IMG/VR virus record: IMGVR_UViG_3300034410_000463 | Location: 1 to 64,000 of that record | Source: a virus | Taxonomy: Duplodnaviria > Caudoviricetes | DNA length: 64,000 bases | Direction: 5' to 3' (one strand) | Part shown: piece after piece, positions 1-64,000 of the stretch | How the letters are laid out: each line of letters opens with the position of its first letter | Numbering within the stretch: the first letter of the stretch is position 1 | Notes under the pieces: model-generated | Databases searched by the model: none | What the model saw: only the letters and a program-made list of their open reading frames with translations | Told to the model about the DNA's origin: nothing | Position numbers and translations under genes: made by a program

Positions 1-1
1 A

Positions 2-3000
2 ATCTGGACTGGTGGAACACAAAGAGTAAATATTGATAATAACTCTGCTGATTTCTCAGTTAATGTCTACGCACCTCGTTACTATGATTCAAATGATAAT
101 AACTATTATGTAGATCCAGCCGAAGATTCAATCATGAATAGTATTATTCTTGATGATTATGTTTATCATAATGGAAATACTAATTCTTACTTTGGTTGGG
201 CTGCAAATAATAACTATAAGATCTTTACAAATGGTGCAGAAAGATTTAACTTAGATAACAACTCTGCTGATTTCTCAGTAAATGTTTATGCACCTCGTTA
301 TTACGATTCTAACGACAATCTATATTACGTAGATCCTGCAACTATATCGTATATGAATAACATTTCATTCGGTAAACCAGGAAATGGTACTAATACTAAA
401 GGTCGATTCTTATCTATTGAAGGTAATGCTGATTCAAGTGGTGAAGGTTCAGCTCGTATATTCTTTGCAGAACACAACTCATCAACTGCCGCACAAGACA
501 AATATGGTATGTCTCTTGCATATCGCGGTGGATCAGCAACAGTTAATAGCGTTACTGGTCAACCAGTTACTCTAACTGGTCTTAGTAATGGTGAGTGGGG
601 ATTACTTGGTTATAATAATTCTATAAATGGCAACTGGGCAATGAAAGGCCCACGTGATAGCAGTTACGTACAAGCAAGAGGTTCATTCAGAGCTCCTATC
701 TTCTACGATTCAAATAACACAGCTTATTACACTGACCAAGCAAGTACGTCAATTCATAATATTCAAAGAGTAAATCAGTTACAAGTAGACGTAGCTGGAA
801 GATATATTGATTCACCATCTGGTAACTACGGTACAATTAAAGTTGAAGGTGATACTGGTGGTTGGGCGGGTTACGCAATCAGAGATGATTGGGTCTTTAT
901 GTCTAATGGTACTGCTAACGCTGGTATCTATAATGATACACGAAACGAATGGTCGTTGCAGGCGCAGGACAACAGCTGGACTCGATTGTATGCAAACGGT
1001 GTACATCAACTGTCTGCACAAAATGGATATGGTTATGCACCAACAAGCATGCGTTCACCAATATTCTATGATCACGATGATACAACTTACTTCGGTGATT
1101 TTGCATCTCGTTCTAAGCTTAAAACTCTTGAGCTTGGTAATCAAGGTAACTTAACAGGTTCTGGTTCATATCCGCTTGGTATCTGGCACAATAACAGATA
1201 TCTTGCAGGAATGAGAAATAGTGGTGCTGGTGCTAACTATCCTTGGTTGGTACATGATAATTATAACTACAATGGTTCTGGTTCTAAAGATGCATTTATT
1301 GTACACTTTAATGGATTGGGCGATAGGTTGTTCTTAGATGAAGCTGGTAATATGCTCATTACTGGTGAGATGTCTGCTTCCAACTATAACCTCAGTGCTG
1401 GTAACGAAAACATATCATTGAATCCAGCATACGGCGTTGGTAAAACTGAACTTAAATTATTCGATGGTGCTAAGTACTGGGAAAAGAGAGCTATTGAAGC
1501 TCTACAAGGTATTGAAAATGCTCCAACTGGTACTACGGCAGAATATGTTAAATCGCCTGATGCTCCTGCTCCATCATCATATGTATTAAGAACTTCATCA
1601 TATAGAACATTCTATTCAGATTATATTGAAGTACAACCTGGCGAAGAAATTTTCGGTGAAATGTATGTTAAACGAATTTCAGGATCAGGTGGATTATTCT
1701 ATTATGGTGTTGAAAGATTCGATAAAGATAAAAAGCCAATTGGTGGTAATACTGGTACTACATACTTTACTGCAAGTGCTCAAAACGTTACAAGTACTTC
1801 TTGGGTCAAGTATACAGGTTATACAACGATACCAACAACACACACGCCTTACGCCGGTTCAGATGGTGGCGGAGTAAGATATGTAAGAATGCGAGTATTA
1901 ATGAACCACTCGGGTGGCGGTGCTCTTCGTGAGTTCACTCCACCGATCTTAATGAGAACAAAGGTACCTTCAAGAATACGTACAGACGAGGCAGTTTACT
2001 CGCCAATCTATTATGATTCAAATGATACTAATTTCTACTTAGATCCAGCCTCAACATCTAAACTCAACACAGTTGATGCAAGTAACTTTAGAGATCGTGA
2101 TAATACCGGTCGTTTTATGAATCCAAACTCTGGTGGTAATGTTCAGGGTTCATGGAACTGGAATAACGGTTCAATCGAAAATCTAAACAACCTTTCATTC
2201 AATGATCCTGGTCCTCAAGAAGGCATACGTTGGAAAGCTGGTAACGAATGGAAGATTTACGAATCACCAAACGACTTAGCCACAAACGGCGGAGGTAACT
2301 TACAGTTTACTTCAGGATCCGGCGCAGGCACAATGCGCGCTCGTATTGATTCTAGTGGCGATCTTTGGGCTGGTCGTTATGCACGTGCTCAACGTTTCTA
2401 TGATACAAATGACGCCGCGTATTATGTAGATCCTAATGGCACATCTATCCAGGCTGCTATTGAATTAAGAACTGGCGGCCTGAAAATGGCTCGAAATTAT
2501 ACCGACAATGCTATTTGGTTTAACAAAGGTACAGATGCAAACCACGTTCTATGGAACCATTATTATGGCGGTCCTGGAGCTCGTGGCGCCGCTGGTTCTG
2601 GTGGCTTTGATGGCATTAAGTGGAATACTTATGCAGGTATCCATTTGCAAGGTGGATTGAGTGGTGCATACAACTTAGCTAAGTTCCATACAACTGGTGC
2701 AGGTAACGGTAACGCTCATTATGTTCAGCTTTACGCAAATAACGTAGAACAACTTGGTACTCGTGGTGGTTATGGTTATGCGCCTAACTCAATGCGTTCG
2801 CCATTGTTCTACGATCAAGACGATACAACTTACTACGGTAATTTTGCTAGCACATCTAGAATGAATGTCATTAATGCAAATATGTACAGCTTAAATGACG
2901 GCTGGGATATTTACGATGATGACTCTGACACATTAACAATTCGTTCAAACAATGGTGACCACGGTGAGATTATATTCCGTGATTCAGGTAGTACAAATTG

Positions 3001-6000
3001 CGGTAGAATTTACTTTGATGATGATAATCACTGGGGCTTTAAATCACCAGATAACGAATGGCAGATTTACTTAGAAAGAAATGCTCGTACCATTCTTTAC
3101 TACAACGGTGGTCAGCAGGCTCGTACACAAAATGGTTACTTCGAAGCAAATAACCAGTTGCGTACTCCAATCTTCTATGATTCAAATGATACTAATTTCT
3201 ACGTAGATCCAAATGCTACTTCAAGATTGCGTGGATTAACAACAGTCGATATAATTACATCTCCAGGAATTACTGGTACCGCAGGTGCATTAAGATCTAG
3301 AGATAATAGAATAGTTGAGCCAAATGAAGATTCTGCAAGCCAAATGAAGTTTGGTTTCACATCTTGGGATAACAATAACACTGCTCCTTGGGCTGATTAC
3401 TTGCACCTAAGATCTTATGGAGATTCTTCGGGTGGTTCAGATAACCTTCTTATGTTTAAGAAGTCTGGTCGTGGAATGCGTTTATGGCAACAATCATTTA
3501 ATTCAGGCACTAGATATACTGCATACTCTAACATCGCAATATATAATGCTAATCCAGGCGGTGGTTCAAATGCATACTTCTACGCAAGTAGATACTATGA
3601 TTCAGATGATACTGGTTATTACTTAGATCCAAATAGTAACTCACGTATTAAGCATCTTAAAGTTGCTGCTACAAGTGCTAATGCAAGATATGACTTTGCT
3701 GCTCTTGAAGTTAGAGAACTTAACCATGCTGGTGCTCAAAGTGCTAATGCTCAAACTGCACCAAGAATTGGTTTCCACTGGGGTGGACGAGTTGCATCGC
3801 AAATTATGCTTGAAACAAATGGTGAGATCCAGATTAGAAACAATCCTGGTACTGGCTATGAAGATTTCAGAGCACAAATTGGTTACTTCCAAGGTGATGT
3901 AAGAGCTCCTCGTTATTACGATTCAAATAACACTACTTATTACGGTGACTTTGCAAGTACATCGATAATGCATACACTCGATGTTCGCTCTGAAGTTTAT
4001 AACGATGGTTGGTTCCGTAACGATACTGGCGGCCGCGGTTTATATAGTACACCATACGCTATGCATTGGATGGCGGTAAATAATACCACTTGGAGAGCAT
4101 ACGGCGGGCAGAGTTCTGTAAAAATAGAAATGAACACCTCTGGTAATAACAGAAGAGGTTCATTCTACGCAAACAACAGCAACGAAGTTGGTATTCTATC
4201 TCAAGACAATGGTTGGGCATTACAGGCTACTAACGGTAAAGTAGATTCGCATCATAACTTCTATGCTCCTATCATGTACGATAGAAATGATAGTAACTAC
4301 TATGTAGATCCTAATAGCACGTCACGAATGAACGTTGTTCGTGCTAATAAATTTACAAATGATGGTTCAGTTTCTTCTGACGATGGCTTTGGTATATATT
4401 GGAGTTCAGATCAATCACCAGCATACGCAATCTTTAGAGAATCTGGTGGTTGGTCTAACCCATACCCAGATATGCGTATTGCGAACCACACTGGTATTAA
4501 GATGGGTGCAAACGCTGGCTACAATGGTATGCGTTTCTACACTGACTATCAAATGGCCGGTCAGGTTATGTCGATTAACAACTCAGCTGATCCACTTGGT
4601 GGCGGTAACGTTTATGTTAATAATAACCTGCAAGCTGGTACATCGTTAAGAGCACCAATCTTCTACGATTCAAATAACACAGCTTATTACTTTAACGGAG
4701 CTAGCAAGTACAGCACAAGATTTGAAGGTGTTAATGCTAGAACTGAAGCATGGCTAGGAATGCCAGGTCATACTCGAAACAGTGGCCAAAACTACAGATC
4801 AAGACCGAACTTTACAGGTGATAGCAACTATTGGACAGGTTCCTTTGGTTGGGGTCGCCAAGATATGAACGTCGTTGGTACTTGGGGTTCGGGCTTCATT
4901 GATTCATGGTCTAATCCAGGCAACCAGCCTTCAGGTACATCTCACTGGGTTGGCATGCAAGCTTCTCACTATCGTAACTCTAATACTTCTGGTTATGGTT
5001 GGCAGTTAGTTGGTGGTCCAATTGAGAACTTAAGACTAAGAAGTTCTTGGTCAGGGTGGAGAGCATGGCGTACAGTTCCAGTACTTGATGTTAACAACGG
5101 CAATGGCGGTTCAATGTATGCTGGTCGTTATTACGATTCAAATAACACTGGTTACTACTGCGATCCATCATCGTTCTCTAACTTTAACACCGGTGTTCGT
5201 GCTACTGAGTTTTATGCTCGTAACTGGTTCCGTAATGATAGTTCTCGTGAAGGTATTTATAACGAAGGAACTGGTGTACATGCTTATTCATGGCAAGCCG
5301 GGTTTTACGCGATTACTGGTAACAACAACTCTGGTTCTATGCATCTACAGCTTAGAGCAGCCAATAACGGTACAATGTGTCGTTGGATGCACGGTGATAG
5401 AACTTGGGCAGGTGATCTTAACGCTGCTGGTCAATGGCAATTACAAACACGTCACCAAGATGGTTACTCACCATCTTTAAGATTCATTGAATCTAGTAAC
5501 GAATCTTGGACTGGTAACATTGGTAACGATGGTGGTAAGATTGAATATCACTCAAACCGTTTCTATATCGAAGCGGGTGGTAACTCAAACCGTATTGTTC
5601 AGTTCCGTCGTAATGGTTCTGATAGATCTTATATTGATAACAACGGCCTATACGTTGGTACAGCTACTTCAGCTCGCTGGGCTGACTTGGCAGAAAGATA
5701 TACTGCTGATGCAATCTATGAGAATGCAACTGTTTTAGGTGTTAACCTTGACGGTGATTCTGAAGCTACTCTATGGCAGCCAGGAATGCCTCTATTAGGT
5801 GTTATCTCTACTAACCCCGCTGTTCAAATGAATGATATGGGAATTGAACCAGGAAGTAACACTAAGAAAGCTAAAATGAATCCATTCATTGCTCTTAAAG
5901 GACGTATTCCAGTCTTAGTAGTTGGCGATGTTAAGAAAGGCCAATGGGTAATTCCAGCTGGTGACGGTAAGGCTAAGGGAGTGGACTACGGTACACCTGG

Positions 6001-6073
6001 TATAAATAGCTATGATATAATTGGTATCGCACTAAGCGATAGTGAAAATGGTGAGGTAGAGGTGAAAGTATAA
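2..6073 (+). CDS. Long modular tail fibre / receptor-binding protein with C-terminal intramolecular chaperone-like domain; 5' truncated
   Basis: Frame is open from base 2 (IWTGGTQRVNIDNNSADFSVNVYAPRYYDS...), so the gene starts upstream of the window. About 13 copies of an (A/S)PxFYDSNxTxYYxDPxSxS motif separate variable Gly/Asn/Ser/Trp/Tyr-rich blocks. The C-terminus (ARWADLAERY...GVISTNP...ALKGRIPVLVVGDVKKGQWV) resembles peptidase G2/IMC autocleaving chaperones. Confidence 0.85.
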   Translation: MWTGGTQRVNIDNNSADFSVNVYAPRYYDSNDNNYYVDPAEDSIMNSIILDDYVYHNGNTNSYFGWAANNNYKIFTNGAERFNLDNNSADFSVNVYAPRYYDSNDNLYYVDPATISYMNNISFGKPGNGTNTKGRFLSIEGNADSSGEGSARIFFAEHNSSTAAQDKYGMSLAYRGGSATVNSVTGQPVTLTGLSNGEWGLLGYNNSINGNWAMKGPRDSSYVQARGSFRAPIFYDSNNTAYYTDQASTSIHNIQRVNQLQVDVAGRYIDSPSGNYGTIKVEGDTGGWAGYAIRDDWVFMSNGTANAGIYNDTRNEWSLQAQDNSWTRLYANGVHQLSAQNGYGYAPTSMRSPIFYDHDDTTYFGDFASRSKLKTLELGNQGNLTGSGSYPLGIWHNNRYLAGMRNSGAGANYPWLVHDNYNYNGSGSKDAFIVHFNGLGDRLFLDEAGNMLITGEMSASNYNLSAGNENISLNPAYGVGKTELKLFDGAKYWEKRAIEALQGIENAPTGTTAEYVKSPDAPAPSSYVLRTSSYRTFYSDYIEVQPGEEIFGEMYVKRISGSGGLFYYGVERFDKDKKPIGGNTGTTYFTASAQNVTSTSWVKYTGYTTIPTTHTPYAGSDGGGVRYVRMRVLMNHSGGGALREFTPPILMRTKVPSRIRTDEAVYSPIYYDSNDTNFYLDPASTSKLNTVDASNFRDRDNTGRFMNPNSGGNVQGSWNWNNGSIENLNNLSFNDPGPQEGIRWKAGNEWKIYESPNDLATNGGGNLQFTSGSGAGTMRARIDSSGDLWAGRYARAQRFYDTNDAAYYVDPNGTSIQAAIELRTGGLKMARNYTDNAIWFNKGTDANHVLWNHYYGGPGARGAAGSGGFDGIKWNTYAGIHLQGGLSGAYNLAKFHTTGAGNGNAHYVQLYANNVEQLGTRGGYGYAPNSMRSPLFYDQDDTTYYGNFASTSRMNVINANMYSLNDGWDIYDDDSDTLTIRSNNGDHGEIIFRDSGSTNCGRIYFDDDNHWGFKSPDNEWQIYLERNARTILYYNGGQQARTQNGYFEANNQLRTPIFYDSNDTNFYVDPNATSRLRGLTTVDIITSPGITGTAGALRSRDNRIVEPNEDSASQMKFGFTSWDNNNTAPWADYLHLRSYGDSSGGSDNLLMFKKSGRGMRLWQQSFNSGTRYTAYSNIAIYNANPGGGSNAYFYASRYYDSDDTGYYLDPNSNSRIKHLKVAATSANARYDFAALEVRELNHAGAQSANAQTAPRIGFHWGGRVASQIMLETNGEIQIRNNPGTGYEDFRAQIGYFQGDVRAPRYYDSNNTTYYGDFASTSIMHTLDVRSEVYNDGWFRNDTGGRGLYSTPYAMHWMAVNNTTWRAYGGQSSVKIEMNTSGNNRRGSFYANNSNEVGILSQDNGWALQATNGKVDSHHNFYAPIMYDRNDSNYYVDPNSTSRMNVVRANKFTNDGSVSSDDGFGIYWSSDQSPAYAIFRESGGWSNPYPDMRIANHTGIKMGANAGYNGMRFYTDYQMAGQVMSINNSADPLGGGNVYVNNNLQAGTSLRAPIFYDSNNTAYYFNGASKYSTRFEGVNARTEAWLGMPGHTRNSGQNYRSRPNFTGDSNYWTGSFGWGRQDMNVVGTWGSGFIDSWSNPGNQPSGTSHWVGMQASHYRNSNTSGYGWQLVGGPIENLRLRSSWSGWRAWRTVPVLDVNNGNGGSMYAGRYYDSNNTGYYCDPSSFSNFNTGVRATEFYARNWFRNDSSREGIYNEGTGVHAYSWQAGFYAITGNNNSGSMHLQLRAANNGTMCRWMHGDRTWAGDLNAAGQWQLQTRHQDGYSPSLRFIESSNESWTGNIGNDGGKIEYHSNRFYIEAGGNSNRIVQFRRNGSDRSYIDNNGLYVGTATSARWADLAERYTADAIYENATVLGVNLDGDSEATLWQPGMPLLGVISTNPAVQMNDMGIEPGSNTKKAKMNPFIALKGRIPVLVVGDVKKGQWVIPAGDGKAKGVDYGTPGINSYDIIGIALSDSENGEVEVKV
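35..315 (+). repeat. Imperfect tandem duplication at the 5' end of the tail fibre (35-96 vs 254-315)
   Basis: gataataactctgctgatttctcagttaatgtctacgcacctcgttactatgattc vs gataacaactctgctgatttctcagtaaatgtttatgcacctcgttattacgattc; same peptide NNSADFSVNVYAPRYYDSND. Confidence 0.85.
698..4690 (+). repeat. Perfect 33-bp direct repeat within the tail fibre (698-730 and 4658-4690)
   Basis: atcttctacgattcaaataacacagcttattac is present twice; a second 27-bp pair (tatgattcaaatgatactaatttctac) lies at 2012-2038 and 3176-3202. Confidence 0.9.
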
Positions 6074-6074
6074 T

Positions 6075-6488
6075 ATGGCAACGTATGCACAATTAAATTC
6101 TAATGCGCAAACACAATGTGGACGGCAGCTCCGTACGTTTGATAAGACTATGGCTTTAACAGTTCAGACTTACACTAGAGGCCAATGGACTGGTGGGTCA
6201 GGATACAGATACCCAAGAACAGGCAGTAACAGTGTAGCTATTTCTAGAAATTATTATCACAGGTTTGAATATGTTAGCGCATCATATTCTGTATATAATG
6301 GTTATCTCGATGGCGGAATATACAGTGGTCAGCTTATACACGACGATGATGTATATAATACTATTTCTAGAGTTGTAAGAAGAACAGTAGATTTAATTGA
6401 AGGCAGAATGGGAACAAGAAACGTTAGTGCTCTTGTATGTCATTCTAGTTGCCACGGTTCTTGTCATTCATCAAGAGGTAGACGCTAA
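6075..6488 (+). CDS. Putative radical-SAM substrate / precursor protein A (C-terminal CHSSCHGSCHSSRGRR)
   Basis: Starts 2 nt after the tail fibre stop; paralogue of the next gene; period-4 Cys-His-x-Ser motif at 6438-6488; lies upstream of six rSAM genes. The CDS is secure; the function is inferred. Confidence 0.7.
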   Translation: MATYAQLNSNAQTQCGRQLRTFDKTMALTVQTYTRGQWTGGSGYRYPRTGSNSVAISRNYYHRFEYVSASYSVYNGYLDGGIYSGQLIHDDDVYNTISRVVRRTVDLIEGRMGTRNVSALVCHSSCHGSCHSSRGRR

Positions 6489-6892
6489 TGGTTATGGAGA
6501 GAAGAGACGTCAACTCGTGGGTTCAAACCTATGGTGGGGCGCAATTAAGAACATTTGATAGAACTGTTACATTTAGAATAACTACATACACGAGAAGTCA
6601 GCGTTTCTTTGGTAATAGCTCGGCAGGTGGTACCAGCTCTGTTACTACTGTAAATAGATACGCTCGATTTGAATATACAGGTGCATCTAATAGCATCTAT
6701 AATAACTATGTAGATTCTGGAATTAACGCCGGTAATGTAATTAATCCACAAGATATTGTGGATACGATGGAAGATTTAGTAAGAAGAACTGTTGACGTAA
6801 TAGAACCAAGAATAACTAACCGCACGGTGAATGCAAGAGTTTGTCACGGAAGTTGCCACCAAAACTGCCATTCATCACGAGGGAGAAGATAA
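6488..6892 (+). CDS. Putative radical-SAM substrate / precursor protein B (C-terminal CHGSCHQNCHSSRGRR)
   Basis: TAATG overlap with A; shares QLRTFDxT, TYTRxQ, RFEY, VRRTVDxIExR and the terminal Cys/His motif (6842-6892). Confidence 0.7.
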   Translation: MVMERRDVNSWVQTYGGAQLRTFDRTVTFRITTYTRSQRFFGNSSAGGTSSVTTVNRYARFEYTGASNSIYNNYVDSGINAGNVINPQDIVDTMEDLVRRTVDVIEPRITNRTVNARVCHGSCHQNCHSSRGRR

Positions 6893-6893
6893 A

Positions 6894-8069
6894 ATGACAA
6901 TGCAAAAATCATACTGTAAACAAATGAGATATTCTGGTCCAGAAAGTCTCGCTCCTAAAGATCAGGATAAGTTTGATGTACTTATTCAGATGGAAGTATT
7001 ATCGGGATGTGAACAGGCATGTTTAGGTTGTTTTGTTGATAAGAATATTGATCCTGGAATGAATCAACAGATTATTGATAGAGCGAAAGAATTAGCAGAT
7101 GGTGTTAAAAGAACTGGTCTTAATTTAAGAGAGTTTGTTATTGGACCAACCGATTTCTTTACGGCATCTAACACAGAATCTGTTTTAAATAACGAAACAG
7201 TTCAAGAAATTATGCGCGAACATACCGGCGCTCGTATTGCTGCTCCTGCAAAGTTTGATGTAGCAACTATGGAAAGGGTACAAGAAATATTTAATATTCT
7301 CGATGATGAAGATAAATTCCGTCGAGAAATGATTATCGAATTTATTATGCCAATCGGTAAAGTAGATCAAATGCTTAATGATATAGTTTATCACCAAGAA
7401 GTAATGCGAAAAGTAAAATTCTTCAAAGAAAATACTCCTAAGCAAATGGATTGGTCTTGGACTTTACAAGCATCTAATGTTGTTGGCAAGAAAATCGATA
7501 AAGAAACATATAATAAAATTATTCAAAAATCTGTTAATGAGTATGAAACAATTGTAGAAATGAATCCAGCTTTCTCAAGAGCAAATTCACAATTAGTACA
7601 AAGAAAGAATTTATTCGGATGGAACGAGTTCTTAGGTAGAGTTATTGATGAAGGTAACTCTAACGAGACAGTAATGTCAATGGCTAATCTGTATTGTAAC
7701 TCAATCAACTTTGTTGGTATTACAATTGTTCCAGGCGAAAACGGACCGACTACACACTTAAACGTAATGTTACATGAGCAAGCATTCTTCTTAAAGAATA
7801 AAAATCTTGATGTTACTGGTTTAACGTTTGAAGAAATCTTAGATAGAAAACACGAGCTTGTTACTAAAGGAATAAATAGATCAAGTAAAGTAAAAGATTG
7901 CAACGGTTGCCAATTCGCAGTAGCATGTGCAAACAGGTTAATATTCGAGGCACAGGAATCATTGAATATTGATGGTTGTGTTCTTAACAAAGATGTATTA
8001 GATCATTATAATCCATTCGACTTTACATGGAATGATGATGCACTTAAAAAATTAGGAGAGGCTTCATGA
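6894..8069 (+). CDS. Atypical radical SAM protein with C-terminal SPASM/twitch-like Cys cluster (paralogue 1)
   Basis: CEQACLGC (CxxxCxxC) and C-terminal CNGCQFAVAC...GC. Start moved from 6831 to ATG 6894, which follows a GGAG RBS and the precursor B stop. Confidence 0.8.
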   Translation: MTMQKSYCKQMRYSGPESLAPKDQDKFDVLIQMEVLSGCEQACLGCFVDKNIDPGMNQQIIDRAKELADGVKRTGLNLREFVIGPTDFFTASNTESVLNNETVQEIMREHTGARIAAPAKFDVATMERVQEIFNILDDEDKFRREMIIEFIMPIGKVDQMLNDIVYHQEVMRKVKFFKENTPKQMDWSWTLQASNVVGKKIDKETYNKIIQKSVNEYETIVEMNPAFSRANSQLVQRKNLFGWNEFLGRVIDEGNSNETVMSMANLYCNSINFVGITIVPGENGPTTHLNVMLHEQAFFLKNKNLDVTGLTFEEILDRKHELVTKGINRSSKVKDCNGCQFAVACANRLIFEAQESLNIDGCVLNKDVLDHYNPFDFTWNDDALKKLGEAS

Positions 8070-9169
8070 TTGGCCAAAGTTATTATTATTTAAATAACAA
8101 AAAATATTTGACAAATATCACTAACTGTGGTACAATTATTAGTGAGGTAAATAATTTCTATCACACTAAAACCCCACGCTCTATTAAAATTGTAGAACCA
8201 TCTGAAGAAGGACATCAACTTTTACCGAACCAACTTTTGGAAGAAGCAGAAGCTATGAGGACTGGTTCAACTGATTTGATTGAGTTTGTTGAATGGGAAG
8301 ATGCAAGTACTATAGAATTTATAGAAAACAGTGATAAGTGCATTGTTGCTTATACAGATGAAGCTGACATGTTGGATATATATGTTAGGTATACTCAAGG
8401 TCTATTAACGGCTTCTGGTTTTTATGCTGGTCACGAAACAAGCGTAGATCAAATCGCAGCAGAGTTTGTTACTAAGGTTTGTGAATCTGATTCTCTATTA
8501 ACAATCATGAATGATTCAACATTATTCCAAGATACTTTAGGATATTGTAATCAAATTTTAGCAGATGCAGATAAACCTGCATTTACTGTTCAATACGAAA
8601 ATGGTAAGAACTTTAGTTACGATTTGTTGTTCTTCTTAAATGATTATTATCCTTGTGATGCAGTAAGGTCTCTTATTATTGAAAAGTTCACAATACATTC
8701 TAGTGAAATTACTAGAGACATTATGGAACAATTTACGGGTATGCGTAGAGATTTAGCTTATATTTGTGCAGTAATTGATTGGATGAACGCAAACGCTACA
8801 GCAGAAAATAGATTAGCCACTGATAAAGCAGATTTTATCAATAGGGTTTTTGTAGAACCGCACACAGCAGAAAATAGAAATTGGACCGTTCCTTTCTATG
8901 CTCTTGCAGATTTATGGAATAAAGTAAAAGATAATGCAGATTTTAAAGCAGCCCACGCCGCGAAATCAGATGGTATTACGAGTTGGGAATATAATGATGA
9001 ATACAACGAACTCAATTATATGATTCCAATGACTAAAAAAATATTAGAACAAACTTGGGATATTAATAACCTATCAGCAGAATTAAAATTACTTGAAGCT
9101 GAAGTACAGTTTTTTGCTAAAAGACAAAATAGGATGCCGTATTTAATACACAAATACAGTTTAGTATAA
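8066..9169 (+). CDS. Hypothetical protein in rSAM cluster
   Basis: 367-aa ORF with ATGA overlap to the upstream rSAM gene; no motif recognised. Confidence 0.75.
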   Translation: MIGQSYYYLNNKKYLTNITNCGTIISEVNNFYHTKTPRSIKIVEPSEEGHQLLPNQLLEEAEAMRTGSTDLIEFVEWEDASTIEFIENSDKCIVAYTDEADMLDIYVRYTQGLLTASGFYAGHETSVDQIAAEFVTKVCESDSLLTIMNDSTLFQDTLGYCNQILADADKPAFTVQYENGKNFSYDLLFFLNDYYPCDAVRSLIIEKFTIHSSEITRDIMEQFTGMRRDLAYICAVIDWMNANATAENRLATDKADFINRVFVEPHTAENRNWTVPFYALADLWNKVKDNADFKAAHAAKSDGITSWEYNDEYNELNYMIPMTKKILEQTWDINNLSAELKLLEAEVQFFAKRQNRMPYLIHKYSLV

Positions 9170-9187
9170 TTTAAAGGTGATTATAGA

Positions 9188-10024
9188 ATGAGTAATGAAA
9201 CACACTTAGACGCAGAATTTGAAGTAGTTGACGAAGAAAACAAAGTTATTAGGCACGTAGTTACAGACGTTTCCGAAAAGAAATGCTATGCGCTGCCACT
9301 GTCTCCTCAAGATCTCGTAGCAATTTATAAAGAAAAAGGCGAAGACCCAGATAACAAATTTGTTTTGTGGGTAAACTATGCTGAGTCGAGATTAAAATTA
9401 TCTCCTGCGCATATTATGATATATCTTGCGAATACTAATTTCTACGCAACTTTTTCTGCAGTAGATGAAGATCTACTTGTTGAATATATTAAAACAGACT
9501 TTCTAGTAGATGCTCCTATCCTTGCAAGAATCCTTACAAACATTATCAAAACAAAATATGGCCATGAGTTATCAGAATTAGAAATGCAACTGTATAACCT
9601 ATTTGACGAAAATCAAATCGCTGAGTTTATTGAAAATCAAGGAGAATTGCTCGACGATCTCATTGAAAACATTAAAGGTCTTATTCCTTTTGTTCTTCAA
9701 CACGCGTGGGATAATTTAAGCGATGAAGATAAAAAGACACACTATGACTTAGAAACAACTTTAAATGATATTACTGCAGTCGATAAACCAACAAAGTGTG
9801 GCCCAAATGTTGCTATGCTAGTTCAATGTGTTTGGGATATGTTTCTTGTTATAACTACTTATGAAGGAATAAGCGATAAGTATAATACTAACTTATACAA
9901 TGATAAACCAAAGTATAATGGCGCTGACTTATTCCTCATGCTAAACAATACTAATGTTATTCCAAACGTTCTTAGCTTTTTGCCACCAGGACTGCTCTTA
10001 CCAGATATCGAAAATCCGGCATAA
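9188..10024 (+). CDS. Hypothetical acidic protein in rSAM cluster
   Basis: 278-aa ORF, AAGGTGA RBS-like sequence upstream, tightly packed in the operon. Confidence 0.75.
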   Translation: MSNETHLDAEFEVVDEENKVIRHVVTDVSEKKCYALPLSPQDLVAIYKEKGEDPDNKFVLWVNYAESRLKLSPAHIMIYLANTNFYATFSAVDEDLLVEYIKTDFLVDAPILARILTNIIKTKYGHELSELEMQLYNLFDENQIAEFIENQGELLDDLIENIKGLIPFVLQHAWDNLSDEDKKTHYDLETTLNDITAVDKPTKCGPNVAMLVQCVWDMFLVITTYEGISDKYNTNLYNDKPKYNGADLFLMLNNTNVIPNVLSFLPPGLLLPDIENPA

Positions 10025-10029
10025 GTCTA

Positions 10030-11193
10030 ATGTCCATAATAAAGAATAATCTTTATCATGCGCTCACCACGGAAACAAAAACAAAACCAGTTTCAGCAGT
10101 AAAGTTACAACTAGATGTTCTTGATGGGTGCAAACACAAGTGCCCTGGTTGTTTTGTCCATCGCAGGGGAAACGCAAGCGACGAGCACCAATTTAAAGAT
10201 GCAATAAAATTTGTAGATGATATATCATCTCGTGGTATATTAATAGATGAAATTATTATTGGTCCAACTGATTTCTTATCTTCAGAAAACTTCTATGATG
10301 TAATGCCTCATTTGGTTGATATGATCAATGAGCATTCTCCAATACTTGCTTTTATAACAACTTTAATAGATGATAAGCTTGAGCCGTGGGTTAAATGGCT
10401 TGGTAAAAATATTAACTTAAATACTGAAATTGAAATAGGGATTGCAATTGATCCTTTTAAGTTTCAAAATCAAATTAATTACGCAGAAAACATTAAACGC
10501 AAGCTCAAATATATTAGTGATAATGTAGAACACGACGTCGTATATACATTTTTACTTAATATTAAAGACTATGGTTTAGATTATAAAAATTTGCACGATC
10601 AAGCAGTAAAAGAATTTACTACAACCATAGACTTTATCCCTTCAGTATCTCGATCAGCCAAACCTCATGTTACGCTCGCAACTATTGATAAGTTCAACGA
10701 ATATTTTGATATATTAGCGGCTGGAACACGAATTAATAATATTATGGTCGATCATTCACACGCTGGCATGAACTACACCGTTTTAAATTACAAGAAAGGC
10801 AATTGGTGGTTATCTCCATTCTTATATGAAAACATGGTCGTTGAAGATGATATATTTAAAATAGAATCATTTGATGATGTAGAACCAATCATGTCGTCAC
10901 AATTTAACAGAGCAAAAGGTACTGAGTGCGAAACCTGCCCAATGCTATTTTCCTGTTACAACCGAAAGATTATCCTATTAAGAGATTACCTTGGCGTAGA
11001 TCGCTGTATCGCACCTAAGGAAAATATGATAAATAATCTTTTTAACTACGACTCTGCTGCTAAAGAAATGTATAACTGGTCTGAATATACGCCAGAAGCT
11101 GATAAGAACGGATATCGTAAGAAGTTTACATTAGCTGATGACACCGATCAAGAAGAACTCGATAGAATAAAAGACATCTTTTTCACAAATTAA
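10030..11193 (+). CDS. Atypical radical SAM protein with C-terminal SPASM/twitch-like Cys cluster (paralogue 2)
   Basis: CKHKCPGC motif, IGPTDF shared with the 6894 gene, C-terminal CETCPMLFSC...C. Confidence 0.8.
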   Translation: MSIIKNNLYHALTTETKTKPVSAVKLQLDVLDGCKHKCPGCFVHRRGNASDEHQFKDAIKFVDDISSRGILIDEIIIGPTDFLSSENFYDVMPHLVDMINEHSPILAFITTLIDDKLEPWVKWLGKNINLNTEIEIGIAIDPFKFQNQINYAENIKRKLKYISDNVEHDVVYTFLLNIKDYGLDYKNLHDQAVKEFTTTIDFIPSVSRSAKPHVTLATIDKFNEYFDILAAGTRINNIMVDHSHAGMNYTVLNYKKGNWWLSPFLYENMVVEDDIFKIESFDDVEPIMSSQFNRAKGTECETCPMLFSCYNRKIILLRDYLGVDRCIAPKENMINNLFNYDSAAKEMYNWSEYTPEADKNGYRKKFTLADDTDQEELDRIKDIFFTN

Positions 11194-11196
11194 CTG

Positions 11197-11225
11197 TTTA
11201 CATTCCTTAAATTCTATGTTATAAT
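11197..11225 (+). promoter_or_regulatory. Sigma70-type promoter with extended -10 inside the rSAM cluster
   Basis: TTTACA-N17-TATAAT with TG at the extended -10 position, in the only intergenic gap of the cluster; GGAG RBS precedes ATG 11249. Confidence 0.7.
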
Positions 11226-11248
11226 ATAAATTATGATGGAGTAGTGCA

Positions 11249-11728
11249 ATGAACTTTTTAGAGTTTGAAGATTTTGTATTGAGCGAACAATGCTACAATA
11301 ACCACGACGTCTCATATATAGACTCAAAGGGTTTGCAGCATTATTTGTTCTACGATTCATTTTGGGAATACCAGCCCAAGATGTTAAGTCTGCTCATGAG
11401 CGACAATACGATTAAAGTCGAGCAGATGGAAAAGCATTATGGATATATAAATCAAACCGCTCATATTTTCTTTAATAAGACAAATGGGCCAACTTTTGAT
11501 GTTCATACAGATCCTGTAAAAGTTATCATAGAATGTTTAGATGGTACTAAGCATATGGAAATCGAAGGAAACGCAGTAGTATTGAAGCCCGGTGAGTCTG
11601 TAATAATACCGCCGAACACAGAGCACAGGGCACTAAATTATAAAAAGGCATTGATGGTGAGTTATGGCATTCGCGACACAGAAACACTTGATGGTTTACG
11701 TAAAAACAACGGAGACGTGCAATCTTAA
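11249..11728 (+). CDS. Cupin/JmjC-like Fe(II)/2OG oxygenase
   Basis: GPTFDVHTD (HxD) plus distal H in VLKPGESVIIPPNTEHRA, a typical cupin facial triad. Confidence 0.7.
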   Translation: MNFLEFEDFVLSEQCYNNHDVSYIDSKGLQHYLFYDSFWEYQPKMLSLLMSDNTIKVEQMEKHYGYINQTAHIFFNKTNGPTFDVHTDPVKVIIECLDGTKHMEIEGNAVVLKPGESVIIPPNTEHRALNYKKALMVSYGIRDTETLDGLRKNNGDVQS

Positions 11729-12698
11729 TTGCTCTCACTGTTTTACGTCAGGCAGCAAAGGTAGAAAAATATATTTTAAACCAAAGGAAACCGCTGATTG
11801 GTGTAATGGTTTAGATTCTGATACGTGCGATAAAGCTATACATTTTGAGTATCACGGTGGTGAACCGATGCTTGCTCCAATGGAAGATATTCTAGAGTTT
11901 TATAATATAACAAAAGAACATTGGGGTGATCGTTGTACTCATGGAATTACTTCCAATTTAGTATTTAAAATAAGAGACGAACATCTAAAATTCTTCGAAG
12001 AAAACATTGACTATATGGGTACTTCTTGGGATCCAAATATAAGATTTTCTAATGAGAAGCAAAGAAAACTTTGGGAAGATAATGTTAAGCTTTTAACTTC
12101 TCGTGGAATGAAAATTAAATGCTTTATTTCTGTATCTAAAGATGTTGTTAAAATGGATCCTCTTGAGATTGCTGATTATATGCATTCATTAGGTATATGG
12201 GATATTGCATACGAGCGTTTAACTCATAATGGTAACGCTACAATTAATCTTGATATATTCCCTCACAATCGAGAGCTCGATGATTTCTGGCTGCGCATGC
12301 ACGCAAGAACAAAAGGCCACCCAGTAAAAAATTCATTCCTAGAATCTGTATACGATAAATTTGATCACGGTGAAACGCGTAACGGAACATTCTGTAGAGA
12401 TTGTGAACAGAAGCTTCATACAATTAATGCCGACGGTACTATTGCTGGTTGTCCTAACTCTGCTCCTACAGATCATTATGGTCATATTAGCGAACCGGTT
12501 CCAAAGGTTCGTGGTTGTTATAAGCGTATGGAAATTATTGCTTCGGAATTACATGTGCGTGATATGAGATGCTATAGCTGTCCTGTATTCGATTTGTGTC
12601 ACTCTGACTGTCACCAATTGCAATGGATGGATGATGTATGTCCTGCTCCTAAGTCGTTAATGCTAAAGTTGGCGGAGGAAAAAAATTGGATCTCATAA
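11664..12698 (+). CDS. Radical SAM/SPASM domain protein
   Basis: CNLNCSHC, HGGEP, SPASM-like CRDC...GCP...CYSCPVFDLCHSDC...CP; the start may be ATG 11691. Confidence 0.9.
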   Translation: MAFATQKHLMVYVKTTETCNLNCSHCFTSGSKGRKIYFKPKETADWCNGLDSDTCDKAIHFEYHGGEPMLAPMEDILEFYNITKEHWGDRCTHGITSNLVFKIRDEHLKFFEENIDYMGTSWDPNIRFSNEKQRKLWEDNVKLLTSRGMKIKCFISVSKDVVKMDPLEIADYMHSLGIWDIAYERLTHNGNATINLDIFPHNRELDDFWLRMHARTKGHPVKNSFLESVYDKFDHGETRNGTFCRDCEQKLHTINADGTIAGCPNSAPTDHYGHISEPVPKVRGCYKRMEIIASELHVRDMRCYSCPVFDLCHSDCHQLQWMDDVCPAPKSLMLKLAEEKNWIS

Positions 12699-13753
12699 TT
12701 AAACCAACCGAAGCCTGCAACTTCAAATGTTCCTTTTGCTCTTCAACAGCGATCGATCCTGATAATGCGGGATTGCTTGATTTAGATTATATTTACAAAT
12801 TCTTAAAAAGATATCCTGATACAGAAACTATTATTGTAAACGGTGGTGATCCTCTAATGATTGATCCAAAATATTATTGGGATTTAATAGATCATTTAGA
12901 TGAGCATGGTTATAAGTCTTCTATTAGTTTTACTTCTAACCTTTGGCCATTTCTTGTAAAACCTGAAAAATGGAAAAAGCTATTTAACCACGAACGTATG
13001 GGTGTATGTACATCATTCCAATATGGTGGCGGTAGATTAAAAGGTGATTTCTCAGAATTTACTGAAGAAGATTTTTGGAAATGCTCAGACGCGATGTTAG
13101 AACACTGTGGATATAGGCCAGATTTTATTGCCGTTATTGTTGAAGAAAACTATGATAACGCAATTAAGAACGTAGAGCTTGCTAAGAAGATGGGTGTTGT
13201 GTGTAAATTAAATTATGCATTTGCATCGGGCGTACAAGACACTACGTTGCAGTTAAGTAAGATATATGAGCTGTACGTTAAAATAGAAGAAATGGGTCTT
13301 GGTGATTGGGAATATAATACTGTTCAAATGAGAAATAGGTTGAATGGTAATGCTACTACTTGTCCGCAAAATAGATTTTGTGATTCAGGTATTCGTGCGT
13401 TTAATCCTGGTGGTGACTATTATTCTTGTGGCTCATTTGCTGATGAAATGGATTATCCTATTAGCTTTAAAGAAGAAGTTGAAGAGCACGGCGAAACGCA
13501 ACTACCTTTAACAATGGATCCTAATATTCAATCAATGAAAATGGCTTGTTATACTTGTCCGATGTTTGAAATATGTAATGGTTGTAAAAAGACTATTCGT
13601 GATCATAAGAGACAAGGAATTGTGGAACAACATTGTAAGCACATGAAAACTTTAGCGCCACGCATATTAAAAATTAATGGCAAAGACGCAAGTTCAGTTA
13701 CGCCTTATGTTGACGAATCAGATCAAAATAAAATATCTGTCGCACAAATATGA
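12686..13753 (+). CDS. Radical SAM/SPASM domain protein
   Basis: IKPTEACNFKCSFC, NGGDP, C-terminal CP...C...SC...CYTCPMFEICNGC...C; TTG start behind GGAGG. Confidence 0.9.
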   Translation: MDLIIKPTEACNFKCSFCSSTAIDPDNAGLLDLDYIYKFLKRYPDTETIIVNGGDPLMIDPKYYWDLIDHLDEHGYKSSISFTSNLWPFLVKPEKWKKLFNHERMGVCTSFQYGGGRLKGDFSEFTEEDFWKCSDAMLEHCGYRPDFIAVIVEENYDNAIKNVELAKKMGVVCKLNYAFASGVQDTTLQLSKIYELYVKIEEMGLGDWEYNTVQMRNRLNGNATTCPQNRFCDSGIRAFNPGGDYYSCGSFADEMDYPISFKEEVEEHGETQLPLTMDPNIQSMKMACYTCPMFEICNGCKKTIRDHKRQGIVEQHCKHMKTLAPRILKINGKDASSVTPYVDESDQNKISVAQI

Positions 13754-14652
13754 ATATATCAATAAACCCTACATATTATTGTAACTTTCGTTGCGACTTT
13801 TGTTATCTAACCGAGGCTCAACTGGCTGATAGGAATAAGATTAGTCCTGAAAAATTAGATGAAGTACTCAGTAAAGTTACAGATCCAATAGACCATATTG
13901 ATTTATATGGTGGAGAAATATCTCTATTAACTGAAGAATATTTTTATGAAATAAAGAAAGTGATACGTAAGTACTATGACGGAAATATTAATATTAACAC
14001 TAATTTTAGTGCTTTGCCAAATTATTTTTATGATGACGATATTACTATTAGTGTGTCGTATGATTTTTCTGCTCGTGAAAAAGAGCAATTTGTTTTAAAT
14101 AACATGATGGCTTCGCAAAAGCCATTGTCTGTTTTAATTCTAGCATCTGAGAAGGTGTTAGCAACCGATGTAGAGTTCATGATCTTTACATTAAATATGT
14201 GTGCACAGGTACAGTCTGTAGAGATTAAACCCTACTCTACGAATCAGGCAAATGCTCACCCAGTGACACATCGAGACTTTGAAGAGCATATTAAGAAATG
14301 GATTGATGCAACAACAGAGAAAAGATTCCAATTTATAAACCAAGAGTTAATAGAAGATGCTCTTGATGGGAAGTACTCTGCGTTCAGCGACGACCACGTA
14401 TATATAACACCGAAGGGAAAGTTTGGCGTACTTGAATTTGATAAAGATGACCGAGAATATTTTAAAGAATATTCAACTTATCAAGAGTATAAACAATGGG
14501 CTGCACTTGAACCTATTAATAATGTATCTGATATATGCAGGGAATGTCCGTATTATGGCGGGTGTTTGACTGAACATTATAGATACGTAAAAGATTTAAA
14601 CAATAGTTGCAACGGATATAGGGGATTATTAGACTGGTATGATGGGAAATGA
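13750..14652 (+). CDS. Radical SAM protein with short C-terminal Cys cluster
   Basis: INPTYYCNFRCDFCY, YGGEI, C-terminal CRECPYYGGC...C. Confidence 0.88.
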   Translation: MNISINPTYYCNFRCDFCYLTEAQLADRNKISPEKLDEVLSKVTDPIDHIDLYGGEISLLTEEYFYEIKKVIRKYYDGNININTNFSALPNYFYDDDITISVSYDFSAREKEQFVLNNMMASQKPLSVLILASEKVLATDVEFMIFTLNMCAQVQSVEIKPYSTNQANAHPVTHRDFEEHIKKWIDATTEKRFQFINQELIEDALDGKYSAFSDDHVYITPKGKFGVLEFDKDDREYFKEYSTYQEYKQWAALEPINNVSDICRECPYYGGCLTEHYRYVKDLNNSCNGYRGLLDWYDGK

Positions 14653-14653
14653 T

Positions 14654-15049
14654 ATGAAAGACTGGAAAGCAAGCCAAATGGCGTTTCACACCGCTAACAA
14701 AAATTACAAGGACGATTTGACCGACGAGAAAATCGTTATTTCTGAAGATATCGTAGATGATGCACTCATGCATTTTGACCGATATATAGAAAACTGGGTT
14801 TATCCCGCAAAGTCATATGTAGTAGCAATATGCTATGCAAAATGGTTAGAACGAGACTTCGGAGAAGATTTCTACGATGTACTCGACGATGAGGAATTAT
14901 TGTTTGGAAATGATCCATACTTTGTTCCTTATTCAGAAGACGAACAAGTATATGATGCTATTTTAAGTGAACTCGATTTTCAGGAAGATCTAGGAATGGT
15001 TCCTGATATTTACGAGTATTATAGAGAGGAAATGTTTTTTGGGAGTTAA
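14654..15049 (+). CDS. Hypothetical acidic protein in rSAM cluster
   Basis: Asp/Glu/Tyr-rich ORF packed between two rSAM genes; likely start ATG 14654. Confidence 0.7.
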   Translation: MKDWKASQMAFHTANKNYKDDLTDEKIVISEDIVDDALMHFDRYIENWVYPAKSYVVAICYAKWLERDFGEDFYDVLDDEELLFGNDPYFVPYSEDEQVYDAILSELDFQEDLGMVPDIYEYYREEMFFGS

Positions 15050-15074
15050 ATTGACAGTAGGAGGCAATTTAATA

Positions 15075-16175
15075 ATGACCGATCGTCAGCAAAATAATGG
15101 GCTGGCGGTTGCGGCTGATCCTGCTGCTGATGAAGTGACTAAAATTATCCTTGAAGATAAACGTCCTGATATCGGTGAGATAGAGTTAACTCTATTTGAA
15201 AACTGTCATTTAAATTGTTTCTTTTGTCACCACGATAAACAATCAACAGTTGGTTTATCAAGAGAAGAAATATTTTCTAAACTCAGTCTCGTTGAAGACC
15301 ATTTAATTAAAATGAAAGGTCGAGCTGAGGTTGTTCAAATCAATATGGTCGGTGGAGAGTTATTCCAAGATAGAATATCTGAATGGGCTTATCCAGTTTA
15401 CTATGATTTCTTAATTGCTATTAAAGAATTATACGACAAATACGAACATAATATTAAAGTAGTATGGGTTACATCGTTTCAGTTTATTAAAAGAGAAGCA
15501 GTACAAAAGCTTATCGACGATTTAAACGCAGCCGATATTCCATCTTATATCATATGTTCATATGACTTTGATGGTAGACCTGTTAAAGGACCATATGGTA
15601 AGAATATAGAATACTTTGCAGATTATATTACATCGATTAATATGGTTGCAACTGTACCTTCTATTGAAAAGTTTATGGAAGACAAGGACGAGTATTTCCA
15701 TTATCTATATGAGAAGTTTGATAATTTCTACTTTGATGATTATATTCCTGATAAAGGCTTTGATCATTTAATACCAAGCGATAGTTTATATCTCGAGTTC
15801 TTAAAATTCGTATATCACAACTATCCTGATATTAATCCTATCAAAGATCTAATATATAAAGATAAGAACCATATGCATTGCTTGTCATTAAATAAGGTTA
15901 CGATCTTTCCAGATAATAGTACATCTAATTGTCGTTGGGATAGATATACTCCTGAAGATTTTAATACACCATTGCATAGAAAAGATAATGCGTCGATGAT
16001 GCAAGCTTATATGAATGAGCATGGTTGTTTATCATGTAGATGGTGGGATAAGTGTGGATTTAGATGTTATACACAATGGGACTGGAAAAATCGTGAACGT
16101 GATCTTCCTGATTGTATTATGAGAATGTGGTTTAATTATATGGAAAAAATAGAAAATGAAAAAAGTAAAGCTTGA
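15075..16175 (+). CDS. Radical SAM protein with C-terminal Cys cluster
   Basis: CHLNCFFC, VGGEL, C-terminal CLSCRWWDKCGFRC...C; AGGAGG RBS supports ATG 15075. Confidence 0.88.
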   Translation: MTDRQQNNGLAVAADPAADEVTKIILEDKRPDIGEIELTLFENCHLNCFFCHHDKQSTVGLSREEIFSKLSLVEDHLIKMKGRAEVVQINMVGGELFQDRISEWAYPVYYDFLIAIKELYDKYEHNIKVVWVTSFQFIKREAVQKLIDDLNAADIPSYIICSYDFDGRPVKGPYGKNIEYFADYITSINMVATVPSIEKFMEDKDEYFHYLYEKFDNFYFDDYIPDKGFDHLIPSDSLYLEFLKFVYHNYPDINPIKDLIYKDKNHMHCLSLNKVTIFPDNSTSNCRWDRYTPEDFNTPLHRKDNASMMQAYMNEHGCLSCRWWDKCGFRCYTQWDWKNRERDLPDCIMRMWFNYMEKIENEKSKA

Positions 16176-16860
16176 TTGCTATACATTTGATAAAAATTTA
16201 CTTACACTGCAGCCGATAGTAAATAAAGTTAATAATCCATCTTGGTGGAGCAAACTTAAGAAATATTATGAGCACTTCGATGTAAGATCAGGAATAAAAA
16301 CACCGGTTCCAACTGTTAAAGTATGTCCTGGCGTTGCTGAATATATACGTGATCCAATACATCTTAAATTATGGACTGATATTATTTTCAAAGTAAAGCC
16401 TGACGGTAGAGTAACTTTCGTTGCTCCTGATTTTCGTCAGCGCCAACACATGGACACCCACGCAAAGGAACAAACAGGAAAAGATTTATATCCAGGCAGA
16501 GCAACCGTAAAACTTGCAAATCCTTGGGTCGTGAAAGGATCCGACAGAACAAGATTTATGGTTACGGAAAACCATTATAATGAAGATTTAAGACAGCATG
16601 GAATTATGGTATCGCCAGGAATAATTAATTTTTATGATCAGCATTCACTTAATTTATTTTTAGTCTTTCCTTTGAAAGATGAAGAATATCAAGTTGAATT
16701 AAAATATGGAACTGTTCTAGCATCATTACACGCTATGACTGATAAGGAAGTTGTTGTAAATAATCATTATACAACACCAGACGAATATAACGATATGCAG
16801 AATATGTTTCCTAGTACATTTTTTGGTAGATATTATGCAAAAAGAAAGGTGACGAAATAA
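16156..16860 (+). CDS. Hypothetical protein
   Basis: 234-aa ORF overlapping the upstream gene and abutting the 2OG oxygenase; contains a KVCPG motif, function unknown. Confidence 0.7.
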   Translation: MKKVKLDCYTFDKNLLTLQPIVNKVNNPSWWSKLKKYYEHFDVRSGIKTPVPTVKVCPGVAEYIRDPIHLKLWTDIIFKVKPDGRVTFVAPDFRQRQHMDTHAKEQTGKDLYPGRATVKLANPWVVKGSDRTRFMVTENHYNEDLRQHGIMVSPGIINFYDQHSLNLFLVFPLKDEEYQVELKYGTVLASLHAMTDKEVVVNNHYTTPDEYNDMQNMFPSTFFGRYYAKRKVTK

Positions 16861-17427
16861 ATGGAATATAAAGATCTTTGGCCTACTGCGTTTGGCATGG
16901 GTAAATTTGAATGCCCTGAAATGCTAGATTATATTTTGACTAATTATGATTTAAATGATATGTCAAAAATGACTGAAGTTAATGGATTTAATCTATTTGA
17001 CCATGATCACCCAGCAATAGATACGTTTAAAAAGACGTGTATAGATAACTTTGATGAATACTTGCAGCGCAACTTAGGGAGACCTTTATCTGATTGGAGT
17101 GGCCACACCGTGAAGTCTTGGGTATCAGGGCATGGCTCAGGATATAATATGACTATACATAATCACGCAGGCGCTACTTTGTCTGCAGTGTACTATTTAC
17201 TAGCAGAGGAAAAACAATTTGGAGGAGAATGCGTATTCGATGATCCTAGAACAAATGCAAACCGAGGATATGACGAAAAGTTTAAGCCAATGTTTGAAAG
17301 ATTCACACATACGCCAGAAACTGGTGATTATTTAATATTTCCTAGCTTTACATATCATCACGTAAATCCCTATACTTCATCCTTACGGTTTTGTTTGCCT
17401 GTAGATTTGTTTCTAGACGATAACTAA
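16861..17427 (+). CDS. Putative 2OG-Fe(II) oxygenase (phage TIGR02466-like)
   Basis: IHNHAGATLSAVYYL and FPSFTYHHV motifs (HxH...H). Confidence 0.8.
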   Translation: MEYKDLWPTAFGMGKFECPEMLDYILTNYDLNDMSKMTEVNGFNLFDHDHPAIDTFKKTCIDNFDEYLQRNLGRPLSDWSGHTVKSWVSGHGSGYNMTIHNHAGATLSAVYYLLAEEKQFGGECVFDDPRTNANRGYDEKFKPMFERFTHTPETGDYLIFPSFTYHHVNPYTSSLRFCLPVDLFLDDN

Positions 17428-17431
17428 TTTA

Positions 17432-17439
17432 TATAAATA
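17432..17439 (+). promoter_or_regulatory. T4-type late promoter
   Basis: Exact intergenic TATAAATA. Confidence 0.75.
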
Positions 17440-17514
17440 AGATAAAGTTAGAATAGATAAATAACACCATAACCTATAACTATTATAGTTAATTTAACAA
17501 ATGGAGAAAAAATA

Positions 17515-17916
17515 ATGGCTCTTACACTAGAATATTCAGTTACTAGTCTTAAAGTAAAAGACGAAGTAAATGCTGATGGAGACACACTATCAAACGCAGT
17601 TGTACAAACATACTGGAAAGTTGTTGGTACTGACAATGGTGGAAACACTGCAGAATGGCAAGGTGCTACACCTTTTACTGCTGCTAATGTTCCTACTGGA
17701 AGCTTTACTGCTTTTGAAGACTTAACAGAAGAGACTGTCGTTGGATGGGTTCAAGCAATCGTTGATGGCGATGCTAGTTATAAAGAACACATTGAATCAC
17801 AATTGACTAAGCAAATTGAAGAAGAACTTACTACCGAACCTGCACTACCTTGGGCTGAAGATGTTACACCACCTCTCCCCGAAGATGCTGTTGACCCTGA
17901 AGAAGGCGGCGAGTAA
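17515..17916 (+). CDS. Small acidic tail-associated-type hypothetical protein
   Basis: GGAG RBS; VVQTYWKVVGTD...FTAFEDLTEETVVGWV; paralogue of the next gene. Confidence 0.7.
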   Translation: MALTLEYSVTSLKVKDEVNADGDTLSNAVVQTYWKVVGTDNGGNTAEWQGATPFTAANVPTGSFTAFEDLTEETVVGWVQAIVDGDASYKEHIESQLTKQIEEELTTEPALPWAEDVTPPLPEDAVDPEEGGE

Positions 17917-17945
17917 GTAATCAATTTTAATAAAGGATTCTTATC

Positions 17946-18272
17946 GTGAATTATACGTGGAAAATATCTAAGCTTGGCTTAACAGATAAACTCGGGACAG
18001 ATGATGTTCTGCTCGAGAATGCTATTGTTAATATCAAGTGGAAAAGAATCGCGACAGACGCAGATGGAATAAAAACAAGTTATGTTGGTAATACATCTTT
18101 AGATGCTGAAATGGCATCTTCAGATTTTATTGCGTTAAACGACGTAACCGCCGAGAATGTTACTAGTTGGCTTGAAGCAGCACTTACTGCTGCTGGCGTT
18201 GAAAACGTTGATAGAAAATTGGTAGCTAAAGTTGAACGAAAAAGGTTGCGTAATATCTCACCAAGCTGGTAG
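17946..18272 (+). CDS. Small tail-associated-type hypothetical protein
   Basis: GTG start after AAGGA; IVNIKWKRIATD...FIALNDVTAENVTSWL parallels the previous gene. Confidence 0.7.
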   Translation: MNYTWKISKLGLTDKLGTDDVLLENAIVNIKWKRIATDADGIKTSYVGNTSLDAEMASSDFIALNDVTAENVTSWLEAALTAAGVENVDRKLVAKVERKRLRNISPSW

Positions 18273-18319
18273 AGATAAATAAAGTTAAATAAACAATCTT
18301 TTTATATTATGGAGGTGAC

Positions 18320-19369
18320 ATGCACGATTTGCATATGGGTGGCTTAGCGGCTTGGGCTCTTAAAAGAGGTGGGTCGCTCCATCCAGTATTATTACCAAAA
18401 GAAGTAACTGGTAATGAAACTGGTATCATGAACCCGTCTATCTTTGCCCACAAAGGCAAGCTTCTTTTAAACATCAGACACATCAATTATATCCTCTATC
18501 ACAGTGAGGGTAAAAAGTTTCCACATCAGTGGGGACCTCTTGTATATGTGCATCCAGAAAATGACGTAACTCTAACAACACATAATGTTATGTGTGAACT
18601 CGATAGTGCGCTTAATTTAAAGTCAGCACAAAGAGTTAATATGGCTCTTGATACTGGCAAGCCTACATGGAATTTTGTTGGTTTAGAAGATGCTCGTTTA
18701 TTTGAATGGGAAGACAAATTATATCTTTGTGGAGTACGGCGAGATGCTTATGACGACAAAGGTACAGGCCGTATGGAATTATGCCAAATTGATTTTGTAG
18801 ATGGTCAATGGACTGAGCAATCACGACATCCTATTCCAGCACCAGGCGATGATCTATCTTTTTGCGAAAAGAATTGGATGCCTATTATGGATATGCCGTA
18901 TCACTTTGTTAAATGGACTAATCCTACTCAGGTTGTTAAATTTAATATTGAAGAAGGCACAACTGAAGTTGTACATGAAGATGATTTTGAAAATCGCAAA
19001 CCGTTTTCTAAAGATTTCCGTGGTGGTTCACAAGTCATTCGTATTAATGATCAGCAACGTATGGCATTTATCCACGAAACAAATCTATTAAGAGATCCCT
19101 TTGGTCGTAAAGATGGTGATTATTCTCATCGTATAGTAATATGGGATAATGACTGGAATTTAATACACGCTTCTCGTAAGTTCCATTTTATGGGTACATA
19201 CTTTGATCATGTATCTGGAGAAGATTATAATATTGAATTTGTTACTGGAATGACTATACATCCTGAAACTGGTGATATGCTAATATCGTTTGGTTTCCAA
19301 GATAATGCAACGTTTATTTTGAGAATGCCTCAAAAATTATTTTTAGATTTTTTAAGTGATAAGGGATAA
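18320..19369 (+). CDS. GH130-like beta-propeller glycosidase/phosphorylase
   Basis: MNPSIF, GLEDARLF, EKNWMP and RGGS motifs typical of this five-bladed propeller family; GGAGG RBS. Confidence 0.65.
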   Translation: MHDLHMGGLAAWALKRGGSLHPVLLPKEVTGNETGIMNPSIFAHKGKLLLNIRHINYILYHSEGKKFPHQWGPLVYVHPENDVTLTTHNVMCELDSALNLKSAQRVNMALDTGKPTWNFVGLEDARLFEWEDKLYLCGVRRDAYDDKGTGRMELCQIDFVDGQWTEQSRHPIPAPGDDLSFCEKNWMPIMDMPYHFVKWTNPTQVVKFNIEEGTTEVVHEDDFENRKPFSKDFRGGSQVIRINDQQRMAFIHETNLLRDPFGRKDGDYSHRIVIWDNDWNLIHASRKFHFMGTYFDHVSGEDYNIEFVTGMTIHPETGDMLISFGFQDNATFILRMPQKLFLDFLSDKG

Positions 19370-19373
19370 TCGT

Positions 19374-20600
19374 ATGAAAATGAATTTACAACTTTTAAAT
19401 GATGTAGTACTAGATTACGATAATCCAGATAAAGTATATGCGTTAGCTCGAGAATACGACAGATTAGAACAAGGATCAGGCGCATTTAGTTTTTACTTAC
19501 GTGCTGCTGATATGTCACCCGGAAAAACATTCGAAGAAAAATGGCTTCAATATAAATCAATAATCTTTTCTGCATTCATCTATAAAAGAAATAGGAATCG
19601 CCAGCTAAGTGTTGAAGGGCTACTTAAAATTGCTATTGAAACATTACCTGAAAGACCAGAAGCTTATTACTTTCTTGCACAAGAAAAAAGAGAAAGAGAT
19701 GATTGGCGTGAATGCTTAATGTATTCAAAGATTGGTATTACTAATATTGCTGATAAAGCACCCGACAGAGATCTACCGTATCCAGGCGACATGGCATTAC
19801 GTTTATTATATGCTCGCGCTAAGTGGAAAACCGATGGTAGAGATGAATCTAAAAACCTTGCATTTGATATTAGATATAAGTCAAGACTCAGAGCTGATGA
19901 TCTTCTAGAAGCTGATACATTACTAAGAGAGCACGGCTACCCAAGTACATTACCTTACACACCAGAATTATTAGATCGTTATAAGTTTAAGTTTGATGGT
20001 ATAGAAAATATTGAAACAAACTATTCTCGCCATTTTCAAGATATGTTTGTATTGTCTGTATTGGACGGTAAGCGTAATGGTACGTTTGTAGAGATTGGAT
20101 CAGGTCACCCAACACTATTTAATAATACAAAATTATTAGAAGAAGAGTTTGATTGGAAAGGTGTATCCGTTGATAATTCAGAAAGATTTGCTCATATATT
20201 CTCAAGAGAAAGAAACACTACAATGATTTTTGCTGATGCAGCTACTTCTAATTATGAAGGATTGTTTAAGCAGCATTGCCTTGAAGAACATATTGATTTC
20301 TTACGTATTAATGCCGAAGGTGCTTCAATTGCTGCTCTTAATCAAATACCGTTCGCAAAACACGAGTTTGGTATTATTCAATTCCAACATAACGCGTGTT
20401 GGTGGGGTGAAGAGATTAGAGAAGAATCTCGTAAGAAACTTCAAGAAATTGGATATGTATTATTAGTACATGATGTTGCAGTTGACGGCAGTCAAAATTA
20501 CGAAGATTGGTGGGTACATCCAATGCACGCTAACCGTAAGAAGCACATGCAATCTAATAAAATTAATTTCGCTTGGAATTATATGATGGAGCAACTATAA
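19374..20600 (+). CDS. TPR-like N-terminus fused to a FkbM-like methyltransferase domain
   Basis: Helical repeats (LPERPEAYYFLA); C-terminal FQDMFVLSVL...GTFVEIGSGHPTLFNNT...W(K)GVSVD...EDWWVHP. Confidence 0.7.
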   Translation: MKMNLQLLNDVVLDYDNPDKVYALAREYDRLEQGSGAFSFYLRAADMSPGKTFEEKWLQYKSIIFSAFIYKRNRNRQLSVEGLLKIAIETLPERPEAYYFLAQEKRERDDWRECLMYSKIGITNIADKAPDRDLPYPGDMALRLLYARAKWKTDGRDESKNLAFDIRYKSRLRADDLLEADTLLREHGYPSTLPYTPELLDRYKFKFDGIENIETNYSRHFQDMFVLSVLDGKRNGTFVEIGSGHPTLFNNTKLLEEEFDWKGVSVDNSERFAHIFSRERNTTMIFADAATSNYEGLFKQHCLEEHIDFLRINAEGASIAALNQIPFAKHEFGIIQFQHNACWWGEEIREESRKKLQEIGYVLLVHDVAVDGSQNYEDWWVHPMHANRKKHMQSNKINFAWNYMMEQL

Positions 20601-21361
20601 TGAAACCAGTATTAATAACGGGAGGATTCGATCCTATCCATTCAGGACATATCGCATATATGAAAGCGGCCAAAGAACTAGGGTCTATTCTATACGTTGG
20701 TGTAAATTCTGATGAATGGTTAACTCGTAAGAAAGGTCGTCCGTTTATGTCACTCGAAGAAAGAATGGCAATTATTAAAGAGATTGGTTGTGTAGGACAC
20801 GTATTCTCTTTTAATGATGACGACGATACGGCTATTAATGCTATTGAATATGTAAAACATTCCGCTCCTCGTGGTGCTGAAATTATCTTTGCAAACGGCG
20901 GAGATCGTACAAAAGGTAATATCCCCGAAATGTTTAGTGGCGGAGATCAAGTAAAATTTGTGTTTGGTGTTGGTGGAGATGATAAAAAGAATAGCTCATC
21001 TTGGATTTTAAAAGAATGGGATAAGCCAACTACTCAAAGACTGTGGGGAAAGTACAGAGATTTAGATTCTAATGGTCATTGGAAAGTAAAAGAGTTATCT
21101 ATTGATGTGGGTAAGTCTTTATCAGACCAGCAACACTTTAAAAGATCTGAACATTGGCACATTGTTGATGGTACTTTGGAGATGAATCTTGAATTTGCTG
21201 ACGGAACCACTACATCTAACATATATAAAACTGGTAGTAGTATCGATATTCCAATAAATACATGGCATAAAGCAACTAATGTTGGTAGCTGTCCTGTAAA
21301 GGTTATCGAAGTTTGGATGGGATACGAACTATCTGAAGAAGATATAGAAAGAAGATCTTAG
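20600..21361 (+). CDS. Cytidylyltransferase-family nucleotidyltransferase fused to a mannose-6-phosphate isomerase-type cupin
   Basis: TGGFDPIHSGH (HIGH motif), FANGGDR, KNSSSW; C-terminal WGKY...SDQQHFKRSEHW...PINTWH cupin. Confidence 0.85.
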   Translation: MKPVLITGGFDPIHSGHIAYMKAAKELGSILYVGVNSDEWLTRKKGRPFMSLEERMAIIKEIGCVGHVFSFNDDDDTAINAIEYVKHSAPRGAEIIFANGGDRTKGNIPEMFSGGDQVKFVFGVGGDDKKNSSSWILKEWDKPTTQRLWGKYRDLDSNGHWKVKELSIDVGKSLSDQQHFKRSEHWHIVDGTLEMNLEFADGTTTSNIYKTGSSIDIPINTWHKATNVGSCPVKVIEVWMGYELSEEDIERRS

Positions 21362-21384
21362 TATTATTTTAAAGGTCATACCTT

Positions 21385-21413
21385 ATTATACCACGGCTAT
21401 CAAAGGTTGTCAA
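21385..21413 (-). promoter_or_regulatory. Sigma70-type (early) promoter oriented antisense to the sugar cassette
   Basis: Minus strand reads AAAAAAACAG-TTGACA-N17-TATAAT, the same signature as the early promoters at 41-59 kb. Confidence 0.65.
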
Positions 21414-21422
21414 CTGTTTTTT

Positions 21423-21430
21423 TATAAATA
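21423..21430 (+). promoter_or_regulatory. T4-type late promoter
   Basis: Exact TATAAATA upstream of the structural block. Confidence 0.8.
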
Positions 21431-21464
21431 CCTATAAATTAATCTATTTTAAACAAAGGAGACG

Positions 21465-21875
21465 ATGATGGCTTTTCAGTTATCAGTAGCAGCAAGAAAC
21501 GCTACCCTAGCCGCGATCGAAACAGAAATTGGTGTAAACCCTATCTTAACTATTTCAACTGGCTCAAAACCTGCCGATGCTGCAACAGCTAACACAGGTA
21601 CGGTTCTAGCGACAATGGTTTTACCAAGTGATTGGTTAGGTGCCGCTACTTCTGGATCTATTGCATTATCAGGTACTTGGCAAGACTTATCAGCTGATGA
21701 TTCCGGTACTGCTGGTTATTTCAGATTGCACAACAACGCTGGCACAGAATGTCATATGCAAGGTTCTATTAGTGCTACGGGTGCTGGTGGAGATATGCAA
21801 TTAGATAATACTAATATTGCAACAGGTCAGCAAATTAATATAACCACATTTACGATCACTGCTGGTGGGGCTTAA
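21465..21875 (+). CDS. Putative virion structural protein
   Basis: Ala/Thr/Gly-rich, AAGGAG RBS, downstream of a late promoter. Confidence 0.65.
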   Translation: MMAFQLSVAARNATLAAIETEIGVNPILTISTGSKPADAATANTGTVLATMVLPSDWLGAATSGSIALSGTWQDLSADDSGTAGYFRLHNNAGTECHMQGSISATGAGGDMQLDNTNIATGQQINITTFTITAGGA

Positions 21876-21897
21876 CTTTAACATAAGGTAAAGCCAC

Positions 21898-22485
21898 ATG
21901 TCTGCAAATGGTGCGGTTACAACAACAGTAGATTTTACATATTTTGGCGGTGGTTACGTCCAAGTATCTGGAGAAGTATCGGGTGTAATTGGTACTTCTT
22001 TTGTATTTGATGGTGTTGCTCCAATCTATGGCGAAATTCAACCCGTTACTATTGACTTTGGTTTTAGTGCAGGCGTTGAAACACCTACGATCTATGCTAC
22101 AGCAGATGTTGGCTTTGATTTTGCCTCATATTCCTTTATTGAGTTTGGTGTACAGCGATATGCATCTGTCGCAAATAACGTATTATTTGACTACACCGCA
22201 AACTCATCTGGTTATGTTACAACACACGTTAACTTTAATCCTACATTAGACTTTACGCTCGATACCAACCTATACATATTTTCTTTAGGTGATGGCTCGG
22301 GCACGTTTTCATTTGATATCGAAAGTCTAGGTTATAATATATCTACCAGAGAATATTCAAAAACTGGTGGAAACTATGTTTCTTTTGATGGAATTGACAA
22401 AAATGCAACAAATGTGATCAATCCAACAAACGGAATTAAATTACTCAACAACGGAATATCGAAAGCTGAGATTCTACAGACATAG
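21898..22485 (+). CDS. Hypothetical structural protein
   Basis: Phe/Tyr/Gly-rich beta-type ORF in the late operon. Confidence 0.6.
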   Translation: MSANGAVTTTVDFTYFGGGYVQVSGEVSGVIGTSFVFDGVAPIYGEIQPVTIDFGFSAGVETPTIYATADVGFDFASYSFIEFGVQRYASVANNVLFDYTANSSGYVTTHVNFNPTLDFTLDTNLYIFSLGDGSGTFSFDIESLGYNISTREYSKTGGNYVSFDGIDKNATNVINPTNGIKLLNNGISKAEILQT

Positions 22486-22537
22486 TTTACTTTTAATAAA
22501 TATCTAATAAATAAAAGTATAACTCGGAGATAAACAA

Positions 22538-22870
22538 ATGGCGGCTAGCTTTTACATAAAACAAAACGATACTGCACCGTCTATTGAAGCAGGCCTTACA
22601 GATTCTAATGGTAGAACTAAATCTATGGCTAACGCTTCTGCAGTCGTGTTTCACATGCAAGACGAGAATGGTAACGTTCTTATCGAAGACGGTGTTGGAA
22701 CTATTAAAAATCCTGCAAAAGGAATCGTTGCATACGATTGGCAAGCTGGTGATACTTCAAACACTGGCATTCATAGTGCTGAGTTCCAAATAACATATAA
22801 TAATGGTCAAATCGAAACGTTCCCTAATACTGGTTACATTAAAGTAATCGTTAAAGACGAATTGGCTTAA
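22538..22870 (+). CDS. BppU-like Ig-type virion protein
   Basis: FYIKQNDTAPSI...GIVAYDWQAGDT...AEFQITYNNGQIETFPN pattern; lies just before gp13. Confidence 0.6.
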   Translation: MAASFYIKQNDTAPSIEAGLTDSNGRTKSMANASAVVFHMQDENGNVLIEDGVGTIKNPAKGIVAYDWQAGDTSNTGIHSAEFQITYNNGQIETFPNTGYIKVIVKDELA

Positions 22871-22882
22871 AGGAAAAATACA

Positions 22883-23626
22883 ATGGCACAACCACAATCA
22901 AGAGAAGAATTTAAAGATTATTGTTTAAGAAAAATCGGTGCACCAGTAATCGATATTAATGTTTCTGAAGAACAGGTTGAAGATCGTGTAGATGAAGCTG
23001 TATCTTTTTGGAGAGATTATCATTACAACGGCAGCCAATTAGTATATCTTAAGCACCAATTAACAGCCCAAGACGTAGAAAACGGATATATTAACTTACC
23101 ACAAAAGCTCCTTGGTATTTCAAGAATATTCCCACTCGATACTTCTATTTCAACAGGTAGTGGTATATTCAATGTAAATTATCAATTCGTTTTAAATAAC
23201 CTGAATGATCTTACAGGATATACAATTCAAAATTACTATATGACGATGTCGCATTTAACTTTCTTGCAAGAATGGCTTGTAGGTAAACCGCTTATTCGTT
23301 ATAACAAACACGTGAATAAACTTTATATCGATGCTGGTAAAGCATCTTTACGTGAAGGTAAGTATATTATTATTGAAGCATACGACGTCGTTGATGAAGA
23401 TGCTTATCCTGACGTATTTGGAGATCGTTGGTTACAAAACTATGCTACGGTTCTTATCAGAGAACAGTGGGGTTTAAACCTAACTAAATTTACAAACATG
23501 CAGTTGGTAGGTGGCGTAAGCTTTAACGGAGAGCAAATTTTGCAGGAAGCAAGAGCTGAAAGAGAAAAAATGGAAGAAGAAGCAATACGGTCTCTTCAAC
23601 CTCTCACGTATAATTTCATTGGATAA
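22883..23626 (+). CDS. gp13: Neck protein gp13
   Basis: PQSREEFKDYCLRKIGAPVIDINVSEEQVEDRVDEA; T4 synteny. Confidence 0.92.
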   Translation: MAQPQSREEFKDYCLRKIGAPVIDINVSEEQVEDRVDEAVSFWRDYHYNGSQLVYLKHQLTAQDVENGYINLPQKLLGISRIFPLDTSISTGSGIFNVNYQFVLNNLNDLTGYTIQNYYMTMSHLTFLQEWLVGKPLIRYNKHVNKLYIDAGKASLREGKYIIIEAYDVVDEDAYPDVFGDRWLQNYATVLIREQWGLNLTKFTNMQLVGGVSFNGEQILQEARAEREKMEEEAIRSLQPLTYNFIG

Positions 23627-23629
23627 AAA

Positions 23630-24310
23630 ATGGCAACGAATGCATACTTTAGGAATTACGACAATTTCAACGAGCAGAATTTAATTGATGATCTAGTAAT
23701 AGAATCAATTAAAATGTATGGCGTTGACGTTAAATACCTAAGTGGTAAATTTAACAATGTCGATGATGTCTTTAACGAAGACGATACACCTCTATATGAT
23801 GAGATGTATGGCTTTGAAGTATATGTCAAAAATGTTGATGGCTTTGAAGGTGAGGGTGATTTCCTATCTAAGTTTGGTTTACAAATTCGAGATCAGGTTA
23901 CATTCACAGTTGCTATACGAACGTTTGAAAGATACGTTACCCGTAAGGATACAGAAAAAGTCCGCCCAAGAGAAAACGATATCATTTGGTTGCCACTTAA
24001 TCAGAAAATGTACAGAATTACTTACGTAGAACATGAGGCTGTATTCTATCAATCTGGTAAGTTACAAACTTATGATATTAAATGCGAACTCATGGAGTTC
24101 TCAAACGAAAGATTCGACACAGGCCGATACGAAATCGATCATTACTTTGATGATATTAAATCTACGACCGACGTTGTACAAACACTTGAAGACGTTGCTA
24201 ATAACGATCCTATCGCTCAAAACTTTGAGTTTGAAAAACTTGCAGATGATATATTAGACTTTTCTGAGGTTGATCCATTTAGTGAAAATCTTAGCATAGA
24301 GGATTCATAG
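23630..24310 (+). CDS. gp14: Neck protein gp14
   Basis: EQNLIDDLVIESIKMYGVDVKYL, FEGEGDFLSKFGLQIRD; synteny. Confidence 0.92.
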   Translation: MATNAYFRNYDNFNEQNLIDDLVIESIKMYGVDVKYLSGKFNNVDDVFNEDDTPLYDEMYGFEVYVKNVDGFEGEGDFLSKFGLQIRDQVTFTVAIRTFERYVTRKDTEKVRPRENDIIWLPLNQKMYRITYVEHEAVFYQSGKLQTYDIKCELMEFSNERFDTGRYEIDHYFDDIKSTTDVVQTLEDVANNDPIAQNFEFEKLADDILDFSEVDPFSENLSIEDS

Positions 24311-24311
24311 A

Positions 24312-26399
24312 ATGGCAATTGCAAATTACTTTTATAACGAGACTACACGAAGATACGTTGCGCTATTCGGTACTTTATTTAATCAAATAAAAATTGAAAG
24401 ATCAGATAATGCTGGCAATAACGTGCAATCAATGATTGTACCATTGTCTTATGCACCAGCTCAAAAAGTTCTTTCAAGATTGAGAGATGATCCCGATCTA
24501 TTAAACAGTAGAAAGACTGCAATAACACTTCCACGCATGTCTTTTGAAATTACGAGTTTAAACTATGATCCACAAAGAAAGATTGGATCTACTCAAAAGA
24601 TGGTTAAAACAGCAAAAGCAGAGTCTGATGCATCTCGTAACTTTGTACATAGTTCGGTACCATACAACGTAGAATTTTCATTGTACATTATGACTAAGTA
24701 TAGTGAAGATGCTACAAAGATCTTAGAACAAATTATTCCATTCTTTACTCCTGATTGGACTGTTACGGCGAAGATGGTTAACGATTTAGATCCTATCGAC
24801 ATTCCAATTGTATTGAACTCAGTGACTACTGAAGACCTTTACGAAGGTGATTATGAATCACGACAAACTGTTCTATACACACTAACTTTTACTTTAAAAG
24901 GTTGGTACTTTGGACCAGAGAAGAAACAAAAAGTAATTAAGTTCATTGACATAGATATGATGACCGACTCGGCATCTAACGCACCTCGCCAAGAAGGTGT
25001 TACAATTAAGCCAGGACTAGATTCAAACGGTAATCCATTAACAGAAGATGGTGTGGGTGCAACCGCAACTGCAGTTCTTGATAATGGATCAGTAGGCGGA
25101 GTTATCATTACAAATGATGGTGAAAACTATAACGCTAATAACGATATATCAATATCTATTGCAGCTCCGGATGCTTTAGATGCAGATATTTCAGCCGTAA
25201 TTACTAACACAACCATTGGTTCTATTGCAATAAACGAGGCTGGCGGGTTTTATTCTTCACCTCCTAATATCTCTATTACCGCTCCAGACCTACCTGCTAC
25301 GACTGCTGAGGCCACTCAGGTGCTCACAGATGGTGTTATAACAGGAATAGATGTATCTAATGGCGGAACATATTATAGTTCTGGCACAATCACAATATCA
25401 GAACCACCAGCTCAATCTCCATATGTTAAGTTTGGAGATGATGCTTTATATCACGACGACCATGCAGACACGACATTCCTACACACGACAGGAATTAATC
25501 TTGTTACTGCTGGATCTGGTTTTGAAATAGATTTCTGGATATATCCAACAGAATTTAATGCCGCGGATTCTCACGTAATACATTTTCCCGGCACTACAAT
25601 GAGAATAGAATTAGAAGCAGACGGTGAAGCAGTTTATAGACCTAACTTTAACGCAGCTCCTACAAGATCAAACGAACAATTAAATCTTAACGAATGGAAC
25701 CATTGCCGAATTGAACACGTTGGTACTGTTACTAGATGGTGTGTTAACGGAGTAGCAGATACAGGTGGTACTGGTCCTCAAGGATTTATTCTTGGGGGTG
25801 GTGCAACTATTAACGCCGGTTCAAGATCAGCAGGCGAAAAGAGTTTCCTCGGCGCTTTAGATAATATAACATTAAGCGTACGTTCAGCGTTAACACCAGC
25901 AGGTTCATACACAGTACCAACGTCACCAACATCTGGCGATGATTATACTGGCAACTTCGATAAAGATATTGCTACAGCCGATCTCGTAATTACTGACGGT
26001 GAAGTTACTGCAGTTACAATGAGTAATGGCGGTGCTAGGTATGACGCTAATACAGTTATTACAATATCAGCTCCGGATGGAACTCCATCTACATTCCAAG
26101 CATCAGCTACTGCTGTTCTTGTTAACGGGGGAGTAGATTCAGTAGTGATAAATAATAATGGGAAGTTCTATTCCACGGCAAACGTTACTATCGATTCAGT
26201 TGTTGCTAACACGGCTACTGCTGAAGTTGTAATTGACGGAACAGATCAAGTCGGTTCGATAAATATAACGAATGCTGGCTCTGGATATAGAACAACTCCT
26301 GCAGTTACAATTGGTGGACCAGCAGCAACATCAGTTCCATATACACAAATTGAATTTGATGATGACTGGGGTATTATTACAATATTTGAGGATGAATAA
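24312..26399 (+). CDS. gp15: Tail sheath stabiliser/completion protein gp15 with large internal insertion (repeats plus LamG-like domain)
   Basis: N-terminal YFYNETTRRYVALFGTLFN...TLPRMSFEI...EQIIPFFTP core; about 430 extra aa before the acidic end (EFDDDWGII). Confidence 0.88.
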   Translation: MAIANYFYNETTRRYVALFGTLFNQIKIERSDNAGNNVQSMIVPLSYAPAQKVLSRLRDDPDLLNSRKTAITLPRMSFEITSLNYDPQRKIGSTQKMVKTAKAESDASRNFVHSSVPYNVEFSLYIMTKYSEDATKILEQIIPFFTPDWTVTAKMVNDLDPIDIPIVLNSVTTEDLYEGDYESRQTVLYTLTFTLKGWYFGPEKKQKVIKFIDIDMMTDSASNAPRQEGVTIKPGLDSNGNPLTEDGVGATATAVLDNGSVGGVIITNDGENYNANNDISISIAAPDALDADISAVITNTTIGSIAINEAGGFYSSPPNISITAPDLPATTAEATQVLTDGVITGIDVSNGGTYYSSGTITISEPPAQSPYVKFGDDALYHDDHADTTFLHTTGINLVTAGSGFEIDFWIYPTEFNAADSHVIHFPGTTMRIELEADGEAVYRPNFNAAPTRSNEQLNLNEWNHCRIEHVGTVTRWCVNGVADTGGTGPQGFILGGGATINAGSRSAGEKSFLGALDNITLSVRSALTPAGSYTVPTSPTSGDDYTGNFDKDIATADLVITDGEVTAVTMSNGGARYDANTVITISAPDGTPSTFQASATAVLVNGGVDSVVINNNGKFYSTANVTIDSVVANTATAEVVIDGTDQVGSINITNAGSGYRTTPAVTIGGPAATSVPYTQIEFDDDWGIITIFEDE

Positions 26400-26896
26400 T
26401 GAGCGACGAAAAGATTTCTTCTGCACTTGGCATCAGGCCAATGTCAGAAATTGATGAAGATGAAAAGCAAGAGCAAGTACCTACAGTAATACCTGCTGTT
26501 AAAAACGAGGTTGCTGAAGCATCACCTCAATTGCCTGCTGTTTTATCTGACGTTGAAAAAGAGAATTTAGAAGACATTGAACATGTCCGTCAAAACGTCG
26601 CTGAAGTTATAGAAACTGGTAAAAGTGCTATGGAAGAAATGTTAGAAATAGCCAAGCAATCAGAACAGCCTCGAGCATTTGAAGTAGTTTCTACTTTAAT
26701 GAAAACATTATTAGATGCTAACAAAGATTACGCTGATATATCTACTAAAAAGAAATTTGCTAAAGAAGAAATAAACGAGCCTAAAGAAGCAGCGGGCGGT
26801 AACACAGTTACTAATAATAATCTCATTGTATCGACATCAGATCTTCTCAGAATGTTAAAAGATCAGGAAGATGATAAAGGTGTAATTGATGGGTGA
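26399..26896 (+). CDS. gp16: Terminase small subunit gp16
   Basis: EQPRAFEVVSTLMK and NNNLIVSTSDLLRML motifs; precedes gp17. Confidence 0.88.
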   Translation: MSDEKISSALGIRPMSEIDEDEKQEQVPTVIPAVKNEVAEASPQLPAVLSDVEKENLEDIEHVRQNVAEVIETGKSAMEEMLEIAKQSEQPRAFEVVSTLMKTLLDANKDYADISTKKKFAKEEINEPKEAAGGNTVTNNNLIVSTSDLLRMLKDQEDDKGVIDG

Positions 26897-28484
26897 TGGA
26901 TATCTAGGCAATTCACACCTTAAAAAGGTTCAGGAACAGATTGAATGGACTCCTGAGCTTCTTAAGGAATATATGAAGTGCGCTGATGATCCTGTTTATT
27001 TTGCAAAAGAATATATTAAAATTGTACATGTGGATCGAGGATTAGTTCCCTTTGATATGTACGATTATCAAAAAGAGATTTGTGATAAGATTTTTAAAGA
27101 AAGAAGAGTTGCAGTTTTAACAGCTCGTCAGTCAGGTAAGACCACAACAGCAGTGGCAGTTATTCTACATTATATCTTATTCAATGAATTTAAAACTGTA
27201 GCTATCCTTGCGAATAAAGGAGATGCCTCTAGAGAGGTTATGGCTAGAGTTAAGTTAGCATATGAAGCATTGCCAAAATGGTTACAGCAGGGCATCGAGG
27301 AGTGGAATAAAGGTAACATAGCACTCGAGAATGGATGCCAAGTACTAGCAGGAACAACATCTTCCAGCGCTATTCGTGGTAAATCAGTTAACTTTCTATA
27401 CCTAGATGAGGTTGCCTTTATTGAAGGATACGATGAGTTTTTCGCATCAGTATATCCAACTATTTCATCTGGTGAGAGCACTAAGCTATTAATGACTTCT
27501 ACACCTAATGGATTAAATCATTTTTGGAAAACCTGTAAAGGAGCCAAAGAAGGTACAAACGGTTATGAATATCAAGAAGTAATGTGGTATGATGTTCCTG
27601 GTCGAGATGATAAATGGAAACGAGAAACACTTGAAGCTTTAGATCACGATGAACAAAAGTTTAACCAAGAATATTGTTGTGAGTTTCTTGGTTCTTCGGG
27701 TACACTTGTTTCAGGAGCTAAGCTCAAAGAACTTTATGCTGAAAAACCTATTGCTCAAAGCGAAGGGTTTATTCAATATGAAAAACCTGAAAAAGATAAA
27801 AATTATGTAATAACTGCAGACGTTGCAAGAGGTAAAGGTTTAGATTATTCAACTTTTACTGTTTTTGATATTACTGATATGCCATATAGACAGGTCGCTG
27901 TTTATAGAGATAATTATATCGGTCCAATAGATTTTGCATCTGTATTGAATAGATGTGGTAAACTATATAATGAAGCAGGTGTATTAGTAGAAATTAACGA
28001 TATCGGCGGGCAAGTTGTCGATGTTTTACACATAGACTATGGTTATGAGAATTTACTTTATACGCAAAACTCTGGGCGGAGTGGTAAAGTACTTAGTGGC
28101 GGATTCGGAAAAAACGTAGAAAATGGTATAAGAACAACAAAACTTGTAAAGGGAACTGGTTGTTCTATGTTAAAAATGCTCGTTGAACAAAACCAATTGT
28201 TTATACGAGACCATGAAACAATACAAGAATTGAGCAGGTTTTCTAGAAAAGCTAACTCATTCGAAGCAGAATCCGGTTTTCATGATGATTTAGTAATGAA
28301 TTTAGTATTGTTTGCTTGGATGACCGAGCAGGCCTACTTTAAAGATATGACTGACATAAATACATTAAAGAAGCTCAGAGAAAAAACAGAAGAGCAAATT
28401 GAAGAAGAAATGCTACCGTTTGGTTTTATCGATGATGGAGACAATGATGATGGATTCTATCACGATGATGGCCTTCGACTATGA
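26886..28484 (+). CDS. gp17: Terminase large subunit gp17
   Basis: Walker A ARQSGKTT, Walker B YLDEVAF, TSTPNG, DVARG, HDDLVM. Confidence 0.97.
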   Translation: MMGDGYLGNSHLKKVQEQIEWTPELLKEYMKCADDPVYFAKEYIKIVHVDRGLVPFDMYDYQKEICDKIFKERRVAVLTARQSGKTTTAVAVILHYILFNEFKTVAILANKGDASREVMARVKLAYEALPKWLQQGIEEWNKGNIALENGCQVLAGTTSSSAIRGKSVNFLYLDEVAFIEGYDEFFASVYPTISSGESTKLLMTSTPNGLNHFWKTCKGAKEGTNGYEYQEVMWYDVPGRDDKWKRETLEALDHDEQKFNQEYCCEFLGSSGTLVSGAKLKELYAEKPIAQSEGFIQYEKPEKDKNYVITADVARGKGLDYSTFTVFDITDMPYRQVAVYRDNYIGPIDFASVLNRCGKLYNEAGVLVEINDIGGQVVDVLHIDYGYENLLYTQNSGRSGKVLSGGFGKNVENGIRTTKLVKGTGCSMLKMLVEQNQLFIRDHETIQELSRFSRKANSFEAESGFHDDLVMNLVLFAWMTEQAYFKDMTDINTLKKLREKTEEQIEEEMLPFGFIDDGDNDDGFYHDDGLRL

Positions 28485-28492
28485 AAAGCTCA

Positions 28493-28523
28493 TATAAATA
28501 GCAAATCGAGTAATTTATAAATA
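28493..28523 (+). promoter_or_regulatory. Tandem T4-type late promoters
   Basis: TATAAATA at 28493-28500 and 28516-28523 upstream of gp18. Confidence 0.8.
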
Positions 28524-28580
28524 GAAACAGTTATAACAATTAAATTAAAACGCGTTTCTAATTAAATAAAGGAGAAAAAC

Positions 28581-30539
28581 ATGGCTTTTTCCGTAAGTCC
28601 TTCCGTCATTGTTCGTGAAGTGGATGCGAGTCAGGCAGTACCAGGCGTTGCAACAGCTCCAGCGGCAATAGCTGGCATATTCAAGTGGGGTCCAACTAAT
28701 GATCCTATTTTAATTACTTCCGAAAATCAATTAGTAGATCGCTTTGGTACACCAACCGACGACAACTACGAGACATTTTTCACAGCAACAGACTACCTCT
28801 CATATTCAAATGCCCTTTACGTGGCACGAGCAGATGATGGATCATTAACCGCCTCAGGTACTACCGAAGTACTTGATGCAAATAACAACGTAATTGCAGA
28901 AGACAGTACATATGCAGCTTTTGACGCTAAATACGCTGGTGCTTTAGGTAACTCAATTGAGGTATCTTGGGCCACGGCAGGTTCCTTCACGGATACCGTA
29001 GCAGCTGTAGGTGATATTGAAAATAATGGAATTTCTAACAACTCAGTAACACAGACAATTGATTTTAATGCTTCAGCGTTAACCTTTGAAACTGCAAATA
29101 CAGTAGCAGCCCCATCAGTATATGTTGGCGATGTTCTTGTAATTGGTAATTCAAGCGTTGGGTTCCAAGAGCTGACTGTTGCAACAGTAGCTTCAACTGA
29201 TATCGATGAAGAGTTTGGTTCAGGTAATACCGCAGTAACAGCTACTGTTGGTACAACAACTGAACTTACATTCAACACAAGATATACACTGGCTGAAACA
29301 TCTTTAAACAAATTATCAATCGTTAAAAAGTGGCAATACAATTCAACTTTTGGTAAAGCTCCTGCAACTGGTAACATCCACGTGGCTGTTATCGATAAAG
29401 ACGGCTTGATTTCTGGAACTCCAAACGAAGTATTAGAAGTATTTGATAATCTTTCTACTACCGCAGGTTCTGTAGATCCACAAGGTGCTTCAAACTTCTA
29501 TGAAACAGTAATCGAAAACAGTTCATCTTGGATTAAAGTTGCTAATACAGCGGTAGTTACTGCAGCAATGACCAACGAAGATAGTGTTGGTACAGAAAAG
29601 CTTAACCAATACGAACGTATGGCAGGCGGTACTGATGCTTCCACTGAATCATCGGCAACGTTGAGTTCATTAGCATTTGCTTGGGATACATTCAAAAATA
29701 CAAACGAAATCGATATTTCCTTTATCCTTCAAGGTAAAGGTGATGATCTAGGTGTAAGAGCTAACTATATTATCTCTAACGTTGCAGATTATCGCAGAGA
29801 TTGCGTTGCTTTCATATCCCCATCTAAAGAAGCAGTAGTTGACGAATTAAAAACTAATTCTAAAATGGAAAATGCTATTGCATATCGTAACAAGATTCAA
29901 AATTCTTCTTACGCGTTCATTGATAGTGGTTATAAATACCGTTATGATAAGTACAACGACAAGTATCGTTGGACTCCATTGAACGGTGACATGGCAGGTC
30001 TTTCAGCAAGAGTAGATCCTTGGGAATCACCAGCCGGTTACAGAAAGGGTATCATTAAGAATATCGTTAAATTAGCGTTTAACCCAAGTAAACCACAAAG
30101 AGATGTTTTATATAGCTCGGATGTTAATCCAGTTATGTCTCAAGCAGGTCGTGGAATTGTATTATTTGGTGATAAAACTGGTCTTGGTATTAATAGTGCT
30201 TTTGACAGATTGAATGTTCGTAGATTGTTCATCGCTGTTGAGAAAAGTATCGCGACTGCAGCTGAAAGCTTCTTGTTCGAGTTTAATGATGATTTTACAC
30301 AAACTCAATTCAAGAACATCGTTGATCCATTCCTTCGGGATATCCAAGGACGTCGTGGAATTATTGACTATCGTGTTGTTTCTGACGCATCAGTTAATAC
30401 CCCCGAAGTTGTAGATGCAAACAAATTCCGTGCAAGCATATTCATTAAACCAGCTCGTTCTATTAACGTTATCGAATTAACATTCGTGGCAACTAGAACT
30501 GGTGTAGAGTTTGACGAAATTGTTGGTCAGATCGCGTAA
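28581..30539 (+). CDS. gp18: Tail sheath protein gp18
   Basis: SPSVIVREVD, FKWGP, SPAGYRKG, FGDKT, RLNVRRLF, IKPARSINVIELTF. Confidence 0.97.
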   Translation: MAFSVSPSVIVREVDASQAVPGVATAPAAIAGIFKWGPTNDPILITSENQLVDRFGTPTDDNYETFFTATDYLSYSNALYVARADDGSLTASGTTEVLDANNNVIAEDSTYAAFDAKYAGALGNSIEVSWATAGSFTDTVAAVGDIENNGISNNSVTQTIDFNASALTFETANTVAAPSVYVGDVLVIGNSSVGFQELTVATVASTDIDEEFGSGNTAVTATVGTTTELTFNTRYTLAETSLNKLSIVKKWQYNSTFGKAPATGNIHVAVIDKDGLISGTPNEVLEVFDNLSTTAGSVDPQGASNFYETVIENSSSWIKVANTAVVTAAMTNEDSVGTEKLNQYERMAGGTDASTESSATLSSLAFAWDTFKNTNEIDISFILQGKGDDLGVRANYIISNVADYRRDCVAFISPSKEAVVDELKTNSKMENAIAYRNKIQNSSYAFIDSGYKYRYDKYNDKYRWTPLNGDMAGLSARVDPWESPAGYRKGIIKNIVKLAFNPSKPQRDVLYSSDVNPVMSQAGRGIVLFGDKTGLGINSAFDRLNVRRLFIAVEKSIATAAESFLFEFNDDFTQTQFKNIVDPFLRDIQGRRGIIDYRVVSDASVNTPEVVDANKFRASIFIKPARSINVIELTFVATRTGVEFDEIVGQIA

Positions 30540-30566
30540 TAAATATACTTAAAAGGAGAAGAACAC

Positions 30567-31100
30567 ATGGCATTTAACATTAATCAGTTCAAATCAGAAC
30601 TAGTTGGTGGCGGTGCACGTCCTACGCTCTTCCAATGTCAGATCACCAACCCGGTTAATCAGACTGCCGACATTAAAGTACCATTTATGGTACGGGCAGC
30701 TGGAATCCCTGAGTCTTCAGTAGGGCAGTATTCTGTTCCCTACTTTGGACGACAGGTTAAATATGCCGGTGATAGGATATTCGCGGACTGGACAGTTACC
30801 GTAATCAATGACGAAGACTTTGCTATCAGAAACGCAATGGAAGAGTGGATGAACTTCATCAACTCTCATGATTCAAATTCAAGAGGCTTGCCTCAACAGT
30901 ACAAATCTAACGGTCAAATTACTCAGTTTAGTAAAGATGGTTCAGTATTACGTACTTACATTTTTGAAGGCATGTTCCCAATTGCTATTGATGGCATTCA
31001 AATGGATTGGTCCGCTACTGATTCTATTGAAGAATTTAGTATTACATTCCAGTACGATTTATGGAGAGTTGAAGGTAATACTGGCGTACCAACTACATAA
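30567..31100 (+). CDS. gp19: Tail tube protein gp19
   Basis: GGGARPTLF, YFGRQVKYAGDRIFADWTVTVINDEDF. Confidence 0.95.
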   Translation: MAFNINQFKSELVGGGARPTLFQCQITNPVNQTADIKVPFMVRAAGIPESSVGQYSVPYFGRQVKYAGDRIFADWTVTVINDEDFAIRNAMEEWMNFINSHDSNSRGLPQQYKSNGQITQFSKDGSVLRTYIFEGMFPIAIDGIQMDWSATDSIEEFSITFQYDLWRVEGNTGVPTT

Positions 31101-31127
31101 TTTATTATATAATGTGAGGATTGAAAA

Positions 31128-32687
31128 TTGAAATTATTTGGGTTTGAAATAAACAGAGAAAGCGAAGAGATCGTAGCTCCGGTCTCTTTCGCTGAACCAT
31201 TGAACGATGACGGTGCTATTACCGTTGGAAACGCAGTGGGTGGATTCTATAGTACTATTCTAGATTTAGAAGGTACTGCTAAGACTGAGTCCGAGCTAGT
31301 GACAAAATATCGTGGTCTCGCCATGAATCCCGAAATTACTCAAGCGGTGGATGAAATCGTTAATGAAGCAATTTCGGTCGATTTAGCAGACAAAGTTGTA
31401 GATATTGTTATGGACGACTCAGATCTTCCAGATAAGGTCAAGGATAGAGTTTCAGAAACTTTCCAAGAAGTACTTACTCTATTGGATTTTTCTAATACTG
31501 GCTACGATACTTTTTCAAAGTTTTATATTGATGGTAGAGTTAATTATCACTGTATCATTAATGAAGAAGATCTTAAAACCGGTATTCAAGAGCTACGTTA
31601 TGTTGATCCACGTAAATTAAAACTTATTCGTGAAATGGATAAGAAAAATATGGATAAGCATTCTGGAGTTCCAGTTAAAAAGATTAAATCTGAGTACTAC
31701 ATGTATTCAGAAAATGGTTTTGGTAGCGAAAAAGGATCAGGAACTTCTGGTTCTCAGGGATATAAAATTGCAAAAGACTCTATTGCCCGTATTACATCGG
31801 GTCAAATGAGTGAAAATAATGCTCTTGTTTTATCACATTTGCATGCAGCAATTAAGCCAATTAACCAGTTAAGGATGCTCGAAGATGCGACAATCATCTA
31901 TACTTTAACAAGAGCACCTGAAAGAAGAATTTTTTATATTGATGTCGGTAACTTACCTAAGTCTAAAGCCGAGCAATATTTAAGAGATATGATGGTTCGT
32001 CACAAGAACAAGCTACAGTATAATTCATCTACTGGTGAAATTACAGATGCTCGTAAGATGATGACTATGACAGAAGATTTTTGGTTCCCTCGCCGTGGTG
32101 GTGAGAGAACTACTGAAGTGGATACATTAGCAGGTGGTAATGCTCAAGGTTTAACTAATGATGAAAACCTACAGTACTTCCAGCGTAAACTATATAAATC
32201 GCTTAAGGTTCCACTATCACGTTTAGAACCAGAAACAATGTACTCTTTTGGTCGTGTTTCTGAAATTACTCGAGATGAACTTAAGTTTAGCAAATTTATT
32301 CAACGTTTAAGAAATCGCTTTTCATCTTTGTTTACTCAAATTTTAGAAAAGCAGCTTATTCTTAAAGGTATTATGACACCAGAAGAATTTGCAGAATTAA
32401 AACCAGCTTTAAGATACGACTTTATTAAAGACAATTATTTTACTGAATTGAAAGAAGCTGAAATTGCACGTGAAAGATTAACAACTCTAAGAGAAGTTGA
32501 CGAGCATATCGGCACATATTATTCAAGAGAATGGGTTCGTAAAAATGTTCTTCGTATGACTGATGATGATATTAAAGATATGGAGAAACAAATCGCCGCA
32601 GAAGCTGGAACTGAAGATGCTCCAGATGGTGGCGAAGATGATGAAGATACGAATCGCGAAGAGGATTCAAAAGTCGTTAATGGATAA
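31128..32687 (+). CDS. gp20: Portal vertex protein gp20
   Basis: NQLRMLEDATIIY...RAPERRIFYIDVGNLPK, EDFWFPRRGGER; TTG start. Confidence 0.97.
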   Translation: MKLFGFEINRESEEIVAPVSFAEPLNDDGAITVGNAVGGFYSTILDLEGTAKTESELVTKYRGLAMNPEITQAVDEIVNEAISVDLADKVVDIVMDDSDLPDKVKDRVSETFQEVLTLLDFSNTGYDTFSKFYIDGRVNYHCIINEEDLKTGIQELRYVDPRKLKLIREMDKKNMDKHSGVPVKKIKSEYYMYSENGFGSEKGSGTSGSQGYKIAKDSIARITSGQMSENNALVLSHLHAAIKPINQLRMLEDATIIYTLTRAPERRIFYIDVGNLPKSKAEQYLRDMMVRHKNKLQYNSSTGEITDARKMMTMTEDFWFPRRGGERTTEVDTLAGGNAQGLTNDENLQYFQRKLYKSLKVPLSRLEPETMYSFGRVSEITRDELKFSKFIQRLRNRFSSLFTQILEKQLILKGIMTPEEFAELKPALRYDFIKDNYFTELKEAEIARERLTTLREVDEHIGTYYSREWVRKNVLRMTDDDIKDMEKQIAAEAGTEDAPDGGEDDEDTNREEDSKVVNG

Positions 32688-32723
32688 ATATAATCAAATC
32701 AAAGTAAATCTAGGAGATTTCAA

Positions 32724-34190
32724 ATGAAGTCCTTTAAACAAATAATTTCGGAAGTAGCACAGCCAAAAGAAAAAGGTGCTCACGAAGAGCAAGCCTTTAA
32801 GGATCAACATACTTACGAAGTAAAGCCACACCCAGTTGCGTTGGATACTCAATTCACTGGTGATATTCAAAAGCCTCAGGCCATGCGTAAAGCTGACCAG
32901 AAAGGCGATGCTAATTACGACAAAGCATATTCAAAAGGTATCTTTGAAGAAGAAGCTAATCTTCAAGAAGATCCTTCTCAAGAAATTCCAATGATGGAAA
33001 AGCAATTAGACTTTATCAGTCAAGCTGTTTCAGAAATTAAAGATTCTCTTGGTAACGGTGATCCAAAAGAATGGTATCAAAACAAATTAACTGCAGCTTA
33101 TGAAGCGGTTAAAACTTTGCATGCTAACCTTCAAACCGAAGCATTATCAGGTGGTCAAAAAGAACTTGATACTGATTCAGATGGCGACATCGATGCTAAG
33201 GATCTTGCAGCACTCAGAGCTCGTAAAAAAAAGAAAACAAATGAAGAATTAGATGAAGATATGAATAAGGTTCACACCGTTGATATCGATCACGACGGTA
33301 GTAAAGATGCTAATGCAAAGAAGCACAATATTACTTTAAAGAAAACCGGCGATTATTCTCATAATGCTACTGGTAAGAAAAAAGATCTTCACAAGTATTT
33401 AGCTAAGCACTATGATTCACACGATGATGCTAAAGAGCTACATCCAGAATTGCATGAAGCAGACAAGCTAAGTGTTAAAAAAGCAATTGGTATTGCAACT
33501 GATAAGAGATACAAAGGTGGTAACATGTCTGGCGCTGTAAAGGCAATGGATAAAATGAAGCCCGGTATTTCAGATCACCCACAAGTTAGAGCTGTTCTTA
33601 AAAGAGTAAATGAATCGCTTTTTGAACTTGACGAAGATATGAATAAGGTTCACACCGTTGATATCGATCATACAGGCGATCATGATGCAAATGCTAAAAA
33701 GCATAACATTACTTTAAAGAAATCTAAAGGTACTGCCGATTCACACAGTGCTACTGGTAAGAAAAAAGATCTTCAAAAGTATTTAGCAAAACATTACGAT
33801 TCACACGATGATGCAAAAGATATTCATCCTGAAGTACATGAAACAACTATGTCTGCTACTAAAAAGCCAGTAACAATGACTGGTCCAGATGGTAAGACTC
33901 GTACAGTTATGAAAACTACTAAAGTAAAAAATACTGACGATCACGGACAAGATAAAATCAAAACAAACGAATCTATTATCCAAGAGTTAGAAGAAAATAT
34001 CAAGTTTAAAGTTGGTATGCTGAGACTTAAAAATGGTAAATCAGTAGTTCTTAAGAAGCAAGACTCAGACTTATTAACTCAAATGTTTAAAGATCTTTCA
34101 CCTACAAACCGTAGAAAACTTGGTGCAGTAGCTATGAAAGACGAAGCTGGATTTAAAGAAATCCTTGGATTTGCAAGAGAAGCGTTGTAA
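32724..34190 (+). CDS. Prohead core-region protein with EF-hand-like loop and duplicated His-rich module
   Basis: Lies between gp20 and gp21 (gp67/gp68 position in T4); highly charged; DTDSDGDIDAKD loop; internal 69/71-aa duplication. Confidence 0.65.
   Translation: MKSFKQIISEVAQPKEKGAHEEQAFKDQHTYEVKPHPVALDTQFTGDIQKPQAMRKADQKGDANYDKAYSKGIFEEEANLQEDPSQEIPMMEKQLDFISQAVSEIKDSLGNGDPKEWYQNKLTAAYEAVKTLHANLQTEALSGGQKELDTDSDGDIDAKDLAALRARKKKKTNEELDEDMNKVHTVDIDHDGSKDANAKKHNITLKKTGDYSHNATGKKKDLHKYLAKHYDSHDDAKELHPELHEADKLSVKKAIGIATDKRYKGGNMSGAVKAMDKMKPGISDHPQVRAVLKRVNESLFELDEDMNKVHTVDIDHTGDHDANAKKHNITLKKSKGTADSHSATGKKKDLQKYLAKHYDSHDDAKDIHPEVHETTMSATKKPVTMTGPDGKTRTVMKTTKVKNTDDHGQDKIKTNESIIQELEENIKFKVGMLRLKNGKSVVLKKQDSDLLTQMFKDLSPTNRRKLGAVAMKDEAGFKEILGFAREAL
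33252..33842 (+). repeat. Internal direct repeat (33252-33458 and 33630-33842)
   Basis: Both encode DEDMNKVHTVDIDH...KKHNITLKK...ATGKKKDLxKYLAKHYDSHDDAKxxHPExHE; 38 bp identical at 33255-33292 and 33633-33670. Confidence 0.92.
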
Positions 34191-34192
34191 AA

Positions 34193-34435
34193 ATGGCCTG
34201 GGTAGAAGTTCCTGGATCATACCACGCTGTTAGCAATACTCATATTTGGGAGTATGATAACGCCGCCACAGCAGCAAGTACATATGTAGATGCTAATGGA
34301 ACAACGGCAAATGGCATAAGAAGTTTTACACCACCGGGTGGAACCGCACAAGAAATATACGTAAAGGTGCGTAAAACAGGTGAAACCGCAGAACGCGGCG
34401 AGTTAAGTAAAACATATTATGACGCAAGAGTATAA
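34193..34435 (+). CDS. Hypothetical protein
   Basis: 80-aa ORF packed in the head operon. Confidence 0.65.
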   Translation: MAWVEVPGSYHAVSNTHIWEYDNAATAASTYVDANGTTANGIRSFTPPGGTAQEIYVKVRKTGETAERGELSKTYYDARV

Positions 34436-34442
34436 AAAGAAT

Positions 34443-34450
34443 TATAAATA
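34443..34450 (+). promoter_or_regulatory. T4-type late promoter
   Basis: TATAAATA upstream of gp21. Confidence 0.8.
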
Positions 34451-34481
34451 TAACTGAATAGTATAAAGATAGAGGCACAAA

Positions 34482-35174
34482 ATGAAACTTATTACAGAAG
34501 TTGTAGAAGAATGTAATGTTATTACAGATCTCAATGAAGAAACTGGCGAAAAGTCGTACTTCATTGAAGGTATCTTCATGCAAGGAGATATCAAGAATCG
34601 TAACGGGCGCATTTATCCTTCTGCGGTTCTAGAAAAAGAAATGAATCGTTATAATAAAGATTTCATTGGTACTAAAAGAGCACTTGGTGAGTTGGGACAC
34701 CCCGATGGACCAGCTATTAACGGAGATAGAGTATCACACCTTATCACCGAAATGTCAAAAGATGGCTCTAATTTTACCGGCAAAGCAAAGATTTTAGGTA
34801 CTCCGATGGGTAACATCGTCAAAACATTAATGGACGAAGGTGTTCTTATTGGTGTATCTACAAGAGGACTTGGTTCTGTTAAGCAAGGCAAAGACGGAAT
34901 CATGGAAGTACAAAACGATTTCCATTTAGCTACTGTTGATATTGTAACAGATCCATCTGGACCGAATTGTTTCGTAAATGGCATTATGGAAAATGCGGAA
35001 TATTTCTACGATATTGCTTCAGGTAACTGGCTTCCTCAGGACGTTTCGGTTGAAGAAGTAATTGAAGAAATCCAGCAAACAGTAGAGAAAGAAGTTAGAA
35101 GAACAGTTCGTCGAGTAGATGAAAGCACAGCCGCTGCGTTATTCGAGCGATTTGTGTCTGGTCTTAGAAAATAA
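34482..35174 (+). CDS. gp21: Prohead protease gp21
   Basis: IEGIFMQGDIKNRNGRIYP, ALGELGHP, GVSTRGLGS, DIVTDPS. Confidence 0.96.
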   Translation: MKLITEVVEECNVITDLNEETGEKSYFIEGIFMQGDIKNRNGRIYPSAVLEKEMNRYNKDFIGTKRALGELGHPDGPAINGDRVSHLITEMSKDGSNFTGKAKILGTPMGNIVKTLMDEGVLIGVSTRGLGSVKQGKDGIMEVQNDFHLATVDIVTDPSGPNCFVNGIMENAEYFYDIASGNWLPQDVSVEEVIEEIQQTVEKEVRRTVRRVDESTAAALFERFVSGLRK

Positions 35175-35232
35175 CTTTTTAATAAATAGTAAACATATAG
35201 AATAACCAATTAAGTTAAAAGGAGTAGAACAT

Positions 35233-36213
35233 ATGTCAAATGAGTTAGACGAAAAGTTCGTTGAGAAATCTGGTGGCGACGTTGTTCCTGCAGCAGAAGT
35301 GCAGGATACCGTATCTCCAGAAGGCGGCGAAATCAAGAAGAAAAAGGCAGATGTCAAAAAATCAGTAGATCCAAAAGCTGACAAAGTAGACAAAGTCACT
35401 CCAGGCCAAGGCGCTGTTGCAGAAGAAGCTGAAGAAGCTGATGCTGAAGCGGTTGTTGAAGAAGTAGTTGAAATTGAGGAATCAATCCAAGCTATGTTCG
35501 AAGGCGTGGACCTCTCAGAAGAATTCAAATCAAAAGTAACATTAGTCTTTGAAGCAGCTGTTCATGAAGCAGCAACTGCAAAAGCTGAAGTTGTAATTGC
35601 AGAGAAAACTGAAGCTCTAGAAGTAGAGATGAAAGAATCAGTAGATACTGCAGTTGAAAAAATCGTTGAAAATCTTGATTCTTATCTCGACTACGTAGTA
35701 GAAGAGTGGATGAAAGAGAACGAGCTTGCTATTGAAACCGGCGTTAAGGTAGAAATGGCAGAGTCATTAATGACTGGTCTTAAAGGATTATTCGAAGAGC
35801 ACAACATCGAAGTCGATGATGAAACTATCGACGTAGTTGCTGGCTTGGAAGAAGAAGTTCAAGAACTTAAGACTACTGCTAATGAAAAGATCAGTGAAAA
35901 CGTTGAACTACATAAGCAGATTGCATCACTTAATGCAGATAGAGTATTTGACGAAATGACCGAAGACTTGACTATCACCCAGCGTGAGAGACTTAAAGTT
36001 CTTTCTGAGAAACTCGACGTACAAGATATTGCGGAATACAAAACCGATCTTTCAACACTTAAGGAATCTTTCTTTGCTAAGAAAGCTACTGTAGTTGAGG
36101 AAGTTGAGGAAGAGCAAGAAATCATTACTGAAGAAACAGCGGTTAAGAGACCAGTCTCTGATCACTCTTCAATTAATGCTCTCGTTGAGTCTCTAAACGC
36201 AAGAAACAAATAA
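35233..36213 (+). CDS. gp22: Prohead core scaffold gp22
   Basis: Acidic; LSEEFKSKVTLVFEAAV, LDSYLDYVVEEWMKENELAIETG. Confidence 0.93.
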   Translation: MSNELDEKFVEKSGGDVVPAAEVQDTVSPEGGEIKKKKADVKKSVDPKADKVDKVTPGQGAVAEEAEEADAEAVVEEVVEIEESIQAMFEGVDLSEEFKSKVTLVFEAAVHEAATAKAEVVIAEKTEALEVEMKESVDTAVEKIVENLDSYLDYVVEEWMKENELAIETGVKVEMAESLMTGLKGLFEEHNIEVDDETIDVVAGLEEEVQELKTTANEKISENVELHKQIASLNADRVFDEMTEDLTITQRERLKVLSEKLDVQDIAEYKTDLSTLKESFFAKKATVVEEVEEEQEIITEETAVKRPVSDHSSINALVESLNARNK

Positions 36214-36229
36214 CCCAAAACAATAATAT

Positions 36230-36237
36230 TATAAATA
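36230..36237 (+). promoter_or_regulatory. T4-type late promoter
   Basis: TATAAATA upstream of gp23. Confidence 0.8.
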
Positions 36238-36277
36238 GATCCAGATAGAACTTATTTAAACAAGGAGATAGACAATT

Positions 36278-37621
36278 ATGGCACAGTCAAACTATCAAGC
36301 TCTTGTGGAGAAGTGGGGCCCCATTTTGGAGCACGACTCTTTTTCACCAATTGCAGATCAACACAAGAAATCTGTCACTGCGACAATTCTTGAAAACACA
36401 GAAAAGGCTCTCGTAGAATCAGGTGATATCTCTGCTTCTATGACTGGTCTTCTTAGCGAAACTACAGTAACAGGCGATGGCGGCTTCGGTTCAGCTTCAA
36501 CTGCTGCTGGTCCAACTGCTGGTTACGATCCAGTATTAATCTCATTAGTACGTCGTGCAATGCCTAATCTTATGGCATACGACATTGCTGGTGTACAGCC
36601 AATGACAGGTCCAACAGGACTTATCTTTGCAATGCGTTCAACTTACACTAACCAAGCTGGCGGCGAAGCTTTCTACAACGAAGCTGATACTGACTTCTCT
36701 GGTACAGGTGCTCATAGCGCGAAACTAGGCGAAGGTTCAGAAACTACTGGTGTAGGCCTTGACACTGACGATGCTGAAGCATTGGGAACTCTCCCAATCG
36801 TAGGCGGAACCGGTGCTGCTGGTGACCCAGTTGCTCCAACTACTTCATTCGGCGAAATGGCCTTCTCAATCGAGAAAGTTACGGTTGCTGCGAAGTCAAG
36901 AGCTCTGAAAGCTGAATACACTACTGAGCTTGCTCAGGACCTTAAAGCAGTTCACGGCTTAGATGCTGAAACTGAATTAGCCAACATTCTCCAGTCTGAA
37001 ATCTTAGTTGAGATCAACAGAGAATTGGTTCGTACAATCTACTCAAATGCTGTTGCTGGTGCAACTGCTACCGCCGCTCCGGGTACATTCGACTTAGACG
37101 TTGATGCAAACGGTCGTTGGTCAGTAGAGAAGTTCAAAGGTTTAATGTTCCAAATCGAGCAAGAAGCTAACGCTATTGCAAAAGGAACCAGACGTGGTAA
37201 AGGTAACATCGTAATTTGTTCTTCAGACGTAGCTTCTGCATTGCAAATGGCCGGTGTACTTGATTACACTCCTGCTCTTAACAGCAACGCTCTTTCAGTA
37301 GATGATACTGGTAATACTTTTGCTGGTGTACTTAACGGTCGCTACAAAGTATATATCGATCCATATGCTGGTGCAAACTACCTAGTTGTAGGCTATAAAG
37401 GTTCTTCATCTTTCGATGCTGGTATCTTCTATTGCCCATACGTTCCATTACAAATGGTTCGTGCAGTTGGTGAGAATAGCTTCCAACCGAAAATTGGTTT
37501 CAAAACCCGTTACGGTATGGTCTCTAACCCATATGCTAAAGGAATCACACAAGGTTCTGGTGCATTGGATGCCAACAGCAACGTATACTACCGTAGAGTT
37601 GCAATCGCTAACTTATTCTAA
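36278..37621 (+). CDS. gp23: Major capsid protein gp23
   Basis: GVQPMTGPTGLIFAMR, SRALKAEYTTELAQDLKAVHGLDAE, YCPYVPL, FKTRYG. Confidence 0.98.
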   Translation: MAQSNYQALVEKWGPILEHDSFSPIADQHKKSVTATILENTEKALVESGDISASMTGLLSETTVTGDGGFGSASTAAGPTAGYDPVLISLVRRAMPNLMAYDIAGVQPMTGPTGLIFAMRSTYTNQAGGEAFYNEADTDFSGTGAHSAKLGEGSETTGVGLDTDDAEALGTLPIVGGTGAAGDPVAPTTSFGEMAFSIEKVTVAAKSRALKAEYTTELAQDLKAVHGLDAETELANILQSEILVEINRELVRTIYSNAVAGATATAAPGTFDLDVDANGRWSVEKFKGLMFQIEQEANAIAKGTRRGKGNIVICSSDVASALQMAGVLDYTPALNSNALSVDDTGNTFAGVLNGRYKVYIDPYAGANYLVVGYKGSSSFDAGIFYCPYVPLQMVRAVGENSFQPKIGFKTRYGMVSNPYAKGITQGSGALDANSNVYYRRVAIANLF

Positions 37622-37645
37622 GCTAGCAAGCAAATATAATAAGAA

Positions 37646-37707
37646 GGGTGGGTTAAACCACCCCATTATTAATAAGATTAGAGAGTTCTTTGGAACTCTC
37701 TTTTTTT
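37646..37707 (+). terminator. Two hairpins, the second a Rho-independent terminator after gp23
   Basis: GGGTGG-GTTAAA-CCACCC (37646-37663) and GAGAGTTC-TTTG-GAACTCTC-T7 (37681-37707) at the point of strand convergence. Confidence 0.88.
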
Positions 37708-37721
37708 ATGTGTGTGATTTG

Positions 37722-38474
37722 TTACGCTAAGTATTCTGTCAGTCGATCGACTTTTTTACAGAAATCGTGATATGCACTAGTGACTTTATAGTGATTGTAG
37801 AATAGAGCTTTCTTTATTCTTTCCCACAAGCTTTTTTCAAGCATGGGATAACCAAACGAGAATACAATACATTCATAGTGCTGATAGTTACGACACGTTT
37901 GAATATTCCAAAATTTAGTTAGCTCTCCGTCCGTATATGGCTTTTCTCGTTTTTCCATTTGAGATGAATTTTCATAATTATCATCGTCATATACAATGTG
38001 TAAAGTAATGCCACCTTCAGACCACCAAGGTACTTCCTTGCGAGGTCTCTCAACAGTGTTAATAACATTATCATACCAATAGATATCACACCTCAGATCC
38101 CTCATCTCACGCATGAATTGGCCTTTTTGCTCTTTAGTGTTGAATACTATACCAATATATCGATGCTTAGAATCATCATGACCTTGACAACTAGTGAACG
38201 TTAGATAACCTTTTTTCTGTAAAGCAAGGACTGCGTCTTTAACTCCTGGCTCAAGGTTCTTTTCCATAATATCAGAATACTGACTTACGAAAGAAGATAC
38301 ATATTTTCCAAACTCGTCTTTATACACATACGTACGACCATTGTCGAAATGCTCATTGCCCTTAACGAACATAGCATAATGGTGACGATCTTCGGGAGTA
38401 TTTAAAGCTGGTAAGGTTTCTTCTTGAACGTATTGTTGTTCGTATTGAACACGATATTCGTATTGAGATTTCAT
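37722..38474 (-). CDS. Hypothetical protein
   Basis: 250 aa; LEPGVKDAVLALQKKGYLTFTSCQGH motif; function unknown. Confidence 0.7.
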   Translation of the reverse strand: MKSQYEYRVQYEQQYVQEETLPALNTPEDRHHYAMFVKGNEHFDNGRTYVYKDEFGKYVSSFVSQYSDIMEKNLEPGVKDAVLALQKKGYLTFTSCQGHDDSKHRYIGIVFNTKEQKGQFMREMRDLRCDIYWYDNVINTVERPRKEVPWWSEGGITLHIVYDDDNYENSSQMEKREKPYTDGELTKFWNIQTCRNYQHYECIVFSFGYPMLEKSLWERIKKALFYNHYKVTSAYHDFCKKVDRLTEYLA

Positions 38475-38489
38475 CTGAGCTCCATGAAT

Positions 38490-38516
38490 AAAAAAAGGAG
38501 AGCCTAAGCCCTCCTT
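38490..38516 (-). terminator. Rho-independent terminator
   Basis: Minus strand GGAGGGC-TTAG-GCTCTCC-T7. Confidence 0.75.
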
Positions 38517-38537
38517 CTATTTATCACCTATAGACTA

Positions 38538-38834
38538 TTAATCTACTTGCTGCTCGATTCCTTTTACAGGCTCTAATACTGCTTCTGCAAATTGCATAAA
38601 CTCTTCACTCTTAGCTGCTTCTTGAGCTAAGTTAGAAGCATGATAGATACGTGCTAGTTTATTGAAATCTTTCTTTGGGACCAAACAATCTTCGAGAATT
38701 TTCTCAGCAATTGCTTTCATATGGTCTTTTTCAGCTTCAATTCTTACCATCGAGTTAGACATTTCCTTCAAAGCATTTTGAATTTGTGTTCTATTCTTTT
38801 CGGTAATAATTGTTGGTAGTGTTTCGTCACTCAT
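38538..38834 (-). CDS. T4 DsbA-like dsDNA-binding protein
   Basis: ALKEMSNSMVRIEAEKD...KKDFNKLARIYH pattern. Confidence 0.7.
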   Translation of the reverse strand: MSDETLPTIITEKNRTQIQNALKEMSNSMVRIEAEKDHMKAIAEKILEDCLVPKKDFNKLARIYHASNLAQEAAKSEEFMQFAEAVLEPVKGIEQQVD

Positions 38835-38847
38835 AATATAACTCCAG

Positions 38848-39003
38848 TTAGGTTGTACTTGCGATTAAATTAATTAAAGCCATAGCACCAAACATAAACG
38901 CAAGTACGACAAATTGTACTATTGAGGCATAAGCTGCCTGTCTGATTGGATGCATTTCAGCCAGTTTTTCTAAAACAGATTCGTTTTCTATATCCTTATT
39001 CAT
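38848..39003 (-). CDS. Small predicted membrane protein (51 aa, not in ORF track)
   Basis: MNKDIENESVLEKLAEMHPIRQAAYASIVQFVVLAFMFGAMALINLIASTT with GGGAGA RBS. Confidence 0.6.
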   Translation of the reverse strand: MNKDIENESVLEKLAEMHPIRQAAYASIVQFVVLAFMFGAMALINLIASTT

Positions 39004-39088
39004 ATATCTCCCTAGTTAATGACACAAATCTTCATACATGCCAGAATACTTACGGTGATGGCTCTGATCTCCATCATGTATTTTAATG

Positions 39089-39514
39089 TTATAGTTCCCC
39101 AGCTTCTCTAAGTTGGGCCCTGATTTTCGTTGCCGAAATTTCGTGAATGTCTGACCCAAGGTCATGTTCTGTAAATGTGTAGCCGACACCGCGACCATAG
39201 CTGATATCCACAATATTAGGAACGCAGATAATAATATATTCATATCCATTTTCATATCCTTCTTTTCGTAATCCATTCTCGATTGCTTCAACTACTTGAA
39301 TCTCGCCAAACGGATTATCATCTTGTGTTTGGGTTCTTCCGCCACCGGCATCTTTGTCAACTATACCGCCTACGTCTCGAACCATTATAGCAACTTGTCC
39401 AGTGACTTCTAAGGCACGTTTGAACAGTGCTGTATGGCCATCATGCCAAGGTTGCCAACGCCCGAGCATTTGAGCTGTGGGCTTCTGATAATCAAAAAAC
39501 TCTTTTTCTATCAT
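39089..39514 (-). CDS. Cytidylyltransferase-like nucleotidyltransferase
   Basis: MLGRWQPWHDGH (HIGH) and ISATKIR motifs. Confidence 0.8.
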   Translation of the reverse strand: MIEKEFFDYQKPTAQMLGRWQPWHDGHTALFKRALEVTGQVAIMVRDVGGIVDKDAGGGRTQTQDDNPFGEIQVVEAIENGLRKEGYENGYEYIIICVPNIVDISYGRGVGYTFTEHDLGSDIHEISATKIRAQLREAGEL

Positions 39515-39515
39515 T

Positions 39516-39734
39516 TTATCTCCTATTTAAACCAATTCTAATATACTTATACCACAATCTTTCATGGCCGTAGTACAAAACAAATTTAATAACGAGATCT
39601 GCTAGAAATACCATGCCAACCGCTTTCGGTGGTAAGCCAAAATACCAAGCAATAATTGCTGTGGTTATACTAGCTATTATACGCCATGTTACGGCTTTTG
39701 TCAAATGTCGAATCTTACTTACTGACTCTGTCAT
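39516..39734 (-). CDS. DUF2061-like small membrane protein
   Basis: RHLTKAVTWRIIAS...KFVLYYGHERLW. Confidence 0.75.
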   Translation of the reverse strand: MTESVSKIRHLTKAVTWRIIASITTAIIAWYFGLPPKAVGMVFLADLVIKFVLYYGHERLWYKYIRIGLNRR

Positions 39735-40183
39735 TTTTCAATGTTCAAAGTAAACGCAAGCTGCGGGTTTCGCTTCATGAACGTGGCGACAACTAGCATT
39801 AAAGTTGAGGGTGTATCTTCAAACCATTCGGATACATGATAATCAACTTTTTCTGGTGGCACAAACATTTTATTTGTATCTTCAAATCGGCCTTCTTCTA
39901 TCGTATCCATCCAAACAGTAAAGTCTGGATCAAAGGCTTCTCGAGCTGCTTCAGTAGGACATACAAAATCAGTAACAACAATCTTACCTGCTAATGCTGC
40001 ACCATCACTTAAGTGGCGCATACGATTTGCTTGTCTCATACGACCTTCAGGACTAAAGTCCCAATCATCGTAATGCTTACGAACTTGATCTGCATTAATA
40101 TGAACTGCATCAAGAAGTCCAGCCAGTGGTTTTGCTAAAGTAGTTTTCCCACTACCTGGCAAACCAAAAATCAATATTTTCAC
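39731..40183 (-). CDS. Adenylylsulfate kinase-like P-loop protein
   Basis: GLPGSGKTTLA, NADQVR, GRMRQANRM, DFVCPT. Confidence 0.8.
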   Translation of the reverse strand: MKILIFGLPGSGKTTLAKPLAGLLDAVHINADQVRKHYDDWDFSPEGRMRQANRMRHLSDGAALAGKIVVTDFVCPTEAAREAFDPDFTVWMDTIEEGRFEDTNKMFVPPEKVDYHVSEWFEDTPSTLMLVVATFMKRNPQLAFTLNIEK

Positions 40184-40210
40184 TCAACATTCTCCTTTAT
40201 AAGTTGGTGT

Positions 40211-40234
40211 AAAAAAGGGAGCCCGAAGGCTCCC
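40211..40234 (-). terminator. Rho-independent terminator with UUCG tetraloop
   Basis: Minus strand GGGAGCC-TTCG-GGCTCCC-T6. Confidence 0.9.
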
Positions 40235-40247
40235 AATAGAGGGGGAA

Positions 40248-41204
40248 TTAAGCAGCTTCTGCCATCTCAATTGCAATGTCCAATGCTTTAACTTTACGAT
40301 TTGCATTGCCACCAAACCATGCTGACGCCATACGAGTATCCGCTGAACGACATAGCTTGTGATCTGCCATGTATGTTACTGCGTTGTATGCATTCCACCA
40401 TGAGCCTGGACGGAAGTGATCACCTGGTTGGTTCTCAACATATTGCATGGCTTGCTCAGCAGTTCGTGATAATGTCTTATCTTCACGAGAAGACTCACCA
40501 AAGACTTTAGCCATGAAACGTTCAAGTGCTTGTTGATCCTTGTATTGCTTAGAGCCAAGGAACTCAGCAGCTTCTTTGAATTTCTCAACTTTATTGTGAG
40601 ATAAACCAAGTGCTTCTTTAACAATGTCGGCATTGAATTTAGAACGGTGATTGATTCGAATCGATGGCTGATTTTTCTCGCTAAGAGCTACTGCCAAAGT
40701 ATTGTTACAAACAACTCGTTCCATTACAAACTTAACATCAATTGCTTTACCGTACTGGTGTGGATTAGAGAAAAGCATATAACCTTTCACTTCATCACCA
40801 TTGAACAATGAGAAGCCGTCTTTAACGTCAGCCAATGCCCATACGATTTGTCCATCTTTAAGAGATCCAGCGGTATCCATTACCATGTCGCCTGCTTTTA
40901 CGAAGTCTGTAAAGAAGTCGAAAGCTTCAGAGTTTTGTACTGGATTCCAGCCTTTACCCACCTGTGTCAACACTTTAGAATCGGTAGAACGTACCAACGC
41001 TTGCTGACCTGTTGGAAGTGTGTCACCCTTGTGACGGAATAGAGTATCGATCTTTTCAACTTCCCAGTCAAGTCCTGCAGCAACCTGCATTTCTCGTGGA
41101 GTCATGTCGTCCGATACCGGAGTACCAAGGCCATGCCAAGGTAGGCCATTGGATTCGCGATATGCCATTTGGGCTACGCCATTTATCATTTCAAGTTCAT
41201 GCAT
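40248..41204 (-). CDS. DUF932 / TIGR03299-like phage protein
   Basis: PWHGLG, AGLDWEV, TAGSLKDGQIVWALA, RVVCNNTL. Confidence 0.85.
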   Translation of the reverse strand: MHELEMINGVAQMAYRESNGLPWHGLGTPVSDDMTPREMQVAAGLDWEVEKIDTLFRHKGDTLPTGQQALVRSTDSKVLTQVGKGWNPVQNSEAFDFFTDFVKAGDMVMDTAGSLKDGQIVWALADVKDGFSLFNGDEVKGYMLFSNPHQYGKAIDVKFVMERVVCNNTLAVALSEKNQPSIRINHRSKFNADIVKEALGLSHNKVEKFKEAAEFLGSKQYKDQQALERFMAKVFGESSREDKTLSRTAEQAMQYVENQPGDHFRPGSWWNAYNAVTYMADHKLCRSADTRMASAWFGGNANRKVKALDIAIEMAEAA

Positions 41205-41239
41205 AATATAGTTTCCTTAGTTTTTCATTTGATAAGATA

Positions 41240-41268
41240 ATAATATATCGTTTAAGAACGAATGTCAA
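41240..41268 (-). promoter_or_regulatory. Early sigma70-type promoter
   Basis: A-tract-CAG-TTGACA-N17-TATTAT. Confidence 0.8.
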
Positions 41269-41277
41269 CTGTTTTTT

Positions 41278-41466
41278 TTAAAAATTTGCAGGTTGACTCA
41301 TAGGATCTTCAGCATCTAAGATGTCGAATAGATCCATTTTTAACTCTGCAAGAGCTCGTTTTACGGCTGGACTGAAAGTGTAAGAAGCAATGCTTTCAAC
41401 TGAGGCAATCGCACCTTGTGCTTCACTAATCGCGTCCATCTTTTCTTTAACATTTTCAATTTTCAT
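41278..41466 (-). CDS. Hypothetical protein
   Basis: Own promoter; AAGGA RBS before ATG 41466. Confidence 0.6.
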   Translation of the reverse strand: MKIENVKEKMDAISEAQGAIASVESIASYTFSPAVKRALAELKMDLFDILDAEDPMSQPANF

Positions 41467-41495
41467 AACTAATCCTTTTATCAATTTACTGTACC

Positions 41496-41524
41496 ATTAT
41501 ATTCGGTTTAAGAACAAATGTCAA
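41496..41524 (-). promoter_or_regulatory. Early sigma70-type promoter
   Basis: TTGACA-N17-TATAAT. Confidence 0.85.
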
Positions 41525-41555
41525 CTGTTTTTTTGATTTTATTTGAAGTTTTTTG

Positions 41556-41927
41556 TTAAGCAGCTCGCTGCAAGTAAGTTGCTAAGACTTGGAATCCTGT
41601 ACCGTCGTAGAGTTTGTTAACGAGCCATTGAGTTCCATCCCACAAGTAAAGATATTCGGCACCCCAGTTGTCGGCCTTCTCATATGCATCTTTACTGCCG
41701 AAGAAATCAGCTGGATCGTCATTTACTGCACTTTCTTTAGACTCAGAGTATGAGTCACTTAAAGATGAAAGATAACCGCCTTTAGCAACCATGTTAGCTT
41801 CAGCATCAGAGTTATAAGAGTCTAACAACGTAGCTCCAACTCCTTCTAAATAACCATCATAGTGACAATAGCTTGCAGTAACAGTACCATTATCGTTTAA
41901 AGTTCCAATCATTGAACGTGTACCCAT
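41556..41927 (-). CDS. Conserved phage hypothetical protein
   Basis: MGTRSMIG...YCHYDGYLEGVG...EYLYLWDG pattern. Confidence 0.7.
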   Translation of the reverse strand: MGTRSMIGTLNDNGTVTASYCHYDGYLEGVGATLLDSYNSDAEANMVAKGGYLSSLSDSYSESKESAVNDDPADFFGSKDAYEKADNWGAEYLYLWDGTQWLVNKLYDGTGFQVLATYLQRAA

Positions 41928-41962
41928 AACAAATTTCCTTCTTTATTTGATTTGATATAGTA

Positions 41963-41991
41963 ATTATATTCGGTTTAAGAACAAATGTCAA
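41963..41991 (-). promoter_or_regulatory. Early sigma70-type promoter
   Basis: TTGACA-N17-TATAAT, identical to the 41496 copy. Confidence 0.85.
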
Positions 41992-42433
41992 CTGTTTTTT
42001 TCATTTTATTTGATAAAAATTCAAATTTATTTGGGATATCTAGATCAGGAATTGGATCAAATCCCCAGTGGAGTAGAGCCTGTCGCTGTTTTAAGCGCTT
42101 AGAAAGATCGCCATTTCCGTTCTTTTTTACTTGAGCTCCATGCCTTGCTCCGAAGGACCGCCAGCGTTTAATCTGGTGAGCATCTAGAGCTTCGATTCTA
42201 CGACCTTGATAGTATCGTAGGTACCACTGGAACCATCCCATCGGGTCTTCTGGAGTGATCCAGCCACGCTCTTGCCACACCTCTAGAGGCTGTGAAGCAC
42301 CCTCCATAAACAAGTTTGTTTTAGTGATTATAGGCTTGCGATCGAAATCAGGATTAGTATCCAGATAATATGAACCATCAAAGATGCCCAGTTCGAGCAT
42401 CTCATATGGTGTGAAGGTAGGATTAAACTCCAT
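41975..42433 (-). CDS. Conserved hypothetical protein
   Basis: FNPTFTPYEMLELGIFDGSY, GWFQWYLRYYQGRR, RQALLHW. Confidence 0.7.
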   Translation of the reverse strand: MEFNPTFTPYEMLELGIFDGSYYLDTNPDFDRKPIITKTNLFMEGASQPLEVWQERGWITPEDPMGWFQWYLRYYQGRRIEALDAHQIKRWRSFGARHGAQVKKNGNGDLSKRLKQRQALLHWGFDPIPDLDIPNKFEFLSNKMKKTVDICS

Positions 42434-42722
42434 TTGTTACACTGTATCCAAGAGTAAGCTCAACCCATTGTTTGCCGAGATCTTCAGCAAATGCTACAAT
42501 TAGGTTCTCACGTGGATCAGTGTCCATATATTGTATATGATCAGAAAGAGCCATATCGTCAGCTTTACGGAAGTACTCTACAGCTTTTCTAAAGTCGGCT
42601 TGATCGTCGACATACAGCTCTTTAAGGTTTTCACTAGCTCGTTCGATATACCCGTCATATGATTTGATGAGAGTTTCAACGTGTGAAAGTTTTGCGTTGG
42701 TCCAAAAGTCTTGAGTTGTCAT
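42423..42722 (-). CDS. Hypothetical protein
   Basis: GGAG RBS before ATG 42722; own promoter. Confidence 0.65.
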   Translation of the reverse strand: MTTQDFWTNAKLSHVETLIKSYDGYIERASENLKELYVDDQADFRKAVEYFRKADDMALSDHIQYMDTDPRENLIVAFAEDLGKQWVELTLGYSVTNGV

Positions 42723-42748
42723 ATAAAGCTCCATTAATTTATAGTACT

Positions 42749-42777
42749 ATTATACATCATTTGAAAACGAATGTCAA
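42749..42777 (-). promoter_or_regulatory. Early sigma70-type promoter
   Basis: TTGACA-N17-TATAAT. Confidence 0.85.
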
Positions 42778-42841
42778 CAGTTATTTAGATCAAAAAGTTA
42801 TAAGAACTTCAATCTTTAGAACTTTTAGTTATATGGCTTAT

Positions 42842-43213
42842 TTAGTGAACGATCTCAGATTGCATTGGTAAACAGTCAATCAAATCCCATGCGTATTTTC
42901 CATAGCCAGATTTAACGATGTTTACGACGTCAGCATAAGGACCTTTTGAATTATCAAAGACTGGAGCGATAAATGCTTTTGGGCACCTTCGTTTTAGATA
43001 TATTCTCCAGTATTCTTCAGCATCTTCCTTATCAAAAAAGCCAACTGCTTTCGTAATTTCAAATGGATTGTGAGTAGAGAACAGAGCAACCAAGCGCTTG
43101 TCCGTTGGGTCTTGATCCATGAACGTCATATCCTCGTTTTTTGCAGTGCCTAAGAATATTCCTTCTTCTGGATCTATAATAATAAACTTTTCTTGATAGT
43201 CATCATTCACCAT
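42842..43213 (-). CDS. Hypothetical protein
   Basis: 123-aa ORF overlapping its neighbour. Confidence 0.65.
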   Translation of the reverse strand: MVNDDYQEKFIIIDPEEGIFLGTAKNEDMTFMDQDPTDKRLVALFSTHNPFEITKAVGFFDKEDAEEYWRIYLKRRCPKAFIAPVFDNSKGPYADVVNIVKSGYGKYAWDLIDCLPMQSEIVH

Positions 43214-43397
43214 GTTTCACCAGCTCTACTTCTCCATTTTCATCTAGTCTGGTTTTTACGTATCCATCTTCAATAAGACGATCAATTGTGGCTTCAATAA
43301 GTTTGTTAATGTCTTGGCGAACTACGTTGGATTGCATCCATTTTCCCACGTAAGTAAAGATAACTGCCGTAGCTAATAACCATAATTCTGTGTTCAT
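43203..43397 (-). CDS. Small membrane-anchored hypothetical protein
   Basis: Hydrophobic N-terminus ELWLLATAVIFTYVG; likely start 43397. Confidence 0.6.
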   Translation of the reverse strand: MNTELWLLATAVIFTYVGKWMQSNVVRQDINKLIEATIDRLIEDGYVKTRLDENGEVELVKHGE

Positions 43398-43966
43398 GCT
43401 ACTTGCTCTCCTTGATAACCTTCCCACCACGACGGTGCCGGTCTACCTTTAACCCACTTTGCAAAATACTTTGATTCGTGGTAGTAGTTACGATATGCTT
43501 TTACTGCGTCACCTTTAACGATGCATTGCGGATATTGCGCCATTGCTTGAGCAAATTCAGTTAAGCCAATATCAGGCATATTTGCTGGACACTCTTTAAG
43601 GAAGTCCTTAAGCTTTTGATATGTTAGGTGTTGCTTATTGAAACGATACTCAAACTCACTGCAGAGTGCTAGAAAGTGCTCATAGTGCCAATCATAATTA
43701 GCCTTAGAAGCCATAGTCCAAACAGTACAAGGGTGACCAGCATGTACGGATTTGTACATGATTGCTTCCTTAGCAGAATCTGGGAGCAAGTAATGTTTAA
43801 CCATTCGCTTACCAGATTTAGAAGGTGCTTGGTACTCTTTACCATCAAGAATACGATGGGCCGTGGAAAGCATTTGAGCTGACTCTACGATCATTTTTGG
43901 AATGTGTTTGTCGCACATCATTTTTGCTGATTCGACAGGACATTCGGATAATACAAATACGTTCAT
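43394..43966 (-). CDS. Pyrimidine-dimer DNA glycosylase (DenV-family)-like protein
   Basis: MNVFVL...CDKHIPKMIVESAQMLSTAH, HAGHPCTVW, AYRNYY. Confidence 0.75.
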   Translation of the reverse strand: MNVFVLSECPVESAKMMCDKHIPKMIVESAQMLSTAHRILDGKEYQAPSKSGKRMVKHYLLPDSAKEAIMYKSVHAGHPCTVWTMASKANYDWHYEHFLALCSEFEYRFNKQHLTYQKLKDFLKECPANMPDIGLTEFAQAMAQYPQCIVKGDAVKAYRNYYHESKYFAKWVKGRPAPSWWEGYQGEQVA

Positions 43967-44181
43967 TACTTCACCCAGTGGTGGTTGTATTTTGAAGGAA
44001 GATTTTCACAACTATATGAATCGCCTTCTTCATAATTAGATACTGAAACACATTCATTAGCTGAATAACTAACGTAAACATCTGGTAGCATTAGAGTATC
44101 CATAGAAACCTTTGCTGCAAACGCTGCACCAGCGATAACGAGGAACCAAAGAACAATACTAGATTTGTATATGTTTTGCAT
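43966..44181 (-). CDS. Small secreted/membrane hypothetical protein
   Basis: Signal-like N-terminus; two Cys. Confidence 0.6.
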   Translation of the reverse strand: MQNIYKSSIVLWFLVIAGAAFAAKVSMDTLMLPDVYVSYSANECVSVSNYEEGDSYSCENLPSKYNHHWVK

Positions 44182-44212
44182 GAGCTTTTCCTTTATTTTA
44201 ATTTATATATAA

Positions 44213-44241
44213 ATTCTAATTCATTTAAAAATGAATGTCAA
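44213..44241 (-). promoter_or_regulatory. Early sigma70-type promoter
   Basis: TTGACA-N17-TAGAAT. Confidence 0.75.
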
Positions 44242-44414
44242 CTGTTATTTTCAATTAAATTGTTTGTTTCAGGATATACGTCGAGAGGGCAATCTTTTTC
44301 TTGTTCAAACTTGTTAGCCCAATCAAGATCAGTCATTGGTTCAGAAGAACCATCGTTGGCCATGCCATCAAATTCCTGTTCAACAGCATCGCCTTTATTT
44401 TTTTCATTATCCAT
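44238..44414 (-). CDS. Small acidic hypothetical protein (58 aa, not in ORF track)
   Basis: MDNEKNKGDAVEQEFDGMANDG...; AAGGA RBS; fills the gap between neighbours. Confidence 0.55.
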   Translation of the reverse strand: MDNEKNKGDAVEQEFDGMANDGSSEPMTDLDWANKFEQEKDCPLDVYPETNNLIENNS

Positions 44415-44428
44415 AATAGAATCCTTTC

Positions 44429-44650
44429 TTATTTTGATAGGTAAGCATCGGCAGCTGAATCGAAAGCTTCAGCCAGATCAGCAAGAACAATTCCTGCTTC
44501 GTCATGTTTTAAAACATCCATGTAAACGTCAGCTTCAACAAAATTCCAGTTAATGCTATCGTCAGAATTGCGGTTTTCTTTGGAAGCTACAGCTGCTTCA
44601 AAAGACTTATTGAGTGTGGGCATCCAAACGCTACGAGATAAAATTTCCAT
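44429..44650 (-). CDS. Hypothetical protein
   Basis: GGAGTAGG RBS; own promoter. Confidence 0.65.
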   Translation of the reverse strand: MEILSRSVWMPTLNKSFEAAVASKENRNSDDSINWNFVEADVYMDVLKHDEAGIVLADLAEAFDSAADAYLSK

Positions 44651-44688
44651 AACCTACTCCAACTTTTATTAATTAATTTCATATAGCT

Positions 44689-44717
44689 ATTATATTTCAT
44701 TTAAAAACAAATGTCAA
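44689..44717 (-). promoter_or_regulatory. Early sigma70-type promoter
   Basis: TTGACA-N17-TATAAT. Confidence 0.85.
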
Positions 44718-44962
44718 GGCTTTTTTTGAGTTATTTCCATATAATCTGAAAAGAGCTCTGAGTGGTGTGCATGCTCAAAGTAAACAGTATCTTCATAAAC
44801 ACTCGTAAACTTTGTATGCTCCCATTGATACTTTTCAAAATTTGACTTACAAAAATCTATAGCATTAGATCTCCAGTCAGAATGATGCCTAACTGGGTTT
44901 GCGTTCCCAGTAGACATCCACTTCTGTTTGTATTCAAAGATTTGAACCGGAGTCATCTTCAT
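44714..44962 (-). CDS. Hypothetical protein
   Basis: 82 aa, coupled to the upstream ORF. Confidence 0.65.
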   Translation of the reverse strand: MKMTPVQIFEYKQKWMSTGNANPVRHHSDWRSNAIDFCKSNFEKYQWEHTKFTSVYEDTVYFEHAHHSELFSDYMEITQKKP

Positions 44963-45294
44963 TATTTCTTACCTTTATATCCAAGAGCTTCCATTGCATA
45001 GACCGGAGAACCATTAGTTTCATAACCATACTTTTCAGAGTAAAATTTGTTTTTATGGTTAGACAGTTCAAGATATTTCTCAACAGTCACGTTCTTCACT
45101 AGGAAGTTAACCCACGCTTTCCAAGGCTTATAACCATACTTAAAACGAGCGATAAACTCAGGCTTTGGCAAACCAACCCAAGAAGGGTGACAGTTAGGAT
45201 TAGCCACTTCCATATTAACAGACTCAGTATGCTTACCACGATACATCAAATACATACCGTCCCAAGTAAAATCGTCTTTATTAAATGCTGTCAT
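44962..45294 (-). CDS. Hypothetical protein
   Basis: AAGGAG RBS; own promoter. Confidence 0.7.
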   Translation of the reverse strand: MTAFNKDDFTWDGMYLMYRGKHTESVNMEVANPNCHPSWVGLPKPEFIARFKYGYKPWKAWVNFLVKNVTVEKYLELSNHKNKFYSEKYGYETNGSPVYAMEALGYKGKK

Positions 45295-45323
45295 AACAAA
45301 CTCCTTAATTAATTTATATGTAT

Positions 45324-45352
45324 ATTATATTCAATCTAAGAGCGAATGTCAA
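45324..45352 (-). promoter_or_regulatory. Early sigma70-type promoter
   Basis: TTGACA-N17-TATAAT. Confidence 0.85.
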
Positions 45353-45371
45353 CTGTTTTTTTGATTTAATT

Positions 45372-45560
45372 TCAAGTTTTTTTAGACCATTCTGTTATAT
45401 AGGACAAAGAAAACATACTAAAAGGGAATAAGACAATAAAAACAAACAATACCCAGTTCTCTGCCGCACCGTAGGTGACTCTCTGGTACGATGCGACTGC
45501 TATTACAATTGCCCATAAAACTAAAATACCAACGTTCTTAACCATCTTTATATGCCTCAT
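45372..45560 (-). CDS. Small two-TM membrane protein
   Basis: Two hydrophobic segments. Confidence 0.55.
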   Translation of the reverse strand: MRHIKMVKNVGILVLWAIVIAVASYQRVTYGAAENWVLFVFIVLFPFSMFSLSYITEWSKKT

Positions 45561-45726
45561 GTTTGCTCATTACATCAGCTGCATCATCCACAGCCGAATA
45601 TGAATGTTTAATTTCCTCAATGGTGTAAAATTCATCATCTCTGATGCTTGTCTTGTATGGCTCAGTGTCTTCTATACGTGTACACATGCATACCATATCA
45701 CCTTTATTATCACGAACTACAAACAT
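45538..45726 (-). CDS. Hypothetical protein
   Basis: GAGG RBS; packed in operon. Confidence 0.55.
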   Translation of the reverse strand: MFVVRDNKGDMVCMCTRIEDTEPYKTSIRDDEFYTIEEIKHSYSAVDDAADVMSKHEAYKDG

Positions 45727-45727
45727 A

Positions 45728-45982
45728 TTATACCTCTAATATTGCGGTTTTAAGAAATTCTTCGTCTAGATCAGTACCAATTATCTCAGTAAGCAAATTT
45801 GCTATTACGACATAATCTCTAGATCTAAACACGTAACACTCTCTTCCAGTATCTGGACCTTCAGCTATCTTAGCAACAGTGCAAGTGCAACCATGTTCTA
45901 AAGCTAATTCCTCGATATGAGGATCTGATGATCCATACGAAGTGGGCATAGAAACCATGTACATTACGACTGTTTCCTCCAC
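45728..45982 (-). CDS. Hypothetical protein
   Basis: Packed in operon. Confidence 0.6.
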   Translation of the reverse strand: MEETVVMYMVSMPTSYGSSDPHIEELALEHGCTCTVAKIAEGPDTGRECYVFRSRDYVVIANLLTEIIGTDLDEEFLKTAILEV

Positions 45983-46269
45983 GGCTTTTTAGCACCATCT
46001 TGTGGTCTGCCGTCTTGAGCCATTTCGCTTTTATACCCGTTGAGTATAAAGTTCAATTTGTATTGATCTATACCACGAGTAGTTTCGATAGCCTTTTTAA
46101 CAGCGTTCAGTTCAAGGTCACGCTCTGGTCTGTTAGACTTTTGCTTCTCCTTATGTACCACACCATACAGTTCGTAAAGTTTAGTCATTGATAAAGGTTT
46201 AATTAGATTGCGAGCTTCCAAAGCATAATTACGTTTTTCAGATTCTTCTTGATGTCTCCATTTACTCAT
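45964..46269 (-). CDS. Hypothetical protein
   Basis: AAGGA RBS; own promoter. Confidence 0.65.
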   Translation of the reverse strand: MSKWRHQEESEKRNYALEARNLIKPLSMTKLYELYGVVHKEKQKSNRPERDLELNAVKKAIETTRGIDQYKLNFILNGYKSEMAQDGRPQDGAKKPWRKQS

Positions 46270-46302
46270 AACTTGATTCCTTAATTAAGTCAATATACTG
46301 TC

Positions 46303-46331
46303 ATTATACATCGTTTGAGATCAAATGTCAA
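46303..46331 (-). promoter_or_regulatory. Early sigma70-type promoter
   Basis: TTGACA-N17-TATAAT. Confidence 0.85.
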
Positions 46332-47000
46332 CTATACGTTATACATTTCTTTATATTTTTTTCGAACTGATAAGAAGTGTTCTAAGTAATCAAAAGTATT
46401 CACTTTAAAGACTTGTGACTCATGATCGTCAACTGCAACTAAAATGACTGCTTGTTTGATTGCAACACCAGTTCTTTCGAGAAAGGCGGCGGCATAGAAG
46501 CATGCTTGAATGAAGTAACCTTCAATCCATTCTTCTTTCTTTGGTTTACGAGAAGTTTTGAAATCGATGATGGATAGAACACCATCATATTCGGCGATAC
46601 AGTCAACTTGACCTGCCGTTTTGAGTTTGTCACTGTATAGGAAAGATTCTTGCATCCATACATTATCTAAACGACCATCTATGATCTTTCTTAAATCATT
46701 AAATGTGTTGAGATTGGCAGGCATTTGTTTACCTTTCCAATCTTCTTCGTTGTTGATATAATCTTCAGCAAGTTTGTGAACTGCAGTACCACGACCAGCT
46801 GCTTGGCGAGAGATCTTATTAGCTTCTTCTTCGCCAACACGTGCTCGCCATGCCATAATACCTTCTTTTGAAAGTATTCCTAAAACTGTTGTGATTGATG
46901 GATATGCGTTACCTTCAGGAGTAAAGTATCTACGGCCTGCTTCGGTAGTCTTACGTGTTAACGTTGGTAACTCTATGCCGTGATCGACGTGGGTAAACAT
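46332..47000 (-). CDS. PD-(D/E)xK exonuclease
   Basis: YPSITTVL, RGTAVH, AGQVDCIAEYDG...IIDFKTS, QACFYA. Confidence 0.85.
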   Translation of the reverse strand: MFTHVDHGIELPTLTRKTTEAGRRYFTPEGNAYPSITTVLGILSKEGIMAWRARVGEEEANKISRQAAGRGTAVHKLAEDYINNEEDWKGKQMPANLNTFNDLRKIIDGRLDNVWMQESFLYSDKLKTAGQVDCIAEYDGVLSIIDFKTSRKPKKEEWIEGYFIQACFYAAAFLERTGVAIKQAVILVAVDDHESQVFKVNTFDYLEHFLSVRKKYKEMYNV

Positions 47001-47031
47001 AATATAGCCTCATTTTTTTCATATATTACAT

Positions 47032-47060
47032 ATTATAACAAAAGAGAAACGAAATGTCAA
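47032..47060 (-). promoter_or_regulatory. Early sigma70-type promoter
   Basis: TTGACA-N17-TATAAT. Confidence 0.85.
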
Positions 47061-47108
47061 CAGTTAATTTTGTTTCATATAATGTACAATGTATAGCTTA
47101 TGAAACGT

Positions 47109-49100
47109 TTAGTGCAATGCTTCCCACGTGAAACCAGTATATACTTCGAGCTTTTGGCTAGTAGTATTCCATATTACCATACCAGTTTGTGTCTGGAGCT
47201 GGCCTCGTTCAGTGCTGCTCAAGTTAGCAAATACTACTGGAAGATTAGATATTGTAACGCGACGAGCAAAATTACTTCCGCCGCCACCGGTAATAGTAAT
47301 ACCATCATCAAGATTGCCAGCGCTGTCTTCTGTCATCAGCGATATAGTTTCCCTACTTAGGTTTCCGCCAATATTAATTTCCGCAGTGGCAGCACTACCA
47401 AGCAGCCACTGCATAGTTAATTCGGCAGAGGTGTCGTTAGTTATTTTGTAACCATTCATATCTAGGTTACTTGACATCGACCCACTCAAGTGAGGAGAGA
47501 AACTAAATTCACCGTTTACTGATGAATAACTTAGTGCGCCTCCAGGAGTTGGTGCACCCGTAGAAACAGAAAGATCGGTATAAACGATTCCATTATCTGG
47601 TCCTTGGAGACCTTGCAAGCCTTGTAAACCTTGAACACCTTGAACGCCCGGATCACCAATACCAGCAATACCCTGAACTGATTCAGGACCTTGAACACCT
47701 TGAAGACCTTGAGCGCCTGTTTGACCGATACCAGTTGCTCCTTGTAAACCACCTACACCTTGTAAGCCATTTGGTCCTGGAACAGCTTCTCCTTGCAGAC
47801 CTTGAACACCCGCGCCTTGTAGACCTTGAACACCCTGTGGACCAACATCTCCAACTAAACCTTGAGCGCCCGAACCTGCTGGGCCTTGTACACCAGGATC
47901 GCCTACACCAAGTAGACCTTGAATACCTTGCACGGAACCAGATGGTCCTTGAATACCCTGATTACCTAGTGGCCCATCGCCACCTTCTGTACCCTGTGGT
48001 CCTTGTGCACCTTCAGCATCTATACCTTGAACACCCTGTGGACCAGTTCCGCCTGGACCAATTAAACCTTGTGTTCCTTGGTGGCCTTGCAATCCAAAAC
48101 CTGCTGGACCAGTATCACCTTGAACACCTTGAATGCCTGTGCCGCTAGTACCTTGGTTACCCTGCAATCCAAAACCTGCCGGACCTTCTGGGCCATCACT
48201 ACCTTGAACACCTTGAACTGTTGCGCCAGCTGGAGCAGACGGTCCTTGAATACCTTGAGGACCAAAATCACCTGGGTCACCAGCATTACCGTCAGCACCT
48301 TGCAAACCAGTTTGACCTTGAATGCCCTGTGATCCTGATGTACCAAAACCAATTGGTCCTTGTAATCCATCAGTACCTTGAATACCTTGTACGCCTTGGT
48401 CTCCACCGCCGCCTCCGCCACCAGCTCCAGCGGGACCTTGAACACCTTGGTTACCAGATAATCCAATACCATTTGTACCTTGAGCGCCAGTTGTTCCTTG
48501 TGGGCCTGGATCTCCACCAGAACCAACAAAGCCTTGAAGACCTTGTAGTCCACCACCGCCGCCATCGGTAATTCCGTAACCAGCTAATGTTGTTGGTGTA
48601 TTTGTAATAGTAGACCAAGCTTGGTTATGAGAACTTGGTGGGAAAGATGATGGTACGCCTGTTAAGCTTGAATACGCAAAATCTTGTGATATGCCGGCAG
48701 CATTAATAGTAACACTGTCGTTTGTTGAATTTGTTGTAAGAGTAATGTTTGAACCAGCAATGAACTCTAAGGTATCTGTTGCTGTGTCGGCAGAAACACT
48801 TGCTTGCCCTGCGACTGATACAATACTGAAAGCGTTTTGGTTAACGTCACCGCCACCACCGCCTCCGCCACCCGATCCTAGGCTTCCCCAAGCACCGTTT
48901 TGATAGCCCTCAAAAGAGTTAAGACTTGTGTTGTATCTTAGGTATCCATCAGTTGGTGTGCTGTCTCTATCACCAGTTGTACCTGCTGGAATTTCAATTG
49001 AACCTGTTTCGGAAGTACGCGGAGCGATCGCATCGAAATTGTCGTCCATCTCGTTATATGTGAGGGCAGATCCCTTATCACCGCGTTTAATAATTGACAT
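47109..49100 (-). CDS. Collagen-like (Gly-X-Y) fibre protein
   Basis: Long interrupted GxQG/GPQG triplet run (about 47600-48550), poly-Gly linkers, virion-type N-terminus [18 protein letters not shown] and PAGTTGDR...GYLRYNT...FEGY. Confidence 0.85.
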
Positions 49101-49537
49101 TATGTCGAGTCCCCTTGATCGTTATAATATTTACCCACGTAAGAAATAAACCCAGTTGGGTAATTTGAAGGTATCTGTATATTTATATAATTTTCTTCAA
49201 CATATCCTTCCAAAACATATTCGAAGCTTGGTGGATACTCTATATTTATATAACCTGCCTCTGCATAGTTCGGCATAGCATAACGATGTGAATAAGTATA
49301 TGTTACTCCTTCAGCCGCAGTTACGTACCCTGGATTATCTACTACGTAATCATCTACCGTAAAATTAAATAGTTCTATTTCTGCTGGTGTAAGTAAGTAA
49401 TCATCTACAGTCTCACCTTCAGGTAATGGAGAAGGTGGAGTGAAAGTATACGCTTGCGCTTGTAGATCTGCTTTAACGGCAGGATCTGTTTCTATTGCTA
49501 TTTGAGCAAATAGTGCAGCGTAATTTGGTTTAGGCAT
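49100..49537 (-). CDS. Hypothetical protein (Tyr-rich)
   Basis: Coupled to both PAAR-like and collagen-like genes. Confidence 0.65.
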
Positions 49538-49538
49538 T

Positions 49539-49838
49539 TTATCCTCCGGCTAAACACGTAAACGAGCCGGAAGCACATATATTCGGTAACCACGATCCGT
49601 GGCCTGATGTTGCGTCTAATACTCGATGCACTGGAACTCCGCCAGCAAAAACTCTTGATGAACCGGTTACTGCGATATCCCCGCATGCTGTAGCACCGCC
49701 GATTGTTACTGCAAGAGATCCGTTAACGAAAACTCTTCCTTGCGCTGACGATACATAAGGTGTTTTATGAAATGGGTTGCCGGTTGGACTAGCGTGTCCT
49801 AAATGTGAATCCATTCCTACTCGTGCCATTGGCATCAT
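49539..49838 (-). CDS. PAAR-like spike tip protein (T4 gp5.4-like)
   Basis: MARVGMDSHLGH, VFVNGSLAVTIG, ACGDIAVTGSSRVFAGG; likely start 49838. Confidence 0.8.
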   Translation of the reverse strand: MMPMARVGMDSHLGHASPTGNPFHKTPYVSSAQGRVFVNGSLAVTIGGATACGDIAVTGSSRVFAGGVPVHRVLDATSGHGSWLPNICASGSFTCLAGG

Positions 49839-49896
49839 TTTACTGTCTCCTAAAAGTAAGAATGGCCCGAAGGCCATTCTCTGTTAAATTAACTAG

Positions 49897-50649
49897 CTAA
49901 GCCGCTATTTGAATGCGTTCCTTTGCTAATATATATTCTTTTACGAGACCCGACCGGACAATGTCTTCGGGAGTAAATTGAATAGTTTCAAAACTATCTA
50001 CTTTTTGGATTACCCGTAAAAAATCTCTGAGACCGGAAACTTCTGCTCGATTCCTCGATGTCGCTAAGTCATCTTGCCTTGTGTCTCCGCAGAATACAAT
50101 CTTGGACGATTCTCCTACTCGTGTGATAATTGTATCTAATTCGTGGTATGTCATAGATTGACATTCGTCTACAATAATAATTGCGTTATCGAATGTTAAT
50201 CCTCTGACGAATGAGGACGTCATAAACTTAACCATGCCTTTTTGTTGAAGTATTTGATATGCATCTCCACGACCGAATAAGTCGTTGACGATATCTGAGT
50301 AGGGTACTGAATATAGTGCCTCTTTTTGCTCTTTGCTTCCTGGCATGAAGCCTTGTTCGCGTGTCTGAACTGCAGATCTAACTACGATGATTTGTTCATA
50401 TCCTCCTTTCTTAAGTACGTCGTTCAGTGCTAAATACATAGCACACATCGTTTTACCTGTACCTGCTGTCCCGATGGCCGCGATATTGTATCCTGAATTA
50501 TAAGATTTAAACATATCTCCCTGAGTTGGTGTTAATGGTTTAATTTGTCTCATACCAAAGTTTTGATTTAAGATACTTACCATGTGCTCCTGATCTCTTG
50601 ATTGACGTTGTTTTTCTCTTCTGGATAATCTTCGCTGTTTAGCTGCCAT
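49897..50649 (-). CDS. phoH: PhoH-family ATPase
   Basis: GTAGTGKT, RGLTFDNAIIIVDECQ, GDTRQDD, IVRSGLV. Confidence 0.93.
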   Translation of the reverse strand: MAAKQRRLSRREKQRQSRDQEHMVSILNQNFGMRQIKPLTPTQGDMFKSYNSGYNIAAIGTAGTGKTMCAMYLALNDVLKKGGYEQIIVVRSAVQTREQGFMPGSKEQKEALYSVPYSDIVNDLFGRGDAYQILQQKGMVKFMTSSFVRGLTFDNAIIIVDECQSMTYHELDTIITRVGESSKIVFCGDTRQDDLATSRNRAEVSGLRDFLRVIQKVDSFETIQFTPEDIVRSGLVKEYILAKERIQIAA

Positions 50650-50693
50650 TGAACTCTCCTAGTTGTTTGTAGGATAAACTTTCAAATCGATCA

Positions 50694-50936
50694 TTACCAA
50701 GTATTAATGTTATCCTTTTTATGGTGGTGTTTTACGTTTTTGAGAACATCACGAAAGCCGTCATCAGGCTTGATTAGCCCAAGACGGTGCGCATCTCCAA
50801 TTGACGGAGCGCGTACAATTCTTTGTTGTAAATGGGGGTTGTCGAGCTTGAACTGATCTAGCTCTGCGATCTTCATGGTGATTTCCATGAATTCTTCTGG
50901 TTCTTTTGTTGTGTCTGCAAATGTATATATTGGCAT
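50694..50936 (-). CDS. Conserved hypothetical protein of T4-like phages
   Basis: MPIYTF...DQFKLDNPHL...KPDDGFRDVL. Confidence 0.7.
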   Translation of the reverse strand: MPIYTFADTTKEPEEFMEITMKIAELDQFKLDNPHLQQRIVRAPSIGDAHRLGLIKPDDGFRDVLKNVKHHHKKDNINTW

Positions 50937-50958
50937 ACATTCTCCTATTCTATAATAT

Positions 50959-50991
50959 AAAAAAAGCCAACTAGATAATACATAGTCGGCT
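50959..50991 (-). terminator. Probable Rho-independent terminator
   Basis: Minus strand GCCGACTA-N9-TAGTTGGC-T7. Confidence 0.65.
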
Positions 50992-51028
50992 CAAACGTTT
51001 GTTAGTGATAGACTGTATTATATGATTA

Positions 51029-51036
51029 TATTTATA
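51029..51036 (-). promoter_or_regulatory. T4-type late promoter
   Basis: TATAAATA on the minus strand, upstream of the phoH/PAAR/collagen block. Confidence 0.65.
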
Positions 51037-51059
51037 ATCGTAATACACTCAAGAGGGCA

Positions 51060-51653
51060 TTATCCAACAATTATTTCATATATTTCTTTCCAGTTCGTGA
51101 CCCGCTGAGCCTTACCTGAATAGTCTTTATTGAACGTATGTCCCATTAAAATAGACTCTAATCCGAGCTCTACACCAAGGTCTGCATTTTCTGGCTTATC
51201 TTCAATCCACCAACATTCTGTTCCACGGTATTGTTCCAAAGCTTCGTCTTTATCAGCACCAGTATCTAAGTAAACAAACGTATCAAATACGCTTGGTCCA
51301 AACATTTCAATTAGATTCTTTGTTCTTAGATGTTGTGCATAGTAATCATTGCTTAGAGAACTAATCACTCTGAAGACATATCCGTGCTCTTCATGAAGCT
51401 TTTTCATATACTTAATAGTATCACGTAGAGGAGGTAGGCAACGTATCCAAGCAGACTCGTTGAACATACGAACTAAACGTTCTTTTTCAACATGATCTAA
51501 TCCATAACGCTTGGTAACGTCGTATTCTTTTTCAGCGCCAGGCACTGTTTCGTAACCGTGTTTATCCATCCATTGTGTGAAGGAAAATAGCCAATCGAGT
51601 AGTACTCCATCGACGTCGGTTAATATTACTTTTTCACTTAAACTCATATTCAT
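51060..51653 (-). CDS. HAD-family 5'(3')-deoxyribonucleotidase-like phosphatase
   Basis: ILTDVDGVLLDW and WIEDKPEN motifs. Confidence 0.8.
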   Translation of the reverse strand: MNMSLSEKVILTDVDGVLLDWLFSFTQWMDKHGYETVPGAEKEYDVTKRYGLDHVEKERLVRMFNESAWIRCLPPLRDTIKYMKKLHEEHGYVFRVISSLSNDYYAQHLRTKNLIEMFGPSVFDTFVYLDTGADKDEALEQYRGTECWWIEDKPENADLGVELGLESILMGHTFNKDYSGKAQRVTNWKEIYEIIVG

Positions 51654-51680
51654 ACTTTCTTTGTTATTTAATTTAATACT

Positions 51681-51718
51681 ATTATAACAAAAAAGGGGCT
51701 GAATGTCAACCCCTTTTT
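51681..51718 (-). promoter_or_regulatory. Early promoter whose -35 is embedded in a terminator hairpin
   Basis: GGGGTTGA-CAT-TCAGCCCC-T6; TTGACA (51704-51709)-N17-TATAAT (51681-51686). Confidence 0.75.
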
Positions 51719-51738
51719 CACTTTAATTTAAACTAAAT

Positions 51739-52101
51739 TTATGATGAGAACTTAAACTTAGCTTGTTGAGCAGAACACTTGTAACGCTTACCGGTTGTTC
51801 CACATGTGTATTGGTAAGGATAAGCTTTAGCTCTTGTATTGTAACCAGTAAGTTGGTCACCATTAGAGTTGGTCATTGCTAGACCAGCTTGTTTAGCCAT
51901 CATTTCTAAAATGCTATCAGATCGTGTAGTAGCACCTTTGATCTTAGCTTCAACCTTGATAGTAACCTCAGCTTCAGAGAATCTCATGTTACCAACATTG
52001 ATATCTAAGTTTGTTTTAACAGCATACTTGTTCATTACTTCTTGCATTTCTGAACGAAGGGCGTTAAGAGTAGCTTTGTCAAATTTAGCGAATTTAGTCA
52101 T
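51739..52101 (-). CDS. Hypothetical protein
   Basis: AAGGA RBS; own promoter. Confidence 0.7.
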   Translation of the reverse strand: MTKFAKFDKATLNALRSEMQEVMNKYAVKTNLDINVGNMRFSEAEVTIKVEAKIKGATTRSDSILEMMAKQAGLAMTNSNGDQLTGYNTRAKAYPYQYTCGTTGKRYKCSAQQAKFKFSS

Positions 52102-52135
52102 AATATAGTTCCTTGTTTAATCAATTTATATATGT

Positions 52136-52259
52136 ATTATAAGCTATTTTGAACCGTTTGTCAACTGTTTTTTTCATTTAATTTCAAATTAATTTCAAAA
52201 AACTAGCTTATTTCCTCATTTGTTAGATACATTATAAGTCATTTGAAAGGAAATGTCAA
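52136..52259 (-). promoter_or_regulatory. Two tandem early promoters
   Basis: TTGACA-N17-TATAAT at 52136-52164 and 52231-52259. Confidence 0.8.
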
Positions 52260-52283
52260 GGCTTTTTTTCATTTAATTACAAA

Positions 52284-52481
52284 TTATTTGCCTTTTTTGG
52301 GCTTTCTTTTGATATTATTGTCAGAGTCGTACCATCGATCTGAGAACTTCTGCCTACGGGCCTCTTTTACAGCCCGTTGCTTACCACCTTTGTTTTTACC
52401 TTTGGTCTTGTAATCGTCGTCAGTACCCCACTCATCATCTTCCCAAGCGTCGCGGAATTTCTTGATGCGCTTCTTACTCAT
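52284..52481 (-). CDS. Small basic hypothetical protein
   Basis: Lys/Arg-rich, 65 aa. Confidence 0.6.
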   Translation of the reverse strand: MSKKRIKKFRDAWEDDEWGTDDDYKTKGKNKGGKQRAVKEARRQKFSDRWYDSDNNIKRKPKKGK

Positions 52482-52498
52482 GTTGATTTACCCTTATA

Positions 52499-52924
52499 TC
52501 ATTCTTTTATTAAGTTTGGAAATGCTTCTGTTATAACTTTCTTAGATAACCCTTTAAATGGCTTCTTAGATATCATCTGAACCAGCGTTTTAGCATCGTC
52601 ATTGTCTACATCTTCTAATAAACTAATGAATAGCTGCTCACGCTTAATTTGCTTCAAATTATCATATCCGCCACCTTCAACAAAAATTCTTAGACGACGA
52701 GCCTCTGAATATAACAGTGCTTTTGCTTCGTCTTCATATTCATTTTCATTCCACGGTGGTGGAGTATCAGGTACTAAGAATTTAATATTACTGTCATATG
52801 TATAAGATATGATAGTTCTCAAAGGCTGATTGTCATGCTTTTGAAGGAATGCTACCTTCGCCTTAGCTGATTTCTCTGCACCTGCTCCAGCGAGTATTTC
52901 GCTGATTGATATTCGTACCGCCAT
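52499..52924 (-). CDS. Conserved hypothetical protein of T4-like phages
   Basis: YDSNIKFLVPDTPPPW, KREQLFISLLE pattern, found next to rnh. Confidence 0.7.
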   Translation of the reverse strand: MAVRISISEILAGAGAEKSAKAKVAFLQKHDNQPLRTIISYTYDSNIKFLVPDTPPPWNENEYEDEAKALLYSEARRLRIFVEGGGYDNLKQIKREQLFISLLEDVDNDDAKTLVQMISKKPFKGLSKKVITEAFPNLIKE

Positions 52925-52925
52925 G

Positions 52926-53786
52926 TTAAAAGTCCTGTATGTCTGTGATCAAGTGCTTTAATTTCTTTTCTACAAAGAAGTTGAATAGGCGTTCCCTGCC
53001 AACACTTGATTCTTTATTATATGATTCAAGAACTAAATCTTGATACTTTTGTGGAATCTGAGAAAGGTCGATCATCATTTTATTACGATGGAATCGACGA
53101 AGAGTTTCTTCATCCATAACCTCTGGGCCTTGTGAATAAAGTGCTAGACGCTTTTTAGTCATAGGACTTTGACGTTCACCAACAGCCAAGCAATTATCTG
53201 GGGATAAGATGTTTGGAACACCATCACCGGTATCACCCTTTAGAATATGCTCATTGAGATAGTTAACGGGCTGATCATTACGAATCCAGCGTTTGCGGAT
53301 AGGATCATACTGATCGACGTTAGCATATTTTTGCAACTGGATAAAATCCTTATCAGCTGAAAGAATCAAGAACTTTTCAGAACCAATGTTCAATTCAGAT
53401 CCATATTCATTAATAACTGCACCGATAATATCGTCAGCTTCACAATGTTCAATATGGATTACTTTATAAGGAAAGTACTCATCCATTTCAGAACGCACGT
53501 TATTCATAATTTGAAATAGTGCATTCCAATCCATGCCTGATTTATCCCTACCAGCTTTACGATTTGCCTTGTAGTAAGGATATGCCTCTTTGCGCCACGT
53601 ATTTTTACCGTCGCAACAAACTACGATTTCACCATACTCTTCTGAGAATTTTTTGCGGTTTGATCGTATTGAGTTTAAAAACATGTGGCGAATGATTGAT
53701 TCATCTGCTGCCACATCCGTGTGGTTACCAATACTTGCAAATAAAGACGCAAGGATAACCTGATTGTAGTCTACTAATATAGCCAT
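52926..53786 (-). CDS. rnh: T4-type RNase H / 5'-3' exonuclease
   Basis: LVDYNQV, WRKEAYPYYKANR, CEADDIIG, ILSADKDFIQL, GDTGDGVPN. Confidence 0.93.
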   Translation of the reverse strand: MAILVDYNQVILASLFASIGNHTDVAADESIIRHMFLNSIRSNRKKFSEEYGEIVVCCDGKNTWRKEAYPYYKANRKAGRDKSGMDWNALFQIMNNVRSEMDEYFPYKVIHIEHCEADDIIGAVINEYGSELNIGSEKFLILSADKDFIQLQKYANVDQYDPIRKRWIRNDQPVNYLNEHILKGDTGDGVPNILSPDNCLAVGERQSPMTKKRLALYSQGPEVMDEETLRRFHRNKMMIDLSQIPQKYQDLVLESYNKESSVGRERLFNFFVEKKLKHLITDIQDF

Positions 53787-53819
53787 AATATTTTCCGTTT
53801 CATTTAATCTTCATAGATC

Positions 53820-53848
53820 ATAATAACCTATGTAGATCCAATTGTCAA
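53820..53848 (-). promoter_or_regulatory. Sigma70-type promoter
   Basis: TTGACA-N17-TATTAT. Confidence 0.7.
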
Positions 53849-53852
53849 CCTT

Positions 53853-54809
53853 TTATTTGGTGGCAGCTTTTTCTCTAAGGATTTTAGTCCATAGATTAGA
53901 AAAGCTGTCAATGTCATTGGCTACAAGTCCAAATTTATCTGATCTTGTAAACCGGTTAAAGAATTGAGGATCGTTCTTTTGAGCTTCCAACACACTCTTA
54001 GTAACTGCATATGCAATCGATGCGTGTTTAGTTGGATCTTCGGTATAGTCATACATAACTGTAGCACTTGCCGCTGTTTCGGCCAAAGCACCATAGTTTG
54101 GATGAATACAAATCAATCCAGATCGAATTGCTTCAATAAGAGCAATACACGACGTTTCTTTCCAAACATTGGGATATAAGAAAATGTGTGATCTATCTAA
54201 TGCTTCGAGTACTTCTTTATTAGAAACATTACCATGATTTGTCATTTTTGGATGATCTTCGATTTGTTTAAAGATCTTAGCATATGGTTCATCTCTTTGA
54301 GGCCAACCATAAATGCCGAAAGAAGAATAAACATCAAGATGAATGTTATCATATTCTTTTGATAAAGCATCAAATGCTGGTATCAATAGCTCTAAACCAC
54401 GGTGTGGAGTAGTATGATAAACGAATCGAATTGTTTGTGTATTCTTTTCTTCTGCTTCATACCGTTTTTCAATAGCATTAGGAATAACCGAACACTTTGA
54501 ATACGGAATGCCAAAATAAGCAATGTATTGATCACGCTGCCATGAGGTCACAAAAACAAAGTGATCGAACTTAGTCCAACCATTATCAACTAAGATTTTG
54601 TTTTCAGGATCTTCGGCTAGGTCGTGACAGTACAAAATGTTTTTCACATCTTCAGGAATATCCCTAGGACGTGAAAAGTGGATTGCATAACCTTGTAATA
54701 ATTCAGGTTGAACAGTATCGAGAAGACGCTTGCGCATCATCTCGGTACCACCTTTTGAATTTTTAGACAGCTCGGTTTCTACAACCTCACCTTTGTAAAT
54801 CATACTCAT
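53853..54809 (-). CDS. GT-B (GT4-like) glycosyltransferase
   Basis: KGGTE, VIPNAI, YHTTPHRGLE, FLYPNVWKETSCIALIEA. Confidence 0.85.
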   Translation of the reverse strand: MSMIYKGEVVETELSKNSKGGTEMMRKRLLDTVQPELLQGYAIHFSRPRDIPEDVKNILYCHDLAEDPENKILVDNGWTKFDHFVFVTSWQRDQYIAYFGIPYSKCSVIPNAIEKRYEAEEKNTQTIRFVYHTTPHRGLELLIPAFDALSKEYDNIHLDVYSSFGIYGWPQRDEPYAKIFKQIEDHPKMTNHGNVSNKEVLEALDRSHIFLYPNVWKETSCIALIEAIRSGLICIHPNYGALAETAASATVMYDYTEDPTKHASIAYAVTKSVLEAQKNDPQFFNRFTRSDKFGLVANDIDSFSNLWTKILREKAATK

Positions 54810-54812
54810 TGC

Positions 54813-55718
54813 TTACCCCGCTTGAAAAGCTTTGATAGAGTCCCAACGGAATGATCGCCAACCAGCGTTATCAACATCATAAACCGCCAAAACATTTGGA
54901 TTAGGTTTCTTAGGTGCCGGTGGTGTTTCACCTTCGGCAAGTACTTTTTCTACTACAGCGGGTAATAGTTCAGCCTTGAGAGTGGCCGCCATTACACGTT
55001 CATCACCATTTACTTTTGTAAACGTAACTGAACATACACCTGCGTGTAGTGCGCTTTGAATTTCTTCTTTCTTTAATTGCATATTATTGCTCCTTATCAC
55101 ATTGATATTTATTTCATTTTCAAAAATTTCTTTGAGAGCTCCATTGAAGTCCTCTACAGTAGAATTGTTGTGGATTCTATATGATTGTACATCAAACTTG
55201 TGCGGAAGTACATACTTTTTTTCAATACTTGTTGCATGATTAAGTACGTATTCCTTTGTAATATTTCCATCGAAATATCTACGTGAGTCTGATGAGAAAT
55301 CATGTCCTTCACGAGTAAGTTGAACTAAGCGGAAATTTTCTTTACCAACCTTTTCAACTACTGGCAACAACTCATCGATAAAGCCGCCATCAGAGATAGC
55401 ATAATCTTTTGTAAGATCGATCTCATCAGCAACGAGTTTACCAAAATAGTCTAAACCCATACGAGGTTTAATTACTTTTTCTGATACATATATCATTGCT
55501 TCACGGCATGACATATGCCCTAAGTCTTGACAGCGTACTTCTTTTAAATCACGATTTTCGTAACGATCCATAAACCATTCTTTATCTACATTAAAGTATT
55601 TGATGGTTTCTTCGTATAGACGATACTTAAAAGAAAGGTGTTTATAACCTTTAGCTTTAAAGAAATCTGCTGCGTGGTCTTTACCACATGCTGGAGGGCC
55701 ATTAAAAAGTATTATCAA
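54813..55718 (-). CDS. dNMP-kinase-like P-loop domain in frame with a WYL-like (DUF2693-type) SH3-fold domain
   Basis: NGPPACGKD P-loop, ISDGGF; the C-terminal 89 aa (54813-55082) VCSVTFTKVNGDERVM.ATL...VYDVDNAGWRSFRWDS have their own AAGGAG RBS and ATG. Confidence 0.7.
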   Translation of the reverse strand: MIILFNGPPACGKDHAADFFKAKGYKHLSFKYRLYEETIKYFNVDKEWFMDRYENRDLKEVRCQDLGHMSCREAMIYVSEKVIKPRMGLDYFGKLVADEIDLTKDYAISDGGFIDELLPVVEKVGKENFRLVQLTREGHDFSSDSRRYFDGNITKEYVLNHATSIEKKYVLPHKFDVQSYRIHNNSTVEDFNGALKEIFENEININVIRSNNMQLKKEEIQSALHAGVCSVTFTKVNGDERVMAATLKAELLPAVVEKVLAEGETPPAPKKPNPNVLAVYDVDNAGWRSFRWDSIKAFQAG

Positions 55719-55720
55719 GT

Positions 55721-55954
55721 CTATCCTCCAAACTTATCATTAACAATTGCTTGTAGTTCAGACGAGAACGCATCTTTTAATTCTTTATCAGTAATACCAA
55801 CCATGATGAAATCACGATCTTGAGAATTTAAATAGGGCATAGCATCAGTAATAGAAACTGCACCAGTTTCATACAAAGCTAGATCGCGGGGTTTTACAGT
55901 GATCGTTCTTGTGCGGGTTTTGCCGGTAAGAACGCTTTTTCGAGTCACATCCAT
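55721..55954 (-). CDS. Hypothetical protein
   Basis: GGAG RBS before ATG 55954; MPYLNSQDRDFIMVGI. Confidence 0.65.
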   Translation of the reverse strand: MDVTRKSVLTGKTRTRTITVKPRDLALYETGAVSITDAMPYLNSQDRDFIMVGITDKELKDAFSSELQAIVNDKFGG

Positions 55955-55990
55955 AATATTCTCCATTGAAAGATAATTGGTATATTATCT

Positions 55991-56019
55991 AATATAACAC
56001 AGCTTTAAACAAATGTCAA
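55991..56019 (-). promoter_or_regulatory. Sigma70-type promoter
   Basis: A-tract-CAG-TTGACA-N17-TATATT. Confidence 0.65.
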
Positions 56020-56432
56020 CTGTTTTTTAAGCTTTTTACATGATTCCTATGTATCTTACATTGGATAATTCCGTTATAAAAATCATCTCTTAATAGTACA
56101 TCATGTTCAAATTGGTACTTGGCTTCTAGATAACCAAGTTCACCTTTACTTTTACATAAGGTTAAGATCTCTCTATGAAAGTTATCTGCACCTTTTTCTT
56201 CTACCATCAATTTAACTTCTTCAGAAGAACCGTAGTACTTTTGCCAATCGGTTTCTTTTACTACAGTTCTTCGTCTTTTCTTGCCTTTGAGAGGTGGAAG
56301 CTTTCGCTTTGAAGTAAGTAACTTTTTACCAACGTATTTCATACCGTTTGATTTGTCGGTAATCAAGTACACAAAGCCTACCCATTCTTCAATCATTTCA
56401 GAGGTGAACTCTTCACCCTTATACAGCCACAT
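56016..56432 (-). CDS. GIY-YIG-like nuclease domain protein
   Basis: GFVYLIT...KYVGKK, YYGSS, FHREIL; a TATAAATA lies upstream (56462-56469). Confidence 0.75.
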   Translation of the reverse strand: MWLYKGEEFTSEMIEEWVGFVYLITDKSNGMKYVGKKLLTSKRKLPPLKGKKRRRTVVKETDWQKYYGSSEEVKLMVEEKGADNFHREILTLCKSKGELGYLEAKYQFEHDVLLRDDFYNGIIQCKIHRNHVKSLKNS

Positions 56433-56470
56433 AATAACTCCATAGTTAATTCATATAGAGTTATTTATAG

Positions 56471-56659
56471 TCAATAGCCACCGGTCTTGAACCACCCTTT
56501 TCCTTTAAGTGCAAAGCCTCCATCGCCAGCTTTAATTACTTTTTTCAATTCATCTTTTGCTTTACATTCAGGACAGTCAGTAAGTGCATCATCAACTATC
56601 CTTTGAACGATATCAAATTCATGTCCGCATTTTTTACATTCATATGAATATGTTGGCAT
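56471..56659 (-). CDS. FmdB-family zinc-ribbon protein
   Basis: MPTYSYECKKCGHEF...CPEC...FALKGKGWFKT. Confidence 0.88.
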   Translation of the reverse strand: MPTYSYECKKCGHEFDIVQRIVDDALTDCPECKAKDELKKVIKAGDGGFALKGKGWFKTGGY

Positions 56660-56666
56660 GGTTCTC

Positions 56667-57806
56667 CTACGACAATACGTCTACAATTACTTGAGCAATT
56701 TCTCTAAATCGCTTTTCATCAAAGCCACGCGTTGTTTCAGCAGCCGTACCAATACGAATACCACTTGTTTCCATGAATGGACGAGGATCATTTGGAATAC
56801 CATTTTTGTTAACAGTAATTCCAGCATGTTCAAGTCTATCAGCAGCTTCTCTACCAGAATATTTGCTTTCACTTAAATCCATTAGAATAATATGAGAATC
56901 AGTTCCACCTGTTTGTACTGGGAAACCTTTTTCTTCAAATACTTCACACATTGCTTTAGCATTTGCGATAACTTGATCGGCGTATTGAGCAAATTCATTA
57001 GTAGATGCTTCAATAAAACACTGAGCTTTTGCTGCAATGATATGCATCAATGGACCACCTTGCGTTCCTGGGAATATAGCACTATTAATCTTTCGTGTAT
57101 AGTCTGGGTTATTCCATAAGATAATTCCACCACGAGGACCACGAAGTGTTTTATGAGTGGTAGATGTTACTACATCAGCAAAAGGTACTGGATTATAGTA
57201 ACTTAAGCCTGCAACTAGACCAGAGTAGTGAGCCATATCTACAAGTAACAATGCTCCTACTTCATCAGCTATTTCCCTAAACATTTTCCAATCAATTTGA
57301 CGAGGATATGCGCTTGCACCAGCAACAATCATCTGTGGTTCCAATTCAAGTGCTTGTTCACGAATAGCTTTGTAATCTAATAAACCCTCTTCGTTAACAC
57401 CGTAAGTATGTGAACTAAACCAAGATCCCGATACGTTGACTTTAGCTCCATGCGATAAGTGACCGCCACTCGCAAGATCCATACCTAGAACGGTATCACC
57501 TGGTTTTAGAAAAGCTTTAAATACAGCAAGGTTAGCGTTAGCTCCTGAGTGTGGCTGTACATTTGCAAACTTAGCACCAAACAACTTTGTAACGGTATCA
57601 ATTGCAAGTTGTTCTACATCATCACAGTTATCACATCCATTATAATATCTTTTTGCTGGATAACCTTCAGCATACTTGTTAGTAAATATACTACCTGATA
57701 ACTCCATTACTGCATCACTTGCATAGTTTTCACTTGCAATCAGTTCTACTGTTTCTTCTTGCCTTTTTTCTTCAGCGTTGAGAATGTCTCTAATTCTTTG
57801 GTCCAT
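56667..57806 (-). CDS. glyA: Serine hydroxymethyltransferase
   Basis: LIASEN, NKYAEGYP, NVQPHSG, GGHLSHG, DMAH, TTHKTLRGPRGG (PLP Lys), SGIRIGT. Confidence 0.97.
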   Translation of the reverse strand: MDQRIRDILNAEEKRQEETVELIASENYASDAVMELSGSIFTNKYAEGYPAKRYYNGCDNCDDVEQLAIDTVTKLFGAKFANVQPHSGANANLAVFKAFLKPGDTVLGMDLASGGHLSHGAKVNVSGSWFSSHTYGVNEEGLLDYKAIREQALELEPQMIVAGASAYPRQIDWKMFREIADEVGALLLVDMAHYSGLVAGLSYYNPVPFADVVTSTTHKTLRGPRGGIILWNNPDYTRKINSAIFPGTQGGPLMHIIAAKAQCFIEASTNEFAQYADQVIANAKAMCEVFEEKGFPVQTGGTDSHIILMDLSESKYSGREAADRLEHAGITVNKNGIPNDPRPFMETSGIRIGTAAETTRGFDEKRFREIAQVIVDVLS

Positions 57807-57813
57807 TTTTTTA

Positions 57814-58935
57814 TTAATCCTCTCGTTGTCCTATACCCCAATCGATAACAACTGGGAACCTTGGTATGCCATCAGGCGTTAGTTGGAAGTATCTCAGTGT
57901 AGCCCAATCAGGCGATACTCCAGATTCGAATAATGCAGCCAATACTGTTTGATTGCCTCTTACACCAGCTCCGAACTCTTGGCCATTGATTTGTAATACA
58001 AATCGTTTGACGTGACCTGCCCAATTGCCTTTTCCTTCTTCTACTCTAAGAACGTTAAATTCTTCAGTAATAAATTCTTTTCGTTTTAATAACGATTTTG
58101 ATCTTTTATTTTGTTGGTATGGATCATTTGTACGAATCATTTGACCTTCATAGCCATCTTCAGTATATTCACCATATAACTGATCCATATCTTCTTGATT
58201 AGAAATAGAACGAGTAGATACGGTTTTAACTGATTCGTATTCAGATAGTTTACTTAAAACAGTAATACGCTTTTTAAATGATGCCGTTGGAGTAATCAAA
58301 TCATACACGTGATACTCTACTAAACCCGCAGCTTCAGCAATATCTTCGGGTGTTGGTTTAGTTTTACGAACTAAAGAAGTAATCTTATTAAAATTATCTT
58401 TAAGATCATGATTATATAACTCACCATCGAGAATAGCATCTGGATTTTCTTCAAAGTATGGCTTTAAGCTTTCAAAAATATGTGGTACACCAATTATTTC
58501 TTTACCTGCACGAGACCACAATCCATTAGCACGAGCAATACAACGAATGCCATCTAGTTTAGGTTGAGAAAAGTATTCATTGTTATCCCAATCAAACTTA
58601 GCGTCTTCATATTTTGCCGCTAACATTGGTTTAATCTTATCAAAAGAATCAATGTCTTGCTTTAATCTAAAGTAACCACGTTCAAGTCTCTTTTTAAAAT
58701 CAGCGAGCATTTCTTGTTCAGCTTGACCTTGCAAAGATGTCTCGTTAGCTTTACCAACATTCTTTTGTTCTACGATTTTCCAACCAGACTCGACTTGTTT
58801 GCCTTCCTCTAAACCAGAAACTGTACGCCAATAATAACTACCATTCTCTTCACTTACTTCACCACGCCACATTCTAACTTGACCTTTAGAGTCTCGTTTA
58901 TATAGTGGAGCTGTACCTGCAATAATATTATTCAT
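57814..58935 (-). CDS. ATP-dependent DNA ligase
   Basis: QPKLDGIRC (KxDG), LDGELY, EGQMIR, LLKRK, PRFP. Confidence 0.92.
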   Translation of the reverse strand: MNNIIAGTAPLYKRDSKGQVRMWRGEVSEENGSYYWRTVSGLEEGKQVESGWKIVEQKNVGKANETSLQGQAEQEMLADFKKRLERGYFRLKQDIDSFDKIKPMLAAKYEDAKFDWDNNEYFSQPKLDGIRCIARANGLWSRAGKEIIGVPHIFESLKPYFEENPDAILDGELYNHDLKDNFNKITSLVRKTKPTPEDIAEAAGLVEYHVYDLITPTASFKKRITVLSKLSEYESVKTVSTRSISNQEDMDQLYGEYTEDGYEGQMIRTNDPYQQNKRSKSLLKRKEFITEEFNVLRVEEGKGNWAGHVKRFVLQINGQEFGAGVRGNQTVLAALFESGVSPDWATLRYFQLTPDGIPRFPVVIDWGIGQRED

Positions 58936-59378
58936 TATCTTCTCATCCTAGCTATGTCTTTAGCTTGTTCTGTTCCTCGCATGACTGGAACTGCGTTTGA
59001 TTTGTGCATTTGTCCGATCCCGACAATGAGATCTCCGGTATATTGTTGCGGCTCTCGCTTTCGTCCTGAGTCTGGAATTGAACCCGCCGCCTTGCTGATT
59101 GGCGCGCTTGGATAATTCGGCGATTTGCGTTGGTACGATTCCTCTGGGACATAGGGCTTAAATTCCTTTTTCTTTTTGGGTTTAGTTTCGCCGAAGACGT
59201 ATGCTTGATACTCTTCAAATGTTTTGTATTGTAAGTTATGGCAGTTAGACCTACGCATAGCTTTATTATGCTGTCGCCAGCTTACTTCCATTTCAGCAAG
59301 TTTCTTTTGAGTTAACTTACGTCTTTTCTTTTTTGAATTGCCGTGTACTTGCACGCCTTGAATCATATGCATTGTCAT
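58935..59378 (-). CDS. Conserved hypothetical protein
   Basis: C-terminal GIGQMHKSNAVPV motif. Confidence 0.7.
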   Translation of the reverse strand: MTMHMIQGVQVHGNSKKKRRKLTQKKLAEMEVSWRQHNKAMRRSNCHNLQYKTFEEYQAYVFGETKPKKKKEFKPYVPEESYQRKSPNYPSAPISKAAGSIPDSGRKREPQQYTGDLIVGIGQMHKSNAVPVMRGTEQAKDIARMRR

Positions 59379-59412
59379 ATGAGCACCTCACTATCATCAT
59401 TATATAACTACC

Positions 59413-59446
59413 ATTATAACAAAGGGCTGACGTAATGTCAACCCTT
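59413..59446 (-). promoter_or_regulatory. Early promoter whose -35 is embedded in a hairpin
   Basis: AAGGGTTGAC-ATTAC-GTCAGCCCTT; TTGACA (59436-59441)-N17-TATAAT (59413-59418). Confidence 0.75.
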
Positions 59447-59450
59447 ATTT

Positions 59451-59708
59451 TTACAAACTATGACCAGTTCCGGTATATCCTGTATCTTCTACATATTGTA
59501 GAAGCTCTTTATATCCACCAATGTATTGTTGATCGATAAAAATCTGTGGTACACTTTTAACCGCTACTGGAGCTCTATCCATTAATTCAGCTAAAAGGTT
59601 TTGTGCTCTGCCTACATCCTTATATTCATACGTAAGGCTTCGGTTCTCTGCAAAGGTCTTTGCTTTTGTACAAAAACCACAATTTGCTTTTCCATAAATT
59701 GTAATCAT
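59451..59708 (-). CDS. Glutaredoxin
   Basis: CGFC active site, SVPQIF, IGGY. Confidence 0.92.
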   Translation of the reverse strand: MITIYGKANCGFCTKAKTFAENRSLTYEYKDVGRAQNLLAELMDRAPVAVKSVPQIFIDQQYIGGYKELLQYVEDTGYTGTGHSL

Positions 59709-59941
59709 TCTTCTCTTTCCTCTTCTAATTGATATGCGCCTGCTGGTAACTTAAAAGCTTTCATCAGCGCTAACATTTGTTTTGGCGAGATAATGCAATA
59801 ATCGTAATGTTCTGAGTCAAAATCGAATTGTCTTATATAAACAACTTCTTCGTGCATTATAATTTGCACATCTTCGTATTCACCGCCTGGGTCTAGTATA
59901 GTGATCGAAGTTTCGTCCCAGTCCATTTCAATTGTAAACAA
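59705..59941 (-). CDS. Hypothetical protein
   Basis: Packed acidic ORF. Confidence 0.65.
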   Translation of the reverse strand: MFTIEMDWDETSITILDPGGEYEDVQIIMHEEVVYIRQFDFDSEHYDYCIISPKQMLALMKAFKLPAGAYQLEEEREE

Positions 59942-59947
59942 ATTAAC

Positions 59948-60142
59948 TCACCATAATCCTAACATTTTACTATTACCTGCTATAATAAAAAAGCAAGTTA
60001 CGATATGTACAGTCCACCAAAAAGTTCTTATCATGGCTACAAAATCGGCTTGTCTATCTGACTCACCAACCTTTTCACCCAAGCTTTGAGCCCAGATACG
60101 CCACCATTTATTTAATTTTTTTCTAATCCCATAGAGACTCAT
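59948..60142 (-). CDS. Small membrane hypothetical protein
   Basis: WWRIWAQSLGEK...ADFVAMIRT plus a hydrophobic segment. Confidence 0.6.
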   Translation of the reverse strand: MSLYGIRKKLNKWWRIWAQSLGEKVGESDRQADFVAMIRTFWWTVHIVTCFFIIAGNSKMLGLW

Positions 60143-60746
60143 AATATTTCCCGAACAATTTGAACCCGTTAGTCATGCGTTCTTGATGTGCGTGTCGCCC
60201 TTCATCATCCGTCCATTCAAATGCACCACTTAATGGTCCATCTTTTCCTTCTATATAGTCACCGTAGTATTCTTCTTCCCAATGGTCTTTGCACTTTTGT
60301 TCAAACGCCCAGATCATTTCGCCTATTACATAATCCCAACGATCATGCCATTTAACATCAGTTTCAGCTTCTTCTAAATAACGCTTTTCTTGCTTTTTAG
60401 TAAGACGAAGTTCCTTTGGTACATCTGCATTGTCTACAAACGGAGAACCATGTTTAGTTTCTTTTAGCTGCTTTAACATTGGAAGGATAATTGGAGCAAG
60501 AGTATTATCCATGCTCCAAGTATCGTGACTGTCTATACGAATAAATTGCTTCTGTTCACGTCGATCAAACCACAATCTATTAACTATATTATATACATCT
60601 TGCCAGAATTTGTCAACTGCTTCATAGTAATAATCTTCGAAATCACCTTTATCAGGCCACTCAAACATGCCATATTTATTATTCATATGGCGCTGATACA
60701 TATTACAAGTTAGCCTATAAGGATATTTTCCAATTTTTATTTTCAT
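60123..60746 (-). CDS. Hypothetical protein
   Basis: DTWSMDNTLAPIILPMLKQLK...FGKYYESLWD. Confidence 0.7.
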   Translation of the reverse strand: MKIKIGKYPYRLTCNMYQRHMNNKYGMFEWPDKGDFEDYYYEAVDKFWQDVYNIVNRLWFDRREQKQFIRIDSHDTWSMDNTLAPIILPMLKQLKETKHGSPFVDNADVPKELRLTKKQEKRYLEEAETDVKWHDRWDYVIGEMIWAFEQKCKDHWEEEYYGDYIEGKDGPLSGAFEWTDDEGRHAHQERMTNGFKLFGKYYESLWD

Positions 60747-60747
60747 A

Positions 60748-61281
60748 TTACTGCCCGGCTAAATAAGCCATTACTGTTTCTGGAGAAGACTCACCATATG
60801 GATCTTCATTTTCCTTAGTGGCCGCTGGCTCCACAAACATTTTTTCTACTTCGTTATCGTTAATTACTACGGCAAATCTTTTCGATCTTGAACCAAAGCC
60901 AATAACACTAAAATCACCGAGCTGTCCTAGCGCTTCGGCAAAATACCCATTACCATCTGGGATAACTTTAACTTTCTCAACACCGAGCTTTTCAGCCCAA
61001 GCGTTCATTACAAATCCATCGTTTACAGAAGAAACATAGATTTCATCAATACCCATCTCTTTAATAGCTTCGTAGTTTTCTTCAAAGCCAGGAAGTTGTT
61101 GAGATGAACACGTCGGTGTAAACGCGCCTGGTAAAGAAAATACAATTGTACGTTTACCACCAAACATTTCAATTGAGTCCATAGGCAACCAACTACCACC
61201 AATAGGGCATCCACCATCTTCAGGTTCTACATCTCCGGTTCTGGCCATAAATGTAATTTGCGGGATCATATCTTTAATCAT
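60748..61281 (-). CDS. Peroxiredoxin (Prx5/redoxin type)
   Basis: SLPGAFTPTCS, SVNDGFVMNAW, DGNGYF, RSKRFA. Confidence 0.92.
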   Translation of the reverse strand: MIKDMIPQITFMARTGDVEPEDGGCPIGGSWLPMDSIEMFGGKRTIVFSLPGAFTPTCSSQQLPGFEENYEAIKEMGIDEIYVSSVNDGFVMNAWAEKLGVEKVKVIPDGNGYFAEALGQLGDFSVIGFGSRSKRFAVVINDNEVEKMFVEPAATKENEDPYGESSPETVMAYLAGQ

Positions 61282-61991
61282 GTTGTTAACTCCTCAAGTT
61301 GTTTCCACGTATCACGCCAATCTTTTACTTGGTGCGATTTTCCATTTGTGCGTTCTTCTATTGCTTTTGCTATTGACCAATCATTACCTGAAGGAAATAT
61401 TGAATCACCAAAGAAATGAATCTTTTCTCGATAGTTTTGAAAGTCTTCAAGTATCTGGCTTTTATCTGAACCAGTGGGGTGAATATCAATACCAGTTTCA
61501 CCACCAACAGTTGCGGTAATATCCTTATAGTAAGAATTGATTATGTGAGCAATAGTTTCACGCTCTTTATTTAACGTATCATATTCTACGTACTCTGCAC
61601 GTTGTTCTTTTGTTGCGTTACGCCCAACAACAGAAAAGTTCATCATTCCAGGCCGTTCTTCTTTATGGTTACCTGTTCTTACAGGAAATCTACTGGCTTG
61701 AAGCCAACCATCAAGAATACGATGCATAGAAGGAGGAACTTTCCAAGCAGAAGATCGTACTTTTTCTGATCCGGAATATACGTCACTACCAGAGCAGTTG
61801 TAAACTTTCTTACAAAGATTATAAGTTGGTTCACTAATTTGTTCAATTGTTTTATCTCGATCTGAACCAGTTACGAGGTAAACATCATTTACTAAACAGA
61901 AAGTATTAAACCAAGCTTTAAAGTCTAAATCAATAATACCTCTACTTGGCGTTAAAGTACCATCTACATCAAATACATATTTTGTGCTCAT
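61278..61991 (-). CDS. HAD-IIB phosphomannomutase-like protein
   Basis: FDVDGTLT, ERPGMMNFSVVGR, GGETGIDI, FFGD...GNDW. Confidence 0.82.
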   Translation of the reverse strand: MSTKYVFDVDGTLTPSRGIIDLDFKAWFNTFCLVNDVYLVTGSDRDKTIEQISEPTYNLCKKVYNCSGSDVYSGSEKVRSSAWKVPPSMHRILDGWLQASRFPVRTGNHKEERPGMMNFSVVGRNATKEQRAEYVEYDTLNKERETIAHIINSYYKDITATVGGETGIDIHPTGSDKSQILEDFQNYREKIHFFGDSIFPSGNDWSIAKAIEERTNGKSHQVKDWRDTWKQLEELTT

Positions 61992-62179
61992 GTCTCGTCC
62001 GTTCTAATACACTGCAACTCAGATTCGAGTGGAAGCTTGTATCTTTCCTCAAATATAATTCTAGCTGTTTCACAAGCTAACCTATCTTCATACATATGAA
62101 GAGGATGGTACACGATAGTATCAGGTGCTACCATATAGTTTGCTTGTATTGTTGTTATAAGAAATAATCCCCAAAACAT
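61988..62179 (-). CDS. Small hypothetical protein
   Basis: 63 aa, signal-like start, two Cys. Confidence 0.55.
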   Translation of the reverse strand: MFWGLFLITTIQANYMVAPDTIVYHPLHMYEDRLACETARIIFEERYKLPLESELQCIRTDET

Positions 62180-62307
62180 TAGTAGTTACTCCATTCATCT
62201 TCAGGTTGTTCAAGACCCAGCCTGTGCTGGAAGTAATGTGCTTTACCATTTACTCTATATCCTATCGGGATACCTAAAAAATCTTCGTAAATAATATAAC
62301 AAACCAT
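62179..62307 (-). CDS. Small hypothetical protein (42 aa, not in ORF track)
   Basis: MVCYIIYEDFLGIPIGYRVNGKAHYFQHRLGLEQPEDEWSNY fills the gap exactly, with TAATG coupling. Confidence 0.5.
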   Translation of the reverse strand: MVCYIIYEDFLGIPIGYRVNGKAHYFQHRLGLEQPEDEWSNY

Positions 62308-62493
62308 CTATTCAGCTCCAGTCCAATGTAATCGATCATGGGCTTTTCTTGTAAGCTTAGAAAACCTTTCAGCTAATCTCATAACAAACTCGTCGTCTGA
62401 TTTGTTAGCCATGTCGTGCAAAAAGCTTTCCATGTCTTGATCATCTTTGCGGATTTGTGTTAACTCTTCTCTACTTATCTGGGGCATAATCAT
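62308..62493 (-). CDS. Small hypothetical protein
   Basis: Packed ORF. Confidence 0.55.
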   Translation of the reverse strand: MIMPQISREELTQIRKDDQDMESFLHDMANKSDDEFVMRLAERFSKLTRKAHDRLHWTGAE

Positions 62494-62662
62494 ATCCTAG
62501 ACTAAAAGTCACTGTTGGTTGTTCATATTTAATTGTAAAGTTACCAAAACCATTATCATTTACTACTGACCAATTCAGTTGAGGATAATCCAAAGGTAAC
62601 TCAATTTGTTCTGGGTAGATATCGTAAAACTTAAATTCTAATTGTTCTTCTTTAATTGACAT
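62471..62662 (-). CDS. Small hypothetical protein
   Basis: Packed ORF. Confidence 0.5.
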   Translation of the reverse strand: MSIKEEQLEFKFYDIYPEQIELPLDYPQLNWSVVNDNGFGNFTIKYEQPTVTFSLGYDYAPDK

Positions 62663-63074
62663 GTTCGCATACCCTCTTTTTTAAATCGCTTGAACTAAAG
62701 CGATGGTCTCTTTTGTTGAAGTAAAGATCAATATCACGTTTGCGACATATATCTCTGCCAGTAAAATCCTTATCCCTGTACTCTTCTCCTAATATTCTAA
62801 CATCGAGATCAAGCATTGTCAATATATCTTCAACATCTTTTTCAGAATTATATGGGATAATCTCATCGACATAACTGATACCATTCAGTTGAGTATAGCG
62901 TTCAACTATAGTTTGAACAGGAGCATTCTTTTCTTTGCGATCTTGAGATGGATCCATTTGTAATCCACAAATAAGATAATCGCATTGAGCTTTTGCTTCT
63001 CTTAACATTGACACGTGGCCTGCATGTAACAGATCAAATGTACTAAAGGTTATACCTACAATCATATTCGCCAA
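62652..63074 (-). CDS. Glycerol-3-phosphate cytidylyltransferase (TagD-like)
   Basis: FSTFDLLHAGH, RYTQL...YVDEIIPY, RDHRFSSS. Confidence 0.88.
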   Translation of the reverse strand: MANMIVGITFSTFDLLHAGHVSMLREAKAQCDYLICGLQMDPSQDRKEKNAPVQTIVERYTQLNGISYVDEIIPYNSEKDVEDILTMLDLDVRILGEEYRDKDFTGRDICRKRDIDLYFNKRDHRFSSSDLKKRVCEHVN

Positions 63075-63385
63075 TTGATCTCCGTAATATTATCTGGCAT
63101 TTCAAGCGGATTAAAATGCTCGGTTTGGCGAGACCAGCTTTTTAGCATTCCTTGGCCATAGGTAGTTACTCCATATGAATCTTTATCGCATTCATAAGTT
63201 GAGCCAGAATAACCTTTAAAAATAAACTTATTCTCTGTTTCTTCAACACCCGTGATGCCGCTATTTAAACGCCAAGCATCTGGATTATAAGGATTTCCTT
63301 CATACCAAGTACCAAAGATTCTATAATGAGGATCAGTGCCAGTAATTTCAACTAGCATCCATTTATCTGGTCTGTAATTACTCAC
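63062..63385 (-). CDS. Conserved phage hypothetical protein
   Basis: YRPDKWMLVEI...WRLNSGIT; likely GTG start at 63385. Confidence 0.65.
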   Translation of the reverse strand: MSNYRPDKWMLVEITGTDPHYRIFGTWYEGNPYNPDAWRLNSGITGVEETENKFIFKGYSGSTYECDKDSYGVTTYGQGMLKSWSRQTEHFNPLEMPDNITEINWRI

Positions 63386-63713
63386 TGGTATCTTTCCAAT
63401 CTGCGATGAAGTCGAGCTTTTGATTGCGAGTCCATTCTTTAAGATAATCATTGTCACGATCAAATAGATTCACGATACGCTCTTCATCTAAAATCATACC
63501 ATCGATGATTTGTTCGCCAATCCACTTTTGAGAGAACTCTTTTACATCTTCACATGTAACATTATCTTTTGCCCATTCAATTTGTTTGGCTGGGTCAGCG
63601 CTAATATCTATATCTGGGTTTAAAGCCTGAAGCTCAGATACGGGAACAGCATATCGCTGTCTAAATTGAGATACCGTTGTTACTACGACGTAACGTTCTT
63701 TAGGATTCGACAT
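63378..63713 (-). CDS. Hypothetical protein
   Basis: YVVVTTVSQFRQRYAVP...EFSQKWIGEQI. Confidence 0.7.
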   Translation of the reverse strand: MSNPKERYVVVTTVSQFRQRYAVPVSELQALNPDIDISADPAKQIEWAKDNVTCEDVKEFSQKWIGEQIIDGMILDEERIVNLFDRDNDYLKEWTRNQKLDFIADWKDTSE

Positions 63714-63999
63714 TTACAAACTCTCCATTTTTAACTTTAAAGATACCATCAAGTCCAGTAGATCTGATATAAGCTCTACCACCATCGATCATTTTACCAT
63801 CTATAAAAAGACAATCATGATGGCAAGAGGAATAATGCCAATCACCATCTTTGTTTTGAATCATACCAAACTCATAGTCTTCTACGATATCAGCATTAGT
63901 AATAAGCACACGATCATCGCTAGTACTGCGTAGACCAAAGTATTTATTGCCAAACTCAGGGTGAGGAGTTTCTCTATAGAAAATGTCTAATGGTTGGTC
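63700..63999 (-). CDS. Hypothetical protein, 5' truncated at window edge
   Basis: Frame stays open from 63909 to the window end (DQPLDIFYRETPHPEFGNKYFGL...); YSSCHHD...IDGGRAY. Confidence 0.65.
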   Translation of the reverse strand, partial: DQPLDIFYRETPHPEFGNKYFGLRSTSDDRVLITNADIVEDYEFGMIQNKDGDWHYSSCHHDCLFIDGKMIDGGRAYIRSTGLDGIFKVKNGEFVNVES

Positions 64000-64000
64000 A

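Follow-up and report, generated by a model that had tools for sequence, protein, structure and literature searches.

In the QhpD/QhpC system, a radical-SAM/SPASM enzyme cross-links Cys residues of the small gamma-subunit of quinohemoprotein amine dehydrogenase, and the intact subunit subsequently becomes part of a larger complex. Other characterised enzymes of this superfamily, the radical-SAM triceptide synthases, introduce His-C2 to C-beta links on an aromatic-X-X motif (PMC11499958). For phages, genome papers record radical-SAM cassettes in marine T4-like and jumbo members without explaining them (PMC5332604, PMC7029224, PMC8066314, PMC11898562), with Fe-S assembly genes being reported alongside many radical-SAM genes in the marine T4-like phages (PMC5332604) and with fibres, glycosyltransferases and radical-SAM cassettes being intermixed in the host-recognition clusters of pelagimyophages (PMC7029224). 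The analysis presented here ties these phage cassettes to one specific invariant protein tail and shows the system to be widespread; predatory bacteria carry it in their chromosomes as well, and for one cultured phage there is a connection to the virion.

The cassette under study was found in a stretch of viral DNA of 64,000 nucleotides, the whole of which is referred to as the window. The source phage is a marine T4-like phage. According to the list of open reading frames and their translations, positions 6075-17427 hold a gapless, co-oriented run of 14 genes, all on the + strand, comprising two paralogous small proteins (A and B), six CxxxCxxC radical-SAM proteins (rSAM1 to rSAM6), a JmjC-like cupin, a 2OG-Fe(II) oxygenase and four unknowns (unk1 to unk4):

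2..6073, +, giant fibre-like structural protein, an ORF of at least 1979 aa that is open at the window start and lies directly upstream of the cassette
6001..6008, +, T4-type late-promoter consensus TATAAATA, 67 nt upstream of gene A
6075..6488, +, tail-motif protein A, 137 aa, ending in CHSSCHGSCHSSRGRR-stop, C-terminus matching PHROG 35144
6488..6892, +, tail-motif protein B, 134 aa, a paralogue of A with 49% identity, ending in CHGSCHQNCHSSRGRR-stop
6894..8069, +, rSAM1, divergent radical-SAM protein with CEQACLGC and a C-terminal CxxCx5C...C cluster, PHROG 31457
8066..9169, +, unk1, 367 aa, occurring only in close marine T4-like relatives
9188..10024, +, unk2, 278 aa, occurring only in close marine T4-like relatives
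10030..11193, +, rSAM2, divergent radical-SAM protein with CKHKCPGC and a C-terminal CxxCx5C...C cluster
11249..11728, +, JmjC-like cupin, Cupin_2 match, with invariant H86, D88 and H126
11664..12698, +, rSAM3, radical-SAM/SPASM enzyme with CxxxCxxC, GGEP and the full 7-Cys SPASM pattern
12686..13753, +, rSAM4, radical-SAM enzyme (Pfam Radical_SAM) with a near-SPASM 8-Cys C-terminal region
13750..14652, +, rSAM5, radical-SAM enzyme (Pfam Radical_SAM) with a 4-Cys (twitch-like) C-terminal cluster
14639..15049, +, unk3, 136 aa, conserved core accessory protein and rSAM5 partner, PHROG 20737 at 1e-40
15039..16175, +, rSAM6, radical-SAM/SPASM enzyme starting at TTG 15039 or ATG 15075, PHROG 1802
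16156..16860, +, unk4, 234 aa, PHROG 7084, occurring only in close relatives
16861..17427, +, 2OG-Fe(II) oxygenase (2OG-FeII_Oxy_5) by Pfam, PHROG 81

The gene content proposed in an earlier, sequence-only reading, namely two paralogous proteins with a Cys/His/Ser tail, six CxxxCxxC proteins and two oxygenases in one run, is thus borne out by the ORFs. Since the same arrangement recurs in well over 100 independent loci, it is not due to chance. Upstream, the last ~110 aa of the giant ORF (aa 1840-1947) match a PHROG tail-fibre family, and the ORF has no match in Pfam. With respect to expression, a second copy of TATAAATA is located at 17432-17439, just past the last cassette gene, with none between this copy and the one at 6001-6008, and further copies immediately precede the genes for the sheath and the major head protein; with 13 copies observed against 8 expected, the total is only modestly above chance. 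Glycan-related genes lie just downstream of the cassette.

Proteins A and B both terminate in C-H-x-x-C-H-x-x-C-H-S-S-R-G-R-R-stop. In a profile search that imposed no constraint on the motif, the tail CHxSCHxSCHxSR[G/S]RR-stop formed the terminus of 64 of the 81 representatives, the remainder being mostly fragments, and it stays invariant while the protein bodies drift to ~27% identity. Within lineages, the body is conserved as well. The tail positions that a DNA pattern for the tail left free are occupied by Ser or Gly in 132, 120, 130 and 133 of 153 sequences, respectively, and both Ser codon boxes are used for the tail serines, which shows that the amino acid itself is under selection. The motif proteins, as the putative substrates, have 125-310 aa with a conserved body, and a low-confidence AF2 model of protein B predicts a helix-hairpin-helix body followed by a disordered tail.

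By means of this DNA pattern the tail was found in at least 116 viral contigs, from T4-like and jumbo phages, and in ~36 prokaryotic contigs, ~27 of which belong to the Bdellovibrionota, where some copies reside inside Mb-size contigs with housekeeping flanks. The system, initially described as phage-encoded, is therefore not phage-specific but also chromosomal in Bdellovibrionota, and the comparison drawn at that time with Campylobacter myoviruses found no counterpart, as no Campylobacter phage is among the tblastn matches of rSAM4. At most loci, and at nearly all with enough flanking sequence, the motif gene has homologues of the radical-SAM genes as neighbours, and these loci include those of marine T4-like phages, the phiKZ-like phage RSL2, Atu_ph07, Phosso, pPa_SNUABM_DT01 and Bdellovibrionota. 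Frequent occurrence of motif proteins without radical-SAM neighbours, which had been named as refuting the dedicated pathway suggested earlier, is thus not observed, and this gene-content evidence supports the view of a single conserved system to which small proteins and radical-SAM enzymes are both dedicated.

According to tblastn, 59 of 114 viral loci have the C-terminal domain of the fibre (~140 aa) beside the cassette, the domain also being present in Atu_ph07 gp176 and Phosso 292, and the predator cassettes are flanked by fibre-like genes coding for Peptidase_S74-domain proteins and a 2355-aa RCC1/Big_2 protein. A position beside fibre-like genes thus recurs in phages and predators alike. 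In contrast to the small motif protein, these giant neighbour genes show no homology between phages and predators.

Concerning the enzymes, all six radical-SAM candidates carry CxxxCxxC near the N-terminus, which is invariant in the family alignments of rSAM3, 4, 5 and 6, and C-terminal Cys clusters, as already noted from the sequence, are present in 6/6. With the Pfam model PF04055 (Radical_SAM, cut-off 29.5 bits), rSAM4 (38.7 bits) and rSAM5 (34.2 bits) score above and rSAM3 (22.9 bits), rSAM2 (17.2 bits) and rSAM6 (15.7 bits) below the cut-off. There is no such match for rSAM1, for which Pfam gives a weak Fer4_12 alone; it is a paralogue of rSAM2 and matches RSL2 gp071 and pPa_SNUABM_DT01 00057/58. 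In the alignments of the other four families, the SAM-binding motif is invariant as GGEP in rSAM3, GGDP in rSAM4 and GGE in rSAM5 and rSAM6. SPASM domains were judged by a seven-Cys pattern (Cx9-15Gx4C ... Cx2Cx5Cx3C ... C): its residues in rSAM3 (C247, G258, C263, C303, C306, C312, C316, C326) are invariant among 34 sequences, and rSAM6 conserves CxxxCxxC, GGE and the pattern among 65 sequences; rSAM4 is near-SPASM with Cx2Cx5Cx2C, and rSAM5 has four Cys only, these two C-terminal clusters likewise being invariant in their alignments. A full or near-full SPASM cysteine pattern, as in rSAM3, rSAM6 and rSAM4, is a trait of peptide and protein maturases. The TIGR04085 scores of rSAM3 (24.5 bits) and rSAM4 (21 bits) lie below the cut-off of 27.

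The nearest named families of rSAM3, rSAM6 and rSAM4 are peptide or protein maturases (PapB, DynA, AmcB, anSME, QhpD, HxsB/C, YhhB), and nucleotide- or cofactor-type radical-SAM families are absent from the full-length matches, in agreement with the proposed likeness to SPASM maturases. The best NCBIfam matches of rSAM3 are PapB, DynA, AmcB and anSME, all far below their cut-offs, and its profile aligns over the full length to the anSME structure PDB 4k37, with CteB also among the PDB matches. As none of the enzymes comes near the cut-off of any characterised family, the chemistry of the cassette cannot be read by homology. The most conserved cassette gene is rSAM4, with 51-60% identity to the copies in jumbo phages and Bdellovibrionota, while rSAM3 is the immediate neighbour of the motif gene at 83 of 114 viral loci and at 23 of 36 genome loci, its usual place at other loci being directly upstream. 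The accessory protein unk3, which is fused to rSAM5 at L119:10930-12276, is conserved in jumbo phages and Bdellovibrionota; its AF2 model (pLDDT 87.5) gave no significant PDB match in a fold search, only weak winged-helix rows with Z of 3.6 or less.

The cupin scores 35.1 bits with Cupin_2 (cut-off 27.2) and 20.9 bits with JmjC_2 (cut-off 22), for which a homologue from Halobacteriovoraceae is above the cut-off at 32 bits, and its HxD...H triad (H86, D88, H126) is invariant among 48 sequences. The cupin is probably an Fe/2OG protein hydroxylase; protein hydroxylases are among the members of the JmjC-like class. The last cassette gene matches PF13759 (2OG-FeII_Oxy_5) with 50.2 bits against a cut-off of 27, and has homologues in the cassettes of RSL2, DT01 and Halobacteriovoraceae.

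Some of the evidence on location and fate comes from Agrobacterium phage Atu_ph07, whose homologue of the motif protein is gp170, with a computed mass of 31.89 kDa that equals exactly the value in the published table. In the published proteome of purified virions gp170 is represented by 8 peptides (35% coverage), with its peak abundance in gel band 1 at the top, far above its 32 kDa. The radical-SAM proteins and the cupin encoded adjacent to gp170 are absent from the published virion list. The gel buffer as described contained no reducing agent, and disulfides could explain the high-mass migration. The suggestion that the small proteins are components of the virion or fibre tip has thereby gained direct support, from one distant homologue.

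The reading that we favour, with slightly better than even confidence, is that the tail is cross-linked and oxidised by the cassette enzymes, and that the mature protein joins the fibre or the virion. A and B would be made late in infection as small proteins, whose disordered invariant tail, (C-H-x-S)x3-R-G-R-R, would serve as substrate for the co-encoded radical-SAM/SPASM enzymes, with rSAM3, 4, 5 and 6 as the presumed core set and rSAM1 and rSAM2 as likely lineage-specific extras, and the JmjC-like cupin and the 2OG oxygenase may act on it as well. The outcome would be intramolecular cross-links together with oxidations, i.e., Cys thioethers and/or three-residue His-to-Ser cyclophanes on the three H-x-S units, and/or oxidation of Cys or Ser, plus hydroxylation of His or Arg. 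Instead of being released as a small peptide, the mature protein would become part of the virion, serving the fibre or the host-recognition apparatus as an accessory, and the maturation enzymes would stay in the cell. That H-x-S fits the aromatic-X-X motif counts for cross-linking; against it counts that, with three Cys and three His, simple metal binding is conceivable.

The foremost alternative, which we regard as rather unlikely, holds that the tail stays unmodified and binds metal or Fe-S. The small protein would then be a structural piece that depends on metal, a metallochaperone, or a donor of electrons or clusters to the radical-SAM enzymes, which would act elsewhere, e.g., on the neighbouring fibre or adhesin. 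The even spacing of the three Cys and three His would suit such a module, radical-SAM enzymes need an Fe-S supply and a reductant (cf. the Fe-S assembly genes of marine T4-like phages, PMC5332604), giant fibre or adhesin genes are always nearby and could be the true substrate, and the non-reducing gel could account for the migration of gp170. However, conservation is as strong at the Ser, the Gly and the three Arg in the tail as at its Cys and His, and metal binding alone needs none of the former; the tail is terminal and predicted to be disordered, like the substrates of maturases; it is the small protein and not its giant neighbours that is homologous between phage and predator; and a carrier would not be expected among virion proteins.

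We consider it distinctly improbable that, once modified, the tail is cleaved from the protein and set free as a small bioactive molecule (e.g., a metallophore, an antibiotic or a cofactor), as in a classical RiPP or a peptide-derived cofactor such as PQQ, mycofactocin or methanobactin. Enzymes of the SPASM-maturase type, several tailoring oxygenases and a putative precursor gene adjoining radical-SAM genes in nearly all loci are RiPP traits that this scenario would explain, and an invariant C-terminal core behind a variable upstream region recalls cofactor-type precursors such as PqqA and MftA. On the other hand, none of the 14 cassette proteins gave a match to PqqD, rSAM3, 4 and 5 begin at the cluster motif and thus lack an N-terminal domain, the search for an RRE-like fold in unk3 yielded just the weak winged-helix rows, and no leader peptidase or exporter/transporter family is found among the 14 genes or conserved across loci. 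Moreover, the protein body is itself conserved within lineages, gp170 is kept whole in virions at 35% coverage, and the cassette sits in a structural and host-recognition module under late-promoter motifs. What stands of the RiPP-like cluster originally proposed is therefore a dedicated system of enzymes and small proteins; its classical RiPP aspect does not, in view of the parts that were not found and of substrates with 125-310 aa. That enzymes and small proteins are unrelated neighbours, the former serving nucleotide, cofactor or glycan chemistry and the latter being ordinary fibre accessories, appears highly improbable, as the glycan-related genes downstream and the mixed pelagimyophage clusters (PMC7029224) are outweighed by co-occurrence in ~150 loci of unrelated phage lineages and a bacterial phylum, where the gene set is kept while the surroundings change, and by the lack of nucleotide- or cofactor-type families among the full-length matches.

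If the tail is indeed cross-linked, a structural protein of a phage would be the target of post-translational radical chemistry, possibly with new types of Cys/His/Ser bonds, and phage and bacterial predation would have a molecular feature in common. A bolder version, which we deem unlikely, is that of an ancient radical-SAM-built 'warhead' common to phages and predatory Bdellovibrio-like bacteria, in which the matured Cys/His tail would provide a non-disulfide covalent fibre link or a redox- or metal-active tip cap, required for attachment to the prey envelope or for breaching it; it would then be the first radical-SAM-matured virion component and an attack tool common to two kinds of bacterial predator. 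Since cultured models exist (RSL2, RSF1, FLC6/8, S13, Atu_ph07, Phosso and pPa_SNUABM_DT01), the question of maturation is directly testable.

Among known systems, the T2-type gp38 adhesin resembles A and B in that its gene is small and immediately follows the distal fibre gene of a T4-like genome, but only this position is alike: no Pfam, PHROG or NCBIfam match of that kind was obtained, and gp38 has no associated enzymes. The His-Xaa-Ser system (HxsA/B/C/D), defined by bioinformatics only, resembles the cassette in a presumed target that repeats His-x-Ser and in its paired radical-SAM enzymes. However, the A/B tail has a period of 4 with Cys and not of 3, neither A nor B matches any HxsA model of NCBIfam, and with scores ranging from 18 to 31 bits (rSAM3 to HxsB, 31 against 370; rSAM4/5 to HxsC, 24 against 268) membership was rejected. 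The triceptide synthases HaaB, HtkB and YhhB form their His-C2 to C-beta links on His-X-X (PMC11499958), and the tail offers three H-x-S units, each of which is, in contrast, preceded by Cys; the characterised 3-CyFE family (YhhB, GrrM) reaches 21-26 bits against cut-offs of 310-445, the AmcB match being weak as well. For the ranthipeptide/SCIFF maturases PapB and CteB, the target Cys likewise recur at period 4, and PapB is the best NCBIfam match of rSAM3 (E 1e-11, full length). However, rSAM3 lacks an N-terminal RRE, the cassette substrate is a protein of 125-310 aa kept in the virion, and with 44.7 bits against a cut-off of 340 (NF047865) rSAM3 does not belong to the PapB family. As is proposed for the cassette enzymes, anSME is a SPASM enzyme acting on a protein without an RRE, and the full-length alignment of rSAM3 to 4k37 adds to this likeness. 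The last tail repeat, C-H-x-S-R, is partly similar to the sulfatase site, C-x-P-x-R, but there is no Pro or Ala at position 3 and no sulfatase, and the TIGR03942 score is 37 bits against a cut-off of 349. Finally, QhpD is weakly matched by rSAM3 and rSAM6 (TIGR03906, 22 bits against a cut-off of 453), and the cassette differs from it by another target motif, by 4-6 radical-SAM enzymes together with oxygenases, and by its setting in phages and predators.

With respect to its genomic context, the window carries T4-like myovirus genes (neck proteins, large terminase, sheath, portal, scaffold and major head protein), and its source bin, a 3.6-Mb metagenome assembly, also contains two sister phage contigs in which this gene set recurs. 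Since the same cassette is found in all three T4-like contigs, the window is to be regarded as a binned phage contig outside the bacterial chromosome. The cassette, for which megablast with the 11-kb region gave no match among GenBank phages, comprises two paralogous small proteins (A, 6075-6488; B, 6488-6892), six CxxxCxxC proteins (rSAM1 to rSAM6 in gene order), a cupin, a 2OG-FeII_Oxy_5 protein and four proteins without family match (unk1 to unk4).

Cassette, promoter sites and related contigs
6075-17427, + strand: cassette of 14 co-oriented, gapless genes, directly 3' of the window fibre ORF
67 nt upstream of gene A, and again just past the last cassette gene: T4 late-promoter consensus TATAAATA
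C116, C48 (L013) and C81 (L014): related T4-like phage contigs of the assembly, all three with the cassette

No copy of TATAAATA was found between gene A and the last cassette gene, and further copies in the window lie upstream of the sheath and head genes. Directly 3' of the cassette there is a tandem DUF7936 pair (17515-18272) with the consensus before or near each member; in some of the viral loci DUF7936 proteins occur together with the cassette. Glycan-type genes follow just downstream (18320-21361), namely an FkbM-like methyltransferase region and a cytidylyltransferase-mannose-6-phosphate isomerase cupin fusion, an arrangement that fits the 'host recognition cluster' of pelagimyophages.

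On balance, and with moderate confidence, we favour the interpretation that the cassette is a protein-maturation system in which SPASM enzymes and oxygenases act on the C-terminal tail of the small proteins, the mature protein then joining the fibre or virion. A and B are 49% identical and share the end C-H-x-x-C-H-x-x-C-H-S-S-R-G-R-R-stop. Homologues in cultured phages (Ralstonia RSL2 gp068, Agrobacterium Atu_ph07 gp170, Pseudomonas pPa_SNUABM_DT01 and Sinorhizobium Phosso; 178 to 306 aa) keep all Cys, His and Arg of the final 16 residues despite only about 27% identity to A; a homologue was looked for in phiRP31 and not identified. A degenerate DNA pattern of the tail matched at least 119 IMG/VR contigs, of which at least 116 encode a true C-terminal motif followed by a stop on translation, but as it would be circular to argue from constant Cys, His and Arg in pattern-found loci, this was set aside as evidence and conservation is argued instead from an unconstrained profile search in which no motif was required. 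With a profile from marine relatives against 1.84 billion representatives, the exact CH..CH..CH..R.RR end was present in 64 of 81 matches, the others being mostly fragments or frameshifts. At the pattern-free tail positions Ser or Gly dominates (132, 120, 130 and 133 of 153 distinct tails), and because tail Ser uses both AGY and TCN codons, selection acts on the amino acid.

Motif proteins across all fetched loci (n = 174; median length, 187 aa) are in no case fused to a fibre. AlphaFold2 predicts for B a small helix-hairpin-helix body with a disordered tail, at low confidence (pLDDT 60); the ESM Atlas gave no usable matches for B. A weak match of B to GPW_gp25/TssE (E about 0.01) involves an 'EPR' that is mostly 'EGR' in the motif-protein family. 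The Cys- and His-rich tail could also be an unmodified metal binder, with the enzymes acting elsewhere, a reading that we regard as unlikely; in the maturation system favoured here, the SPASM enzymes and oxygenases would act on the disordered invariant tail, and the small protein, once finished, would be incorporated into the fibre or virion. Cys thioethers are known from ranthipeptides and QhpC, and anSME oxidises Cys or Ser. The tail might acquire Cys thioethers in the ranthipeptide/QhpC style or undergo Cys or Ser oxidation in the anSME style, and the JmjC-like cupin of the cassette might hydroxylate His or Arg. A further candidate bond would be a His-C2 to Ser-C-beta cyclophane on each of the three H-x-S units; the His-C2 to C-beta reaction type is established for HaaB, HtkB and YhhB (PMC11499958).

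The conserved core of the enzyme set consists of rSAM3, rSAM4, rSAM5 and rSAM6, with identities to the jumbo-phage copies of 38-42%, 54-60%, 40-53% and 29-35%, respectively.

Motifs of the core enzymes (invariant in the family alignment)
rSAM3: CxxxCxxC, GGEP, full 7-Cys SPASM pattern at the C-terminus
rSAM4: CxxxCxxC, GGDP, near-SPASM with 8 Cys at the C-terminus
rSAM5: CxxxCxxC, GGE, 4 Cys (twitch-like) at the C-terminus
rSAM6: CxxxCxxC, GGE, full 7-Cys SPASM pattern at the C-terminus

All of the closest named families (PapB, DynA, AmcB, anSME, DarE, HxsB/C, QhpD, GrrM, YhhB) mature peptides or proteins; the scores lie far under the family cut-off throughout, so that the cassette enzymes constitute new subfamilies. 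With the rSAM3 profile, the anSME structure aligns over the full length and CteB in part; phmmer searches of PDB sequences with rSAM4, rSAM6 and the fibre C-terminus yielded nothing useful. rSAM1 and rSAM2, two diverged paralogues whose family assignment is weakly supported, have relatives in RSL2, DT01 and Bdellovibrionota. Two genes of their family occur in 7 of 11 loci with twin motif genes vs 4 of 53 others, a pairing that is not independent evidence since the twin-gene loci form one clade. The cupin is JmjC-like with an invariant HxD...H triad, and its Halobacteriovoraceae homologue scores above the JmjC_2 cut-off. In the RSL2 cassette, a dihydrofolate reductase gene (gp073) separates the rSAM6 homologue from a 2OG-like gene.

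Conserved throughout is also unk3, for which a confident fold was predicted (pLDDT 87.5); Foldseek of the model against the PDB gave no match at E<=0.001, VIA wide reached a best Z of 3.6, and the ESM Atlas yielded no usable matches. On this fold evidence unk3 might or might not act as an RRE. One viral contig (L119:10930-12276) encodes an rSAM5-unk3 fusion of 448 aa, which suggests a functional link between the two.

The window fibre ORF (2..6073, at least 1979 aa) had no Pfam match, and its C-terminus matches a PHROG tail-fibre family; its last ~140 aa recur in Atu_ph07 gp176 and, adjacent to the cassette, in 59 of the 114 viral loci among the matches listed. Between 134 and 6073 the ORF encodes many spread-out copies of a short repeat of the type R-[AS]-P-I-F-Y-D-S-N-[DN]-T-x-[YF]-Y-x-D-P-x-x-T-S. 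In purified Atu_ph07 virions, ESI-MS/MS identified gp170 by 8 unique peptides (35% coverage), and the same list includes gp176 but neither the rSAMs nor the cupin (PMC6102473 Table S5); the masses computed from the Atu_ph07 locus, 31.89 and 66.07 kDa, equal the table values of that study exactly. gp170 was found in gel bands 1-9 with a peak in band 1, the gel top, and as the loading buffer is described without reducing agent (PMC6102473), disulfides could explain this high-mass migration. A second virion proteome for a motif protein was not found, the S13 publication being without proteomics. The sequence-only reading had proposed a RiPP-like modification cluster, of which the kinship to SPASM-type protein maturases stands, but not the likeness to a classical RiPP cluster, since family searches of the cassette found no PqqD-like recognition element (RRE), peptidase or exporter. 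A released RiPP or cofactor as the product is accordingly an improbable alternative to a matured virion protein.

The same reading had tied the motif proteins to rSAM neighbours, which was borne out by tblastn of the window proteins against all motif-bearing loci (114 viral among the matches listed, 36 genome); the outcome that it had named as refuting, motif proteins widespread without rSAM neighbours, was not what was seen. rSAM3 was found in 83 of these viral and 23 of the genome loci; the corresponding counts are 61 and 18 for rSAM6 and 36 and 16 for rSAM4, all being lower bounds because many loci end early. In other phages the genes usually run cupin, rSAM3, motif gene. That enzymes and motif proteins are unrelated neighbours is hence very improbable.

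Outside phages, the tail DNA pattern matched 67 prokaryotic contigs, about 36 of which encode a real motif protein; about 27 of these belong to four families of Bdellovibrionota. In one Halobacteriovoraceae genome the cassette is compact (11 kb) and has all the enzymes, with unk3, cupin and 2OG among its genes, between housekeeping flanks and directly adjoined by a Peptidase_S74 (tailspike/fibre chaperone) protein; S74-domain proteins adjoin the cassette in at least six more predator loci. In one Bacteriovoracaceae genome, the cassette resides in a 2.84-Mb contig, with matrixin peptidases, LspA, a transposase and a DinG-like helicase on its flanks. Between its rSAM3 and motif genes this cassette encodes a protein of 2355 aa (L212:2366-9433) that has RCC1 repeats and a Big_2 domain; this protein was rejected as a counterpart of the window fibre, to which it has no homology. 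In the rSAM4 tree one branch (support 98/92) splits predator from phage copies, which argues for two old lineages and not for recent transfers. A Dysosmobacter segnis isolate contig (Firmicutes; L177), a 249-kb contig of a Bacilli MAG (L185) and a Methanobacteriota MAG (L204) likewise encode motif proteins beside rSAMs, which may be prophage, binned-phage or cellular copies. In a 'Flavobacteriaceae' MAG contig (L192, CAXPDR010000038.1), rSAM4 falls within the Bdellovibrionota clade and a 512-aa neighbour is common to Halobacteriovoraceae; judged by these genes, the contig is probably mis-binned.

In searchable papers the cassette genes appear merely as annotations, and no description of the tail motif, its enzyme link or the predator copies was found there. 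In comparison with known systems, the cassette enzymes reach no cut-off of the characterised radical-SAM families, and the cassette differs from a classical RiPP cluster in that family searches found no RRE, peptidase or exporter; judged from its sequences, it would be best filed as a variant of radical-SAM/SPASM protein maturation.

Follow-up and report, generated by a model that had tools for sequence, protein, structure and literature searches.

Twin phage proteins ending in an invariant Cys-His-x-Ser tail and encoded among radical SAM enzymes: a candidate enzyme-matured virion protein

Genes A and B in a late structural operon

The window analysed here, a 64,000-nt stretch of a Caudoviricetes virus (IMG/VR record IMGVR_UViG_3300034410_000463, positions 1 to 64,000), carries two adjacent genes, A and B, between a giant fibre-like gene and a series of radical SAM (rSAM) enzymes and oxygenases (Table 1). 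The start of A lies 2 nt from the fibre stop, and the TAA of A overlaps the ATG of B by 1 base. The two products share 65 of 131 aligned residues (50% identity; BLASTP E 1e-41), and this likeness, together with the common C-terminal tail, is far beyond chance. Both open reading frames lie on the + strand. As described in the initial annotation, the products end in a Cys-His motif, and Cys and His are nearly absent elsewhere; there are none outside the tail of B and only Cys15, His62 and His89 in A. The same annotation regarded the pair as otherwise diverged paralogues. The tail is indeed their most conserved part, but the bodies are not strongly diverged, since QLRTFD and RRTVDxIE, both outside the tail, are likewise invariant in close homologues.

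Table 1. Features of the locus in window coordinates.
Feature	Position	Strand	Description
Giant fibre-like structural protein	2..6073	+	>2023 aa; 5' end beyond window edge
Fibre C-terminal domain (W-A-D-LAERY ... EVEVKV)	5678..6070	+	weakly like phi29 gp12 autocleaving intramolecular chaperone
Late-promoter-like motif (T4-type)	6001..6008	+	TATAAATA; 67 nt before A
A	6075..6488	+	137 aa; predicted folded N-terminal domain plus tail
Tail of A	6438..6485	+	CHSSCHGSCHSSRGRR; A C-terminus VCHSSCHGSCHSSRGRR
B	6488..6892	+	134 aa; paralogue of A
Tail of B	6842..6889	+	CHGSCHQNCHSSRGRR; B C-terminus VCHGSCHQNCHSSRGRR
rSAMnc1	6906..8069	+	radical-SAM-like, CxxxCxxC (CEQACLGC); no significant Pfam Radical_SAM match; paralogue of 10030-11193
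unk1	8066..9169	+	function not recognised; conserved after twins in short-type loci
unk2	9188..10024	+	homologous to gene directly after tail protein in long-type loci (HMM E 4.7e-13)
rSAMnc2	10030..11193	+	radical-SAM-like (CKHKCPGC); 1-4 copies in related loci
Cupin / JmjC-like oxygenase	11249..11728	+	in every long-type locus, the gene just before rSAM_a
rSAM_a	11664..12698	+	SPASM radical SAM enzyme (CNLNCSHC; invariant CX2CX5CX3C...C)
rSAM_b	12686..13753	+	SPASM radical SAM enzyme
rSAM_c	13750..14652	+	radical SAM enzyme
unk3	14639..15049	+	acidic, 136 aa; conserved in both locus types
rSAM_d	15039..16175	+	radical SAM enzyme (CHLNCFFC)
2OG-Fe(II) oxygenase (PF13759)	16861..17427	+	conserved in both locus types

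Related loci were surveyed (n = 87), comprising 50 of a short type with twin genes and 37 of a long type with one longer copy. The window fibre, whose orthologue on the own-genome contig C131 measures 2859 aa, contains about 10 repeats of a YYDxxDxxYYxDP motif, which are absent from long-type fibres. Its C-terminal domain recurs at the end of the gene preceding the tail protein in 48 of 50 short-type and 23 of 37 long-type loci. The last ~130 fibre residues align weakly with the C-terminal fragment of phi29 gp12, a Peptidase_G2-type autochaperone, with fibre W-[AS]-D-LAE-Y facing gp12 W-S-D-FAEYFE at the autocleavage region. However, the profile matches in the PDB were weak (6qz9, E 0.011; 3gqh, E 0.039), the fibre end had no match in Pfam, Peptidase_S74 included, and the likeness concerns the fibre rather than A or B. 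The late-promoter-like motif also precedes sheath, major-capsid and other late genes; its 13 sites against 8 expected are not significant as a count and suggestive in their positions. The A/B operon itself sits within the late structural module. In two marine metatranscriptome runs the region was represented by one short identical contig each (5946-6143 and 6309-6489), for which DNA carry-over is possible, and blastn of the region against cultured phages returned no match.

Downstream of B, rSAM_a was assigned to the SPASM superfamily by its CxxxCxxC motif and a C-terminal CX2CX5CX3C...C auxiliary-cluster motif, its TIGR04085 SPASM score (24.5 bits) lying just below the cut-off of 27. Invariant columns in a 32-sequence alignment were C19, C23, C26, C244, C247, C263, C303, C306, C312, C316 and C326, and the best named relatives in NCBIfam, namely PapB, DynA, AmcB, anSME and HxsB, are peptide or protein maturases. 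In the window this enzyme is 5 kb from A and B, and the whole module measures roughly 8-11 kb.

With an 88-sequence alignment, AF2 gave a model of B with a mean pLDDT of 82, superseding a run with 30 sequences (pLDDT 63). The predicted elements are a helix (5-20), a hairpin (24-35/51-62) and a second helix (87-108). In 10-residue blocks, pLDDT is mostly 86-94 in the body and lower at 31-50, falling to ~75 at 111-120 and ~52 at 121-134. The model is of a small, confidently predicted alpha/beta body followed by a low-confidence tail. For this body fold, a wide VIA scan with both AF2 models gave a best Z of 5.6, which is background level, and Foldseek with the same models yielded no clear match in PDB and BFVD (E>0.02). 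The endosialidase intramolecular chaperone 3gw6 recurred as a weak match (E 0.06-0.35, TM 0.2) and was set aside; the ESM Atlas provided no usable match. Searches of A and B against Pfam and NCBIfam gave no accepted family, with no NCBIfam match at E<=0.01, and a GPW_gp25 match of B at E 0.0096, with 16 of the 27 bits required, was set aside. Among PHROGs only phrog_35144, whose function is not annotated, matches A and B. Against the PDB, neither the tail-family profile nor that of unk3 gave an informative match, and PPR matches in the PDB profile searches were short repeat artefacts. Finally, complex prediction of rSAM_a (alignment A3) with B residues 78-134 scored 0.02, which is neutral as to binding.

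Tail conservation and gene linkage across phages

A search for the terminal motif among homologues, as proposed in the initial annotation, found it conserved: C-H-x-S-C-H-x-[SN]-C-H-x-S-R-G-R-R stands at the exact C-terminus of all 92 complete members, and 153 relatives were collected from IMG/VR. Each of the three Cys positions is occupied in 92/92 tails, the His positions in 91-92, and the three Arg of the terminal R-x-R-R in 92/92 each. From unit to unit, Ser is present in 88, 68 (plus 20 Asn) and 86 of the 92. In the last unit, C-H-x-S-R, position 3 is S, G, T or A and never Pro. The N-terminal bodies, by comparison, range from 58 to 311 aa and can be aligned only over the last ~57 residues. 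Two other readings of the tail were ruled out. A glycyl-radical site at R-G-R-R was dropped because the Gly is not invariant, being Ser in 4/92 tails, and a c-type haem motif was rejected on account of the CX3CH spacing, the overlapping units and the cytoplasmic or virion-borne nature of the protein. A literature search with the motif strings returned nothing relevant.

At the five variable tail positions, agreement is 80% between the twins of one phage and 40% between phages, the loci compared being phylogenetically related. This residue agreement persists despite up to 18 nucleotide differences in 51 and 12 synonymous codon differences, which suggests that one shared, lineage-specific partner reads both tails; old gene conversion could be an alternative source of the agreement.

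The tail gene lies among rSAM genes in 86 of the 87 loci, and the one locus that departs from this is truncated 2.4 kb past the pair. The usual company of the tail gene consists of SPASM rSAM enzymes, the 2OG oxygenase and the JmjC-like cupin. Long-type loci run cupin, rSAM_a, tail protein, with rSAM_a as the immediate upstream ORF in 34/37; in L011, L068 and L087 one extra ORF of ~333 aa separates the two. In many twin loci, rSAM_a lies more than 10 kb away on the opposite strand; this distance, like the 5 kb in the window, counts against the tail as a substrate of the co-encoded enzymes. Reverse searching from the 80 best rSAM_a loci, mostly twin-type with the pair >10 kb away, found the tail gene wherever its expected position lay on the contig. 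Five longer rSAM_a contigs, searched whole, had no tail and are uninformative because each ends <11 kb downstream of rSAM_a. Among the conserved core genes no other peptide-like candidate substrate was found, and the module lacks any conserved family of proteases or exporters.

Regarding distribution, the short twins belong to marine T4-like phages, and the single longer copy to jumbo phages of Ralstonia, Burkholderia, Agrobacterium, Sinorhizobium and Pseudomonas. Phages bearing the module were found in seawater metagenomes from at least seven studies. Only three matches were confirmed in prokaryote genomes, all on Bdellovibrionaceae MAG contigs, in a confirmation step that was probed with B and may miss distant members. 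Up to a dozen rSAM genes have been reported, without explanation, in some marine T4-like phages (PMC5332604).

Virion association and a candidate role for the tail

The jumbo phage Atu_ph07 encodes an orthologue of the tail protein, gp170, which ends FCHSSCHASCHNSRSRR, has its only three Cys in the tail and would yield a C-terminal tryptic peptide ending ...CHSSCHASCHNSR; a computed mass of 31.89 kDa confirmed that the protein is gp170. In the published virion proteome, gp170 is represented by 8 unique peptides and 35% coverage, and the rSAMs gp165, gp168 and gp171 and the cupin gp172 are absent from the list (PMC6102473 Table S5). For this orthologue, therefore, the family member is a virion protein, and its presence there with the enzymes unlisted is a poor fit to a catalytic helper. 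On the gel, gp170 peaks in the top fragment (fragment 1; running range ~90-130 kDa), well above its own mass (PMC6102473). This migration could reflect disulfides, since the loading buffer names no reducing agent, or aggregation at the gel top; the virions had been purified by PEG only (PMC6102473).

As an invariant tail is constantly found among rSAM enzymes, the family probably represents a virion protein matured by the phage's own enzymes. More precisely, a fibre-associated virion protein whose tail serves as substrate of the co-encoded enzymes is the explanation we favour, with modest confidence. In a marine T4-like myovirus, the late structural operon would give rise to A, B and the giant fibre alike. 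The compact alpha/beta body would span residues 1 to ~112 and, as we infer, dock onto the fibre or virion, and A and B would probably assemble as a hetero-oligomer, given that relatives with one copy would form homo-oligomers. The tail itself, the 16 terminal residues (C-H-x-S)x3-R-G-R-R-COOH, may then act as a flexible, protein-borne substrate for the four conserved SPASM/twitch rSAMs (rSAM_a to rSAM_d), the JmjC-like cupin and the 2OG oxygenase. The likeliest chemistry would involve Cys-centred thioether and/or His-Ser carbon-carbon cross-links, plus hydroxylation of His or Arg. The product would be a rigid knot, possibly metal-binding or covalently cross-linking, that is kept on the virion protein rather than released. 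In its strongest form, which is tentative and falls short of probable, this proposal envisages a dedicated rSAM and oxygenase pathway, present in several unrelated phage lineages, that solely cross-links the tail of a fibre-associated virion protein and thereby covalently locks a tip or adaptor complex or makes a new metal or redox centre on the particle.

Cys and His are classical metal ligands, and the fibre tips of phages often bind Fe or Zn, as do T4 gp37, gp12 and spike tips via His; metal binding alone could thus explain part of the tail conservation. It is nevertheless unlikely that the tail does no more than hold Zn, Fe, Cu or an Fe-S cluster through its Cys and His, so clamping an oligomeric fibre tip or adaptor, while the rSAMs act elsewhere. 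The three Cys-His pairs, which recur every four residues, the position of the gene after a fibre gene and the virion association in Atu_ph07 agree with such a site, but the near-invariant fourth-position Ser, the terminal R-G-R-R, the constant placement by rSAM_a and cupin in unrelated phage lineages and the absence of another candidate substrate in the conserved core are left unexplained. Ser is not a typical metal ligand, and its conservation counts for an enzyme substrate. In a milder form of the metal proposal, metal binding would be the end function of the tail, with or without modification.

A different target for the enzymes, such as the YYDxxD fibre, another virion protein or a small molecule, would make the tail protein an Fe-S or metal carrier, scaffold or assembly chaperone. 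The fibre with the conserved C-terminal domain is almost as tightly linked to the module as the tail protein, its repeats in the window are possible rSAM targets, and rSAM-rich marine T4-like phages also encode Fe-S assembly genes (PMC5332604). Against this, long-type fibres lack the YYD repeats, 14 of the 37 long-type loci keep tail protein and enzymes with no such fibre within 10 kb, and it is the tail protein that is well covered in the Atu_ph07 virion, so that this arrangement appears improbable.

Placement at the C-terminus, Cys residues four apart, as in SCIFF and CXXX-repeat peptides, and the SPASM enzymes could also point to a true RiPP. The modified tail would then be cleaved off and act on its own, as a peptide or cofactor in the role of toxin, signal or metallophore, with the body serving only as a long leader. 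Long leaders of the NHLP or Nif11 type do exist, and most RiPPs combine a variable core with a conserved leader side. In this family, however, it is the body that varies and the core that does not, the module has no conserved protease or exporter, the body is found in the Atu_ph07 virion and the operon lies among late structural genes; release of a free peptide is accordingly given little credence. The initial annotation had proposed a C-terminal core peptide on a folded leader, carrier or structural domain. The invariant tail, its linkage to rSAM genes, the confidently modelled body and the virion orthologue agree with that proposal, to which a classical RiPP is a poor fit.

In bacteria, radical SAM enzymes are known to mature peptides and a few proteins, and to our knowledge no phage structural protein has been found to need such chemistry. 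If the strongest form of the proposal holds, phages would provide the first example of a RiPP-like machinery at work in virion assembly. If modified, the tail would represent a novel class of substrate, in which cross-links of a new chemistry form on the Cys-His-x-Ser unit, and fibre assembly or host recognition would gain a post-translational layer. A modified tail would also provide a reason for the many rSAM genes of some marine T4-like phages. Despite its cost and the oxygen sensitivity of its enzymes, the module is found in seawater phages. Furthermore, it occurs in jumbo phages infecting plant pathogens, which are studied for biocontrol, and cultured systems on hand (Atu_ph07, RSL2/FLC6/S13 and pPa_SNUABM_DT01) make the question directly testable.

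Relation to known maturation systems and fibre proteins

Kinship with SCIFF ranthipeptides and with His-Xaa-Ser systems, both raised in the initial annotation, was not borne out as family membership. A and B match no precursor model, and all NCBIfam scores lie far under the cut-offs: rSAM_a reached 44.7 bits with PapB (cut-off 340) and 20.1 with not_ScfB (cut-off 855), the CXXX-repeat maturase score was 24.6 (cut-off 350), and anSME gave 37.3 (cut-off 349). SCIFF, Hxs, PapB and anSME membership was excluded on this basis. The SCIFF/ranthipeptide and CXXX-repeat systems (ScfB, PapB, TIGR04115) share with the tail family a Cys at every fourth residue and SPASM enzymes nearby. Their precursors are short, with Asp, Thr or Asn as acceptors, whereas the tail belongs to a virion protein of 58-311 aa, with His and Ser as would-be partners.

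A second parallel is offered by QhpC/QhpD and the anaerobic sulfatase maturase, in which Cys of a folded protein is the target of an rSAM/SPASM enzyme and the protein remains in the final complex. QhpC is the gamma subunit of quinohemoprotein amine dehydrogenase and is cross-linked by a SPASM rSAM. The tail differs in having no Asp or Glu acceptors, and the TIGR03906 score (22 bits; cut-off 453) is generic. The last tail unit does reproduce the C-x-x-x-R spacing of the sulfatase motif, without its Pro at position 3. Among fibre proteins, T-even gp38-type adhesins or chaperones are also small proteins with a variable body encoded directly after a long fibre gene, and the Cys and His of the tail could bind metal as do the His sites of T4 gp37 and gp12. 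No sequence or fold similarity of A or B to either was found, and we know of no fibre accessory with a radical SAM gene set.

The nearest precedent, by analogy, is HxsA of the HXS antiphage system (HxsA, HxsB, HxsC and HxsD), a protein of ~214 aa with HxS repeats whose maturation takes two rSAM enzymes and is accompanied by a mass shift on SHRSS (PMC13128918). The window enzymes score far below the family cut-offs (31.1 bits against 370 for HxsB; 24.3 and 18.4 bits against 267.9 for HxsC), and no cluster protein tested matched HxsA or HxsD in NCBIfam. The HXS system also differs in serving bacterial defence, in exporting its product, with a peptidoglycan-binding domain, to the periplasm, and in having repeats that contain no Cys and are not C-terminal. 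Nevertheless, both substrates are protein-sized rather than short peptides and carry several His-x-Ser units beside basic residues, which in the tails take the form of three H-x-[SN] units followed by R-G-R-R. HxsA requires more than one rSAM enzyme, and its modified product stays in a functional protein, as would be expected of the tail. In the strongest form of the proposal, the tail protein would represent a phage-side counterpart of the host's rSAM-matured HxS effector.

An invariant tail on twin proteins

In the window, two small genes, A and B, follow a giant fibre-like ORF; A starts 2 nt past the stop of that ORF, and its TAA overlaps the ATG of B by one base. The initial annotation had described both ORFs and their Cys-His tails correctly, while the N-terminal bodies that it called diverged proved only moderately so, with 50% identity between A and B across 131 residues (E 1e-41) and QLRTFD and RRTVDxIE blocks that are invariant in both proteins and in close homologues. 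Beyond the 16-residue tail, Cys and His are absent from B and limited to Cys15, His62 and His89 in A. The structure predicted for B (AF2, 88-sequence alignment; mean pLDDT 82, pTM 0.64) contains a helix (5-20), a long hairpin (24-35/51-62) and a second helix (87-108); pLDDT is about 52 in the last two 10-residue blocks (121-134) and about 75 in the preceding one. Fold searches gave no clear match. In addition, a 708-nt contig from a viral-fraction library (run X16) runs from the beginning of A straight into the beginning of B (window 6097-6542), with 28 other letters in place of 444 nt and very short support at the joins (30 and 23 nt); its source may be a related phage whose twins have collapsed into a single gene.

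Features of the window and tail proteins of cultured phages
Feature	Position	Strand	Description
Fibre-like ORF	2-6073	+	>2023 aa, open at window edge
Fibre C-terminal domain	5678-6070	+	last ~130 residues
ORF A	6075-6488	+	137 aa; ends VCHSSCHGSCHSSRGRR
ORF B	6488-6892	+	134 aa; ends VCHGSCHQNCHSSRGRR
Fused cytidylyltransferase-like/mannose-6-phosphate-isomerase cupin gene	20573-21361		downstream of module
Ralstonia/Burkholderia RSL2-like phages			ORF068, 186 aa; ends VCHSSCHTSCHGSRGRR
Agrobacterium phage Atu_ph07			gp170, 296 aa; ends FCHSSCHASCHNSRSRR
Pseudomonas phage pPa_SNUABM_DT01			tail protein, 178 aa; ends ICHTSCHTSCHSARGRR
Sinorhizobium phage Phosso			listed on rSAM_a orthologue alone

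A word-indexed search returned 28 close homologues and an exhaustive profile search 74 clusters at E<=1e-3, with 153 relatives in IMG/VR. All 92 complete proteins were found to end exactly in [VYIF]-C-H-x-S-C-H-x-[SN]-C-H-x-S-R-G-R-R. Each of the three Cys and three Arg positions is occupied in 92/92, His in 91-92, Gly in 88, and Ser in 88, 68 (plus 20 Asn) and 86. Body size ranges from 58 to 311 aa, and the family-wide alignment is restricted to the last ~57 residues, where an amphipathic helix and a strand precede the tail. The family has no model in Pfam or NCBIfam, its sole PHROGs match is phrog_35144, to which no function is assigned there, and a literature search on the motif found no paper.

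Across 32 distinct twin loci, the tails of one phage agree at 80% of five variable positions, despite up to 18/51 nucleotide differences and 12 synonymous codon changes between the tail-coding stretches; tails of different phages agree at 40%, alike for orthologues and paralogues. Orthologous bodies are slightly more similar (0.51-0.53) than paralogous ones (0.44), indicating that the duplication is old. With old gene conversion and relatedness of the loci as caveats, the agreement would be best explained by a lineage-specific reader shared by both tails, either an enzyme or a binding site.

Linkage to radical SAM and oxygenase genes

Eighty-seven loci were mapped (80 from IMG/VR plus the window, contigs of its own genome, RSL2 and three metagenome contigs), and the tail gene lies among radical SAM genes in 86; the exception ends 2.4 kb past the pair. 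Long-type loci carry one tail protein of 179-311 aa (median ~190), in the order cupin, rSAM_a, tail protein, two unknowns, rSAM_d, rSAM_b, 2OG oxygenase, rSAM_c and unk3 (encoding an acidic protein, 136 aa in the window); rSAM_a is immediately upstream of the tail gene in 34/37, the remaining three having one ~333-aa ORF between. Short-type loci, from marine T4-like phages including the window, encode proteins of 120-144 aa, mostly as tandem twins, in the order fibre, twin, twin, rSAMnc1 (non-canonical radical-SAM-like), unk1, unk2, one to four rSAMnc2, then cupin, rSAM_a to rSAM_d, unk3 and oxygenase, the set from cupin onwards being frequently on the other strand. Since unk2 and the gene that comes after the long-type tail protein are homologous (E 4.7e-13), a conserved core of tail protein, unk2, cupin, rSAM_a to rSAM_d, unk3 and 2OG oxygenase can be defined. 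In reverse, rSAM_a has 377 relatives in IMG/VR, and among the best 80 loci the tail gene was found wherever the contig covered its expected position, every absence being explained by contig ends.

Cultured phages that carry the module are the RSL2-like phages of Ralstonia/Burkholderia, Agrobacterium phage Atu_ph07 and Pseudomonas phage pPa_SNUABM_DT01, with Sinorhizobium phage Phosso counted among them by its rSAM_a orthologue. Several additions to this layout were observed. Copy number of rSAMnc1/2 differs among lineages, with arrays of up to five paralogues in short-type L016-L047 and L051-L059 and two genes in the window. The fused cytidylyltransferase-like/cupin gene also lies just 5' of the cupin in long-type L064, L070, L075 and L076, a position that may point to sugar-nucleotide chemistry in the vicinity. 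RSL2-like jumbo phages carry two dihydrofolate-reductase-like genes mid-module (L007 16650-17799, RSL2 ORF073/074; S13 gp77/78).

The product of rSAM_a contains CxxxCxxC and an invariant SPASM pattern, CX2CX5CX3C...C; its nearest named relatives are the peptide/protein maturases PapB, DynA, AmcB, anSME, DarE and HxsB, with scores far under family cut-offs. Additional radical SAM enzymes are encoded by rSAM_b, rSAM_c and rSAM_d, and a PF13759 2OG oxygenase downstream of the set. The cupin weakly matches the JmjC and JmjC_2 models, under their cut-offs; the JmjC family includes protein His and Arg hydroxylases.

Altogether, we slightly favour a reading in which a fibre-associated virion protein of variable body bears an invariant tail that is the substrate of the co-encoded radical SAM and oxygenase enzymes and is retained on the protein. 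Modification, in whatever order the enzymes may act, could introduce Cys thioether and/or His-Ser cross-links and hydroxylate His or Arg. The invariant Cys and His would also suit a metal site and nothing more, an unlikely alternative for a gene so regularly placed among radical SAM genes; metal binding is compatible with a modified tail, as its end function.

Fibre, late genes and the virion

The fibre-end domain, with the pattern W-[AS]-D-LAE-[KR]-Y ... IGIALxDG..VEVK[VI], was detected by profile upstream of the tail genes in 71/87 loci (48/50 short-type and 23/37 long-type, in the latter mostly right before the cupin), and the protein encoded ahead of every short-type pair ends in it, whatever its size (258-3327 aa). 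Its profile has a weak match (E 0.011 and 0.039) to the autochaperone at the C-terminus of gp12, the pre-neck appendage of phi29, aligning with the cleavage-region motif W-S-D-FAEYFE; the fibre end has no Pfam match, so a Peptidase_S74 assignment is unsupported. Contact between tail protein and fibre is presumed. The frequent presence of this domain would also suit enzymes that target the fibre or something else, with the tail protein as accessory; next to a tail gene linked to the enzymes in nearly every locus, this seems improbable.

The window phage is a T4-like myovirus, and genes for a gp15-like sheath stabiliser, large terminase, tail sheath, portal and major head protein follow downstream in the same orientation. 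T4 late-promoter-like TATAAATA occurs on the + strand at 6001, 17432, 21423, 28493, 28516, 34443 and 36230, just 5' of A, of the gene at 17515 and of late genes that include those for the sheath and the major capsid protein; these positions are suggestive, although the overall total of 13 does not significantly exceed the 8 expected. The window's own assembly (3.6 Mb, 274 contigs) has the fibre-twin-enzyme order on C116 (the window), C48 (L008) and C131 (L009), indicating that several related phages were apparently binned into one bacterial MAG; B-type copies on C48 and C131 are 71% and 48% identical to B. The window stretch recurs nearly unchanged in seawater metagenomes of at least seven studies (2013-2024). 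Among 185,579 prokaryotic species genomes, the only confirmed matches were three Bdellovibrionaceae MAG contigs with the entire module (L096, L097 and L098; one of 299 kb).

In the virion proteome of Atu_ph07, two module proteins were reported, gp170 (31.89 kDa, 8 unique peptides, 35% coverage; gel fragments 1-9, peak in 1) and the neighbouring fibre gp176 (66.07 kDa, 14 peptides, peak in fragment 4), and the list lacks the radical SAM proteins gp165, gp168 and gp171 and the cupin gp172 (PMC6102473, Table S5). The mapping is secure because the two genes, once translated, give computed masses of exactly 31.89 and 66.07 kDa. Since other ~30-kDa proteins peak in fragment 8 and ~90-137 kDa proteins in fragments 1-2, gp170 heated to 95 °C in SDS migrates mainly as a far larger species, in a buffer whose description names no reducing agent (PMC6102473). 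All three Cys of gp170 lie in the tail, and its migration is compatible with a covalent or highly stable complex formed through the tail; disulfide bonding or aggregation would give the same picture. A tail released as a RiPP, close to the core peptide first proposed, would suit radical SAM neighbours as well, and is doubtful beside an orthologue detected in the particle.

Comparison with known systems

By NCBIfam model scores, the phage module falls outside the HXS, SCIFF/PapB, CXXX-repeat, QhpD and anSME families. Up to 12 radical SAM genes in some marine T4-like genomes were read as Fe-S-related metabolism (PMC5332604), and jumbo-phage papers itemise cupin, radical SAM and 2OG genes without function; the module is real, widespread and undescribed. 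In function, the nearest parallel comes from HXS defence, where HxsA, a repeat protein of ~214 aa with HxS units, is matured by two radical SAM enzymes and shows a mass shift located at SHRSS (PMC13128918). Radical SAM-matured proteins are a kind already known, and what would be new here is the virion setting.
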